From Octopus vulgaris (Eukaryota), in contig OX597824.1 of assembly GCA_951406725.2 (NCBI GenBank), forward strand, positions 10,292,001 to 10,356,000: DNA of 64,000 nucleotides. The letters are read 5' to 3'. Each line of letters begins with the position of its first letter. Position 1 is the stretch's first letter. The position numbers were made by a program, and so were the translations under genes. Under the pieces are notes generated by a model, which saw nothing but the letters and a program-made list of their open reading frames with translations, searched no databases and was not told the origin of the DNA. Positions 1-64,000 of the stretch are shown here, one piece after another.

Positions 1-488
1 TGGCCTATGCTAGGGGTATAACCAACCCACTTATGCGTACCTTTCCCTCATTGGACTCTAAACTCTGCTTGCGAAGACCTGTTGAGAGCACCATCCAAGT
101 GTGATCGTTGCCAGAGCAGCTAACTGGCTTCCATGCCAGTGGCATGTAAAAAGCACCATTCGAGCGTGATCGTTACCAACTGGCATGTGAAAAATATTTA
201 AGCAAGGTCATTGCCAGTGCTGCTGGACTGGCTCCTGTGCAGGTGGCACGTAAAAAACACCATTTGAGCATGGCTGTTGCCAGTACTGCCTGACTAGCCC
301 TTGTGCCGGTGGCATGTAAAAGCACCCACTACACTCTCAGAGTGGTTGGCATAAGGAAGGGCATCCAGCTGTAGAAACACTGCCAGATCAGATTGGGGCC
401 TGGTGCAGCCATCTGGTTCACCAGTTCTCAGTTAAATCGTCCAATCCATGCCTGCATGGAAAGAGGACGTTAAATGATGATGATGATA
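1..488 (+). mobile_element. SINE family A, (ATG)n-tailed
   Basis: ggcatccagctgtagaaac...ggacgttaaatgatgatg; many copies in the window. Confidence 0.8.
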
Positions 489-504
489 TATATATATATA
501 TATT

Positions 505-787
505 AGATATTACAGTTCTATATTTAAGAGATGAGGAATTATGTACATTACTTACATTTGATGGATATTTGTCCTCATCTTGTTCGTTGTTAACACAACG
601 TTTCGGCTGATATACCCTCCCACCTTCATCAGGTGTCTTGGGGAAATTTTGAACCTGGGTTCTCATTCCTAAGGAATTTTTCAATGTTGTTGTTAATATT
701 TATTAGTCAGGTCACAGCCTGGAATCGAACTCAGAATCGTGGGGTTAGTAGCGCATGCTCTTAACCACTACGCGTAGTGGTTAAGAG
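505..787 (-). mobile_element. tRNA-headed non-autonomous element with Penelope-like hammerhead tail
   Basis: Minus strand: A-box-like gtagtggttaag and B-box gagttcgattcc, then the hammerhead; 30-bp terminal palindrome at 758-787. Confidence 0.6.
592..637 (-). ncRNA. Minimal type I hammerhead ribozyme motif (C3-G8 core)
   Basis: Minus strand: gacac CTGATGA a ggtgg-gagggtatat-cagcc GAA ACGT T gtgtt; stem I gacac/gtgtt, stem II, palindromic ACGT in place of stem III as in Penelope-associated hammerheads. Confidence 0.75.
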
Positions 788-1031
788 TTAACAGTATTCT
801 CCAGTATTTTCAACTCTAACATAAATCATAACATCTACAAATATACTTTGGAGAACTGGAATATGCATAAGTGCTTCATGAGAATACAGCTTGGATTATA
901 ACCCTATCTGTCTATTTATTTATATATAGCCTCCCTTGACCTCAAGTGGCCTGAACTCTTTACATGAACACCACCCTGTACTTAACTCCATGTCCCCCTA
1001 CATGGCCTTGCTATTTGCTTTTGAGCCAAAT

Positions 1032-1067
<36 letters not shown>

Positions 1068-1914
1068 ATATATATATATATATATATATATATTATTCAA
1101 AGGAATTCCAACTCTGTCTGTTTTTTATGTTTTATTTATATTCTTTATAATATTAATGTAGAATATAGAATATATAGTATAAATAATATATATATATATA
1201 GTAAAATGAAATGAAGTATTGATTGTCTTATTGAATATCAAATATTAAGGGACTAGTATAAATATATATATGTCTATTTATATGTATGTATGTATCTATC
1301 TATCTATGTGTGTTTGTATTTCTTTGCGACTGTGTTTTTGTCTCCCCACCACCACCACCTGACAATCAGTGTTGGCATGTTTACATCCCTGTAACTTAGC
1401 AGTCCAGCAAAAGAGAACAACAGAATAAATATCAGACTTAACAAATAAATATTTGTATCAATTTGATCACCTAAAAGGGGAGTGTCCCAGCACGGCCAGT
1501 TCAATAATTGAAATATGCAAAAAAAAAGAATTTTTTTAAAAACACACAACTGGCAGGCTCTGTTCAGAATATTAGGTCATTGCTCTCTCTCTTTCATAGT
1601 AAACTAATTTAGCCTACAATATGAACTATTTCTACAACTATTACTGTTTACTATAAATCTATAAATAGCATATACTTGACACTGTTTTCAATCCCACCCC
1701 TAATGATTGTGAAGAGAGGTGGATATAAATATGGAAAGCTAACATAGGGGTGTAGGAGTGGCTGCATGGTAAGACGCTTGCTTCCCAATTACATGGTTCC
1801 TAGGTTCAGTCCCACTGCATGGCACCTTGGGTGAGTGTCCTCTGCTATAGCCTCGGGCCAACTAAAGCCTTGTGAGTGGATTTGGTAGATGGAAACTGGA
1901 AGAAGCCCATCATA

Positions 1915-2560
1915 TAAAAAGCACCATCCGTTCGTGGCCGTTTGCCAGCTCGTCTGGCACCTGTGCGGGTGGCACGTAAAAAGCACCCACTACACTCACG
2001 GAGTGGTTGGCATTAGGAAGGGCATCCAGCCGTAGAAACACTGCCAGATTTGACTGGGCCTGATGAAGCCTTCTGGCTTCACAGACCCCAGTAGAACCGT
2101 CCAACCCATGCTAGCATGGAAAACGGACGTTAAATGATGATGATGATGATATATATCATCATCATCGTTTAATGTCCGCTTTCCATGCTAGCATGGGTTG
2201 GACGATTTTGACTGAGGGCTGGTGAACCAGATGGCTGCACCAGGCTCCAGTCTTGATCTGGCAGAGTTTGTACAGCTGGATGCCCTTCCTAACGCCAACC
2301 ACACCGAGAGTGTAGTGGGTGCTTTTACGTGCCACCGGCACGGGGGCCAGTCAGGCGGTACTGGCAACGACCTCGCTCATATCTTTTTACAGGTGCCAGT
2401 AAGGCGATGCTGGCAACGACCTCGCTCGTATCTTTTTACACATGCCAACGGCACAGGTGCCAGTAAGGCGATGCTGGTAACGATCTCGCTTGAATGGTGC
2501 TTCCTACATGCCACCGGCATGGAAGCCAGTTAGCTGCTCTGGCATCGATCACGCTTGGAT
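1915..2560. mobile_element. Two family A SINEs in tail-to-tail inverted arrangement
   Basis: + copy ends in (atg)n at 2150; minus copy starts with (atc)n at 2155. Confidence 0.85.
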
Positions 2561-3516
2561 ATATATATATATATATATGTATGTGTCTTTGTGTCTGTTT
2601 GTTTCCTCATCACCCCTTGGCAACCGGTGTTGGTGTGTTTACGTCCCTGTAACTTAGCAGTTCAGCCAAAGGGATTGTGAGAATAAGTACCAGGCTTAGA
2701 AATGAGTACTGGGGTCAATTCATTCAACTAAAAAAATTCAAGATGGTGCCCCAGCGTGGCCACAGTCCAATGACTGAAGCCAGTAAAAATAAAAGAAAAA
2801 ATATAGATGTAAAACTAATAATACTCAGACTGTATGTGGAAGGTATATATCTTAGTGGTAAACAGAAATGTTTTAGATTTTTGCCTGTAGCATTTACTAC
2901 ACCAAAAGGCTGAGCTAAATTATGTTCACTCTGTTGGTGAGACAGTTACAGCTTTGCCTTTATGGTGACATAAATGGTTATGGTATCATGTTATATTAAG
3001 AAAGCAGCAGTGAAATATGTGGTTGTAAGATATATTTCAATCAAGAAAATAGGACACTTACAAATTCATCTACATACACACACACACACACACACATGTA
3101 TATATATAGTAAATTAATAATGTATAGTGCTCAGGTGCACTACAACTCATCAAAGGTGCATGTACAGTACATAGAATTATGTACAAAGGTCAGGAAAGTG
3201 AACAGTGTAAGAGTCATGATATGCATACGTATGGAGCAGGGATATCAGGTGTAGTGTTGGCAAATTTCAGGAAGCCTGGAGGTTTTAAAAGATGAATGTA
3301 TGTGTGTGTATAGGTCGGTTGTCCATAAGTCTGAAAAAAGCATACTAAAATGTTTTTGTGTTTGATCAGTAATATTATATGTAGTTGTTTGGTATGGCCG
3401 GTCAGATAGTTATCATTAGTCTCAGGTCTACTGTTGCATTTAGCAATATAGACGAGATATCAGACTTCTTGACCGGAGGTACATAATCTCTTTATTAACC
3501 TCTTTACATCAGCTTG

Positions 3517-3770
3517 TGGAGGTGCGTGGCTTAGTGGTTAGGGTGTCAGCATCATGATCATAAGATTGTGGTTTCGATTCCTGGACCGGGCGACGCGTTG
3601 TGTTCTTGAGCAAAACACTTCATTTCACGTTGCTCCAGTCCACTCAGCTGGCAAAAATGAGTAACGCTGCGATGGACTGGCGTCCCGTCCAGCTGGGGAG
3701 CACATACGCCATGATACCAGGAAACTGGGTCCATGAGCCTGGTTAGGCTTTAAAAGAGTGCATTTATTTA
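3517..3770 (+). mobile_element. tRNA-derived SINE family E
   Basis: A box tggcttagtggttag, B box gtttcgattcc, gtgttcttgagcaaaacact domain; relatives at 25664-25890, 42930-43162 (minus) and 62920-63130. Confidence 0.75.
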
Positions 3771-4050
3771 TGTGGAGGCACATGGCCTAGTGGTTACAGC
3801 AGCGGACTGTGTGTGTTTATGAGCGAAAACACCTAAGTTCCACACGGTTCCGGCAGAAGGTAATGGTGAAACTTCTGCTGACTCTTTCGCCACAACTTTC
3901 TCTCACTCTTTCCTCCTGCATCTTGCAGCTCACCTGCGACGGACCGGCGCCCCATCCAGGTGGGGAACCTATACGCCAAGAAACCAGGAAACTGGCCCTT
4001 ATGAGCCAGGTATGGCTCGAGAAAGAACAAACAAATACATGTATATATAT
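3771..4050 (+). mobile_element. SINE, same family as 11523-11821, internally deleted head
   Basis: High identity to the reverse complement of 11523-11821. Confidence 0.85.
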
Positions 4051-4142
4051 GTGTGTGTGTATATAGAGTCCACAAAAAAAATATATACATATTTCAAAAA
4101 GAATGGGTGCAGGATTAATACAAGTTACCTTTAAACTCTACA

Positions 4143-4560
4143 GTTACAGGTGTTGCTCAAAGTGGTGACCATTAGCCTCTGGACATATTAGTATGGTGAA
4201 CTACTGCTTTGGCAATGTTGACCAAAATGTCCAAAGGGATTGCTGCACGTTCTTTTTCAGTTCCTTTCTGAAGGGCCATCATTGTAGCCAGTTTTCTGCA
4301 CTGTATACGACATCCTTTAAGGTACCCCATAAATATAAGTCTGCAAGTGTTAAATCAGAAGAATGGGTAGGGAACTCAACTGCACCCTCTTCATCTTATC
4401 TAGAGTCCTTGCAGATTTATATCCAGGTAAGCTCGGTGGTATATTTCCTTGAAAGAGAAATTCCTCATTTTCATGAAGTGCAAGTATGGCAGGTAAAATG
4501 AATGTGCACTTTACCAGTAAAAGTAACTTCAAAGGAAAATAGTTTGATTAAACTTCTTGT
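4143..4560 (-). mobile_element. Decayed Tc1/mariner transposase C-terminus (rosa/DD41D-like)
   Basis: Minus-strand translation with stops and frameshifts: RGAVEFPTHSSDLTLADLYLWGTLKDVVY...EANGHHFEQHL*. Confidence 0.7.
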
Positions 4561-4680
4561 TGACACTCCATAGCAGATATTGATTTGCAGTGAATCAACT
4601 GCTTTGTCCACATGCAAGCAAGGATTTTTTAGTATCCAGTAAACACAGTTGTATTGGTTCCCTGTTCCATTTAGCTAAAA

Positions 4681-4822
4681 CTAGCAGTATTGCCCAGCGC
4701 TGCTCGGGTTTGTTTCGACCCTTTAGAATTGGAATTTTTGAAAAGTAAAAATTTTGCATTATGTAGCTTGTTATTCTCTTTAAGTGGACATTTTTCTGGT
4801 TGAAATACACTGAAAAATGGTG
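4681..4822 (-). mobile_element. Non-autonomous Helitron, 3' fragment
   Basis: CTAG end plus cccgagcagcgctggg hairpin on minus; shares sequence with 29903-30355 and 52404-52682. Confidence 0.7.
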
Positions 4823-5254
4823 CTTTTTACATAGCACCATTACCGGTACTTTTTATGTGGCTCCAGCATCAATGCTTTTTACGTGGCACTGGCACCAGTG
4901 CTTTTTACATGGCATTAGCTCCAACATGAATACTTTTTACATAGCACCTTGGTTTTAGGCTATCAATTCTGTTGTCATGGGCAGGTCTTCATAAGTACAA
5001 ACAACGTGCTGCATATTTCAGTCCTCTGTCATCTCCTTCATAAGACTCATCATTTTGAGATCAAATTTCAGTACTTCGTCTCATATCTTCCTGGGTCTCC
5101 CTCTTCCACAACTTCCCTCCATTTTAAGTGATCGGCATTTCTTTAAGCAACTGTCCTCATCCATCCACATCACGTAACCAAACCAGTGCAGTCTTTTCTT
5201 TTATGTGTATGTATGTTTCTCTTCTATTTTTAATCATTTACAAATACAAACTCC

Positions 5255-5395
5255 ATGATATTTGAGGAAATTAATAATAATAGACAGATATAATTAATAT
5301 ATGTAGTATAAAATTATGTTTCTTTGATATGCTAGAAAAATAATAAATATATTTCCATAGAAACAGTGGTTGCAAAATCTAGTTGTTGATATTGA
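5255..5395. repeat. Inverted duplicate of 15547-15696
   Basis: About 140 bp of AT-rich sequence, near-identical reverse complement apart from small indels. Confidence 0.9.
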
Positions 5396-5601
5396 ATGTA
5401 GATAATGGAAACAATGTCACAGTTTAAACCTGAGAAAAGACTTGCATAATTTTACTGTTTGGCTTCCAGATTGTATTTGTAATCTCCCAGTTAGATGGTT
5501 GATTTCTTTTTCTAAAAATCAAGCTTACCCAGACTGACAGTTAGGCATTTACTTATAAAACCAAGTGCTACAATTATTATTGGTATAACCGTAAATTTAT
5601 A

Positions 5602-5814
5602 CTGTTGTGTCTGGAGAGAGTCATTTTCTTTTTGTGCCTTATAATGTAACACACTCACCGGTAAAATTTCCACTTATTTCTTATTTTTATTTTCCTAAAA
5701 TTTTCGTTGTGTCTTGCAACCTTTTCAATAGTCTTGAAATAAGTGGAAATTTTACCGGTGAGTGTGTTACATTATAAGGCACGAAAAGACAGTGACTCTC
5801 CCCAGACACAACAG
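5602..5814. repeat. Fold-back element, 79-bp inverted arms (Penelope-like inverted terminal repeat)
   Basis: Arms 5602-5680 and 5736-5814 are near-perfect reverse complements; the loop holds the hammerhead-like motif. Confidence 0.85.
5695..5731 (-). ncRNA. Minimal hammerhead-like motif, U3-A8 variant
   Basis: Minus strand: cta TTGAAAA g gttg-caagaca-caac GAA AATT T tag; stem I is only 3 bp in this copy. Confidence 0.5.
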
Positions 5815-5830
5815 AATATGCTTCAACACT

Positions 5831-6225
5831 CATCATCATCATCGTTTAACGTCCGCTTTCCATGCTAGCATGGATTGGACGGTTCAACTGGGGTCTGGGA
5901 AGCCCGAAGGCTGCACCAGGCCCAGTCAGATCTGGCAGTGTTTCTACAGCTGGATGCCCTTCCTAACGCCAACCACTCCAAGAGTGTAGTGGGTGATTTT
6001 ATGTGCCACCGACACAGGTGCCAGATGAGGCTGGCGAACAGCCACTCTCAGATGGTGTTTTTTATGTGCCACCGACACAGGTGCCAGACGAGGCTGGCGG
6101 ACGGCCATGCTCGGATGGTGTTTTTTATGTGCCACCGACACAGGTGCCAGACGAGGCTGGCGAACGGCCACGCTTGGATGGTGTTTTTTATGTGCCACCG
6201 ACACAGGTGCCAGACGAGGCTGGCG
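5831..6225 (-). mobile_element. Family A SINE with internal about 63-bp tandem repeats
   Basis: Four ttttatgtgccaccgacacaggtgccaga units. Confidence 0.85.
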
Positions 6226-6229
6226 ATAA

Positions 6230-6540
6230 AAAGTCTTACAAACCAAATCCAAAAATGAAACGTAAATTTATAATTGTGATATAGAATCTGGAGGTTTTGA
6301 AGCTGTTGTCCACAGTTATCTTCTTTCTCTTTGATTTTTAAAGAGATATTCACATCAACAGGACAGCTGACTTCTGTGATGGTACAAACTTTTTCTTGTC
6401 TCTCCTAAACAACAATATCTGGCTTGTTAGGCTTACACCTGACAGATATTTGATGGGAATGTTCTACTAGTTTTATTTTGTGCTGGTATTGATGTATGCA
6501 TTTGATAACCCTGGGGATCCTATATATTTATTCCAGAACA
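6230..6540 (-). mobile_element. Fragment of a non-LTR retrotransposon with restriction-like endonuclease (R4/Dong-like)
   Basis: Minus: CKPNKPDIVV*ERQEKVCTITEVSCPVDVNISLKIKEKEDNCGQQLQNLQILY, fitting the PD..E..K RLE motif. Confidence 0.7.
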
Positions 6541-6549
6541 GTCTTTGTT

Positions 6550-7440
6550 TCACGTGTGTTTACGTATTTTTCACTCATTGGTGATGTCTTGTACTTAATG
6601 TGTATTTTCTTTATTTATTTATAATTGAACACCACGCAGCCTTGTCTACAGTAAGTTCTTAAATTTATATATAAATTCTGCGAGTTCACACTGTTTTCTT
6701 TCTTTCTTTCTCTCTATCCCTCTATAATCCTCTATATTTTCCGTTTCTCCTCCTCCTTCATTGCTGTCACCTGTCTGTCTGTCTTCCACTTCCTACTTTC
6801 TTTGTTTTCTTCCTTCTCCTCACTTTGTTTCCTTCCCTTATCCTATCTGCCTCTTGCCCACATGTGACTATAGGCCATTTCTCTCACCTCTGTCTTTTCT
6901 GGACCAGACGTCCACCTAGCTGGACATCATTTCTCTTGCCTCCTCACATTTCTTTTTCTCTTCTATTTATTCTATATCCTTTCAAAATTTCTCCCAGGCA
7001 TTATACATTACAATTCATCTTGGCCTAACGGCCCTTAATATTTGTTGATTGTTTACTCTGTACATCCACTCTGTTGTTCTATCTTCATTTGAAGCCCTGA
7101 CTCTCCAAAAGTATAATATTTTAAAAATTTCTGGATACTGTTGTTTTATGAAGTTTTTCCTATATTTTCATTGGAAGTACAAAATACGGAGTAGTAAAAC
7201 AGTCAACAACTGACGAGGAGTTATCTTCTTTTGGTATTTTGTCCTGTACTTATCTCGGGTTTACGTATTTCTCACTCATCCATGATGCCCTGTAATTATT
7301 TTGGAAGATTTGGTATTTTATCGTGTACTTATCTCTCGTGTATTTAAACATTTTTCACTCGTTGATGATGTCTTGTAATTCATGTGTATTTTGTATTTAT
7401 TTACAATCGAATGTCATACAGATTTGTCAACAGTAGTTCT
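6550..7440. mobile_element. Old element with about 110-bp imperfect direct terminal repeats
   Basis: 6552-6660 resembles 7337-7440, with a partial third copy at 7258-7297. Confidence 0.45.
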
Positions 7441-7449
7441 CGCAATTAT

Positions 7450-8295
7450 ATGTATGTATGTATATATGTGTGTGCATATATATATATATGTATATACATA
7501 AAGATGTAAATGTACACACACAAATATACATATATATATCATCATCATTAAACGATGATGATGATGATATATATATGTATATTTGTGTGTGTGTATTTAT
7601 ATCTTTATGTGTATATATGTGTGTGTATATATGTGTGTGTGTATGTATATATGTGTATATATATATATGTGTATATATATGTGTATATATATATGTATAT
7701 GTGTGCATATATGTGTGTATGTATGTGTGTATGTGTGCATATATGTATATGTGTGCATGTATGTGTGTATGTGTGCATATATGTATATGTGTGCATATAT
7801 GTATATGTGTGTATATATGTATATATATATGTGTGTGTATATATATATATGTGTACATATGTGTGTGTATATATATATATGTGTACATATGTGTGTGTAT
7901 ATATATGTGTGTGTATTTACGTTTGTATATATATGTGTGTGTATTTACGTTTGTATATATATGTATGCGTATGTATATATGTATGTATGCATATGTATAT
8001 ATGCGTATGTATATATGTATGTATGCATATGTATATATGCGTATGTATATATGCGTATACATATATGCGTATGCATATATATATATATGCGTATACATAT
8101 ATGCATATATATATATATGCGTATACATATATGCATATATATATATGTGTATACATATATGCATATATATATATATATGCGTATACATATATGCATATAT
8201 ATATATATATGCGTATACATATATGCATATATATATATATATGCGTATACATATATGCGTATATATGTATGTGGATATATATATGTATGTATATA
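7450..8295. repeat. Compound (TA)/(TG)/(TATG) microsatellite
   Basis: Alternating purine-pyrimidine tract; source of the spurious YI/CV/HT ORFs. Confidence 0.97.
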
Positions 8296-10505
8296 TGGTG
8301 GCGAGCTGGTAGAAATGTTATCACACCGGGCGAAATGCGTAGCCGTATTTTGTCTGCCGTTACGTTCTGAGTTCAAATTCCACCGAGGTCGACTTTGCCT
8401 TTCATCCTTTCGGGGTCGATAAATTAAGTACTAGGTACGCACTGGGGTCGATGTAATCGACTTAATCCGTTTGTCTGTCCTTGTTTGTCCTCTCTGTGTT
8501 TAGCCCCTTGTCGGCAGTAAAGAAATAGATATATATATGTATGTGTATATGTATATGTCTATATTTGTGTATATATATATGTCGTAATCTGTCATCAACC
8601 CCAATGCCCAGCTGGTATTCATTTCATCAACCCAAAACAGATGACAGGCAAAGTTGACCCTGGTAGCAGTTCAAACTTAAAACATAAAGTCAAACGATTA
8701 TGCTGTTAAGCATTTCCCCTGGTGTGCTTAGAAATCTGCTAGCTTTCTGCCCTAAGCTTAACATAAATATTAAATCTAAATTATTGTAGCATATCACATT
8801 ATTTCGACATGGTTTAATTCTTTAACAAACCTTAGTAAGACATCATCAACCCTTTTGATACCAACCCAACTGAAACTGGCTCTGGCTCTGATTACAATTG
8901 TTTTCATAAGTTTTGAATTAAAATCTTCCACCAAACGTTAGCCACAATTTATGTTCCTAACACTAGCTGAATGATAACTAAGTTATTTTACTAAACTCTT
9001 TGTTAAATTTAAAGTAACTGAAAGAAACACAGAGCATCTCATCAGAAATATGGTAACTAAAGGGTTAAAGTCACCATGATATTTTTAATGAACCCTTTTG
9101 ATACCAACCCAGCTGAAACTGCCTCTGGCTCTGTAGTACAAATGTCTTGTTTTCATAAGTTTTGAATTAAAATCTTCCACCAAACCTTAGCCAAAATTTT
9201 TGTTCCTAACACTAGTTTAATAATAACTAAGTTATTTTACTAAATTCTTTGTTATATTGAAAATAATAGAAAGAAATACAGAGCATCTCAAAATAAATAC
9301 AGTAACAAAAACGGGTTAAGTGTCTCAGAATACAGATATCGGTTGTTGTTTTGTCTTCTCTGTAATTTAAGAGTAAACATATCAGTGTGTTTACTCATTG
9401 CAGCTGAGTGCTAACATTGATGTGCTTTCTGTGTGTAAATTATTAGCTCATTTCATAGTAATATATTAAGAATTAATTGTACTTTGCTGTTTGCAGGATT
9501 TTGGTCCGATTCATTTACGCCCTCTGTTGGTGTTTTTCGCATGTAGTAATGACATCCACGTGCATGTAACGTCTGCAGTGCATAATTTGACATCACTGTG
9601 ACAACTTAGTCTTCACATATGGCATTTTCTGATGTTTAATTGTATGGTGTCTTCTCCAGCATGGCCTTGGACTGCTGAATGCCATACACTTAACTATTTC
9701 TTGTCTGCCAATCTTAACCTCTGGAATTCTTTGCTCATTTCTTCTTCCAACAACCATTAACTATACGAGCATGTTCTTTTCTGTTTAGGAATTGGAAAGG
9801 TTTTATGGTGACTTCCCCCTCTTCTTCAGATTAACTAAGAATTTATCTTTTTTTCCTCTTTTCTTTTTACTTGTTTCAGTCATTTGACTGCGACCATGCT
9901 GGAGCAGTGCCTTTAGTCGAGCAAATTGCCCCCAGGACTAATTCTTTGGAAGCCCAGTACTTATTCTATCGATCTCTTTTGCCGAACTGCTAAGTTACAG
10001 GGACGTAAACACACCAGCATCGGTTGTCAAGCAATGTTGGGGGGGACAAACACAGACACACAAACATATACACACACATACATACATATATATGGCAGGC
10101 TTTGTTCAGTTTCTCTCTACCAAATCCACTCACAAGGCTTTAGTCGGCCCTAGGCTATAGTAGAAGACACTTGCCCAAGGTGTCACGCAGTGGGACTGAA
10201 CCCGGAACCATGTGGTTCATAAGCAAGCTACTTACCACACAGCCACTCCTGCACATCTGTGTACATTTCCATATGAACTTGATGCTAAGTGGAACTTTTC
10301 AGATATATTCAATGCGATTCTCAATCTCTGCCAGCTCTGTAGGACCATCTAGCTTAATCTGGTTCAGACACGACATGAATAGATGATGAGTCATACATAT
10401 AAGAGATGCATATGCTGTCATGTGTGTGTGAGAGCATTGACATTAGTTGTGAGTAGTAACACAACATGGTAGGCCCATCTTACCCATGTTAATATTAGAA
10501 AGATT

Positions 10506-11821
10506 CTGTTGTTGTTTGTTTGTTCCTTTTCGAGCCATGCCTGGCTCATAAGGGCCGGTTTCTTGGCGTATAGGTTCCCATATATACATATATACATGTA
10601 TTTGTTTGTTCTTTCTCGAGCCATGCCTGGCTCATAAGGGCCGGTTTCTTGGCGTATAGGTTCCCATATATACATATATACATGTATTTGTTTGTTCCTT
10701 TTCGAGCCATGCCTGGCTCATAAGGGCCGGTTTCTTGGCGTATAGGTTCCCATATATACATGTATTTGTTTGTTCCTTTTCGAGCCATGCCTGGCTCATA
10801 AGGGCCGGTTTCTTGGCGTACAGGTTCCCATATATACATATATACATGTATTTGTTTGTTCCTTTTCGAGCCATGCCTGGCTCATAAGGGCCGGTTTCTT
10901 GGCGTATAGGTTCCCATATATACATGTATTTGTTTGTTCTTTCTCGAGCCATACCTGGCTCATAAGGGCCGGTTTCTTGGCGTATAGGTTCCCATATATA
11001 CATATATACATGTATTTGTTTGTTCTTTCTCGAGCCATGCCTGGCTCATAAGGGCCGGTTTCTTGGCGTATAGGTTCCCATATATACATATATACATGTA
11101 TTTGTTTGTTCCTTTTCGAGCCATGCCTGGCTCATAAGGGCCGGTTTCTTGGCGTATAGGTTCCCATATATACATATATACATGTATTTGTTTGTTCCTT
11201 TTCGAGCCATGCCTGGCTCATAAGGGCCGGTTTCTTGGCGTATAGGTTCCCATATATACATATATACATGTATTTGTTTGTTCTTTCTCGAGCCATACCT
11301 GGCTCATAAGGGCCGGTTTCTTGGCGTATAGGTTCCCATATATACATATATACATGTATTTGTTTGTTCTTTCTCGAGCCATGCCTGGCTCATAAGGGCC
11401 GGTTTCTTGGCGTATAGGTTCCCATATATACATATATACATGTATTTGTTTGTTCCTTTTCGAGCCATGCCTGGCTCATAAGGGCCGGTTTCTTGGCGTA
11501 TAGGTTCCCATATATACATGTATTTGTTTGTTCTTTCTCGAGCCATACCTGGCTCATAAGGGCCGGTTTCCCGGTTTCTTGGCGTATAGGTTCCCCACCT
11601 GGATGGGGCGCCGGTCCGTCGCAGGTGAGATGCAGGAGGAAAGAGTGAGAGAAAGTTGTGGCGAAAGAGTCAGCAGAAGTTTTGCCATTACCTTCTGCTG
11701 GAGCCGTGTGGAGCTTAGGTGTTTTCGCTCATAAACACACACATCGCCCGGTCTGAGATTCGAACCTGCGATCCCTCGACCGCGAATCCGCTGCTCTAAC
11801 CACTAGGCCATATGCCTCCAC
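10506..11821 (-). mobile_element. tRNA-derived SINE with a 13-copy tandem array of its 3' end (86/78-bp units)
   Basis: SINE head at 11821 (ggaggcatatggcctagtggttagagc...ggttcgaatc on minus); unit spacing 86 or 78 bp; whole structure flanked by attagaaagatt (10494-10505, 11822-11833). Confidence 0.9.
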
Positions 11822-14352
11822 ATTAGAAAGATTATCTTGAGAACAATAATGATGGTGTTACGATCACATATTCAGTGTTTCTTAGTAACTTAACTTTTCG
11901 GTACTTCAAATGCTTTCGTCTTTAAAGACTCATAAAAGAAGCGGTAGATAAACTTAACATAAGTTGTTGGATGGTGTATTTTAGGATAGATTTTGGCCCA
12001 AGGCAGACTGGTGCTTTATTTAGGAGCGTTCACATTTCTTATATCAAGAAAAAAAATAAGATGGAATATTTTTAAACAATTTAGAGAAACTCTAAGAATT
12101 GAGATATATAGTTGGACTATAATTCTCATAATTAAAAGATTTAAGTTCCAAAGAATCAACAAAAAAAGTTATGGTTCTAACATTCCAACAGTTAAAAGAG
12201 CTTTTTTTTTCTAATAATTTCTATTTTAATTATCAAACATTTTAACTATGTTTTTAACATTCAAAAGTGTTCCTGTCATATACACATGCACTCACACACA
12301 TGCATATGCACTCTCTCACACACACACACACACACTCTCTATATATGTGATACGTATACAGAGGTAGTGAATGCTATCAACTGAGGGAAATGTGTTATCT
12401 TCTGCTGCTAATAGAACTGGATATAATAACTTGTAATCTATACAAAATGGTAGCATGGTTGTGTGATGCAGTTTTAACTCAGTGGTATTCCAAGCTGAAG
12501 TTTGGAATCATTAATTTTTCATAGTATGAAAAATGAATGATTTTTTGCACTGGGTTAAAAGACTACATTAATTTGATGACTAATATTGTTTAATCATTTT
12601 GGCAAGTACAGGAGAAAACGAACAATGCTAGACTTGTTTCAGAATTATTGGGCTGTACCAATAAACTATTGCATTTCATGCAGTTGACATCAGGAAGAGA
12701 TGAAGGAGATGACTAAGGATTGAGATATTTGACATCTTGTTTTACTCATGAAGAATTGATATCTTGAAAGAGTTTTGTCTTGCAAATTACTTGGTGACCC
12801 TGTCAATGCTGGTGCCACATAAAAAGCACCAGTACTGGTGCCATGTGAAAAGCATCGGTGCTGGTGCCATGTGAAACGCATCAGTGCTAGTGCCATATGA
12901 AAAGCACAGGTGCTGGTGCCATCGAAAAGCACCGGTGCTGAAAAGCACAGGTGCTGGTGCCATCGAAAAGCACCGGTGCTGGTGCCATCGAAAAGCACCG
13001 GTGCTGGCGCCACATAAAGAGCACCCAGTACAATTTGTAAAGTGGTTTGCACTAGGAAGAGCATCCAGCCTTATAAACCATGCCAAAACCAACAATGGGG
13101 CCTGGTGCAGCCTCTGACCTTACTGGCTCCTGTCAAATTGCCCAACCTGTGCCAGCATGGAAAACAGACGTTAAATGACAATGATGATGATATTTCATAC
13201 ATAGTAACGTACAGTAATGTATATTGGACTTCATCAGCCTTCGCAATGCTTGCCAAAGAGATTCTCTGTATAGATAAATTAAGCAGAAATATGTTTGAAG
13301 TTATCTCTTGTATTGCTGAAATGATCAAAATGATATTTAGTCATCCTGCTAATATTTCTTTTCCTCATCCCTTAAATATGTTACATTATATTTTTAATGT
13401 TCATTGTGTTCCACATGTTATCTCTGCAGAGGACTTGCTGGTCAATCCCTCTGCAGAACTTACAACCTGTTTGGCATCATGGGCCAGTTGACTGCATGAC
13501 TATCAGATTATTTTTAGAGGCACTAAAGGTTGTTACAAGGCGACTATGAGGCCAGGAAGGGTTAGTGTTAACCAGGCATGAGCTGGGGCTTGATCAAGCT
13601 CAGCTGGGTTGCTTGGATGAAAGTGTCTGGTGTTGAAAGACCCAAGACATATATTGACACCAGGAAACATCGATGGTGATGTGTCCAGGTGCATCATAAG
13701 ATGATATGTGGAAAAACTTAGTACTAATTTAAATACTGTATCTATGGTGTGATGTGGAGTTGAACATCATAGGACAAACATGAACATTGTTCAGTAAAAT
13801 AGATGTTATTTGTATGATAGTTTTATAAACAGACCAGAAAATTTGAAACAGAAGGAGACAAAATTGAATGAAAGTGCATTAGTAAGAAACCCTATTACTT
13901 CTATTTTTTTTTTGTACTGCATGAACCTCAGACAAAGTGGCAACGATTTGTACTAATTGAATTAAGATTAAATGAACATTACTAAAACAGATTTCAACAT
14001 TCCCCTCCTATGACACATTTTACTATACAAACATACATGCATGTGCACACAGACGCATGTACACTCATACATTAAAAGCAGATGAGATAACGAGATAAAT
14101 TAATTGCATGCCCTGCAATTGTCTTATCTCTCTGTGAGGATGTATAATACTGCTTCTTTTTTTCTTTTTCTTTTTATCATAATTAACATTTAATTTGTTT
14201 AGTTAATTATAGTTACTCATTTGCTTTGGTTCACATGTGTGTATATATATATATATATCATCATCATCATCGTTTAACGTCCGTTTTCCATGCTAGCATG
14301 GGTTGAATGGTTCGACTGGGGTCTGGGAAGCCAGGAGGCTGCACCAAGTTCA

Positions 14353-14510
14353 TACGAGGGTTTGCTGAAAAGTTCCTGGCTTTTAGGGTATTGCAAAAGG
14401 TTTGGTTGGAGGCCCAACCTCCTGAGTTCTTTTACAGGGCTTAGAAAAACTGAAAGGACCATTGCAATAAGTGTGTGAATCTGAAAGGGGAATGTGTTGA
14501 ATAAAATCAC
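14353..14510 (+). mobile_element. Mariner-derived MITE fragment
   Basis: TA-cgagggtttgctgaaaagttcctggc TIR-like start; CNKCVNLKGECVE* remnant. Confidence 0.55.
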
Positions 14511-15226
14511 TGCTTGACAACCAATTTGTTTATGTCCCCGTAACTTAGCAGTTCGGCAAAAGAGACTGATAGAATAAGAACTAGGCTTACAAAGAATAAG
14601 TCCTGGGGTTAGTTTCTTCCACTGAAAGCAGTGCCCCAGCATGGCCGCGATCAAATGACTAAAACAAGTAAAAGAAGAAAAGAATAAATGAAACGTTTGA
14701 AAGAAAGATGGGTTGGTCATGGCTGGAACAGTTTTGATCATAGTCCTCCTGGATTAAGGCAAACCTGAGACTAAATGACATGACTTGAATCAAAAAGGTA
14801 TAGCAGCCAAATAGACCATGAATCACACTTGACTTTTCGCCCTTTAGCCTTCAGATTTCTTTGTCAAATGTAATGCTTATTTATTCCCAATTTTGAATTA
14901 ATCATGCATTATCTCATAGCTGTTGTGATTTCCATGATGTCATTGTTTATTTCTAAAATAACATTATCAGGCTGGTGTTTGAAACTGGATCTGGACTGTT
15001 TGGAAGTAAAGACTGGCAGAATATTTTTGGCTGGATGTGGCAGTTTAAATGCTAAAGGGTTTAAGTAATACACCGGGAATTGGCTCAGAAGCTTTTGAAC
15101 TTATATCAGCATCCACTCTAGTCTAACACCTTGACTGGGGGCTGTCAAAGGAGACCGTCTAGTTAATGGTCTGACCTGTTAGAAATAGCGACAAAATCTC
15201 CCTCAAATTACACTGTGCTGTCTTAA

Positions 15227-15429
15227 CCCTTTCATTACTGTATTTATTTTGAGATGCTCTGTGTTTCTTTTAATTGCTTTAAATATTACAAAGAATTTAG
15301 TAAAATAACTTAGTTAGGAACATAAATTGTGATTAAGGTTTGGTGGAAGATTTTAATTCAAAACTTATGAAAACAAGACATTTGTACTCAGTGCCGGAGC
15401 CAGTTTCAGCCGGGTTGGTAACGAAAGGG
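15227..15429. mobile_element. TTAA-flanked MITE (piggyBac-like termini)
   Basis: ttaa|ccctttcattac...gtaacgaaaggg|ttaa; further copies at 8850-9064 and 9093-9315. Confidence 0.8.
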
Positions 15430-17394
15430 TTAAAAAAGAGGACTTAGATTATGCAGTCAGATAAACTCTATCTCAAAAGACAGAATGGTCAATGGCTTGC
15501 CTGTCTTTGATCTTGGTCTACTTGACTAGGTCTGGCCTGAGGTTAATCAATATCAACAACTAGATTTTGCAACCACTGTTTCTATGGAAATATATTTATT
15601 ATTTTTTCTAGCATATCACAGAAACATAATTTTATACTACATATATTAATTATATCTGTCTGTCTATTATTATTATTAAATTTCCTCAAATATCATCTGT
15701 TTCCAATATTTACTTTAACCATGTGTATACACATGTATGTGTGCTACTGAGATATTAAACAAAAAAACCAGACTAATTAAGTGCATTAATATGATCCATC
15801 ATTATTCTAAAAAGATGTTTTTCTATAGCATTTTTATTGTTTCTTTTTAACTGCTTCTAACATCCACTTACAGCAAAGGTCCATCCATTATGATTGGTTT
15901 TTATTAAATGTAGTATTACGTGGAAATGGAAAGCCTTGAGAGAAATATGCCTGGGATAAAGATGTGTGCTATGAATCATCATTCACAATCACTGTTTCGG
16001 TTTCTCCTGTGCTCTCGAGTACATTGCGCAGCAAGTTGGACATCACTGGTTTCTGTTGGCTTGTGGTTTTTCTCTGTATCTGGCCGAGCTGGCAGAAACG
16101 TTAGCACACTGGGCGAAATGCGTAGCCGTATTTCGTCTGCTGTTACGTTCTGAGTTCAAATTCTGCCGAGGTCGACTTTGCCTTTCATCCTTTCGGGGTC
16201 GATTAAATAAGTACCAGTTACGTACTGGGGTCGATATAATCGACTTAATACCTATGTCTGTCCTTGTTTGTCCTCTCTGTGTTTAGCCCTTTCTGGGTAA
16301 TAAAGAAATAGGTATTTCATCTGCCGCTGCGTTCTGAGTTCAAATTCTGCCAAGGTTGACTTTGCTTTTCATCCTTTCGAGGTTGATTAAATAAGTACCA
16401 GTTATGCATTGGGGTCGAAGTAATTGACTTAATCCGTGTGTCTGTGCTTGTTTGTCCCCTCTGTGTTTAGTCCCCTGTGGGTAGTAAAGAAATAGGTATT
16501 TCATCTGTCTTTATATTCTGAGTTCAAATTCTGCCAAGGTCAACTGTGCCTTACATCCTTTCGGGATCGATAAATTAAATGCCAGTTGCGTACTGGGGAT
16601 CAATCTGATCCACCGTCCCCACCCTCCAAAAATCTCAGGCCTTGTGCCTAGAGTGGAAAAGAATATTGGCCTGTCATATCAGTTATGAATGTTTTGTACC
16701 ATTAGTTTTCGATCTTCCTCTAGTTCTTTTCCTCTCCAGTGCTGTCCATTTGAAAGCTGTTTTACAAGGGCATTGTCCAGGTAGCTGGAGTATGTAACCT
16801 GGTGATATACATCCTATATCTGTCCTGTATGTGTCTACAACCATTGTCTTCATCATCGCTTAACGTCCGTTCTCCATGCTGGCATGGGTTGGACGGTTCG
16901 ACTGGGGTCTGGGAAGCCAGAAGGCTGCACCAGGCTCCAGTCTGATCTGGCAGTGTTTCTACAGCTGGATGCCCTTCCTAACACCAACCACTCCGAGAGT
17001 GTAGTGGGTGCTTTTTATGTGCCACCGGCACAGGTGCCAGGCGAGGCTGGCAACGGCCACGATTGGATTGGTGCTTTTTACGTGCCACCAGCACGGAAGC
17101 CAGTCAAGGCGGCACTGGCATCGGCCACATTCGGATGGTGCTTTTTACGGATCTCTTTATGCTCTTTTGAATTTTCTGATTTTCATTTCTTTTTTCCATA
17201 AATTCATCCTACCCATTCTCTTTTTACCTTTTCACTCTTTCATCATAATAATGTCTCATTTCAGATTCTTCTTTGCTAAATTCTTTCTTACTCTTACATC
17301 CTTTTCAATCACCAAATTGCAATAATTCACAGCAAATATCACCAACTTTCACTAATTTCTCTCGGTTATCTCTGATCTCAAATCTTGAAGGATG

Positions 17395-17825
17395 TCATCA
17401 TCATCATTGTTCGACCGTGGTCGAGACAATGGAATTTACCATGCTACGCCAGACTTCACGGTCCATCATAGCATTACGGAGGTCCTGTTGCTGGATGCCT
17501 GTATACCTAGAGATTACATCAGGGTAGGAGAGTGTGCACCCTCTGGTATTGCGAGTAGATGGCTTCCAGAGGAGAAGAGTAGAAATTGCCTCGTTTTCAG
17601 CTCTACAACAATGTCCAGCAAACTGGACTCTTCTACCTTTCACAAGAGATGATACAGGTGGTAGTTTCCCCATATATTTGCATTTTGGTTGGATGACGCT
17701 TCCACAAGAGATTTTGAGCTCTCATAAGGAGGCGAGTGTAGGTTCCATCCAACCGCCTCTCAAGCTTCTTTGATAACGTCCAGGTTTCTGAGCCATATAG
17801 TAGAATTGGTTCGACTGTGGCTGTT
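17395..17825 (-). mobile_element. RTE-clade LINE 3' end
   Basis: Minus: VEPILLYGSETWTLSKKLERRLDGTYTRLLMRAQ...QFAGHCCRAENE...DREVWRSMV, followed by a (TGA)n tail. Confidence 0.88.
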
Positions 17826-18520
17826 GAAGCATGTAGAAGAGATATATGGACTGTCTCTCAACAGTGGTGTTTGTACAACAGCCGGGGACAATGTCCTTCT
17901 TCCAATCTAATGAATAAACAATACTATACTGGCATTAATCATCTATGATAAAGTATTTAAATGTAGATACACTTGCCAGATCACGTACACATTCATGTGA
18001 CCATTTACATAAATACCCTCATGTGACCATGCACAGACATTCATGAAAATAACCATGCATACAAATATTCATGTGAGCTCACAAACACAAACACACACAC
18101 ACACACTTTTTTGCTCATGTGAGTGCTTACACATATACTTACGTCAGCTAATAGATGAATATTCACATGAGTTAATACACACAGACATGTATGCATCCTA
18201 ATGAGAATTAATGCATACGTTAATTCGTATATGCACATTCTCACTAAAATACAAACATATTCACACATTTTCCCAATAAACTGTAGAAAAAAACCCATTT
18301 TAGCATGTCTACATTTTATTCTATTGTGGTGTGTATTCATTTATTTATGCCTTCATTATACTTTTGTTGTATACCGTGCTATTGTATTGGATTGACCTAA
18401 AATTCTGTTCGGTTTTTATCAACAGTAAACTTGAAGCACTCGAATAAGTAGCTAACTTCAGTCTGTCCCTTTTGCATCAATGTAGTTTGGCATGAACTTG
18501 CAAAGAGGCAGGTTGTATCT

Positions 18521-18521
<1 letters not shown>

Positions 18522-18554
<33 letters not shown>

Positions 18555-18705
18555 AATTGTTGTATACAGTGCTCAGGTGCACCACAACTTGTCAAAAGTG
18601 CGTATAAAGCATATGCAGTAATGTACAGATGTCTGGAAAGCGAACAGTGTATGAGTCAGATTCATGCTTGCATATGTTTGGAGGGGAGAAAATCAGGTGT
18701 AGTGT
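18522..18705 (-). mobile_element. CR1 LINE 3' UTR copy
   Basis: Reverse complement of 46965-47141 including the (AAT)n tail; an older copy lies at about 3115-3290. Confidence 0.8.
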
Positions 18706-18849
18706 AAAAAATACTTGGAATCTTCCCGAAAATAGAGAAACACAAACATTATCAACACCTCATGCCCTTTTATTTAAAAAAAAAAAAAACAGAAAGAAAG
18801 TGTTAGAAACTTACAGGAAGATATTTGCTGTTTAATGGAGGGGATGCTG

Positions 18850-18985
18850 TTATAGAAAGTGTGTGCCAGAAGTGATTTTCAAGATTTCTTTTGAGAAATT
18901 TTTTGGTTCAAGATGCACCTCCCTCTGGCCAACCAACTGAGATAAACAGTGACAAAATGAAGCAGTTAGTTGCCACCAACCTCTA
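18850..18985 (+). mobile_element. Mariner transposase N-terminal relic
   Basis: VQDAPPSGQPTEINSDKMKQLVATN resembles mariner D.PRSGRP.....DKIK. Confidence 0.55.
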
Positions 18986-19834
18986 ATCATGCTATAGTTA
19001 CAGTTTATTCTATGATTTAATCAATGAATTAATGGCAGAAAAGGCTTTGGAAATGACAACCAGAGTGAGATATCCATTTTTTTCTGTACACAGAAGTGAT
19101 ATGTCTGGCTTTGATCCATCTATTTTTCCATCAAGTAATTTGGATAAAATATCTGAAGAATGGTTGAACACTGTTATTGGTCATGAAACTGAACCTTCTA
19201 CTAGTGTTGTTGGTGCAAAAATATCTTTAGGACTTGGTGTGAAACCTGTTAAGTGTTTTGTTTGACTTTTTCTGTTAAGTTTTGATTGGTTCAATCAAAC
19301 AACAAACTAAATTGAATGCAGAACAAAACAACAGTCAACTTTATTATTCCTGCACACCTGGGTTTGTTGTTTCTGATTAAATTAAGTTTTCCTGTAAATC
19401 TCAAAATGAATAAACTTCAAATAATCATGGCACCTTGGGCAAGTATCTTCTACTGTAGCCTCAGGCTGACCAAGAAGAAGAATTTAAATGATTACATACA
19501 GAGGACACACACACACAAATAGATAATGATTATTATCAACAGAATGGTTTATCTGTCTGATCATCTCTTTGATTTGTACAGAGCATGTGCAGAACCAAAA
19601 CTGAGTAGGGAGTCGCATCAGTACAGTAGATTTTGAAGCAAAACTGTTTATCTCAATCTTCTCATCCATTCAGATCTCTTCCTGCTGTTCACAGCTGAAA
19701 CAGCTTAAAATACAAAGCACACATACACACTTACATATATAGAATATGATATTAATCCTTGTAATCATCCATCTGAGATCTAGCAAACACTATCACATTA
19801 TATGACAAATTAAAAAAAAAATAATTGTAAGAAA

Positions 19835-20075
19835 ACAATTGCAGCGTGGAAGAAACACACAAAAACCATTAGATTCACTTCAACATTTAAATTTAATTTG
19901 TCAAAATATTTTCATCGCTTTGATACCGCAGCCTGTTCACTGACAAAATTCCGTGCTGGATCTAACGGTTTTTGTGTGTTTCTTAAATGGCTTATAAACA
20001 CGTTCCACGCTGCAATTGTTTTCGTTCCAGCACACGATCTCAAATCGGGTCACTTGCTATGCAAGTACATCTCCG
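19835..20075. mobile_element. Fold-back Penelope-like short element with 13-bp target-site duplication
   Basis: taattgtaagaaa at 19822-19834 and 20076-20088; inverted blocks caattgcagcgtggaa / ttccacgctgcaattg and gaaacacacaaaaacc / ggtttttgtgtgtttc. Confidence 0.7.
19897..19947 (-). ncRNA. Minimal hammerhead-like motif, G3-C8 variant
   Basis: Minus strand: tttgtca GTGAACA g gctgc-ggtatcaaa-gcgat GAA AATATT T tgacaaa; perfect 7-bp stem I, palindromic AATATT, partly decayed stem II. Confidence 0.55.
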
Positions 20076-22689
20076 TAATTGTAAGAAAGAATAGCAGATA
20101 AAGAGAGGTGCAGATGAGGACATATGCACAATAGATGTACTCAGAGGCATTAGCATACAAATGATTATTTTGACAAAATTAAGCATAGAACCTTGGTGTC
20201 TACAACCAGACACTTGCTCAAGGTACAACACAATGGAAACTGAACCCGAGCCCATGTGACTTCAAAGTGAGCACTTTAAGCACACAACAATGCTGTGAAA
20301 AATGACCACTAATCTATAAGTGGAAGTTTCATGTTGACAAAACCAATCTGAGATGAAATTCAGCTGTAGAAACCATGCCAATACAGGCATGGAGTCTGGG
20401 CAGGTCTTCAGCTGGCCAGCCTTTGTCAAACCCATGCCAGCATGGAAAATGGATGTTAAATGAAGATGATGATGATGATTTCAAATTACAGACCAGCAGT
20501 TATCTTCAACTGCTACGTTATAAGTATATGCAGGATTGGCTGCGTGGTAAGTAGCTTGCTTACCAACCACATGATTCTGGGTTCATTGCCACTGCATGGC
20601 ACCTTGGGCAAGTGTCTTCTACTATAGCCTCAGGCCGACCAAAGCCTTGTGAGTGGATATGGCAGATGGAAACTGAAAGAAGCCCGTCGTATTTATGTAT
20701 GTGTATATATAAATATATGTGTGTGTGTGTGTGTGTGCATGTTTATGTGTTTGTGTTTGTCCCCCCCCGACATCGCTTGACAACCAATGCTGATGTGTTT
20801 ATGTCCCCGTAAGTGGTTTGGTAAAAGAGACCGATAGAATAAATACTAGGCTTCCAAAGAATAAGTCCTGGGGTCGATTTGCTCGACTAAAGGCTGTGCT
20901 CCAGCATGGCCACAGTCAAAGGACTGAAACAAATAAAAGAGCATGTTTTATATAAATACATACATATTTATATTAGGGTATATCTGTGTGTGTATGTATG
21001 TATGTATATCTACCAATCTCATAGATGTACATCTTTCATCTTTTACTCATTTAGCTCATTGAACTGTGCCCATACTGGGGCACCCTCTTGAAGTGTTTTG
21101 TTAAACAAGCACTTATTGTTAAGTCTGGTACTTATCCTATCAGTCTCTTTTGACAAAATGCTAAGTCAAGGGGAAATAAACAAACCAACATCAGTTGCTA
21201 GGTGGTAGTGGGAGACAAATACAAACACACACACACACACACACACACATGGCAGGCTTCCACACAGTTAGAAATTCACTCACAAGGCATTGGTTGGCCC
21301 ATGGCTGTAGTAGAAAACACTTGCCCAAGGTACCTTGAATGGTATGGATGCAAAGTGAGCTTCTTAAACATACACCCATACCTATAGACACATATTTGCC
21401 TGTGTGTGTGTCTGTGCAGTTCAACAATTTTATTAAACACTAATAACTTATTTTCGATGCATGTTTGATGAATATGCAACAGTGATATTTTAATGCTGTG
21501 CCTGTCTGTTGTCTTTTGGGTGTTGTCATCTGTTTAAATAATATTGCTGTGTTAACCAGCTTCCTACAGAAAGTTGTCGTTTTACCTTTTGACATTTAAA
21601 CCAACCACATCCAGCCTGCATATACCACTTGCTTTATGTCCCAACCAGTCAAATCCTGCCCATCACACCTACCCTTCAATGCCATCCTAAAAATATGCTA
21701 TCACACCATCAAAATTTCAAAGCTTTCAGATAATATATGATTAATTAAAAATGTGAATGAAACAGCATTACATTTGCCAGAATAATCTGAATGCTAAAAG
21801 GTTAACTATTCTAAAGAATTTCTATATATTAACAAAAGAAGTTCATTCATGTGTAGTATTTTTGTTTATCTAAGATTCACACAGGATAAGGTCAACGTTC
21901 TCTCATTGACACATAATGTGTTAGTAAAATGAACCTCACGCAGAACATGATTTAACATATTTAATACTTTAGTCTAGCCATAAAGTGTAAATGGGCCTGT
22001 GTTGACCTAGCTGTTAAACTTATAACACCTACACATCTTCCCACACACGGAGAATGTTAAAGATCTGGCTGCTAAAAAAATAGCTGCCATATCTTACTCA
22101 GATCTCATCTTACTACCTTTAAACACTGGATTGGCTCCTGTACAAGTGGTACGTAAAAAGCACCATTTGAGCGTGGCCAGTGCCAGTACTGCCTAACTGG
22201 ACCTCGTGCCGGTGGCACATAAAAGCACCCACTATGCTCTCGGAGTGGTTGGCGTTAGGAAGGGCATCCAGCTGTAGAAACTCTGCCAGATCAGACTGGA
22301 GCCTGGAGCAGCCTTCTGGTTCGCCAGTCCTCAATCAAACCGTCCAACCCAGTTTAACATGGAAAGCAGATGTTAAACTGCATTGATGATGATGATGACA
22401 CAATGGATGATGTGATCCTATGTATAAATCTCTCTCTTTTTCTCTCTCTTTTTTTTCTCTCTCTCTTTTCTCTCTGTTTATGTTTCAGTGCATGTGTGAT
22501 GTATCTGTCCCTTTCTCTTTTGCTCTATTTATATATTTCTGGGTGCAGATGCACATATGTGTTTGTGTGTGTGTCCAGCATCAAAATGTAATGTCGCCAA
22601 AACAAGTTGAATGTCCAGTCAGCCATGCCAAATCATCAGCATCCCAACAGCAATGCCCTGTTGTCTCATTCCAGTAACTAAGAGTTCAG

Positions 22690-22880
22690 ATCCCTTACAA
22701 CTGAGCCATGCATTTTCTACGATTTAGAGAGGGTTTAGTACAAATGTTCTTCCACGACATGTGAAGTGATTATGTATTTCCCCTGTAGAAGGAGATAAGA
22801 TTGTCTTGTCCCCATCGAAGAATATTATCAGCAAGGTCTCTGTCTATGGACTCAGTGCATAGATGATGTCTGATTATGAA
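22690..22880 (-). mobile_element. Decayed LINE reverse transcriptase fragment (CR1/Jockey-like)
   Basis: Minus: CTESIDRDLADNILRWGQDNLISFYRGNT*SLHMSWK resembles the DL..I..WG..NL..FN..KT segment after the RT palm. Confidence 0.55.
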
Positions 22881-24315
22881 AAGAACCACTGATGTGTAAC
22901 CTATGACCTATGAAAATATGTCCTTGATAGACCAGGTTTTGCAGAAACTAAATTGAATGTATGTATGCATTCACACATTCATACATATTCATTACCTATG
23001 ATGACCTAACTATAATATTTTGTCATGTAATTGTGGTTTATCCGATAATGTCACAAGGTTTGTTACTTGACTTCAACTGACCTGAATTTCAATTGTTTTC
23101 CAAACCACATAATGTTGTGTTCAGTCTCGTTGTGTGGGACCTTGGGTAAGTGTCTTTTACTATGGCCCTGAGCTGACCACTGACCAAAGCCTTGTGAATC
23201 ATCATGTCATCGTTTAACATCCATCTTCCATGCTAGCGTGGGTTGGATGGTTCAGCTGGGGTCTGGGAGGCCTGAAGGCTGCACCAGGCTCCAGTCTGGT
23301 TTGGCACTGTTTCTACAGCTGGATGCCCTTCCTAACCCCAACCACTCCGTGAGTGTTGTGGGTGCTTTTTACGTGCCAGACGAGGCTGGCAAACAGCCAC
23401 AATCGGATGGTGCTTTTTACATCCCACTGGCACAGAGGCCAGTCGGGGCGGCACTGGCAGCGGCCACGTTCGGATGGTTCTCTTACATGCCACCGGCACT
23501 GGTATCACAGCTACAAATTCCATTGATGTTGATCGATTATGATTTCGATTTTCACTTGCCTCAACAGGTCTTCACAAGTAGAGTTTTGTGTCCCAAGAAG
23601 GAAAGGTATGCATAAGTGGACTGGCTACATCCCAGGTAGAGGCCACGGGTTATGGTCTCACTTGTCCTGCCGGGTCTTCTCACGCACAGCATACTTCCAA
23701 AGGTCTCGGTCTCTGGATTTGGTAAACAAAAACTGAAGGGAGCCCTTCATGTGTCTACTTGTGTGTTACTGTTTCTTTGCCTTCAACTCACTTGATAACT
23801 GTATGCACATGTCATTATCATACAAGCAGTGGCCTTCATTTCTAATCTTCTGTAAAACCATGTCAGGTTATGGAAAAAATATTGCTCTACATGAGAACAG
23901 ATGAGGGTTGACAACAGGAAGGGCATCTGGCTATAGAAATTCCACCTTCCCAAATTCTGTCTAACCCATGTGAGCATAGAAAAATAGACGTTAAAACAAT
24001 GATGATTATGGTAACCTTATCCTTAATTACCTATTTCTTTACTACCCACAAGAGGCTGAACACAGAGGGGACAAACAAGGACAGACACACGGATTAAGTC
24101 GATTATATCGACCCCAGTGCCTAACTGGTACTTATTTAATCGACCCCGAAAGGATGAAAGGCAAAGTCGACCTCAGCAGAATTTGAACTCTCAATGTAGC
24201 GACAGACGAAATACGGCTGCGCCCACTTTGCCACATTAGCCCGGTTTGCTAACGTTTCTGCCATCTCGCTGCCATAACTTAATCCTTATTTACCACAAGT
24301 TGATTCTTCACTTAA

Positions 24316-24536
24316 CCCTTTAGTGTTCAGATTACTCTGTTAAATGTAATGCTTTTTCACTCAAATTGTTTTGAATTAATCAAGCATTAACTTATAGCTT
24401 TGAGGTTTCAATGATGTGATTGCTTATTTTTAGACTGTCACAGTAGGTTAGGTGTGAGAGGCTAGATATGGCCACTTTGAATATAAAGTATGTAGAATAT
24501 TTTGGGCCGGATATGGCCAGTTTAAACACTAAAGAG
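24316..24536. mobile_element. Second TTAA MITE family
   Basis: ccctttagtgttca...taaacactaaagag|ttaa; inverted copy at 33316-33535, decayed copies near 14840-15060 and 21585-21802. Confidence 0.7.
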
Positions 24537-26499
24537 TTAATGACATTAGCAATTCTATCTACTTAGTTTTTGTTCCTGGCTGCGTAAGTACTCATGTTAT
24601 TAAGAAAAAATAATTCTGAGGAAACCAACAGATTTGGAGTTGACGCACAGATCTTGTACCCCAAATGTATCAAGCTTTTAAATTTGTATTCTGTACAATG
24701 TCATATGTTTAGCTGTGAGAGTTGTAAAATGACATTCAACATATATATATTTTGTTTGACTCTGTATTTGTGAAGGATTGAAGATTCTTGTAGACAACAA
24801 TGATAAAAAAGATTAGTGACATAATACACTAAAGTTGATTTTATCTAATATCATATTGCTCCCTTTCTCTTTCTTTCCCTTCTCCCCCCTCTCTCTCGTT
24901 TGTCCAGTCAACTGAGATCTTGATTCAGGTTTGAAACAAAGAGGATTAACTGAGTTTGGCAGTTTTCTCACACTGCAACTGTACTATCTTTGATATCATC
25001 ATCATCATCATCATCATCATTTAATGTTCATTTTTCCATCATGCTAGCATGAGTCCCACAGAATTTGATGAGGCCATTTTTTGGGTGGGGGTGGGGGTGG
25101 GGGGTTGTGATTGGATACCCTTCTTGTCGCCAACAGCCATGTTTTTCCAAGAAAGCTAATATTTCCCATCATCAGACATGCTTTTCGTAGAAGACAGGAA
25201 ACGAATAACATTGCTCATTTACAACCATCACATGATGTTGAAACAAGGGTACACATATACACTCACTCACACACACACACACACATACACACACCATGGA
25301 CTTCTTTCATTTCTGTCTATCAAATTCTCTCACGGCTTTGGTTGGCCCAGGGATACATGAGAGGATACTTGCCCAAGGTGCCATGTCATGGAGCTGAACC
25401 TGAGGCCACATTGCTCGGAAACAAGCTTCTTAACTACACAGCCATATCTGCACCAGATATTTTAATTAATTTTAGTTTTATTGTCATTTAAAACATTTAT
25501 TTCACTGTGTGTGTTTCATCGTGTGACATGTGCTAGAAAGGTTGTCTAATGCAGAAGAATTAAAGGGTCACTATTAGCTTCTATCAGTCCTTATTAAGAG
25601 CTGTAAGTCAATGTCCAAACTAAATGTTTTTTCAAGTTGCTTTGGAGTGTATTGTGGAGGTCTGTGGCATAGTGGTTAGTGTGTTGAACTCATGATCATA
25701 AGATTGTGGTTTCAATTCCTGTACTGGGCAATGTCTTGTCTTCTTGAGCAAAACAATTAATTTCATATTACTCCAGTCCACTTAGTTGGCAAAAAATGGA
25801 TATTTCTGTGACAGATCAGTGACCCATCCATGTAAGAGAATCTGGTAAACCAGCCCTATGAGTCTCTATGACACAGAAAGGAGCTTTATCCTTTTTCATT
25901 TACAATTCCTTTGAAATAAGTAGCTTACACTTGCGTCAAAAACTAGTGTAGGTTGCATATTTGGTTGATTTCATGATATCCATGAAAACATAATCTGCAA
26001 GCTTCACGTGCATGAAATTTTTTTCTGTCAAGGGTTGATGTAATTGACAAATTCCTTCCCTTAAAATTGCTGGCCTTGTGCCAGAATTTGAAAACCTTGA
26101 ATTGGTGTGAGGAACACAATGTAAAATGGTTCTTGCATAAAATTCTGATGGATAGTCTTTAATTTAAAATATGAACGTTTTAAAACAAGATGTTTTGTGT
26201 CTTAGAATCAGAGGCCATCTCTGGTGGTTAGCCTAATATCCAGGGGCAGGGGTGCAAAAGTAGGTAAACAGTAAGTATTATATCAATGTCATAATACTTA
26301 ATTCATTAAAATTATTAGCACATTAAATTAGTTAGCTTCATTTTTTATAATTTCAGTGTCATTAATCATATTAATACATTTATCATAACTATAATAATAC
26401 TTAATAAATGAGTATTGTACGTGTTTTCCCTTTTCATAACTATATACCTACTTTCATACCACCCTGTATATATTTAGCTTTAAAAGAAAAGAAAAAGGC

Positions 26500-27271
26500 A
26501 CTAGTGCTGGTGCCACGTAAAAAGCACTGGTGCCATGTAAACAGTACTGGTGCTGGTGCCACGTAAAAAGGCACTGGTGCCATGTAAACAGTACTGGTGC
26601 TGGTGCCACGTAAAAAGTACTGGTGCCACGTAAAAAGCACTGGTGCTGGTGCCACGTAAAAAGAACTGGTGCTGGTGCCACATAAAAAGCACTGGTGCCA
26701 GTGCCATGTAAAAAGCACTGGTGATGGTGCCACGTAAAAAGCACTGGTGATGGTGCCACATAAAAAGCATTGGTGCCACGTAAAAAGCACTGGTGCCATG
26801 TAAACAGTACTGGTGCTGGTGCCATGTAAACAGTACTGGTGCTGGTGCCACGTAAAAAGCACTGGTGCCATGTAAACAGTACTGGTGCTAGGTAAAAAGT
26901 ACTGGTGCTGGTGCCACGTAAAAAGCACTGGTGCCACGTAAAAAGCACTGGTGCTGGTGCCACGTAAAAGGCACTGGTGCCATGTAAAAAGCACTGGTGC
27001 TGGTGCCACGTAAAAAGAACTGGTGCTGGTGCCGCATAAAAAAGCACTGGTGCCGGTGCCACGTAAAAAGCACTGGTGATGGTGCCACATAAAAATCACC
27101 CAGTACACTCTGTAAAGTGGTTGGTGTTAGGAAGGCATCCAGCTGTAGAAACCAAATCGAAACATACTACAGAACCTGGTGCATCCCTTGGCTTTACCAG
27201 CTCCTATCAAGCCATCCAACCCATGCCAGCATGGAAAACGGATGTTAAATGATGTTGATGATGATGATGAT
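26500..27271 (+). repeat. Minisatellite (tggtgccacgtaaaaagcac variants) expanded inside a family A SINE
   Basis: 20/26-bp units from 26500 to 27090, then the SINE 3' end; a smaller expansion lies at 12808-13020. Confidence 0.9.
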
Positions 27272-27847
27272 CATCGCATCAGTGGTTTTGTGTTGTGTCC
27301 TTCGCCAAACACTGAACACTAAACTATAACTGAAATTAAAGTCAGTTACTAAAAACTAAATCTGAAGACGGTAACTATATGGAAACTTGAATTTATATAA
27401 TTTTGTGATTTAGGGTTCAAAGATTGAATCTTCCATTATTAGAAAGATCAAACAACTATGGAAGGTATAGAAAAACGTTTTTGTGAGATTGTGAAGTAAC
27501 CAGACACATTTGAAACTTAACAACAATGCTTCCTTTAGGTTCTGAATTCTGTATGTTATCTGTTTTTGCTAGACAATATGACTGGTAATAATTAATATGC
27601 ATGTGGCATACATTCTAACTGTACTCATTTGTCAGTTGATAGAATACAGCATTAAAATCAATAACGAAGCAAACGAGATGTATATGTTTTTCTAGGGCTA
27701 ATAGCTCTGTGTTGGAAATGTGGAGCAGTTTAACCAACTTACCTAAAGAAAAAGAGAAAAAGTTGAAGAGTGAGTCAGCAAATTTTAATCTAAACTGCAA
27801 AATAAATTCGTACAAGTTAACAGTAAAATGACAGTGGCGAACATTAA

Positions 27848-28408
27848 CCCTTTCGTTACAGTATTTATTTTGAGATGAGGGCGCGTGGCTTAGTGGTTAG
27901 GGCATTCGGCTCATGATCGTAAGGTTGTGAGTTCGATTCCCGGCGACGCGTTGTGTCCTTGAGCAAGACACTTTATTTCACGTTGCTCCAGTCCACTCAG
28001 CTGGCAAAAATGAGTTGTACTTGTATTTCAAAGGGTCAGCCTTGTCACTCTCTGTGTCACGCTGATTATCCCCGAGAACTACGTTAAGGGTACACGTGTC
28101 TGTGGAATGCTCAGCCATTTGCACGTTAATTTCACAAGCAAGCTGTTCCGTTGATCGTATCAGCTGGGACCCTCGTCGTTGTAACCGGCGGAGTCTTTTT
28201 TTATATATTTTGAGATGCTCTGTGTTTATTGCAATTACTTTAAATATAACAAAATAATTTAGTAAAATAATTTAGCTATCATTCAGCTAGTGTTAGGAAC
28301 ATAAATTGTGACTAAAGTTTGGAGGAAGATTTTAACTCAAAACTTATGAAAACAAGACATTTGTACTCAGAGCCAGAGCCGGTTTCAGCCGGGTTGGTAA
28401 CGAAAGGG
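27848..28408. mobile_element. TTAA MITE carrying a nested tRNA SINE (27878-28205)
   Basis: TIR ccctttcgttac / gtaacgaaaggg; nested SINE flanked by duplicated tattttgagatg. Confidence 0.85.
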
Positions 28409-29902
28409 TTAAAGACCAGGTGGTTAAAAAATTCTCATAGATTATAGGCTCATCTGAAAATTTCATCTGTCAAAACTTAGCTGACCTCCTCAACCTGGAA
28501 ACATATGTAAAGAACAGGTATTTTTTTTTTAATGGCTAATTCCTAACAGTGTGAATTAATGGATTCTGTACAATTAAAATTTTATGTAGGATATATAAAA
28601 GCATAAGGAGTATCTGTTCTTCCACAACATTGCTGATATATTCTACGCATACTTTTTGAAATTTCATAAATTCATTTATCATGGAACGGACCTGTTCTTA
28701 AGCTGCAGTCTTACTCAGCCATAAATGGGCAGGGAACCTGTGAAGCCGTTTCAAAATTTCATATCAGGTTGCATGTCTGTTGCAACCAAAACCTTATCAA
28801 TACAACGTGAATAACTGAGAATTTGTAATTTAAAAATTTCTTAAGGTGGTGCCCCAGCATGGCCACAGTCCAATAACTGAAACAAATGTAGTGGTGACTA
28901 AAGAGAACGTTTCAAAGAGCTAAGTAATTCACTCTGACAGTTATAGTTCTGATTGTTTCCAGTTATTTCTGTAAGAAAAGGCTCTGTTTTTTTTTTTTGT
29001 CTTTTACTTGTTTCAGTCATTGGACTGCAGCCATTCTGGAGCACTGCTTTGAGTGGCTTGAAATTGCCCCAAGTACCCTTTTTTTCTTTTCTTTTCTTAA
29101 GTCTTGTACTCATTCTGTCAGTCTCTTTTACTAAGGAGGCTGTAAACAAACCAACACCTGTTGTCAAACATTGGATGGGTGGGGACAGGCATGTGATGAA
29201 CACAGACACAGAGACATCTATATATCTCTCTAGTTGTTTGTTTGTGTGTGTGTGTGTGTGTGCATCAAGCTCCCACACTCTTTCTCTCTAGCAAATTCAC
29301 TCACATGGCATTGGTTGACCGATGGCTATAGTAGAAGACACTTGCCCAAGTAACTGTATTGGAACTACAAGAAATTTTAAATATTTCCTAATGAAATGTA
29401 TTAGTGATAGATCAGAGATTCGTTTCAATCATGTTTGACAAAATTAACCATTTAAAAAACAAATAATTAAATAAATAAAATCTTACACTGGAAAATCAAA
29501 TTTTCCACCCATTCATGCTCGATAAATTATGGACCTGACTTGGAAAATTTTTTTTTTTTAACTGATTGATTATATCTCTCGTATTTGTGCTATTAATAAA
29601 TACTACAACCATAAATTGAGAATCTCTATACAATTTCTTGGAGGCACATGGCCTAGTGGTTAGAGCAGCAGACTCGCGGTCGAGGGATGTAGTGTCATCA
29701 ACACTACAAAGTGTACAACAGAGGATGATGATGATGAAACTATATCTGCACCAACTGCCACATATGTAATTTGTGCATTTGAGTATTGATAGACTTTAAA
29801 AGACTTCTTCATTGTAATAATTTGATTGTAAAATAACTATTTGTGTTCAATTTTCTCATTTTTCATTTACTGTATTTACTTGTGTATAAGTTGCATCCCT
29901 AA

Positions 29903-30355
29903 TCTATACATATAAAGCTGAAGTTGTCTGTGTGTGTGTGTATGTGTGGCAGGTTTTGTAGCCTTCAACTAACACTATCCCCTCCGAGACCCTGCGGTGC
30001 AAGTTGACCAAAATCGAGAGTATGATAGAAGAAGGCTTGCTCTTCCTTCCGTAGAAGATAAAATTCAAATCGGACCATGTTAAGACCAAAAATTATTTAC
30101 ATCAAAAAGGTGCTTTTTTTCTATGAAAATCCCTTTCTTTTACAATTTTTTTTGACTTCTGTGTCACCATTTTTCGGTGTATTTCAACCAGAAAAATGTT
30201 CACTTAACGAGAATAACAAGCTACATAATGCAAAATTTTTGCTTTTCAAAATATATTGAAACTATGTCAAAACTTTGTTAATGCGACATCAAAGTCTGCC
30301 ATTTTAAGCTCAACTAAAAAAAACGTACCCGAGCAACGCCGGGCTATACTGCTAG
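29903..30355 (+). mobile_element. Non-autonomous Helitron
   Basis: 5' TC, subterminal hairpin cccgagcaacgccggg, 3' CTAG, inserted between A and T, no TSD. Confidence 0.85.
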
Positions 30356-30702
30356 TTTAATGTTAAATTTTGATACAGACTTTATACCCTTCATAGTTTT
30401 AGCTTTGCCCCATCTATAAGTTATGCCCTCACTTTATTTTTTATTTATAATTAAGTATTGAATAATGTGACATATACACAAGAAAATATTGGGTCTTCCC
30501 ATAAATAATGCAGTTATTTTATACTTCTTTTATCTTTCAAAGTTAAGATAAACAAAGTGTTTTCATTAGAAGAAATACTTAGAAAGATTAGGTTTTGTAA
30601 CTAAATTAGGGATTTTTTCAAATCAAATTTTTTTCCAACCCTAAAACCACTTCATTTCTTTTTCTTGTTTGACACCTTTTTTTCTTCTTTTTTTTTCCAT
30701 AT

Positions 30703-31120
30703 AGGCGCAGGAGTGGCTGTGTGGTAAGTAGCTTGCTTACCAACCACATGGTTCCGGGTTCAGTCCCACTGCGTGGCACCTTGGGCAAGTGTCTTCTACT
30801 ATAGCCTCGGGCTGACCAAGGCCTTGTGAGTGGATTTGGTAGACGGAAACTGAAAGAAGCCTGTCATATGTATATGTATATATATGTATGTATATGTGTG
30901 TATGTCTCTGTGTTTGTTTCCCCAACATTGCTTGACAACCAATGCTGGTGTGTTTATGTCCCCGTAACTTAGCGGTTTGGCAAAAGAGGCCGATAGAATA
31001 AGTACTGGGCTTACAAAGAATAAGTCCTGAGGTTGATTTGCTCGACTAAAGGCGGTGCTCCAGCATGGCCACAGTCAAATGACTGAAACATGTAAAAGAA
31101 TAAAAGAAAGAATAAAAAGA
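30703..31120 (+). mobile_element. tRNA-derived SINE family B
   Basis: ggcgcaggagtggctgtgtggtaag...gggttcagtccc head; another + copy at 20530-20940. Confidence 0.8.
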
Positions 31121-31442
31121 ATCTAATTATTTTTCCTGTTGCCAATCACTCAACCATGAAATAGGAAAAGGAGATAAGTAAAGACAGATGTTAATATATT
31201 TGGGGATCTTCTGTTTGTAATTAGCGAGTTATGAGGTCAATGACCTATTTAATGTAAAGTTTTACATGGCCACAGTTTCTGTCTGTGTGTATCTTTGTAA
31301 CCTTGGGTTGACCCCCAAGTGTTGTGAGTGAAATTTGATAGACTAAATTGTGTGAGGAAACCTTCCAAATAAATTGTATCTAATTCAAGTCCAGTCTTGT
31401 CACAGAATGCATTACTCTCATTTTGCCTGAAGATTATGTTAA

Positions 31443-32103
31443 CCCTTTTGTTACCAACCCAGCTGAAACCGGCTCTAGTTCTGAGTACAAATGTCTATTT
31501 TCATACATTTTGAATTAAAATCTTCCACCAAACCTTAGTCACAATCTATGTTCCTATCACTAGCTTAATGATAAATAAGTTATTTTACTAAAATCTTGGA
31601 TCTTTTCGGTTTGAACGGCAGTTTTTTCTAGCAGTGTCATATGAAATTGCCACCCATAATTATGACCCTAGTATTGATCTATTGCATTTCAATCTATTTT
31701 AGGGTTAGGGTTAGTTAGGGCTAGGGTCAGGGGTGGGGAGAAGGATATCTTTGTTTTCTTCAGAAATGTAAATAAACCCAATCTGTTTCTTAAACAAGGG
31801 ACATATTCATATGGCACAGAATGTTTTTTTACCTCAATGGACGTCAGTGATTGGTTGAAATTGCAGAAATTGAAGAAAAAAACAACAAATGTCTTACAAA
31901 CTATAGAATTTTCTCAATAAAGCCAAGAGAAAAAGATGTTTTATAAACACATTCTACCAGTATACGAAGTTTAAAAGTGTTTAGTTACCTAGAAATTATG
32001 TTAAAAACTGCCGTTCAAACCGAAAAGATCCAAATTCTTTGTTATATTTAAAGTAATTGAAAGAAACCCAGAGCATCTCAAAATAAATACAGTAACGAAA
32101 GGG
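31443..32103. mobile_element. TTAA MITE carrying a nested second MITE
   Basis: Same family as 15227-15429, split at 31597/32032. Confidence 0.8.
31598..32031. mobile_element. MITE with 29-bp TIRs and 8-bp TSD (Merlin-like GG termini)
   Basis: ggatcttttcggtttgaacggcagttttt / aaaaactgccgttcaaaccgaaaagatcc; TSD aaaatctt / aaattctt. Confidence 0.8.
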
Positions 32104-32670
32104 TTAAGAGTATATGTGTCTGTGGAATACTCAGTCACATGCTTGCTCAAGTCAATGCGCAGGTTGCACATTTGATCAAACGACATAGGTGCAGTCATGT
32201 CTGTGTAGTTAAGAAGCTCGTTTTGCATCCACAGGATTTCAGGTTCACTCCTACTGCACAGCACTTTGGGCACGCATCTTCTACTATAGCCCCAGGTGAA
32301 CCAATGTCTTGTGAGTGAATTTGGCCGATAGAAAATGAGTGGAAGCCTGTCATATGTGTGTGTGTCTTTTACTTGTTTCAGTCTTAAGACTGTGGTCATG
32401 CTGGAGCTATAGTAGAAGACACCTGCTGAATGTGCCAGTTTTTTTGTCTTTTTTTTGTGGGTTGGGATTTCAATACATGTCTGTCATCAAACTACAATAC
32501 ATGTGGGCTGTTTAGGAAGATAAGCAATGTGATGCAACCGGTAAGTGCAGATATGCCTGGCAAATATTGATTAAATGTCTCCCTGCTGTGTTTATTTTAT
32601 ATTCTGTCAAAGTGTTTATATAACAAATGTATGTTTAATAATTCCTTGTTTTTCTCTATATTTTTTCCAG

Positions 32671-32899
32671 TGGTGGACTGACCAATTATCTGTATATTTG
32701 TTCTCTTCCAAATGAAATTCCAGTATTGAGGCCAGATGAACCACGTAAAGTACTACTACGAGTGTATGGACACATTGCGAAGACAAGTGCTGGCTTTGTT
32801 GTGAGAAACTCTGTAATATTTGCTATTCTTTCAGAAAAGTGTCTTGGCCCCAAATTGTTTGGTGCCTTCCCAGATGGAAGGCTTGAAGAATACATTCCT
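32671..32899 (+). CDS. CHKA: Choline/ethanolamine kinase, first visible coding exon (5' exon not found in window)
   Basis: ttttttccag acceptor, gtaag donor; reads (x)GGLTNYLYICSLPNEIPVLRPDEPRKVLLRVYGHIAKTSAGFVVRNSVIFAILSEKCLGPKLFGAFPDGRLEEYIP, matching the choline kinase N-lobe. The symbol denotes an invertebrate CHKA/CHKB co-ortholog. Confidence 0.96.
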
Positions 32900-33558
32900 G
32901 TAAGAATGATTTGGATTTTATTTACATTTTCACTTGTTCTTGCTTATATTTTTGCAATGTTGGCATTGGTGAAATGTCATTTTGAAAATTTGAATATTAC
33001 CTGAGTAAACTGTTTATTTTCCATATGGATGCCTTGTCTGTTTCTAACAGCCATTCAGCCATGTAGTTAGAATGGATTTTATACATTTTGAACCTAGGTT
33101 ATCTTACACAGCCACAGTGAGGTACTTTGCATTCGACTTGTGACTATGTAATCACTAGACCAGCAACTTACCCCAACAGCTACCGTGAATCTGCTTCTAT
33201 TCATTCATTTATTTATTTGTATGCATTATAGTTAGTACAGATAGTAAAAGGCTAATACCATAGGTTTCTAAGATTACAGATCTGTAATTGGGTTGGAGAG
33301 TATTTGGTTGATTGACCCTTTAATGTTTAAACTGGCCATATCCAGCCCAAATATTCTACATGATTTATATTTGAACTAGCCATATCTAGCCTCTCACACC
33401 TAACCTACATTGACATTCTAAAAATAAATAATCACATCATTGAAACCTCAAAGCTGTGAGATAATGCAGGATTAATTCAAAACAATTTGAGTGAAAAAGC
33501 TTTACATTTAACAGAGTAATCTGAACATTAAAGGGTTAAGTCCAATTTTGGTTTAATT

Positions 33559-33869
33559 CAGTGGTTCTTCAACTGGAGTCCCTATGATACCTTGGGATCT
33601 ATGTAAGACTTTTGGGGGTTAGTGCAGGCAAAATAGTAAATTGGGGATCTACAGCAGTATTTTAAAGGGTCTGTGAAAAAATGTTACTTTGAATGTGTTT
33701 ATTACATATTACAAGAAACAGTTCTTTCTCTAATGTGTGTAAAATAAAACAGTAATTTTGAGAGAAGTATCTATAGAACTAGTTTTTAAACATCAACTGG
33801 TTATGGAGGTCCACCAGAATAGAATAGTAATCAAAGGGGTCGATAGATAAAAATGGTTGAGAACCACTG
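33559..33869. mobile_element. hAT (Charlie-like) MITE
   Basis: TIR cagtggttcttcaac / gttgagaaccactg; perfect 8-bp TSD gtttaatt. Confidence 0.85.
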
Positions 33870-34189
33870 GTTTAATTGAAGTGGCGCAATGGTTTATGCA
33901 CCCCATCTGGGTTCAGTTTTGGAGTAGAAAAATGATTTACTATCAATTTAAGTATGTGACCCACACCTTCTTCCTTCACCTTCTCCTCCAGCTTGATATT
34001 CACTATAGACCATAACTCTACTGTGTTCACTATATTATATAGCGAGAAAAAACTATTAAACTTCCAGTATTCTTGCCTTAGCTATTGTAATACTGATCCC
34101 AGCTCTCAACAACTCTAATACCATGGTATCTAATATCATGGTATACACAAAACTGCCCATATTCCAATAGTCCGTCCATCAATCCATCT

Positions 34190-34790
34190 TTGTCATCCAC
34201 TGTTCCTAGAACAGTCATTGGAGTAGAGTCCTCAGGCACCTCCTCTATTGGGTTCTATCAAAAACAGCCACCAGAATTCTTTCCTGCTGGATTTCCAAAT
34301 ATAACCAACTGAGGCTTTGGATATTATTCAACCATTTCACTAATTCTCATGCTGATTGGTTCAGCTTGAAGAATCTGTTTTGCAATCCTTTCACATAACA
34401 TTCTAACCACAATAACCATAGTATTGGAGCTGTGACCTTTGAATGCGGAGAAATAACAGTTCAATCTAGAAAGGCTCTCTGATTTTCAAGCTATGCACCC
34501 TGTTGAGTAACATGACCAAAGAGATCCTTTGAAGTAATTTTGGCTGCTTGCATTTGTGATCAAACACTTTCAGTCATTATCCACCATTCATGATCAGAGG
34601 TGAGGATAGGCACAAAATCCAAATTGAAGATAACAAGTTTGGCCTTTTTACCGACCACTCCTCATTTGAGGAATGACCACTGGTGTATTACTGTACCAGC
34701 ACCTGCAATTCTAAGATCCAATTTCACCTTCTGCCTCCCAACACTAATGAATACAGCCCCAGGATACTTAAATTACAGCCAATGTCCTAA
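34190..34790 (-). mobile_element. Decayed RTE (Expander-like) LINE fragment
   Basis: Minus: AKLVIFNLDFVPILTSDHEWWIMTESV*SQMQAA...IELLFLRIQRSQLQYYG, with stops. Confidence 0.7.
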
Positions 34791-35030
34791 AGTGGAAGCT
34801 TCTTAAATGATGAAGCAAAATTACAACTAGTAAAAACTTTTATCTTAGTTTTATGTAAGAACCTTGTATTAAGTTCTACTATTTCAAATACCAGCTGAAT
34901 ATGCTGGTTAATTATAACCAACTCCAAATGTTTAATTTTGAAAATATTAATTGAATTACATAATTAGTCTGTTGTTGTCAAGAACAATATGAATAAATGG
35001 CTATGCTTGGAATTTTTTTAATTTTTGTAG

Positions 35031-35164
35031 GCTCGTTGTCTTTCAAGAACTGATCTTCTGAATCCGGTAATATTTAAAGGTATTGCAACAAAATTGGGGT
35101 ATTTTCACACTTTGGAAATGCCTTTATGTAAGCGACCCAAATGGTTACATGATGTCATGTACCG
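35031..35164 (+). CDS. CHKA: Choline kinase coding exon
   Basis: tttttgtag / gtaagt; phase 0 in, phase 2 out; ARCLSRTDLLNPVIFKGIATKLGYFHTLEMPLCKRPKWLHDVMY(R). Confidence 0.94.
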
Positions 35165-35802
35165 GTAAGTTTATACGCTTATTACCTTGTGTGTTTTAAT
35201 AATCATAAAATTATTTCTTGAAAAATATATTTGTATATTTTGCATATATTTTACTCATTCAAAACTAATGATTAAATCCATCATTATTCTGAGATTCTTC
35301 TGGCATGACTGTATCCAAACAGAATACTTAGTATCAACAGAATGTATTGAGTACATTTTTCTGCTATTGTATACCCATTTGTGTGTGTGTATTTATTTAT
35401 AGCTCTCTCTGTCTCTCAGTCTCTCTCTGTCCCTCTCAGTCTCTCTTCACACACACAGAATCATTATTTAACATCCATTTTCCATGTTGACATGGGTTGG
35501 ACTTTTTGACAGGAGATGGCAAGCTAGAGCACTGTGCTAAACTCCAGTGTCTTCTTTGGCATGGTTTTTATGGCTGGATGTCCTTTGTATACATGCCTGT
35601 ATGTGCACGTGCACATGCGCGCACACACATGCAACAGGCATCCACACAGTTTCCATCTACCAAATTCACTCACAAGTCATTGGTCAGCTTAAGGCCACAG
35701 TAGTATACACTTACCCAAAGTACCATGCAGGGAGACTGAACCCAACACCTCATGATTGCAAAGTGAGCTTCTTAACCACATAGCCATGCGCGCACCTGCA
35801 TC

Positions 35803-35852
<50 letters not shown>

Positions 35853-36017
35853 GTGTTGGCTAAGGGTATTCATGCCACACTACTCTGATGTAAGCATAAG
35901 TAGGAAGAAAGGAGACTGTTTTAGCTCAAGCATTGAATATGAGTCCTAAACTTTGGTTCAACATCCAACAAATACTGTGATGCTGGTACCTCTCTCTCTA
36001 CATGCATATGTGTGTAA

Positions 36018-36073
<56 letters not shown>

Positions 36074-36079
36074 GGAGAG

Positions 36080-37718
36080 AGAGGATGCTCATACAAAAGT
36101 TGAGTTTGCATCTAAAGGAAAGAGAACACAATATACCATCCAAAAATAAAAATATTTTTAAAAGTCAAAGAATGCCGACTAGATTATTGCTGGGAGGTAA
36201 CTGTTTACTCAGAGTAGCTACCCTCAGCTTCCACTACAGCTCAAGGCAGCTCTGGAACCTGATGTATGAGTTCTTCACTGTGTCTCTGAGAAGATCTTTT
36301 AAGCACCTCCTTGATCTTGGCCACCAGCTCGGCAGTTGGTGTTGTGGACAAAGTGGTTAGGATCTTTCTCAACCATGCCCCAAACTTAGTAATCCATGGG
36401 ATTACAAACAGGGGAATTAGGAGGCCAGAAATTGGGGCTGGTGAAGTTGTAGAAATTCTCCAACAACCACTTCTGACTCTTTCTAGAGTTAAGGCAAGGA
36501 GCCAAATCCTGCTGCCACACATATGGCCTTCTAACAGTAACCATCTCCAACCAGGGTTTGATCGCAGTCTGCAGCAGCTTCACATAGCCATCTGAATTGA
36601 GCCTAAGGCCCTGTTCACAGAGGTGGGACAGGTATGGTGTCACCCTCACTGGAGACACGCAAAGACCACCAGAGTTTGGAGAACTTGCATTTCATGATAC
36701 ATGGGACATCACATGAATCGTTGGCAAGTCCACTTGTTGTTCTGGAAGTTGTGCAACTCATACTGCCAGGAGTTCTTTTCAGCTAAGAAGAACCAGATCA
36801 TCCCCAGCTCCACCGGAAGTTACAGCTTGTTCGGGAGCTTCTTTGCATCCATCAAGCAGTTCTCATGGGCCTTTGCTATCAGAATATGTCTCTTGCACTT
36901 CTTTTACAGGTTGTAGCAAAGGTCCTCATTACGGGTGACTCACTTATCTCTCTCTCACAAAAGCCTGGATTCCCTTACTCAGATCTTCCATTACCTTGTT
37001 CATCATCATCATCATCATCTTTTAACGTCCACTTTCCATGCTAGCATGGGTTGGACGATTTTGACTGAGGTCTGGCGAACCAGATGGTTGCACCAGGCTC
37101 CAATCTTGATTTGGCAGTTTCTACAGCTGGATGCCCTTCCTAACGCCAACCACTCCGAGAGTGTAGTGGGTGCTTTTTACGTGCCACAGGCACGGGGGGG
37201 GGGTCAGTCAGGCGGTACTGGCAACGACCTCGCTCAAATCCTTTTACACATGCAACCAGCGCAGGTGCCAGTAAGGCGACTTTGGTAACGATCACGCTCG
37301 AATGGTGCCCTTTTATGTGCCACTGGCACGGAAGCCAGTTGGCTGCTCTGGCAACGATCACGTTAGATGAATTCCAACATGTGGACACAATCAGGATGCC
37401 TGCTGTATTCCTGCTGGCCATGGTTTCATAGTGTCCGTTGCAGTTGTCCATGTCTTGTCTTACCGCCTTTACAGTGTCCACAGATCATTGAGTAGCAATC
37501 ATGTTGTTGGCATTTTGACATCCAGTGTGAATCACCATGGCACAGGTAACTCTTTCCCAATATTCAGATGGCTTCCAGTCCTGCATAACAGCCTAACCGT
37601 TTCTCAATTACAACTTCAATCTTTATACATTCCAGTGTCATTGATCGTTCACCAATACATCAACCCGGTTCTGAACAAAAGGGAGACAAAGGTTCATCAG
37701 ATTTAACCTGAACATACT
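36080..37718 (-). mobile_element. Decayed maT (DD37D) Tc1/mariner transposon, interrupted by a SINE
   Basis: VWQQD-x37-D spacing counted in QQDLAPCLNSRKSQKWLLENFYNFTSPNFWPPNSPVCNPMDY; frameshifts; ends approximate. Confidence 0.8.
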
Positions 37719-37767
37719 ATGTATGTATGTGTGTGTATATGTATGTATGTGTGTGTGTGTATATATA

Positions 37768-37822
<55 letters not shown>

Positions 37823-37893
37823 TTAGTTACATACATATACACATTTTCGTTTGTAAAAGTACATTAACACCAGTTTGACATCTTCTCTTTCAG

Positions 37894-38001
37894 ATGGTTA
37901 AGTGAAGTAAAAGAGGCCTTTCTCTGTAATGGTTTGTGGAAGCATGAAGAATTGCGGAAGTTTCTACCAAAGAATCTTGAGAAGGAAATGCATGACTTAA
38001 T
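37894..38001 (+). CDS. CHKA: Choline kinase coding exon
   Basis: ctctttcag / gtaagt; phases fit both neighbours; (R)WLSEVKEAFLCNGLWKHEELRKFLPKNLEKEMHDL(M). Confidence 0.9.
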
Positions 38002-38047
38002 GTAAGTATTGCATCACAGTTATTATAATGTATGTTATATCATCCTA

Positions 38048-38445
38048 AGGCGGCGAGCTGGCAGAAACGTTAGCACGCCGGGCGAAATGCTTAGCGGTTT
38101 TTCGTCTGCCGCTACGTTCTGAGTTCAAATTCCGCCCAGGTCGACTTTGCCTTTCATCCTTTCGGGGGCGATTAAGTAAGTACCAGTTATGCACTGGGGT
38201 CGATATGATCGACAATCCGTTTGTCTGTCCTTGTTTGTCCCCTTTGTGTTTAGCCCCTTGTGGGTAGTAAAGAAATAGGTATTTCGTCTGTCGTTACGTT
38301 CTGAGTTCAAATTCCGCCGAGGTCGACTTTGCCTTTCATCCTTTCAGGGTCGATAAATAAAGTACCAGTTACACACTGGGTCGATATAATCGACTTAATC
38401 CGTTTGTACCCTCTATGTTTAGCCCCTTGTGGGCAGTAAAGAAAT
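38048..38445 (+). mobile_element. SINE family C (Meta-domain-like), body duplicated
   Basis: gcctttcatcctttcggggtcgat..aagtaccag domain; about 20-bp TSD ataatgtatgttatatcatc; other + copies at 8296-8527, 16082-16660, 39513-39735, 59388-59620 and 62176-62577. Confidence 0.8.
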
Positions 38446-38909
38446 ATATAATGTATGTTATATCATCTTTTTCTTTATCTAGAATTATATGCCCTGCCTT
38501 ATTTTTAAATGGTAGTCAAATAACAGTATAAAAATTCATTGCTTCATAGATTCAAAGTTAAAACTTCATGCTTGAGTGCTTTGTATAGATTTGTTAGAAC
38601 TTAAAATTACATTTCCTTTCTCATGTCGTCCGTTTAAATTAATGTATGAATGAATATCTAAATTTTAGGAAAGTTAAAAACCAACTTCGCCATTTTTACT
38701 AAGGGAAATAATTTACGACATAAGGGAGATAACTTATGTTTATGCTGTTACTCCATCGAGTCCTGATCGAGCAAATTTTGACCAAAGGCCACTTTTTTAA
38801 TGGCGTAAAAAATGTATGCTTCTGTTGTTTAAAAGATAGTAGTGTGTAATTTGAGGGAATTTTTTTCTTTTATTTCTAGTACGTTGTGCAACAACATAGA
38901 AGCTGTCTC

Positions 38910-39273
38910 GGATCTTTTCGCTTTGACCGGCAGATTTTTTAAATAATTTCTTTGTAACTAAACACCTTTAATCTTCGTATACTGGTAGAATGTGTGTATA
39001 AAACATCTGTCACAAATTCATATGACATCGCAAATAATTGTTGTTGACACACTACGGCAGAAAAGGTATTCACCTCAATAGACGTCATTGATTGGTTGAA
39101 ATTGCCGAAATGCAAAAAATTAAACAACAAATAGCTTACAAACTACAAAAATTTCCCAAGAAAGCCAAGAGAAAAAGATGTTTTATGAAACACACTACCA
39201 GTATACGAAATTTAAAAGTGTTTAGTTACAAAGAAATTATTTTAAAAATCTGCCGGTCAAAGTGAAAAGATTC
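38910..39273. mobile_element. Related MITE with long TIRs and 8-bp TSD
   Basis: ggatcttttcgctttgaccggcagat / atctgccggtcaaagtgaaaagattc; TSD gctgtctc / gctctctc. Confidence 0.8.
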
Positions 39274-40770
39274 GCTCTCTCTGAGTTCTATGGAGGTTTG
39301 TAGGCTTTTCAGAACCTACTAAGTTTTATACCTTATTTATTTTGATGGCCTAGATACTCTAAATGCAAGAGCATAAGCGACTGAAGACCAATTGAAAATC
39401 AATATATTTTACTTTATCAAAGGTTAATGTTATATGGTAATTGAGAGTGACTGACAACTAGTTGTGGATATCATCAATAGAAAGAGAATGATGGATACCT
39501 GTTAGTAATCCAAGGCGGTGAGCTGGCAGAAACATTAGCACGCCGGGCGGAATGCCTAGCGGTATTTCGTCTGCCGCTACGTTCTGCGTTCAAATTCTGC
39601 CAAGGTCGACTTTGCCTTTCATCCTTTCGGGATAAGTACCAGTTACGCACTGGGGTCGATGTAATCGACTTAATCCGTTTGTCTGTTCTTGTTTGTCCCC
39701 TTTGTGTTTAGCCCCTTGTGGGTAGTAGAGAAACAGGATACCTGTTAGAAATCCTGTTTTTCAGGTATTTTCTTTGGAGATTTATCTTTTACTTGTTTCA
39801 GTCATTAGACTGGCCAAGCTGGAGTACTGCCTCGAAGAATTTTTAGTCAAATTAATTGACCCCAGTACCTTTTTTCTTTTTTTTAGGCCTGGTACTTACT
39901 CTATTGATCTTTTTTGCCAAACCGTTAAGTTGTGCTAATATAAGTACACCGACACCAGTTGTCAAATGGTGATGCAAGACAAACACAGACAAAAAGACAC
40001 ATGAATAGCAACATATATATATACACACAATGAGCTTCTTTCAGTTTCCATCTACCAAATCCTCTCAGAAGGCTTTGATTGACCTGGGGCTATAGTAAAA
40101 GACACTTGCCCAAAGTGCTATGCAGTGGGACTGAACCCGGAACCATGTGGTTTGGAAGTAAACTTCTTATCACACAGTCTTGCCTGTGCCTATTTATTAA
40201 CTTATATTTCTGACATTATTTGTTTTTGTTTTTCATTTCTATTTTTTAAATCTAAGGTTCCATGTCTAAGTTCTTTGGGAAGTAAGATGGCAGAATCATT
40301 AGCATTCCAGGCATAAATGCTTTGCAGTATTTCATTTGTCTTCACATCCTGTGTTGTCAACTTTGCCTTTCAACCTTTCAGAGGTGATGAAATAAGGACC
40401 TATTTCTTTACTACCCACAAGGGGCTAAACACAGAAAGGACAAACAAGGACAGACACATGGATTAAGTCGATTACATCGACCCCAGTGCGTAACTGGTAC
40501 TTATTTAATCGACCCCGAAAGGATGAAAGGCAAAGTCGACCTCAGCGGAATCTGAACGTAACAGCTGACGAAATACGACTACGCATTTCACCCGGTGTGC
40601 TAACGTTTCTGCCAGCTCGCCGTGATGAAATAAGTACCGTTTGAGCACTGGTTGGGTGATGTAATCACTTACTCCCTCCCCTGAAATTGCTGGCCTTGTG
40701 CCCATATTTGAAACTGATATTTACCTCATATGTAAAAGCATTTCAATGTTATCTTTTCTCTCTGTTTCAG

Positions 40771-40829
40771 GGACAGCCTTGAAAAAGTAAACTCACCTGT
40801 AGTGTTTTGTCACAATGATTTACAAGAAG
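40771..40829 (+). CDS. CHKA: Choline kinase coding exon (Brenner phosphotransferase motif)
   Basis: tgtttcag / gtaacg; (M)DSLEKVNSPVVFCHNDLQE(G). Confidence 0.96.
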
Positions 40830-43800
40830 GTAACGTTAATTATCTTTTTAGTCTTTTATCACACTTGTTAATGTAGCTAACACTTTTGTTATAACCCATA
40901 TAAAAACATAAAAAAGCATATCTCCAATGTCAAAAAGATTTAATTATGAAATACCTCTGACATCCGAAGCCTGTACTTAGAAAAGCTTGCCATCGGCTTT
41001 AACTGTAAAGCCTGCCCCAAGAAACAGTGACTGTTTTTTCAGAAAAAAGTGCTTGTGCTTATGTGTGACTATTCAATGCAACAAATATTTCTACAGCTTT
41101 TCATTTGGTTTTGTTATTCAATGTTATAGATATATGTGTTTTGATTTTGTTATTTCCTTTTAAATAATGTCCAGTTTTCTGTCTTTTGAAACCAGGAGAT
41201 TTTTGTTGTTAAAATTGATGTCGTTATATATTATGTTTATTTTCCAATTTCTGTTTTACCCGCTTTTATCACAAAAAAGACTGAAGTTTTTTATAAAATA
41301 TCACAAGTCACTGTTTCTTTGTTTTGAACATGTTTCATGTTTCAATACTCATTAAACTAACCAACCTGATATTCTAACATTACTCTTGTTCAAAGATTCA
41401 ATGGTACTCACTTATTTACATTGGTTTAATCTTTAGAGAAAAAAATACATCTCTGCTGTCTTTGAAAGAGATGATGTTTTGCTAAAAAAAATACAGGCGG
41501 AATGTATTGAGGAGGCTCTTGTTATCATCTAAGGAAAAACAAAAGTCAGCTCAGAAGAGAGAATTTTCATCTCACTTACACACAGATGTTACATTTCCAT
41601 CGTAGATTTGCTGTTGTGTGTAACTTAGCATGGTCTTTTGGGCCATCCAAATAATAGCATCTCTTTCAGGATCCAAAACATATAAGAATATTCTGCTGCT
41701 GTTCCATATTTAGAACGTGGTTGGTCACTGTTATCAGCATCATCTTCATCTCTTTAGAAAGGAAAAGCATTGTTGTTTTTTTTTTTTTTTTTCAAAAAAG
41801 TTTCTATTTGATTGCAATTTAAACGTTATATTCTTGTAACCAAATAGTTACCAGAATGCTGTCTTCCTTCATGATATACATTTTGAAGACGGCTGAAGAT
41901 CTTTTCCCACAAACAGCAAATTTTTTCTCTGATGGGGCAAAAAGAATTTGTTTGTAAACATAAATTCCCTAGGTAGGTAACATGAGCTATATATTTCATA
42001 TGTTGCATTTCACAGAAGCATTTTATCCTGGTGGTTCTAGTGATTTTCCTTAATCATTCATTGGGGATTTCGGAAGCCCAGTGTCTTATTCTCAGGAGTT
42101 GAAGAGCTGACATCTTTGGGAGGAGGGTTTCACGGTTGGTAACTTCCTTTTACCATTATTTTGAACACTGAGAGCTTTAACAATTTCTATTTACTTTCGT
42201 CTAAAATTTTGTTTTCAAATGTTATTTCATTCACATTAGAACTGAATAAAAAAAAAAAAAAGAGAAAAATCAAAAACAGCTACAAAAATCTTCTATTTGA
42301 ATTAGATCAACACTGCTTCCTAAAACCTACACTGTTGTGGTAAACAAACATTTATATACAAAATTTGAAAAAATTATTTTTGAAAATAATTTTCTAGATA
42401 TTCTGAAAACATTGTTTTTATTTAGCAACAGTTAGTATCAATGGAAATTTGTTGTATTGAAAACAAATACTTCTAACAAAGCAAAAACACCACACACTTT
42501 TTAAAATCAATTACAAATAGCCATCTTCTGAGGCAAACCATTCCAGTATTTCTCTGTTGTACCTTTATAAGTTATATCAAACGAATATTTCAATCATTGT
42601 AATATAATTAATATATCAAGTCCTAACTCACATTGTCTTAGATGCAATATCATTTATTATTAGTGAAATAGAGCAAGAAAAGGTGTTATATATTTTTGAG
42701 TTTGCATTGACAGAATACTTTTCTAAATAATTAAGATTGTTTTTTTTTTAGTTTACTTCAGTTTTTTTTTTTTTTTTTTGGATAAAATATTCTTGTAAGA
42801 TAATTTAAGAAATTTTTCTTTGATACAAAATACAAAAAAAAACTATTGTAACCAGTGTTCAAATAACACATCTTTCCTCTTTTGAATACCTATAGTTTCT
42901 GCCACCTACTTCTATGGTTAATCCATATTACTCTGTAAGGAGCATAGGGCCTGTCTCTTGGTTTCTTTGATGTATATATTCCCCCATGTATGGGACATTG
43001 GCCTTTCATAGGATTACATATTTTTGCCAACTGAGTGGGCTGGAACAATGTAAAATGAAGTGTTTTACTCAAGAACACAAATCGTTGCCCAGTTCAGGAA
43101 TCGAAACCACAATCTTATGATCAGGAGTCCGACATCCTAACCACTAAGCCATGCACCTCCACCATCTACTTCTCTATTTCTACTTTATTCATTAATCATG
43201 TCTCATCTGTATAACCATCTTCTCCGTGAGTTTACTTTTCTATACTGTATTTGGTTGGAGTATGAAGTCTATGAAATGTTTTGCTGTATAACAATAACAC
43301 ATTGGATGTTATTATCATCTAAACTATTTCATTCTTTCAAGTTCGTTTCAAAAATCTAAAGAATGCAATAGTCTAGATATAAAGATGATTTCATTGAAGT
43401 ACTTAAACAGGATTTACTTCATTGATTCTTTCCTTTCTGTTGACCCTGTATACTAATTCTTCAGGCCTTGTCTGCTGCGCCTTCTCCACTGGAACTTGTA
43501 CAATATACCCAGCTTTCTGCTTTTTACCATTTCTACCATGTTTCTATATTTTAACTCTGCATCACACATTATATGGTCATCCCTATGTCTCTGTGGAACT
43601 CTAAAACAATGCATTCCAGTTTTTCAACTACCATATTGATTTCTCATTCATACCTAACCTGATTGTAGAAAGCCTTAATAAGGCTACCGATATGTCCTTT
43701 CTCCTCATAATTATCAGGAAACAAAGTAAGAATAGAAGACCATTCATAGTGAATATTTAGATTCTGTTTTCAGAGGCTGGGTCTAGTTTCAAATTCTATG

Positions 43801-44349
43801 GCTACGTTGTCTATTTCAGTAGAGATATCTCTGCTTTGGTAGCATCCTCTATCATTATCCCTATGTTGTGTATCACAATACCATTTAGCAGATATGTTTC
43901 ATTGGTACCTTACAGTACCTTGTTTGTGGTACTCTGCAGTGTAGATATCTCTGTTTTGGTAGCATCCCACAATATTGATATCCCTGTGTTTTATGGCACA
44001 ATTCAGTATAGATATCTACATGATTTGTTGGTACCTTACAATATAGATATTTTGACCCTGAATTATTTATCTCTTGTTTTGCTTTGAACTTTCCAGTTGA
44101 GTCTATATGATCAATATATTGGAGTTTCTATTCATTGTTGGTCTTAAAGTTCTCAATTTGTTCCTTATATTCCATGCATTTATTCAGAAATCACCTAGCT
44201 GTCAGTTAGCAACTTAGATGATAATAACATATCAATCACTTTATGTATATCTATTGAGGGTGAAATGGCCCAGTAGATAAAGAATTGGATTACCTGTTAA
44301 TGACTAATGAGTTCAAATCTGCTATTAGTATTTCATTGTTTTTCTAAAC

Positions 44350-45100
44350 AGAATCTTTATATTCCCCCAACCAATTTCACCATAACAAATTGGCACCAGA
44401 TCAAACTACTCCAGCTTTAAACCATAATCATCTTAGCTTGCCTTTCTATTGAATATAAAATCTGGTTCTTATTTCCGCCTACTTTGTATTAAACTCCTCA
44501 CATATAGAATGTATACCTGGTGGATATCTTTGATCACAAAAAAAATCTCCAAATATACATCCATAATTATTAGAGTTTATATGACTATCTAAAAATCTAT
44601 AACTATCTAAAATGAGTTTTGTTTATTCAAATATAATTTTCTAAAATGTTAACTGCATCTTCAGAGATGAAATATTTTTTACTATAATAATCATCTGCCT
44701 TTTGGTAGATTAACGATTGAACAGTTTTCGATAGCAAAATGTTCTTTAACTATCATATCTATCTACTGTACTTCCTGTATATTGAACTCAACAACACTAC
44801 TTTATAAAATATAGTCTAAACTACTCCATATTTTTTTGAAAATGCAACTGTTTGTTCTTATCAACATTCAACTGCCAGTAGGATTCTTCAAGGTTCTATA
44901 TTCTTTTACTCTTTTACTTGTTTCAGTCATTTGACTGTGGCCATGCTGGAGCACCACCTTTAGTCGAGCAAATCGACCCCAGGACTTATTCTTTGTAAGC
45001 CTAGTACTTATTCTATCGGTCTCTTTTGCCGAACCGCTAAGTTATGGGGACATAAACACACCAGCATCGGTTGTCAAGCGATGTTGGGGGACAAACACAG

Positions 45101-45143
<43 letters not shown>

Positions 45144-45420
45144 CATATATACGACGGGCTTCTTTCAGTTTCCATCTACCAAATCCACTCACAAGGCTTT
45201 GGTTGGCCTGAGGCTATAGTAGAAGACACTTGCCCAAGGTGCCATGCAGTGGGACTGAACCCAGAACCATGTGGTTGGTTAGCAACCTACTTATCACACA
45301 GCCACTCCTACGCCTAGGAGTTATTGTATAACTTTTTTCAATTTCTGATACCAATTCTTGTCTCAACTGAATCTATCTTACGGATAGCACCATTTAATTA
45401 TTTTTGAACTTCATCTATTT
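44350..45420 (+). mobile_element. Very decayed LINE RT remnant split by a SINE
   Basis: ILQGSI|LG (PQGS.LG motif) interrupted by the SINE at about 44903-45314; other motifs barely readable. Confidence 0.35.
44903..45314 (-). mobile_element. SINE family B
   Basis: Reverse complement of 30703-31100; other minus copies at 9860-10252, 39782-40190 and 63560-63940. Confidence 0.8.
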
Positions 45421-46434
45421 GTATTCATAAAAAGGAGATCTTTTACTTGAAAACCATACATTAGTTTCCTGTTACATCAACACTAATACCCCATCACTTG
45501 TTCCCTTACTATTCTTACTTGCACTAGTACTGCCACATTTTTTTGTTATTGTTGGTCCCAGGTCAGCCCTGATCCAGCAGATTAAAGAAATTCTAGTTGA
45601 AAACATCCCACCTTCACTTCAGATATTGTGTATCTAGGGCTATGCTATCTAGACTGTTTTTTCCTTTTAAGAAAGTAGAGTATGATTTGGAGGAGATTGG
45701 CTGCTATTATTAGCAATACTGAATGGCCTCCTAGATACTCTGTAAGTGGGGAAGGTATTCAGAACCTTACTCTGGACAAAACACTGTGCCTCTAACAGTG
45801 AAATTTGTGATTCTTCAATTCAATACCTGATCATCATAGTCATCATTTAGCAGGTGCCTTTTACATGTCACTGGCACTGACCACAATATTACTTGGCTTG
45901 ATGCTAATATTTTGTTCCTTTAGCCAGTGTGACGTACCATTTTTCTTAACGCTCCTCTTAATGACCTTTGAATTATGAAAGTGTCGTCTCCCTGAAGTCT
46001 CATTCTGGTGACAGAATGACTTTTGACACCTCTCCATTGTGTAAATTTATTTTAGTTTCAGAAATACTATTTTACCTAAATAAGTTGGTCTTATCTTTGA
46101 GTCTAAATCCTGTCTGACCTAATTACAATAAAAGGGAAATGTAATGAATGTCAGAACTTGTAAACTGAGTCAGTAAAAAAGGTCACAAAATGGATCGACT
46201 CTTAACTAAAGTCAGGAGCATTTTCATGTTGAGAGCGGGAGGGAAAAACTTTTGTCAAACTCGTCTACTTTTATCAAATCTGGTACATTATTGACTAGAA
46301 ATTTTAATGCATGCATTATTACTGATTGCAACCACTAAGATAGCAGAATATTTAGACTCTTATTATTAAATATATCAACATTTTTGAAAAACACCAAATT
46401 AAAACTCTTTTTTCCCATTTTGTTTCTCTTGCAG

Positions 46435-46519
46435 GAAATGTATTAATTCTCGACTCCTGTACTGATCCACTAAAGAAGCTAACAGTCATTGATTGGGAGT
46501 ATTGTGCTTACAATTATAG
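46435..46519 (+). CDS. CHKA: Choline kinase coding exon (choline kinase motif start)
   Basis: ctcttgcag / gtatgt; (G)NVLILDSCTDPLKKLTVIDWEYCAYNY(R). Confidence 0.96.
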
Positions 46520-46697
46520 GTATGTGTTGTCTGTGTGTGTTTATCTTTTACTTGTTTTGATCATTGGAATGTGGCTATGCTAGGGCACCACCTTCAAAGG
46601 TTTTAGCCAATAAATTGACCCTAGTACTTATGTTTTAAGTCTGGTACCTATTGTGTCAAACTCTTTTGCTGAACTGCTTGGTTACAGGGAGATAAAC

Positions 46698-47112
46698 TCC
46701 GACGCCTGGCAGCTGACTTGGCAGACACCCATAAAATTACAAACCATCTTACAAACAATAACTCTGAGCACCTTTTCAAACTCCACCTGTCTAACACCCG
46801 TGGACATATTTACAAAGTCAGAAAACAGCACAGCTCCCATGACTTTCGGAAACATTTTTTCACGCTGAGAGTTGCTGAAGCATGGAACAAACTGCCAGCA
46901 TCAGTTGTTAGTTGTTGGAGCACTGCATCCTTCAAAACTTCCATGCTTCCTGAGATTCGCCAACACTACACCTGATTTTCTCCCTCCATAAACACGCAAG
47001 CATGTATCTGACTCATTCACTGTTCACTTCCCAGACATTTGTACATTACTGCATATGCTTTATACGCACTTTTGACAAGTTGTGGTGCACCTGAGCACTG
47101 TATACAATAAGT

Positions 47113-47141
<29 letters not shown>
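46698..47141 (+). mobile_element. CR1-clade LINE 3' end inserted into a SINE
   Basis: NTRGHIYKVRK...RKHFFTLRVAEAWNKLP; (ATT)n tail; ataaac duplicated at 46692-46697 and 47142-47147. Confidence 0.88.
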
Positions 47142-47143
<2 letters not shown>

Positions 47144-47544
47144 AAACAAAGCAGCATTGTTTGTCAAGTGGTTGGTGAGGGGAAATAAAGATGCACATAT
47201 TTAGGAATTTATATTTATATACAAAGATACAAATAAGCTGGAAATGATCTATTCCATTTCAATCACAGATTTTTTAAATTAATTGTTTTTAACTAAACAG
47301 TTTGAAACTTTGAATACTGGTAGAATTTCTCACATAGAACATGGTTTACTCTGAGCGTTTTTGACAAAATTTCACATTTTAGCTGTTATATCATGTTAAC
47401 CCCTTGACACTGGTATTACCCAAAGCATGCAAGACACTGCTCCGTTTTTTTTTTTATCTAATGAGGCCACACAAACACAAAAGTGCCAACGAGCTCGCGT
47501 CTATTTACCTTCACCGTTACAATAACATAGCGTCGTACATTTAT

Positions 47545-47804
47545 GTCTATAGTATCCAAAGTGTAGAGTATTATATATCCATTATAGCTGATCTTACCAA
47601 TTGGTTTCGCACTAGGGATTCAAGTGAGTGTTAGGTAACAATCTGATTATGTAACCCTGCATTCATCAGAGAATAACGGCTACCTCTGTGCAGGGTTACG
47701 TAATCAGATTGTTACCTAACACTCACTTGAATCCCTAGTGCAAAACTGATTGGTAAGATCAGCTGTAATCGATTATATAATACTGTACACTTCGGATAAT
47801 AGAC
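47545..47804. repeat. Fold-back element, about 115-bp inverted arms with 27-nt loop
   Basis: Arms 47545-47661 and 47689-47804 are reverse complements with few mismatches. Confidence 0.85.
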
Positions 47805-47885
47805 TCACTCTGTTGTCAGATATACAAGTGCATTTTTTTCCTGACTTATGGACTCTTAGGCGACTTACACAGACATATAGATAAC

Positions 47886-48061
47886 ATTATTTAGAATTAT
47901 AATTTAGGGTATCTAAGAGATATCATCACGCTGGGAATAGCAGTCAAAAGTTGACTCTAAAACTACATTAAATATTTAATGTGGTTTTAGAGTCAAGTTT
48001 TAACTGCTATTTCTGGTGAGGTGGTATCCCTTAGATACCCTAAATTATAATTTTAAATAAT
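47886..48061. repeat. Loopless imperfect palindrome, about 88-bp arms
   Basis: Centre acattaaat|atttaatgt at 47973/47974; arms pair out to attatttagaatt / aattttaaataat. Confidence 0.85.
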
Positions 48062-48171
48062 TATTACCTTTGAAAGGTTTTTATTCCTATGCTGGCCACC
48101 TGATAAAATCAGTATGTAAATATCGATCTTATCCTTATTTATATAACACACACACACACACACACACATCA

Positions 48172-48443
48172 TTCATCATCATCGTTTAGCGTCCGTTTTC
48201 CATGCTAGCATGGGTTGGACGGTTCTACTGGGGTCTGTGAAGCCAGAAGGCTTCATCAGGCCCAGTCAAATCTGGCAGTGTTTCTACGGCTGGATGCCCT
48301 TCCTAACGCCTGAGTGTAGTGGGTGCTTTTTACGTGCCACCCGCACTGGTGCCAGACAGAGCTGGCAAACGGCCACGAACGGATGGTGCTTTTTATGTGC
48401 CACCGGCACGAGGGCCAGGCCAGGCTGGCAACGGACACGAAAC
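48172..48443 (-). mobile_element. Family A SINE
   Basis: Family match; other minus copies at 16850-17150, 23198-23713 and 37001-37365. Confidence 0.8.
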
Positions 48444-48642
48444 GATATATATATATTTATATTTCATTACTAATATAAGGGTAAATAATTATGAATTTTA
48501 AAATTAATAATTATTACCAAGTAGTTTCGGTATGGAAAGAGAACCATATATCTGTAGTAAATAGGAATAAGCAGTCTTTGGCTGCTATTTCTAAATTTTT
48601 GGTATGTGGTTAAGCAACTTGTTGCTTAACCCTAATAATATA

Positions 48643-48677
<35 letters not shown>

Positions 48678-48715
48678 ATATGTATGTATGTATATATATT
48701 TGGATATTTTTGCAG

Positions 48716-48824
48716 GGGATTTGATCTTGGCAATCACTTCTTGGAATGGTGTTATGATTACAATGTGGATGAACCTCCTTATTTTGCATTTTATGAAGAA
48801 GGTTACCCATCTAAAAAACAACAG
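48716..48824 (+). CDS. CHKA: Choline kinase coding exon
   Basis: tttttgcag / gtaagt; (R)GFDLGNHFLEWCYDYNVDEPPYFAFYEEGYPSKKQQ. Confidence 0.96.
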
Positions 48825-49224
48825 GTAAGTTCGTTTGTTAATTTCTATCAGCCTGCGCACTCTCAGTAACCCTACTGGTTTATCATTGCAGTGTTATTGT
48901 TATCCCATTGTATACAGTCTTATAAGTACAGTTGTTATACCTTTACACCACTAATACCACTGACTACTTTACAGGAGTCTAACAAGACTGTCAGCTTTAG
49001 AGAATTATAACAGGTTTTCAAATTTTCTTTGAAAAATCTATAAATATAAGAGTAATTATTTTTCAAAATTATGAGTATTTAAACAATATAGATGAGTGTT
49101 GTATTTTGTATGAAGCATTGCAGAATATGTAGAAAATCAATGTGTTGTAGAAAGTAAAAGAAACATGTCAGATAAATCTATTTTTCTTTTCTCACTTATT
49201 TTAATCAAAATGGACAAAATCAAA

Positions 49225-50060
49225 AGCAAACTCGATGAACATTAATGGAATTTGTAGTTTTGCGGTACCAGTGCCGGTGGCACATACGAAAACCATCCGA
49301 ACGTGGCCGTAGCCAGTACCGCATTGACTGGCCTCCGTGCCGGTGGCACGTAAAAAACACCATCCGAGCGTGGCCGTTCGCCAGCCTCGTCTGGCACCTG
49401 TGTCGGTGGCACATAAAATCACCCACAACACACTCTCGGAGTGGTTGGCGTTAGGAAGGGCATCCAGCTGTAGAAACACTGCCAGATCTGACTGGCCTGG
49501 TGCAGCCTTCGGGCTTCCCAGACCCCAGTTGAACCGTCCAACCCATGCTAGCATGGAAAGCGGACGTTAAACGATGATGATGATTATATTTCATTTAAAC
49601 AATTTTAACAAATCAGTCGACTGTATTTTCTCCTTCATTGTTTATGATTTCTTGCCATTGAGGAGAGCTGTGCTTGAGGAGACCTATTGAGTCAAGTACA
49701 TCAACATCAAAAAATCAAATGGAAATCGTAGTTGTGATACCTGTGCCGGTGGCATGTAAAAAGCACCATCTGAACGTGGCCTATGCCAGCGCCACCTTGA
49801 CTGGCTTCCATGCCGGTGGCACATAAAAGCATCAACCGATCGTGGCTGTTGCCAGCCTCCCCTGGCACCTGTGCCAGTGGCATGTAAAAAGCACCCACTA
49901 CCCTCATGGAGTGGTTGGCATTAGGAAGGGCATCCAGCTGTAGAAAACCATGCCAGATCAGACTGGAGCCTGGTGCAGCCTCCTGGCTTCCCAGACCTCA
50001 GTCGAACCATCCAACCCATGCTAGCATGGAAAACGGGCATTAAACGATGATGATGATGAT
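49225..50060 (+). mobile_element. Two family A SINEs
   Basis: Tails at 49585 and 50060; other + copies at 12690-13190, 22125-22398 and 53120-53650. Confidence 0.8.
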
Positions 50061-50534
50061 TCTGCTAGCTTGTAAATTCCTTGATTGTAGAAGTCATGAA
50101 GTCTTGACTAATTAGCTCAAATAACATTGAAAAGAAATGAACGAATTTATCTGACAATCTGAAAACACCTCAAATATGAAAAATGACAATAACAAAAATA
50201 TTGAAATGTTACCTTGGAAATATTTAATTAGTCCTGATATTTCAAGGTAAAAATTCCTTCGCAAATTACTTTAGAGAATGTGTGTGAGAGACAGACAGGA
50301 AGAGCAATTCTTGGTGATAGTCAAACTGAGTTGGCAATTATTGCTTTCACAATATTGCCTGATAAGCTGAATCTACTATGAACTAAATTACAATAAACTG
50401 TATTGCGTATATGCTTGAAAAACACAGGTAAATGATGCAGAAGCATGCTGTGAACAACACTAATCAGCAGTTTAGGATATATACTGTGAAAAACACTGGG
50501 AAACATAGAATATGTGCTCTGAGTGTGACTGACA

Positions 50535-50821
50535 AACCTTGTTCCTTCTCGAGCCACACCTGGCTCATAAGGGCCGGTTTCCTTGGTGCATAGGTTCCTC
50601 ACCTGGACGGGACGCTGGACCGTCGCAGGTGAGCTGCAAGATGCAGGAGGAAAGAGTGAGAGAAAGTTGTGGCGAAAGAGTCAGCAGAAGTTCGCCATTA
50701 CCTTCTGCCGGAGCCGCGTGGAGCTTAGGTGTTTCACTCATAAACACACACATCGCCCGGTCTGAGATTCGAACCCGCAATCCCTTGACTTCAAGTCTGC
50801 TGCTCTAACCACTAGGCCATG
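50535..50821 (-). mobile_element. SINE, same family as 11523-11821
   Basis: High identity with 11530-11812. Confidence 0.85.
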
Positions 50822-50917
50822 GTACAGGTGTATTCTATGAACACTGTTGTATGGTAAATTGCTAAGTGTTCCTCAATACCCAACATTGAGTATGTTTGCT
50901 CCTTCACTTAAAAATAA

Positions 50918-51166
<249 letters not shown>

Positions 51167-51229
51167 TGAAAATCACTAATGTGATGGGGTATCCAAAAGA
51201 AACCAGAATTTCTCAATATTATTTTATTC

Positions 51230-51580
51230 TCCTACTTTTACATATTTACACCTTTATCACCTTCAAAGTATTCTCCATTTGAAGCAATGCATCAATCCAA
51301 ACACATTTTCCACTCTTTGAAGCAGTCCTGGAACTCCTGCAAAGTGATGCCTTTTAACACCTCCATCATTTTTTTTATGTTATTAATCTGTATTATGAAA
51401 GTAAGTCAAAAATTATATGCACTCTTTTTTCTGTATTTAATTAAAACAATGCCATGAGTTGAACAATTACATCATATTTCAACATGGTCTCCTTGCTTTA
51501 CGATGCATTTCTTCCAGCAGTCCACAATCTTTCTTATTCCATTGGAGAAGAAGGTTTTCAGCTGGTTGCACAACCATTTA
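51230..51580 (-). mobile_element. Two mariner transposase C-terminal relics
   Basis: FQDCFKEWKMCLD*CIASNGEYFEGD and FFSNGIRKIVDCWKKCIVKQGDHVE on minus. Confidence 0.7.
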
Positions 51581-52403
51581 GCACCATTTCCTGCACAAAT
51601 CAACAACCTCATAAAGATTGTTTGAACAGTTCAACTCATTTCTATGGCTGAGTGAAGTGGAGCAACGTGAAATAAAGTGTTTTGCTCAAGAACACAATAC
51701 ACAGCCCAGTCTGGGAATTGAACTCACTACATCATGATTGTGAGCCCAACACTCTAACCACTGAGCCATGCACCTTCACAGGAAGATGGACCTGAAATAA
51801 TAAGTATAAAGGAAAATTTTAATCTATTACGGAAAATAGTATTCATTATGGAACATATTGTTTTGACTTGCACGATTTTAAATTAATGAAAATTTTATTC
51901 CATAATAAGGTTAGATAGCCAAATAAGACAATAAAAATAAAGTAAAAAAAAAAATATAAATAAAGTACAATAAAATGAATCAGTGACTAAAGAATCGCTT
52001 CCATATCTCAGTTTGTAGCCGATCAAGTGCCGTGGGTCAACTTGATCTGAGCTGACATGGAGTGGAGTGCTACACAACGATCACTTCTAGTAGTCACAAC
52101 GAAGATGCATTTCGTCATGTTTCTGTAAGAGTCTCTGTCCCCCACCCTGTTCGCTTGGGTAGGTCCTCAGCTTCATGTTATGTATCCCTGCAATCAATGT
52201 AATTGGGTGTTTTCATTTTCTGTCAGGAGAATGAAAATAGCCTCTAAAATATAACATTTGATGTGCCTTTATGTTTAGCTTCAGCACCGTAGCAGTGGGT
52301 AGCGAAGCCTACCCTAGACGAATGGCTTATTTATTTATTTATTTCTCAGTTTATTTATTTTATAGGTTATTTGATTCAGAAACAGTTACTAGTTTAGCCA
52401 TTA

Positions 52404-52682
52404 CTAGCAGCATCGCCCGGCGTTGCTCAGGTTTGTTTCGACCCTTTAGAATTGGAATTTTTGAAAAATGGTGATACAGTCAGAAAGTCGTAAAAAATTT
52501 AGGGATTTTCATAGAAAAAAAGCACCTTTTTGATATAAATAATTTTTGGTGTTAACATGGTCTTCTTCTAACATACTCTCAATTTTGGTCAACTTGCGCC
52601 GCAGGGTCTCGGAGGAGATGGTATTAGTTGAAAGCTACCAAACCTGCCACACACAACAACTTCAGCTTTTTATATAGAGAGA
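52404..52682 (-). mobile_element. Non-autonomous Helitron (internally deleted relative)
   Basis: Reverse complement of both termini of 29903-30355. Confidence 0.8.
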
Positions 52683-54442
52683 TGAAAACGTGTCTCTAAC
52701 GTAAATCTTGACAATATTTTATAAAATATACGAGTTGTCTCCCTTGCGGGGTTCAGAATATCGCACAGAAAGAAGCCAAGATACAGCTTCAACAGCGGAC
52801 AAGTAACTCATAACATACTGTCTGCAACAGGATACGATCTTATATAATGTGAACATAGCTCATCCTTTTACTCACTATTTCCTTCTACTACATATTGTGA
52901 TGTTTGTTGTTATTAAACCCCAAGTCAGCTCTGATCCGGCAGACCTGTGATAAAATATGTTCCAGTTATGGGCCCCCTTATTGTTTAGTCAGACAATACA
53001 TCCAACTCTGTCGACGTGTTTGTTGTTTGAAAACAATATGGTTTTATTGAAGAAGATTTGGTTGTTACTTCTAGCAGTTTGAACGACCATTCAGAGAATC
53101 TCTTGTTAGAATGTTTTCTAAACTCTGTTTGCGAAGACCTGTTGAGGCAAGTGAAATCGAAATGGAAATCAAATTCGATGACTGGCATCTGTGCTAGTGG
53201 AGCGCTAAGAGCACCATCCGAGCGTGATCGTTGCCGGAGCAACGAACTGGCCTCCATGCTGGTGGCACGTAAAAAGCACCATTCGAGCGTGATAGTTACC
53301 TGCATCGCCTTACTGGCACTTGTGCTGGTGGCATGTGAAAAAAACAATCGAGCGAGGTCGCTGCCAGTGCCACTGGACTGGCTCCTGTGCAGGTGGCATA
53401 TACAAAGCACCATTTGAGCGTGGCCGTTGCCAGTACTGCCTGACTGGCCCTCGTGCCGGTGGCACATAAAAGCACCCACTACACTCTCGGAGTGGTTGAC
53501 GTTAGGAATGGCATCCAGCTGTAGAAACTCGGCCAAATCAAGATTGGAGTCTGGTGCAGCCATCTTGTTCGCCAGACCTCAGTCAAATTGTCCAACCCAT
53601 GCCAGTATGGAAAGCGGACGTTAAACGATGATGATGATGATGATGATGATGGAAACTGATTTTAAAGACCCTCTTTGAACCACATTTGCTAACTTCTTTT
53701 TATAGTCTTGTCTTATAGCCAAAAATGATTTCTTTGTGATCAACATCTGATTTCTTGAACAAGAACTATCTATGAGTTGTCTTCCTACATATTTGTCTGG
53801 GAACGCGTTGACAATGAATGAGTTTCCATTGTGTAGAGAAAACAGCTTGAATGATGAGTTCGCACAGCATGATACTGAATTATAAACAATTAAGCTATGG
53901 TTGTGTGGTTAAGATGCTTTCTTCCCAACGATGTAATCCTGAGTTCAGTTCCGCTGCACAGTGTCTTAGGCAAGTGTCTTCAACTATAGCTTCAGGCCAG
54001 CCAAAAACTTTGTGAGTCGATTGGATAGACGGAACTTATAAAAATACTCCCATTCTTTTTTGATTCATTTGACTAAAAATTCCTTGAGGTGGTGCTCCAG
54101 CTTGGCCGCAGTCTAATGGCTGGTTTAAGTAAAAGATAGATGAAAATAGGTACTGATATGGTTGTGTGTTAAGAAGTTTGCTTCCCAACCATGTGGATTT
54201 AAGTTTAGTCCCACTGCATTGCACTTGGGCAAATGTCCTTTACAATAGCCTTGGGAGTGAATTTGGTAGACCTGCTTGGAAACAGGTGAGGATTTGAGAC
54301 AAGAAGACCACTTGTAGAACGTCTGCCTCAATAAACTCCATCTGATCCTTGCAGGCATGGAAAAGTGGATATTAAAACAGTAATGATGATATGGTGATAT
54401 CAAAACGTTGTTGTTATTTGATAAGTGCCAAAACACAAAATT

Positions 54443-54870
54443 CTTATTTCTGTATTGTCCACAAGGGGCTAAACATAGAGGGGCTAAACATAGAGGGGAC
54501 AAACAAGGACAGACAAACGGAGTAAGTCGATTATATCGACCCCAGTGCATAACTGGTACTTAATTTATCGACTTTGAAAGGATGAAAGGCAAAGTCGACC
54601 CTGGCGGAATTTGAACTCAGAACGTAACAGTAGATGAAATACCTATTTCTTTACTACCCACAAGGGGCTAAACAGAGGGACAAACAAGGCCAGACAAACA
54701 GATTGTCAATTACATCAACCCCAGTGCATAACTAGTACTTAATTTATCAACCCCGAAAGGATGAAGGGCAAAGTCGACCTCGGCGGAATTTGAACTCAGG
54801 ACGTAGCGGCAGACGAAATACCGCTAAGCATTTCACCTGGTGTGCTAACGTTTCTGCCAGCTCTCCACCT
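54443..54870 (-). mobile_element. SINE family C, body duplicated
   Basis: Reverse complement of the family; other minus copies at 24031-24275 and 40399-40622. Confidence 0.8.
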
Positions 54871-55061
54871 TTGCCAAAACACAAAATTCTTGGCACTTGA
54901 AATACTCTGTAATACTTCTCCAATTAATAATAAAAATACACACGTTCATGTTTTGAGTTTTAGTTTTCCTTGTTTTTGTCTGGCCAAACTTTTAATTGTT
55001 CTTTCAGTTATCTTGATGATTGCTTTCTGTCAGTTTACCATTTTGTTTGTTAATTCTTCAG

Positions 55062-55133
55062 GAATATGCCCAAAGCCGTTTTGACCAATATAGAAGAATG
55101 AAACAGCTACTGCCAACACTTTTGGAAGAATAA
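55062..55133 (+). CDS. CHKA: Choline kinase last coding exon (to TAA)
   Basis: ttcttcag acceptor; EYAQSRFDQYRRMKQLLPTLLEE*, matching the family C-terminal YA..RF..Y. Confidence 0.94.
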   Translation, partial: EYAQSRFDQYRRMKQLLPTLLEE

Positions 55134-55960
55134 ATATCAAGATCTCTTTCCATCGCCGGTCAAGCATCTGGAGAAATCTTGTAGGACATTACTGTCGGTC
55201 AACTAAAATGGCCTTAGAAGATGTAATGCAAAAGATTCTGTGTGATTCAGTTGAACATCATCTATTCCGGATTGATCTACAGTAAACTGGATTTTTAACT
55301 AAAACATATGGGAATTTTTTTTGGACACCTATTTAGAATATTTTAAAATGCTTTTAAATGTTTCAGGGCAAAATATTTTTTATTATTCCCTTTTAACTTA
55401 CTAAATATTGCTACAAAAAAAAAATGTATTAATCCATAGAATTTTTGTGCTTTTTTACTCATCCTTGGTTTCTAACATCCTTCTGAATAGCTGTTTTATT
55501 AAGTTATGTCCGATATTTTCATCATCCTGCTTTGTGTCTCTATGTTGACTTTTGTGCTTCAGTGCCCGACAGCTCCTTATACGCACACACTAATTATTCC
55601 CTTGATAAAGGAATTTACTTTTCTGTGGACCATCGTTACATACATCTGTTGAGTAACTTGACTTCTTTGTGTTGCTTTAAAATTGTTACTGGATATTTCC
55701 TTCAAGATTTAGCCTTAGGTTTAATTTCTTGAACATTATGCCATCGATCAGTGCTTGTCATTTCTGTTGAGCATAGCGTGTCGCGTTTGGTGGTCAGACA
55801 GTAAACCTCTTCACACTTTACATATAAAAGTTTTAGTGATTTCCTGACATTAAAATGAAGCAGGGCCATGTGAAGTTTATCCAGTTATACACACAATTTC
55901 AGAATTGTATATATATATCTATTTCTGCTCTTGTTCTCTTCTCTCCTCCTTATATACAAT

Positions 55961-55993
<33 letters not shown>

Positions 55994-56139
55994 TATGTGT
56001 GTGTACATACATACATATATATATACACATTTATTAAAAGTGAAATGAGACAAGCTCTCAGCCCCAGTTTTAAAAAAAAAGACCATATACTCTACAATAT
56101 GCATTGGGTACTCTTCTCATTTGTTTACTATTAAGCAGT

Positions 56140-56292
56140 GTGTATATGGATGTATATTCATATCGTTGCATGTGCATATATGTGTACATGTATGTGTGTG
56201 TGTGTATGTGTGTATGTATATGTGTGTGTGTATGTATGTATATATGTGTATGTATGTATGTATGTATGTATGTATGTATGTATGTATGTATG

Positions 56293-56331
<39 letters not shown>

Positions 56332-57020
56332 GTATATATATATATATATATGTATGTATGTACGCACACACAGCATTGTTGTTACAAATCGGAGAAATGA
56401 AATCAATACATAAAACAGAGTATATATATTATTTATTTATGCTGAGGCTACAGAAGCTTCGTGCAAAAGCACATTTCAAACAATTTATTTGGTACGTAAC
56501 TCTAAGCTTTTGTATAACTTCATAACTAATAAATAATATATATGTTCTGTGTCTGTAGGTAAGGCATATGTGTCTGTGCATACGTTTCTCTGTATATTCA
56601 CTTGTAGTGTTTTCTATGTGAATGCAATCCATGCCTAAGATACAGAAATGAATGTAAACAACAAATCAAGATGTTTTTGATGTCATTCATTTGTAAGAAG
56701 CACAACTGGAAATCTGGTGCATAACATTGCTACGTGTAATTCAATTAATTCAGTTATATGGTTTGGATTTCTCAACTCAAATGCTCTTGCTTAATTAAAG
56801 AAGTCACTCATATGTATATGTGTATACATGTATGTGTGTATGTATATGCGTGGATATATGTATGTGAGCATGTGTGTATTCATCTCTCTCTCTATATATA
56901 TATGATATTTACATCGTGTGTGTGTATATACACACATGTATGTGTATATATATATATATATATAATATTTACATCATGTGTGTCTATTTGTGTATGTACA
57001 CACACACACACACACATGTA

Positions 57021-57067
<47 letters not shown>

Positions 57068-57118
57068 TACATCATGTGTGTCTATTTGTATATGTACACA
57101 CACACACATGTATGTGTG

Positions 57119-57155
<37 letters not shown>

Positions 57156-57156
57156 G

Positions 57157-57203
<47 letters not shown>

Positions 57204-57540
57204 GTATGTATGTATGTATGCATGTATATATATTAGCTGCTTATATAGCCAATTATGTTTAATAAGATAATTGCTATACTGAACGCAGGTGTTGTTAATT
57301 ATGGTGGAGAAGAGGATCTCCCAAAATATGACAATGAATGATCTGCAGATAGAAATTTCTTGAATTGTGTATGTTTTTGCATATCTTCTGTATGTTGGTG
57401 TGTATGCGCATACACATACATGCATATATATCTATCTCTATATATATATATATATATATATAATATACTCTCAGACGCATACATATGTGTATATGATATA
57501 TATGTATACATTTATATATGTGTATATATATATATATATA
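56140..57540. repeat. Cluster of (TA)/(TG)/(CA)/(TATG) microsatellites
   Basis: Directly visible; includes three atatttacatc-tgtgtgt units at 56900-57120. Confidence 0.95.
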
Positions 57541-60500
57541 CTTGGAAGTAATCATGAAAAATGATAAGGAAGTTAAAAATCTAATTGTGTTTCTGTCTGT
57601 GTTGTATTCATTGGTCAATGTTGATATCATTTAAAACTTTAATTTTTCTTGCTTCAAGTTCCAGTCCTATCTTTTTTTTATATATATTCTGGTTTTGAAA
57701 ATCGGTCCCAAAAGCTCTGTCCTATTTTACTGAAATATTTCCATTCTATTTTTTAATCTCGTCATGTTATTGTAAACATTGGTTTTTCTTTTCTTTTTTT
57801 TTTTCGTTTTTTTTCCCCCATTTATATTGTCTTTGAATATTTTATTTTTCCCTAAAATTTCACAATACAATGTGTTTGTGTATGTTTTCTGACATTGTCA
57901 ACTTTTTTTTTTTTTTATTTCTCTTTATGTAATCATTTTTTAATTATATTTTTTTATTGAAGTTCCTTTTTATTCCTTGTACCATAACTCTACTGGGCGT
58001 TTTCAATAGCTTGTCAAAGTATGATTTTCACCAAACAACAAACCAGATTATAAACACACACAAAAAAAAAATAAACACACAAAAAAAAATAAACACACAC
58101 AAAAAAAAAATAAACACAAAAAAAAACTGATTATGTGGAGGATGATGATGAGGATGATGATGAAATATATCAACTGAGATAAATGAATGAAAAACTTTCC
58201 CATATGGATATTTTTTTAGTCTGTTTTGCTGTGAACTATGACATACAAAAATGTACATAATAATACAAATTAAGTCAGCAGTGTCCTGTAAATGTCACCT
58301 AGTTTAGTCAGAAAATAACACCAAAAAAACTCTAAAGGAAGCAAGAAAATCTTAGGGTGTTGAACGGCTGCGTATCTCTATACTTGTAAATACTTGTGTT
58401 TTCTGACCAAATAGGTTTTGTGCCTTTTGTAACTCAGAGTAAGAAAACAATCCCTGACTGCTTAATTTACAAATGTTTATTTTATACTTTTTCCTACTAC
58501 AGTTGTTAATACTGTATTTTACATACAAATATCTTAAAAAGAAAAAAGTCTTTCTACAAGCTTGAAGTGACATCATTAAAAACTGCTTTGATGGAAACTT
58601 TTCTCAATATTATATTTTGAAATGAAAGAAACTTCTCATCCTTAACATATCGATTTTTCCCATTTGTTGTTGATGTAGTTTTGTTTTCTGTGGAAGTTGT
58701 TTGGCAACTAATGCTGCAACAAGAAAATGATTGGTGTGTTGTGTGAAATGCGAAGATCAAAGCTAAGTGACTGAGAAAATGTTATCCGTCCTAAATTTAT
58801 ATGAAAAACCTGTCCTAATTATTTGCACCTGTCCTAATTATTTGTCATGTTTATTAAACTCATTAAGATTTTAATAATACTTTATTTAGCTGGCACTGTT
58901 ATGCAACTTTTTGGAAACCATTCCAGATCTTGGACCTTAATTTCCATAAATTCAGAATAAACTTGTCACTGTTATAGGTGATTATTATTTTCTTACCTAA
59001 ATTTGTGGCCTGGAATTGGAAATGTCTTCAAAATATTCACTGAGGAAGTATTCCAACTAACAACAACAACCACCACCACAACAACAATAATAAACAAGTT
59101 TCTTATTCTTTTTCTCTCTCTTTATTCCCCTTCCCCACTCCATTTCTTGATAGTCTTGAGTGTTAAGTCACTCCAATCATGTCATTCCTGGTGAGATTCC
59201 TGGTTTCTAAACTGACTTTTTCTTTAGCCACAGTCACAGCCTGCTGCTTTATATTAAGAAATCCCTGTGTTGCTTAGCTTCAGAACTTTAGTACACTAGC
59301 TGGCATCTTTATATAGTTTTGACCAAAGTGTATATAGAATCTCTTTGATGCTCAGTTTCAACCCTAATAATATTTTCTTTGTCTCAAGGCGGCAAGCTGG
59401 CAGAAACATTGGCGTGCCGGGCGAAATGCTTAGCGGTATTTCATCTGCTGTTACGTTCTGAGTTCAAATTCCGCCAAGGTCAACTTTGCCTTTCACCCTT
59501 TCAGGGTTGATAAATAAAGTACCAGTTACGCACCGGGGTCGATCTCATCGACTTAATCCCTTTGTCTGTCCTTGTTTGTCCCCTCTATGTTTAGCCCCTT
59601 GTGGGCAATAAAGAAATAAATATTTTCTTTGTCTCATTATAAAATCTCATTTTTCACATTAAGTATTTGGTTGTCGAAGAAATTAATAGAATAATTTGTA
59701 CTTGGCTGAAACCCAGAAATCTCTGAGGATATAATGCCCCCACCCCACACACACACACCAAGAAGAATAACAGGAAGTATTAGAATATTTAGCCCAAACT
59801 CCAGGAATATGACTTGAGAATACTTGACCTCACTGTATTAGATCTTGTCTTATATTATGTTCTTCAAATTAAGGAATAAGTGTTACCTAGAGAGTATAAC
59901 TCCAAGTTCGTTTACAGGAAGTGTTGACCTCAGCCTGAAATTGCATACTGCAAACAACTTTATGTATTTACACTATTTACACTCTTGAATTCCACTAACG
60001 GAATTTCACCTGCAGTATGAAATCACATTCTGATGTTTGTATGATAGGTTTTTTTTCTAACTAGAATGTGATTATCAGCATCAGGTATAGTATGGGTATG
60101 TTTTCAAAATATATTTAGTCACACTTTTTGCCAAACATTTCTGTATGATTCAAACATAATTGACACCTTTGGTAATGGTTCTTAAAGTTTTAGCATGACA
60201 GAGTCATGAGGGGAAAGAATTATTAAAACAATGGGTTTAGGTATAGTAAGAAGGAAGGTTTAGTGGCCAGAAATGTAGAAAAGAGGGAAAGTAAATGGTT
60301 CTAACAACGGTGCAACTACAGAAATCTTTGGAACCTCACTTCTCAATATGATGTTCCAAGCCGAACATTTTGGAATTAATTATGATATTTTCTAAACCCT
60401 TGGATGAGTATGCATTTCAGATATGTTTTGCAAAATTGCATTTCATTTTTTGTTTAATATTTATTCGTGGGTAGTGTTTAAAATCAAATGAACCACTTCT

Positions 60501-61919
60501 GCTGAAATTATTCCCATCAAATTTCTCTGTGGCTCTCAAAAAAACTCTTTCATCCTGTCAAAACAACATTTGATAAACACACAAGACAACTAGTACACAC
60601 TTCAAAGCTCCTTTCAAATATAACATTTTTCATAATGGCACATGTATCACATGCCACTTTTACTGGATTCTCCTTTAGGGAGTTTTTCTAGAATTTTTTC
60701 CACTATTGGAAATGCAGTATTGCTTCTTATTGATTGCCTTGTTAGTTTGGCACTAATAATGGATTTTGCCATTTTTCTTTGGCATGCCAACCAGAGGTAA
60801 AGATTCAAAAGGTAACTTGTTAGTTTTTTTTCCAATTAATATCTAACTGGAATAGCCTTTCAAATTCCACCTTAAACAAACGGCCTTTCACTGTTCTTCC
60901 TAAAGATTGGAAAATTGGTTGCACCTTTTTATTCATAATTTACTTTAATTTAGTGTTTCATAACTTTCCAACCCATTGGATATTATCCGGTGTTTATTGC
61001 AGACGTCTTGAGTCTACGTCTCAAGAGTAAACTAGCGCAATTGTTGTATTAATGCAATGTATTTGTTAAAAACAGCATAGATGGCTCTGTTTGTTTGGGA
61101 AAATCCAGATTTTTGCCACAAACTATTTTCTGTCACTCATTAAAGGAAACGTGATGCTTAAATTCCTTCTGAGATACACATTGGTGCATTTTTGAGCAGA
61201 ATATTCATTGACTAGGGACATCTGTAAACCTTGAGATGAGTGAGGGTTTTGTTTGGTCTAAATTTTTTTTTCTTTGTAATTTTGAAATTGTATTTGCATC
61301 GGTCGTATGTTCCATGTTCCATCAAGAAATAATGAAATTAAGAAGTTCTGTTTTGTCCTGAATTTAATTATTTCTTTTCACTATTTGCCATTATATATTT
61401 TATATATGTATATATATATATATATGATGCAAAACCAGTTAAATTCATAAAACTGCTTTTGTTTGTATCCTGTCGTCAAAAATTTTTACAATGTCCTTTT
61501 GTGTGAAATGTTTCTCTATTGCTCCTTGTTGTTGCTGTTGTTGTTGTTTTTTCTTTTTTGCTGTAATATTCCCTTCTCCCCCCTCTCCCTCCCTCTGTCA
61601 AGTGTGAATCTTGTTTCAATCAAACCAATTCCTTGCTATATCAATTCTCTCTCTCTCTGTCTGTTCCCATACTGTTTCCATATTTGGAGAAATGAACATC
61701 ATTGCAATATAATAGAGCAGCAACAGTTTCTTGCATCAATCCTTCTGAAACAAAAGATGAAAAAAGAGAAAGAAGGAAGAAAAGAATTTTTTTTTTTTTT
61801 TTTTTTTTCTTTTGGTGGAATAATTTTTCTAATGTTCAGTTCTCGACACTGATACCGGACACCGGACACAATTTGTGTAATGATATAAACTAGAAGTGTC
61901 ACCAAGATTATTTTTTGAA

Positions 61920-61925
61920 AATAAA
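61920..61925 (+). terminator. Candidate polyadenylation signal AATAAA
   Basis: AATAAA followed about 35 nt later by ttttgtgtttttgttctg; SINE density resumes after about 62020. Confidence 0.45.
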
Positions 61926-64000
61926 ATTTTGTTTTCCTTTACTAAAGGCCTCTCCAGTATTTTTGTGTTTTTGTTCTGAAATGCGCTGAATTTTGCTTAA
62001 CACCAAATGTTTCTAGTTTCAGTTACCATTGGTTTCAAATTTTGCCAGAAGACCAGTAAGACCAGGGAAGAGGGCAAGTTGATTATATTGACCTTGGTGC
62101 TCAGCTGGTGTTATTTTATCAACCCCAAAAAGATGAAAAGCGAAATCGACCGTGGCAGAATTTGAACTTAAAGAAGGTGGCGAGCTGGCAGAAACTTTAG
62201 CACGCCAGGCAAAATGCGTAGCTGTATTTCGTCTGCTGTTACGTTCTGAGTTCAAATTCTGCCGAGGTCGACTTTGCCTTTCACCCTTTCGGGGTCGATT
62301 AAATAAGTACCAGTTACGCTCTGGGGTCGATGTAATCGACTTAATCCCTTTGTCTGTCCTTGTTTGTCCTCTCTGTGTTTAGCCCCTTGTGGGTAGTAAA
62401 AAAATAGGTATCTCATCTGCCGCTGCGTTCTGAGTTCAAATTCCGCCGAGGTCGACTTTGCTTTTCATCCTTTCGGGGTCGATGAATTAAGTACCAGTTA
62501 TGCACTGGGGTCGATGTTATCAACTTAATCCGTTTGTCTGTCCTTGTTTAGCCCCTTGTGAGCAATAAAGAAATAAGAATTTGAACTTAAAACATAAAGA
62601 TGGATGAAATGCTGCTGTAATAATTCTGCCAGCTCTCCACCTTAGCTTTAATTAATATTGGTTTCAAATTTTGGCACAAGGCCAGCAATTTTTGGGGGAA
62701 GTGTAAATTGATTACATCAGAGAACAGTTATTTTTGCTTTTGATTTAAAAAGTAATAATAACGCACTTAAGGCATTTCAGTGAAGTTTCTTCTACTTTAA
62801 CAAATTTTCTTCTGAGAGGCATTGTAAAAGTATTTTTAAATACCTTAGTTTCACTCTTCAAAAGTCTAAGTTCAAATATTTTTCATACGTTTTGGGTTGA
62901 TGAATTAAGTACTAGCAATATGGTCTTAGGGTGTTGCACTCATGATTCAAAGATCATGGTTTCAGTTCCTGGACTGGGCAGTGTATTAATGTTCTTGAGC
63001 AAAACACTTCATTTTATGTTGCCCCAGTCCACTCAGCTGTAAATGAGTAACCCAGCAACAGATTGGCATTCCATTCAGTAATCTTGGTCAGTTATAAGCC
63101 ATGAAAATCAGGCAACTGGCCTTGTGAATCCTGGCAGTAAGGTCCTGGGGTTTATGATGATGAGAGATATATCAGAGTTAATTAAATGCTATGCCAGCTG
63201 CCCATTGAAAGAATTTGCTTTATAGCTGGTGTAAGGATATTTTCAAATATAATTTCAAAGTTTGTGGAGAGGAAACAACTGACTGCCCACTGTGACCTGA
63301 ATACCTGACCAGGACTAATTTTTTATCAACCTTGCACCCTAGAAGGATGATGGGGACATCAACTATGGTGAGATTTGAAATATCAGAACACAAAGGGAAT
63401 ATTTAGTCCTGTACTCTGTCATTAATTTACCATCTAAATAATGATTTCCAACAAAAGCATGAAACCACAGGATTTTGAAGTGAGGACAAGTTGTAATCCA
63501 ACCTAATTCTTGTCTTATTGATCTGAGATGAATTTAAGTTCAGGAAGTAGCCAATAACTCTCTTTTACTTATTTCAGTCATTTGACTGCAGTCATACAGG
63601 AGCACCACCTTTAGTTGAGCAAATTGACCCCAGGACTTATTCTTTGTAAGCCTAGAACTTATTCTATCAGTCACTTTTGCTGAACCGCTAAGTTACGGGC
63701 ACATAAACACACCACCATCTGTTGACAAGCAATGTTGGGAGGACAAACAGACACACAAGCATATACACACATATACATATATACGACGGGCTTCTTTCAG
63801 TTTCCGTCAACCAAATTCACTCACAAGGCTTTGGTCGGCCTGAGGCTATAGTTGAAGACACTTGCCCAAGGTGCCATGCAGTGGGACTGAACCCGGAACC
63901 ATGTGGTTGGTAAGCAAGCTACTTACCACACAGCCACCCCTTAGGATATTTTCTTCAATGCTCTACCAATTCTGTTTTTCAATGACCTACCTTCAGAATC

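Follow-up and report, generated by a model that had tools for sequence, protein, structure and literature searches.

Three minus-strand motifs resembling hammerhead ribozymes lie within short insertions in the window (the whole 64,000-nt stretch of Octopus vulgaris DNA analysed here), which raises the question of what elements carry them and whether their RNA would cleave. The initial annotation had assigned them to the minimal type I hammerheads that Penelope-like elements (PLEs) carry, and had placed them in separate, unrelated non-autonomous families, here F1, F2 and F3. The positions and layout given there are exact (Table 1) and comparison of the sequences supports the hammerhead assignment. 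That the motifs are ends of Penelope-type elements is nearly certain, and it appears quite probable that the insertions are truncated 3′ ends of coding PLEs, carrying a predicted ribozyme that would act as a dimer, probably with the help of protein.

Table 1 Features of the three hammerhead-bearing insertions in the window.
Feature	Position	Strand	Basis
F1 whole insertion, 5′-truncated 3′ end of Penelope-like element	513..787	-	Longer copies, upstream frames
F1 3′ tail	513..545	-	Tail usually on one arm only of an insertion
F1 minimal hammerhead motif, C3-G8 core	592..637	-	Coordinates, layout, descriptor, family alignment
F1 stem I; core CTGATGA; extra A	637-633/596-592; 632-626	-	
F1 stem II; palindrome ACGT; U17	624-620/609-605; 601-598; 597	-	
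F1 tRNA-like segment	704..773	-	Presumed A-box-like 773-765 and B-box-like 732-721; tRNA alignment
F1 5′-end palindrome, 30 nt, short snap-back	758..787	.	Sequence
F2 sense arm, final ~140 nt of 3′ UTR of RT + GIY-YIG element	5598..5737	-	Parent loci
F2 minimal hammerhead motif, U3-A8 core	5695..5731	-	Layout, descriptor, family alignment
F2 core TTGAAAA; extra G; palindrome AATT; U17	5728-5722 (core); 5698 (U17)	-	
F2 fold-back arm, partial and inverted copy of that 3′ end	5738..5828	+	Arm comparison
F3 target-site duplication, 12 nt, one copy	19822..19833	-	Sequence
F3 sense arm, truncated pseudo-LTR of young RT + GIY-YIG element	19834..19963	-	Parent loci
F3 minimal hammerhead motif, G3-C8 core	19897..19947	-	Layout, descriptor, family majority
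F3 core GTGAACA; extra G; palindrome AATATT; U17	19940-19934 (core); 19904 (U17)	-	
F3 inverted arm carrying ~58-nt tail	19957..20077	+	Arm comparison
F3 target-site duplication, 12 nt, other copy	20076..20087	-	Sequence

Hammerhead motifs in the window

A hammerhead descriptor was run in two forms. When stem II had to comprise 3 bp or more, only F1 and F2 were recovered (two sites; 60 shuffles gave a mean of 0.03 and never more than 1), F3 being missed because stem II of the window copy is damaged (GCTGC/GCGAT; family majority GTCGC/GCGAC); with stem II free, three sites including F3 were found (0.18 per shuffle, maximum 2). The window copy of F1 has two changes in stem II relative to its family and, folded stand-alone, does not adopt the hammerhead fold; the long fold-back initially ascribed to it amounts to the 30-nt palindrome at its 5′ end. 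Rfam listed 150 of its 179 matches to the window, and no hammerhead family was among them, nor among the five matches for one F1 copy. The listed window matches are mostly to miRNA families and are driven by microsatellites. In the family majorities of F1–F3, stems I and II pair and the palindrome replaces stem III, and A15.1-U16.1 and H17, as expected of minimal hammerheads (min-HHR), are also present.

The core 3-8 pair within and between families

Each motif belongs to a family of thousands of copies (genome counts of matches to the 3′ part: 3576 for F2, 3482 for F3). The 3-8 pair of the family arms, which were partly selected on the core, is C-G in 75/80 (F1), U-A in 71/72 (F2) and G-C in 64/67 (F3), and of the first 100 matches to an F3 pattern with positions 3 and 8 left free, 95 had G-C. 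When the free 3-8 descriptor proposed in the initial annotation was applied to a 580-kb sample chosen blind to content, 3-8 was a Watson-Crick pair in all 13 hammerhead-like matches without this being demanded, against 0.25 matches per shuffle, none of them Watson-Crick. Covariation at 3-8 is thus present across families, the pair being Watson-Crick in all seven seen, and F1–F3 have U4, G5, A6, A9 and G12-A14 as majority letters even though other pairs differ. Six of the 13 blind matches have cores other than C3-G8, so searches of the CUGANGA type undercount these motifs, as had been predicted; two of the three cores in the window escape them.

Four pairs, namely 3-8, one in stem II and two in stem I, differ in a compensatory manner between the F2 and F3 motifs, while the F1–F3 arm alignments hold no compensatory double changes inside families, so that the expected covariation of stems I and II is seen between F2 and F3 only. 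Better conservation of the motif than of its flanks, as had been expected, is suggested for F2 and F3, where, in partly selected copies, none of the columns with at least 15% variants falls in the core (0/8 and 0/12), and not for F1 (core 0.035 vs flanks 0.038; tail-selected copies, 0.064 vs 0.047). A mismatched G3-G8 form occurs in 4/9 long F3 copies, all on C29, and twice in L432. Two further candidate families were rejected, with patterns restricted to cores that have an extra purine and G10.1-C11.1. A second G3-C8 family, differing in the first stem II pair, gave 52 matches vs 33 for the control, the excess being mutated F3; an A3-U8 family gave 724 vs 1699, with no sign of such a family.

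Coding parents and insertion signature

In longer copies all three families run upstream into coding frames, of the reverse transcriptase (RT)/endonuclease type in F2 and F3 and probably also in F1, so the claim of separate non-autonomous families is not supported; linkage to Penelope RT/GIY-YIG frames, which the initial annotation had suggested looking for, was found, the motif lying downstream of the endonuclease in 22/30 F2 loci and 21/30 F3 loci (and in 20/20 longer, chosen F3 stretches). The F2 parent is represented by a 665-aa frame (L166) ending 665 nt before the core and by a second locus (L167) with a GIY-YIG match of 28.7 bits, over the Pfam cut-off, and a weak RVT_1 match (E 0.008). 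The F3 parent has an intact 1025-aa RT/GIY-YIG frame with a YVDD motif, 1006 nt upstream of the core, in which GIY-YIG scores 25.4 bits (Pfam cut-off 22.6) and Pfam RVT_1 gives no match. The parents of F2 and F3 share 54% protein identity, making the U3-A8 and G3-C8 families sisters rather than unrelated elements. F3 is young, judging from the 98.3–99.3% identity of its copies to L418 (10/10 compared).

For F1, the protein C-terminus lies immediately upstream in 22/30 extended copies and the motif is downstream of the frame in 25/30. Upstream frame fragments are 51–61% identical to proteins mostly annotated as RT (PF00078 in 13/16 matches), and the F1 frame, known from fragments only, matches the L124 protein with E 8e-13. 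Pfam found no GIY-YIG in four F1 frame fragments, and an intact F1 parent was not seen; the F1 parent is a putative endonuclease-bearing PLE, from an endonuclease-like motif in the frame. A family with a 781-aa protein (L121–L129), found via Pfam GIY-YIG, has its own fourth motif, with a U3-A8 core, and was rejected as the parent of F1–F3. A PLE frame beside an F1 tail in L307 was put down to chance proximity.

Inverted arms, whose length differs from copy to copy, are present in 41/60, 22/30 and 43/60 copies of the three families, and duplications of at least 8 nt in 20/60, 14/30 and 26/60 (0.4–0.9 for shuffled pairs), the target duplications being 8–16 nt. In L421, a partial tandem, two F3 motifs of identical sequence lie on the same strand, 4261 nt from each other; this pseudo-LTR arrangement, inverted 5′-truncated copies and a one-sided tail are all features of endonuclease-bearing PLEs. 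F3 copies end at +121–128 (17/50) or +179–183 (27/50). The short fold-backs represent truncated insertions of coding elements, with F1 alone perhaps also including a SINE-like sub-element. In the proposed mechanism, the endonuclease would nick AT-rich DNA and the RT would start at either of two positions close to the RNA 3′ end, presumably the reason for the one-sided tail; synthesis would often stop early and then fold back, giving the short inverted-repeat copies in the window.

A tRNA-like segment in F1 and recurrent F3 starts

True non-autonomous sub-elements may exist in addition, the F1 segment serving as polymerase III promoter of a SINE-like ribozyme RNA inserted by Penelope protein and F3 from position -24 forming a second unit; we regard this as possible but somewhat unlikely. 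The F1 segment, in which two stretches are presumed to be A-box-like and B-box-like, aligns with tRNA-Arg genes of the genome at scores of 49–54.5, above shuffles (means near 25, maxima 35–43.5), and its start is an end point in 8/28 tail-selected copies and in 4/6 copies from the blind sample and window. Yet ARAGORN predicted no tRNA in 20/20 F1 loci and Rfam none in one copy, of 28 tail-selected copies four extend past the segment’s start while 16 stop on its 3′ side, and in the F1 parent the segment directly follows the end of the protein frame, within the 3′ UTR. Similarly, F3 copies usually start 24 nt before the core; 50 copies chosen for reaching -24 have no upstream sequence in common at the junction, and one extended F3 variant has only nine exact matches, both in favour of a separate unit, but F3, like F1, continues into its parent, and every hot spot lies at a small hairpin or palindrome on which nascent cDNA could snap back. 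Readings of F1 simply as a tRNA-headed SINE and of F3 simply as non-autonomous, starting from a constant 5′ end, were dropped once longer copies and parents had been found.

Predicted cleavage

In the favoured model, cutting of the element’s RNA after U17 would require two copies joined through the palindrome, likely helped by the element’s own protein. Selection on full-length tandem source copies, with two motifs per transcript, would maintain the ribozyme, and the scattered short copies would likely be inactive by-products. Minimal Penelope hammerheads have low activity and cleave only as dimers (PMC4209133); a Penelope hammerhead studied more recently shows protein-assisted cleavage and partial rescue by C3G/G8C (PMC11167929). 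Penelope hammerheads cleave poorly in vitro, and insertion did not need them in the only system reconstituted (PMC11167929). In ViennaRNA predictions the monomers fold into stems I and II, G3 of F3 being paired with U17 in a possible trap. The palindrome duplexes are weak (AAUU +2.2, AAUAUU -0.2 kcal/mol), and the stem III duplex did not form in computed dimers. The G3-U17 pairing and the weak duplexes count against the model; overall, real cleavage as an assisted dimer is likely.

The motif could instead be non-catalytic in vivo within the same elements, as a protein-bound fold, RNA mark or passenger, with uncut RNA as the template, a reading that we consider unlikely. Copies retain the whole motif, and arm 5′ ends fall at the predicted cut in 4/19, 1/25 and 2/42 cases (1.3, 1.0 and 1.9 expected; F2 and F3 end tallies from partly selected copies), little or no excess and no clear pile-up; G3-G8 copies occur; ribozyme mutants had no effect on in vitro insertion, and the cut site was not the end of any RNA-seq read (PMC11167929); and Naiads thrive without hammerheads (PMC8557442). 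Against this stand the tertiary 3-8 contact in the active fold, which is Watson-Crick in every family seen, and the majority letters shared by F1–F3 around differing pairs. That the insertions are DNA-transposon MITEs or chance matches with an accidental hammerhead likeness, as their AT-rich, short, fold-back shape might suggest, is refuted by the link to RT/GIY-YIG frames, the inverted arms being variable rather than fixed terminal repeats, the duplications not short and fixed, and shuffles almost devoid of matches, and has a negligible likelihood. Short fold-backs of this kind risk being misfiled as MITEs or SINEs.

Sister ribozymes differing by four compensatory pairs, including the catalytic 3-8, are good comparative evidence for selection on the active fold, and a young, intact G3-C8 element provides an RNA together with its own protein, a suitable pair for work on dimeric cleavage helped by protein. 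A bolder combination seems rather doubtful: F3 as the first natural reversed G3-C8 hammerhead family, a recently active intact element and catalytically competent, with a U3-A8 sister recording a two-step swap under selection, and the F1 tRNA-like segment driving a ribozyme SINE mobilised by Penelope rather than by a LINE. No description of a natural G3-C8 hammerhead family was found in the papers examined.

Comparison with known elements

The min-HHR of metazoan PLEs (Cervera and De la Pena 2014, PMC4209133) resemble F1–F3 in being type I with a palindrome for stem III, in an extra base between 9 and 10.1, G10.1-C11.1 and a common U17, and in a pseudo-LTR site, mostly single truncated copies and opposite-strand pairs 100–700 bp apart. 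The U3-A8 core (about 1,300 matches in Schistosoma mansoni), the extra base, palindromic stem III and dimer action were already published in 2014 (PMC4209133). The representatives in Fig. S3, as read here, include no G3-C8 core and no cephalopod, whereas three different 3-8 pairs occur here in one genome, two of them in sister elements.

PAc, a Poseidon element of Anolis (Frangieh et al. 2024, PMC11167929), resembles F2 and F3 in its RT with C-terminal GIY-YIG and pseudo-LTR hammerhead and, as proposed here, has two RT start sites explaining an optional tail, and AT-rich targets. However, G3-C8 in PAc is an engineered, partly cleaving double mutant and is natural in high-copy F3, the tail is 30–40 nt in PAc and about 58 nt in F3, and the PAc frame begins inside the ribozyme, unlike the next unit of L421, which begins after the tail. 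Neptune/Nematis-type PLEs (Craig et al. 2021, PMC8557442) are like the F2 and F3 parents in a Cys-rich RT-GIY-YIG linker (CX4CX2C, CX3CX2C), partial tandems, inverted 5′-truncated copies, tails and microsatellite-rich surroundings, a likeness by features alone. Short Penelope-linked hammerhead repeats are also known as non-LTR retrozymes and Schistosoma SM-alpha, the latter SINE-like with a promoter drawn ahead of the hammerhead (PMC7229834, PMC6765202, bioRxiv 10.64898/2026.07.22.740005). These are mainly tandem, with canonical hammerheads in the cases tested (PMC7229834), whereas F1–F3 are dispersed, mostly single or inverted, and continuous with coding parents.

Hammerhead motifs of the window

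The three motifs were recovered exactly where the initial annotation had placed them on the minus strand (table below). A descriptor (core NTGANNA, optional extra base, stem II, GAA, A...U palindrome, H17, stem I) had two matches in the window, F1 and F2, compared with a mean of 0.03 over 60 dinucleotide shuffles; F3 was matched only with the stem II requirement dropped (3 sites in the window vs 0.18 in shuffles). Stem II is damaged in the window copies of both F3 and F1, and the assigned stem is kept, fully paired, by the family majorities (GTCGC/GCGAC in F3, GGCTG/CAGCC in F1). Across the assembly (2.8 Gb, 227 contigs), first-look candidates numbered 2570 (F1), 2481 (F2) and 2748 (F3), the 30-nt F1 tail had 3666 exact matches and the F3 core together with an intact stem II had 5220 matches, all counts including both arms of a fold-back. 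Several further SINE-like families of high abundance are also represented.

Hammerhead motifs and neighbouring features, by window position or locus (L) or contig (C) of the assembly
Feature	Location	Description
F1	window 592–637, minus	hammerhead, C3–G8
F2	window 5695–5731, minus	hammerhead, U3–A8
F3	window 19897–19947, minus	hammerhead, G3–C8
SINE-like repeats	window 2091–2210	two, tail to tail, making a hairpin
Microsatellite	window 7440–8300	long (TA/TG)
Tandem array	window 10429–11656	86-nt
Tandem array	window 26473–27068	26/20-nt
Host gene	L133:3620–4846	409-aa single frame, from its motif presumably a sulfotransferase; F2 parent fragment just downstream
Fold-back insertion	L202:880–1110	four tandem 64-nt repeats of the F3 motif 5′ half
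F2/F3 neighbours	C1:53.76 Mb	similar to those at L159

Parent elements

Read initially as separate non-autonomous families, F1, F2 and F3 each represent the truncated end of a protein-coding Penelope-like element (PLE), with the motif downstream of the frame. Upstream of F2, 6/30 copies enter a microsatellite-rich UTR, three of the six reaching a GIY-YIG C-terminus. In a search with the F2 parent protein, the motif lay on the same strand, 636–1278 nt past the matched stretch, in 22/30 loci; locus L166 has a frame of 665 aa containing RT motifs, whose end is 665 nt upstream of the F2 core.

Fifty F3 copies, chosen to reach 24 nt upstream of the core, had no further common sequence at the junction, which first suggested a non-autonomous unit. 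That reading was dropped: nine longer copies and a decayed frame were found, and the F3 unit lies downstream in 21 of 30 loci found with the decayed-frame protein (within the 1.5 kb examined) and in 20/20 longer stretches (picked because they matched strongly or had long frames, or in three cases because of a known neighbour), 18/20 with the G3–C8 core. At one locus, L418, the frame is intact (1025 aa) and its GIY-YIG scores above the Pfam cut-off; ten other best-matching F3 copies are 98.3–99.3% identical to L418. Another, L421, forms a partial tandem in which identical F3 motifs occur twice on one strand, 4261 nt apart.

Long F3 copies with a broken G3–G8 core (L377–L380 on contig C29; L432 on C16) are due either to segmental duplication or to the spread of a source lineage lacking the pair. 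At L371, a decayed F3 parent has its 3′ UTR split by an LTR-retrotransposon-like insertion (~4 kb) and a SINE-like repeat, and at L159 an F3 insertion in the opposite orientation directly adjoins the 3′ end of an F2 parent.

The elements had been called unrelated; the F2 and F3 parent proteins share 54% identity over 674 residues and, as judged from sequence, F2 and F3 are sister elements. Their motifs differ in the core pair (U3–A8 vs G3–C8), stem II (U–A vs C–G), two swapped stem I pairs and the palindrome (AAUU vs AAUAUU), and position and parentage suggest that they are homologous. For one of the F1–F3 parent proteins, the closest named relative is a predicted protein of Octopus vulgaris (58% identity).

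F1 sequence upstream of a tRNA-like segment has 477 exact matches in the assembly and continues into a protein C-terminus, placing the segment inside the 3′ UTR. The segment, for which tRNA-Arg ranks first of 30 tRNA matches in the genome (six isotypes), is a hot spot of 5′ ends (8/28 copies). Among 30 extended loci the motif is downstream in 25 and the C-terminus of a protein is present in 22. One parent fragment matches 16 proteins at 51–61% identity, and 13 of these carry an RT annotation. The F1 parent was not seen in intact form, and a Pfam search of four parent fragments returned nothing relevant. By its look, the F1 parent is putatively Poseidon-like, with a putative endonuclease.

Covariation and conservation

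As had been proposed, the 3–8 pair covaries between families. In a content-blind sample of 58 stretches of 10 kb (18 adjoining the window, 40 at round coordinates), all 13 descriptor matches, which represent six families and are not independent events, were Watson-Crick at 3–8 with both positions unconstrained (7 C–G, 5 U–A, 1 G–C); 12 shuffles gave 0.25 matches each, none Watson-Crick. A seventh family, which is a fourth Penelope family beside F1–F3, carries a U3–A8 hammerhead with palindrome ACATGT in the 3′ UTR that follows its 781-aa RT/GIY-YIG frame (L121–L129, L098–L119); it also has an ORF1 upstream of that frame and many near-identical copies. With 3 and 8 free, the first 100 F3 matches were 95 G–C and 5 single mismatches. 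Neither a second G3–C8 family nor an A3–U8 family was found with the patterns used.

A further U3–A8 family (L231, L241, L109; two copies 362 nt apart in L231) has two variants with homologous flanks, with G–C or A–U as first stem II pair and ACGCGT or ACATGT as palindrome; the palindrome centre is changed in a compensatory way, as the dimer model would predict, with only 2 matches per variant. Two more C3–G8 families, also fold-backs, have CTGACGA with ACGT (L209, L228, L256) and CTGAAGA with ACAATTGT (L250, L126); their parents were not found.

Evidence for constraint within families is mixed, with no compensatory double changes inside F1, F2 or F3. The core is more conserved than its flank, by non-CpG mismatch rate, in F2 (0.017 vs 0.064; ORF-selected copies) and F3 (0.029 vs 0.040; similarity-selected copies), and no better conserved than the flank in F1 (0.035 vs 0.038). 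Of the columns with at least 15% variants, 0/8 in F2 and 0/12 in F3 fall in the core; in F3, loop II accounts for five and stem I for one (U–G pair retained), and those of F1 are N7, one flank column and one gap column at 16.1. Such a pattern would be expected if inserted copies decay neutrally and constraint acts on the source lineages.

Relation to published elements

The hammerhead feature is real but of a known kind: the class, extra base, palindrome, U17 and U3–A8 cores are published for Penelope elements in the consulted part of PMC4209133, and natural U3–A8 cores also in that of PMC3088659. The cores read in Fig. S3 of PMC4209133 are CUGA or UUGA only, whereas F3 is G3–C8; the literature searched yielded only engineered G3–C8 variants. 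It also yielded no cephalopod Penelope hammerheads; on Penelope elements that are tRNA-headed or non-autonomous it contained only passing mentions of non-autonomous PLEs (sections of PMC8557442 and 10.1101/596502). An octopus repeat annotation has recently active Penelope families, and the word hammerhead is absent from its main text (PMC13282606, in part).

Added here are a young intact element with reversed core pair (F3, G3–C8), the sister pair F2/F3, four compensatory changes apart, and, for F1, a 3′ UTR that contains a tRNA-like segment. Lunse et al. 2017 reportedly covers about 150,000 variant Penelope hammerheads. Because that work or Arkhipova et al. 2017 could contain G3–C8, we give the novelty of a natural G3–C8 core perhaps an even chance.

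Insertion structure and predicted cleavage

Copies comprise a sense arm, and immediately upstream of it part of the same 3′ end is often repeated in inverted orientation (41/60 F1, 22/30 F2 and 43/60 F3 copies). Flanking duplications of at least 8 nt occur in 20/60, 14/30 and 26/60 copies, respectively (0.7, 0.4 and 0.9 in shuffled pairs). Arm lengths differ among copies, F3 ends cluster in two groups (17/50 and 27/50) separated by ~58 nt, and a one-sided tail like that of F3 is also present in F1 and F2. These features are those described for PLEs (PMC11167929; excerpts of PMC8557442).

Cleavage by minimal Penelope hammerheads is weak and requires a dimer or an extended helix III (PMC4209133, in part); in an Anolis Penelope element, protein is required for cleavage, C3G/G8C gives partial rescue and the main template is uncut RNA (PMC11167929). 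Beyond motif position, 3–8 covariation, parents and insertion signature, all observed for the present elements, full-length tandems such as L421 would give a single RNA two motifs; their palindromes could pair there and the element protein could assist the predicted cleavage. In short fold-backs, reverse transcription may halt early and then snap back, leaving single motifs, often faced by their own antisense arm, that are probably inactive. Several observations speak against the model: arm ends are scarcely enriched at the predicted cut (4/19 F1, 1/25 F2, 2/42 F3; expected 1.3, 1.0, 1.9), copies with G3–G8 occur, the AU palindromes are weak and, in computed folds, G3 can pair with U17, comparable to the 3–17 trap discussed in the part of PMC3884650 consulted.

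The preferred 5′ ends of F1, F2 and F3 (L001–L090, L171–L200) each fall on a very short hairpin or palindromic sequence (GCCC-AC-GGGC, AGTC-AA-GACT, TGC-A-GCA), where many of the junctions are snap-back palindromes. In the F3 unit of L202, the tail end pairs, in a predicted fold and perhaps by chance, with the usual first six bases of short copies.
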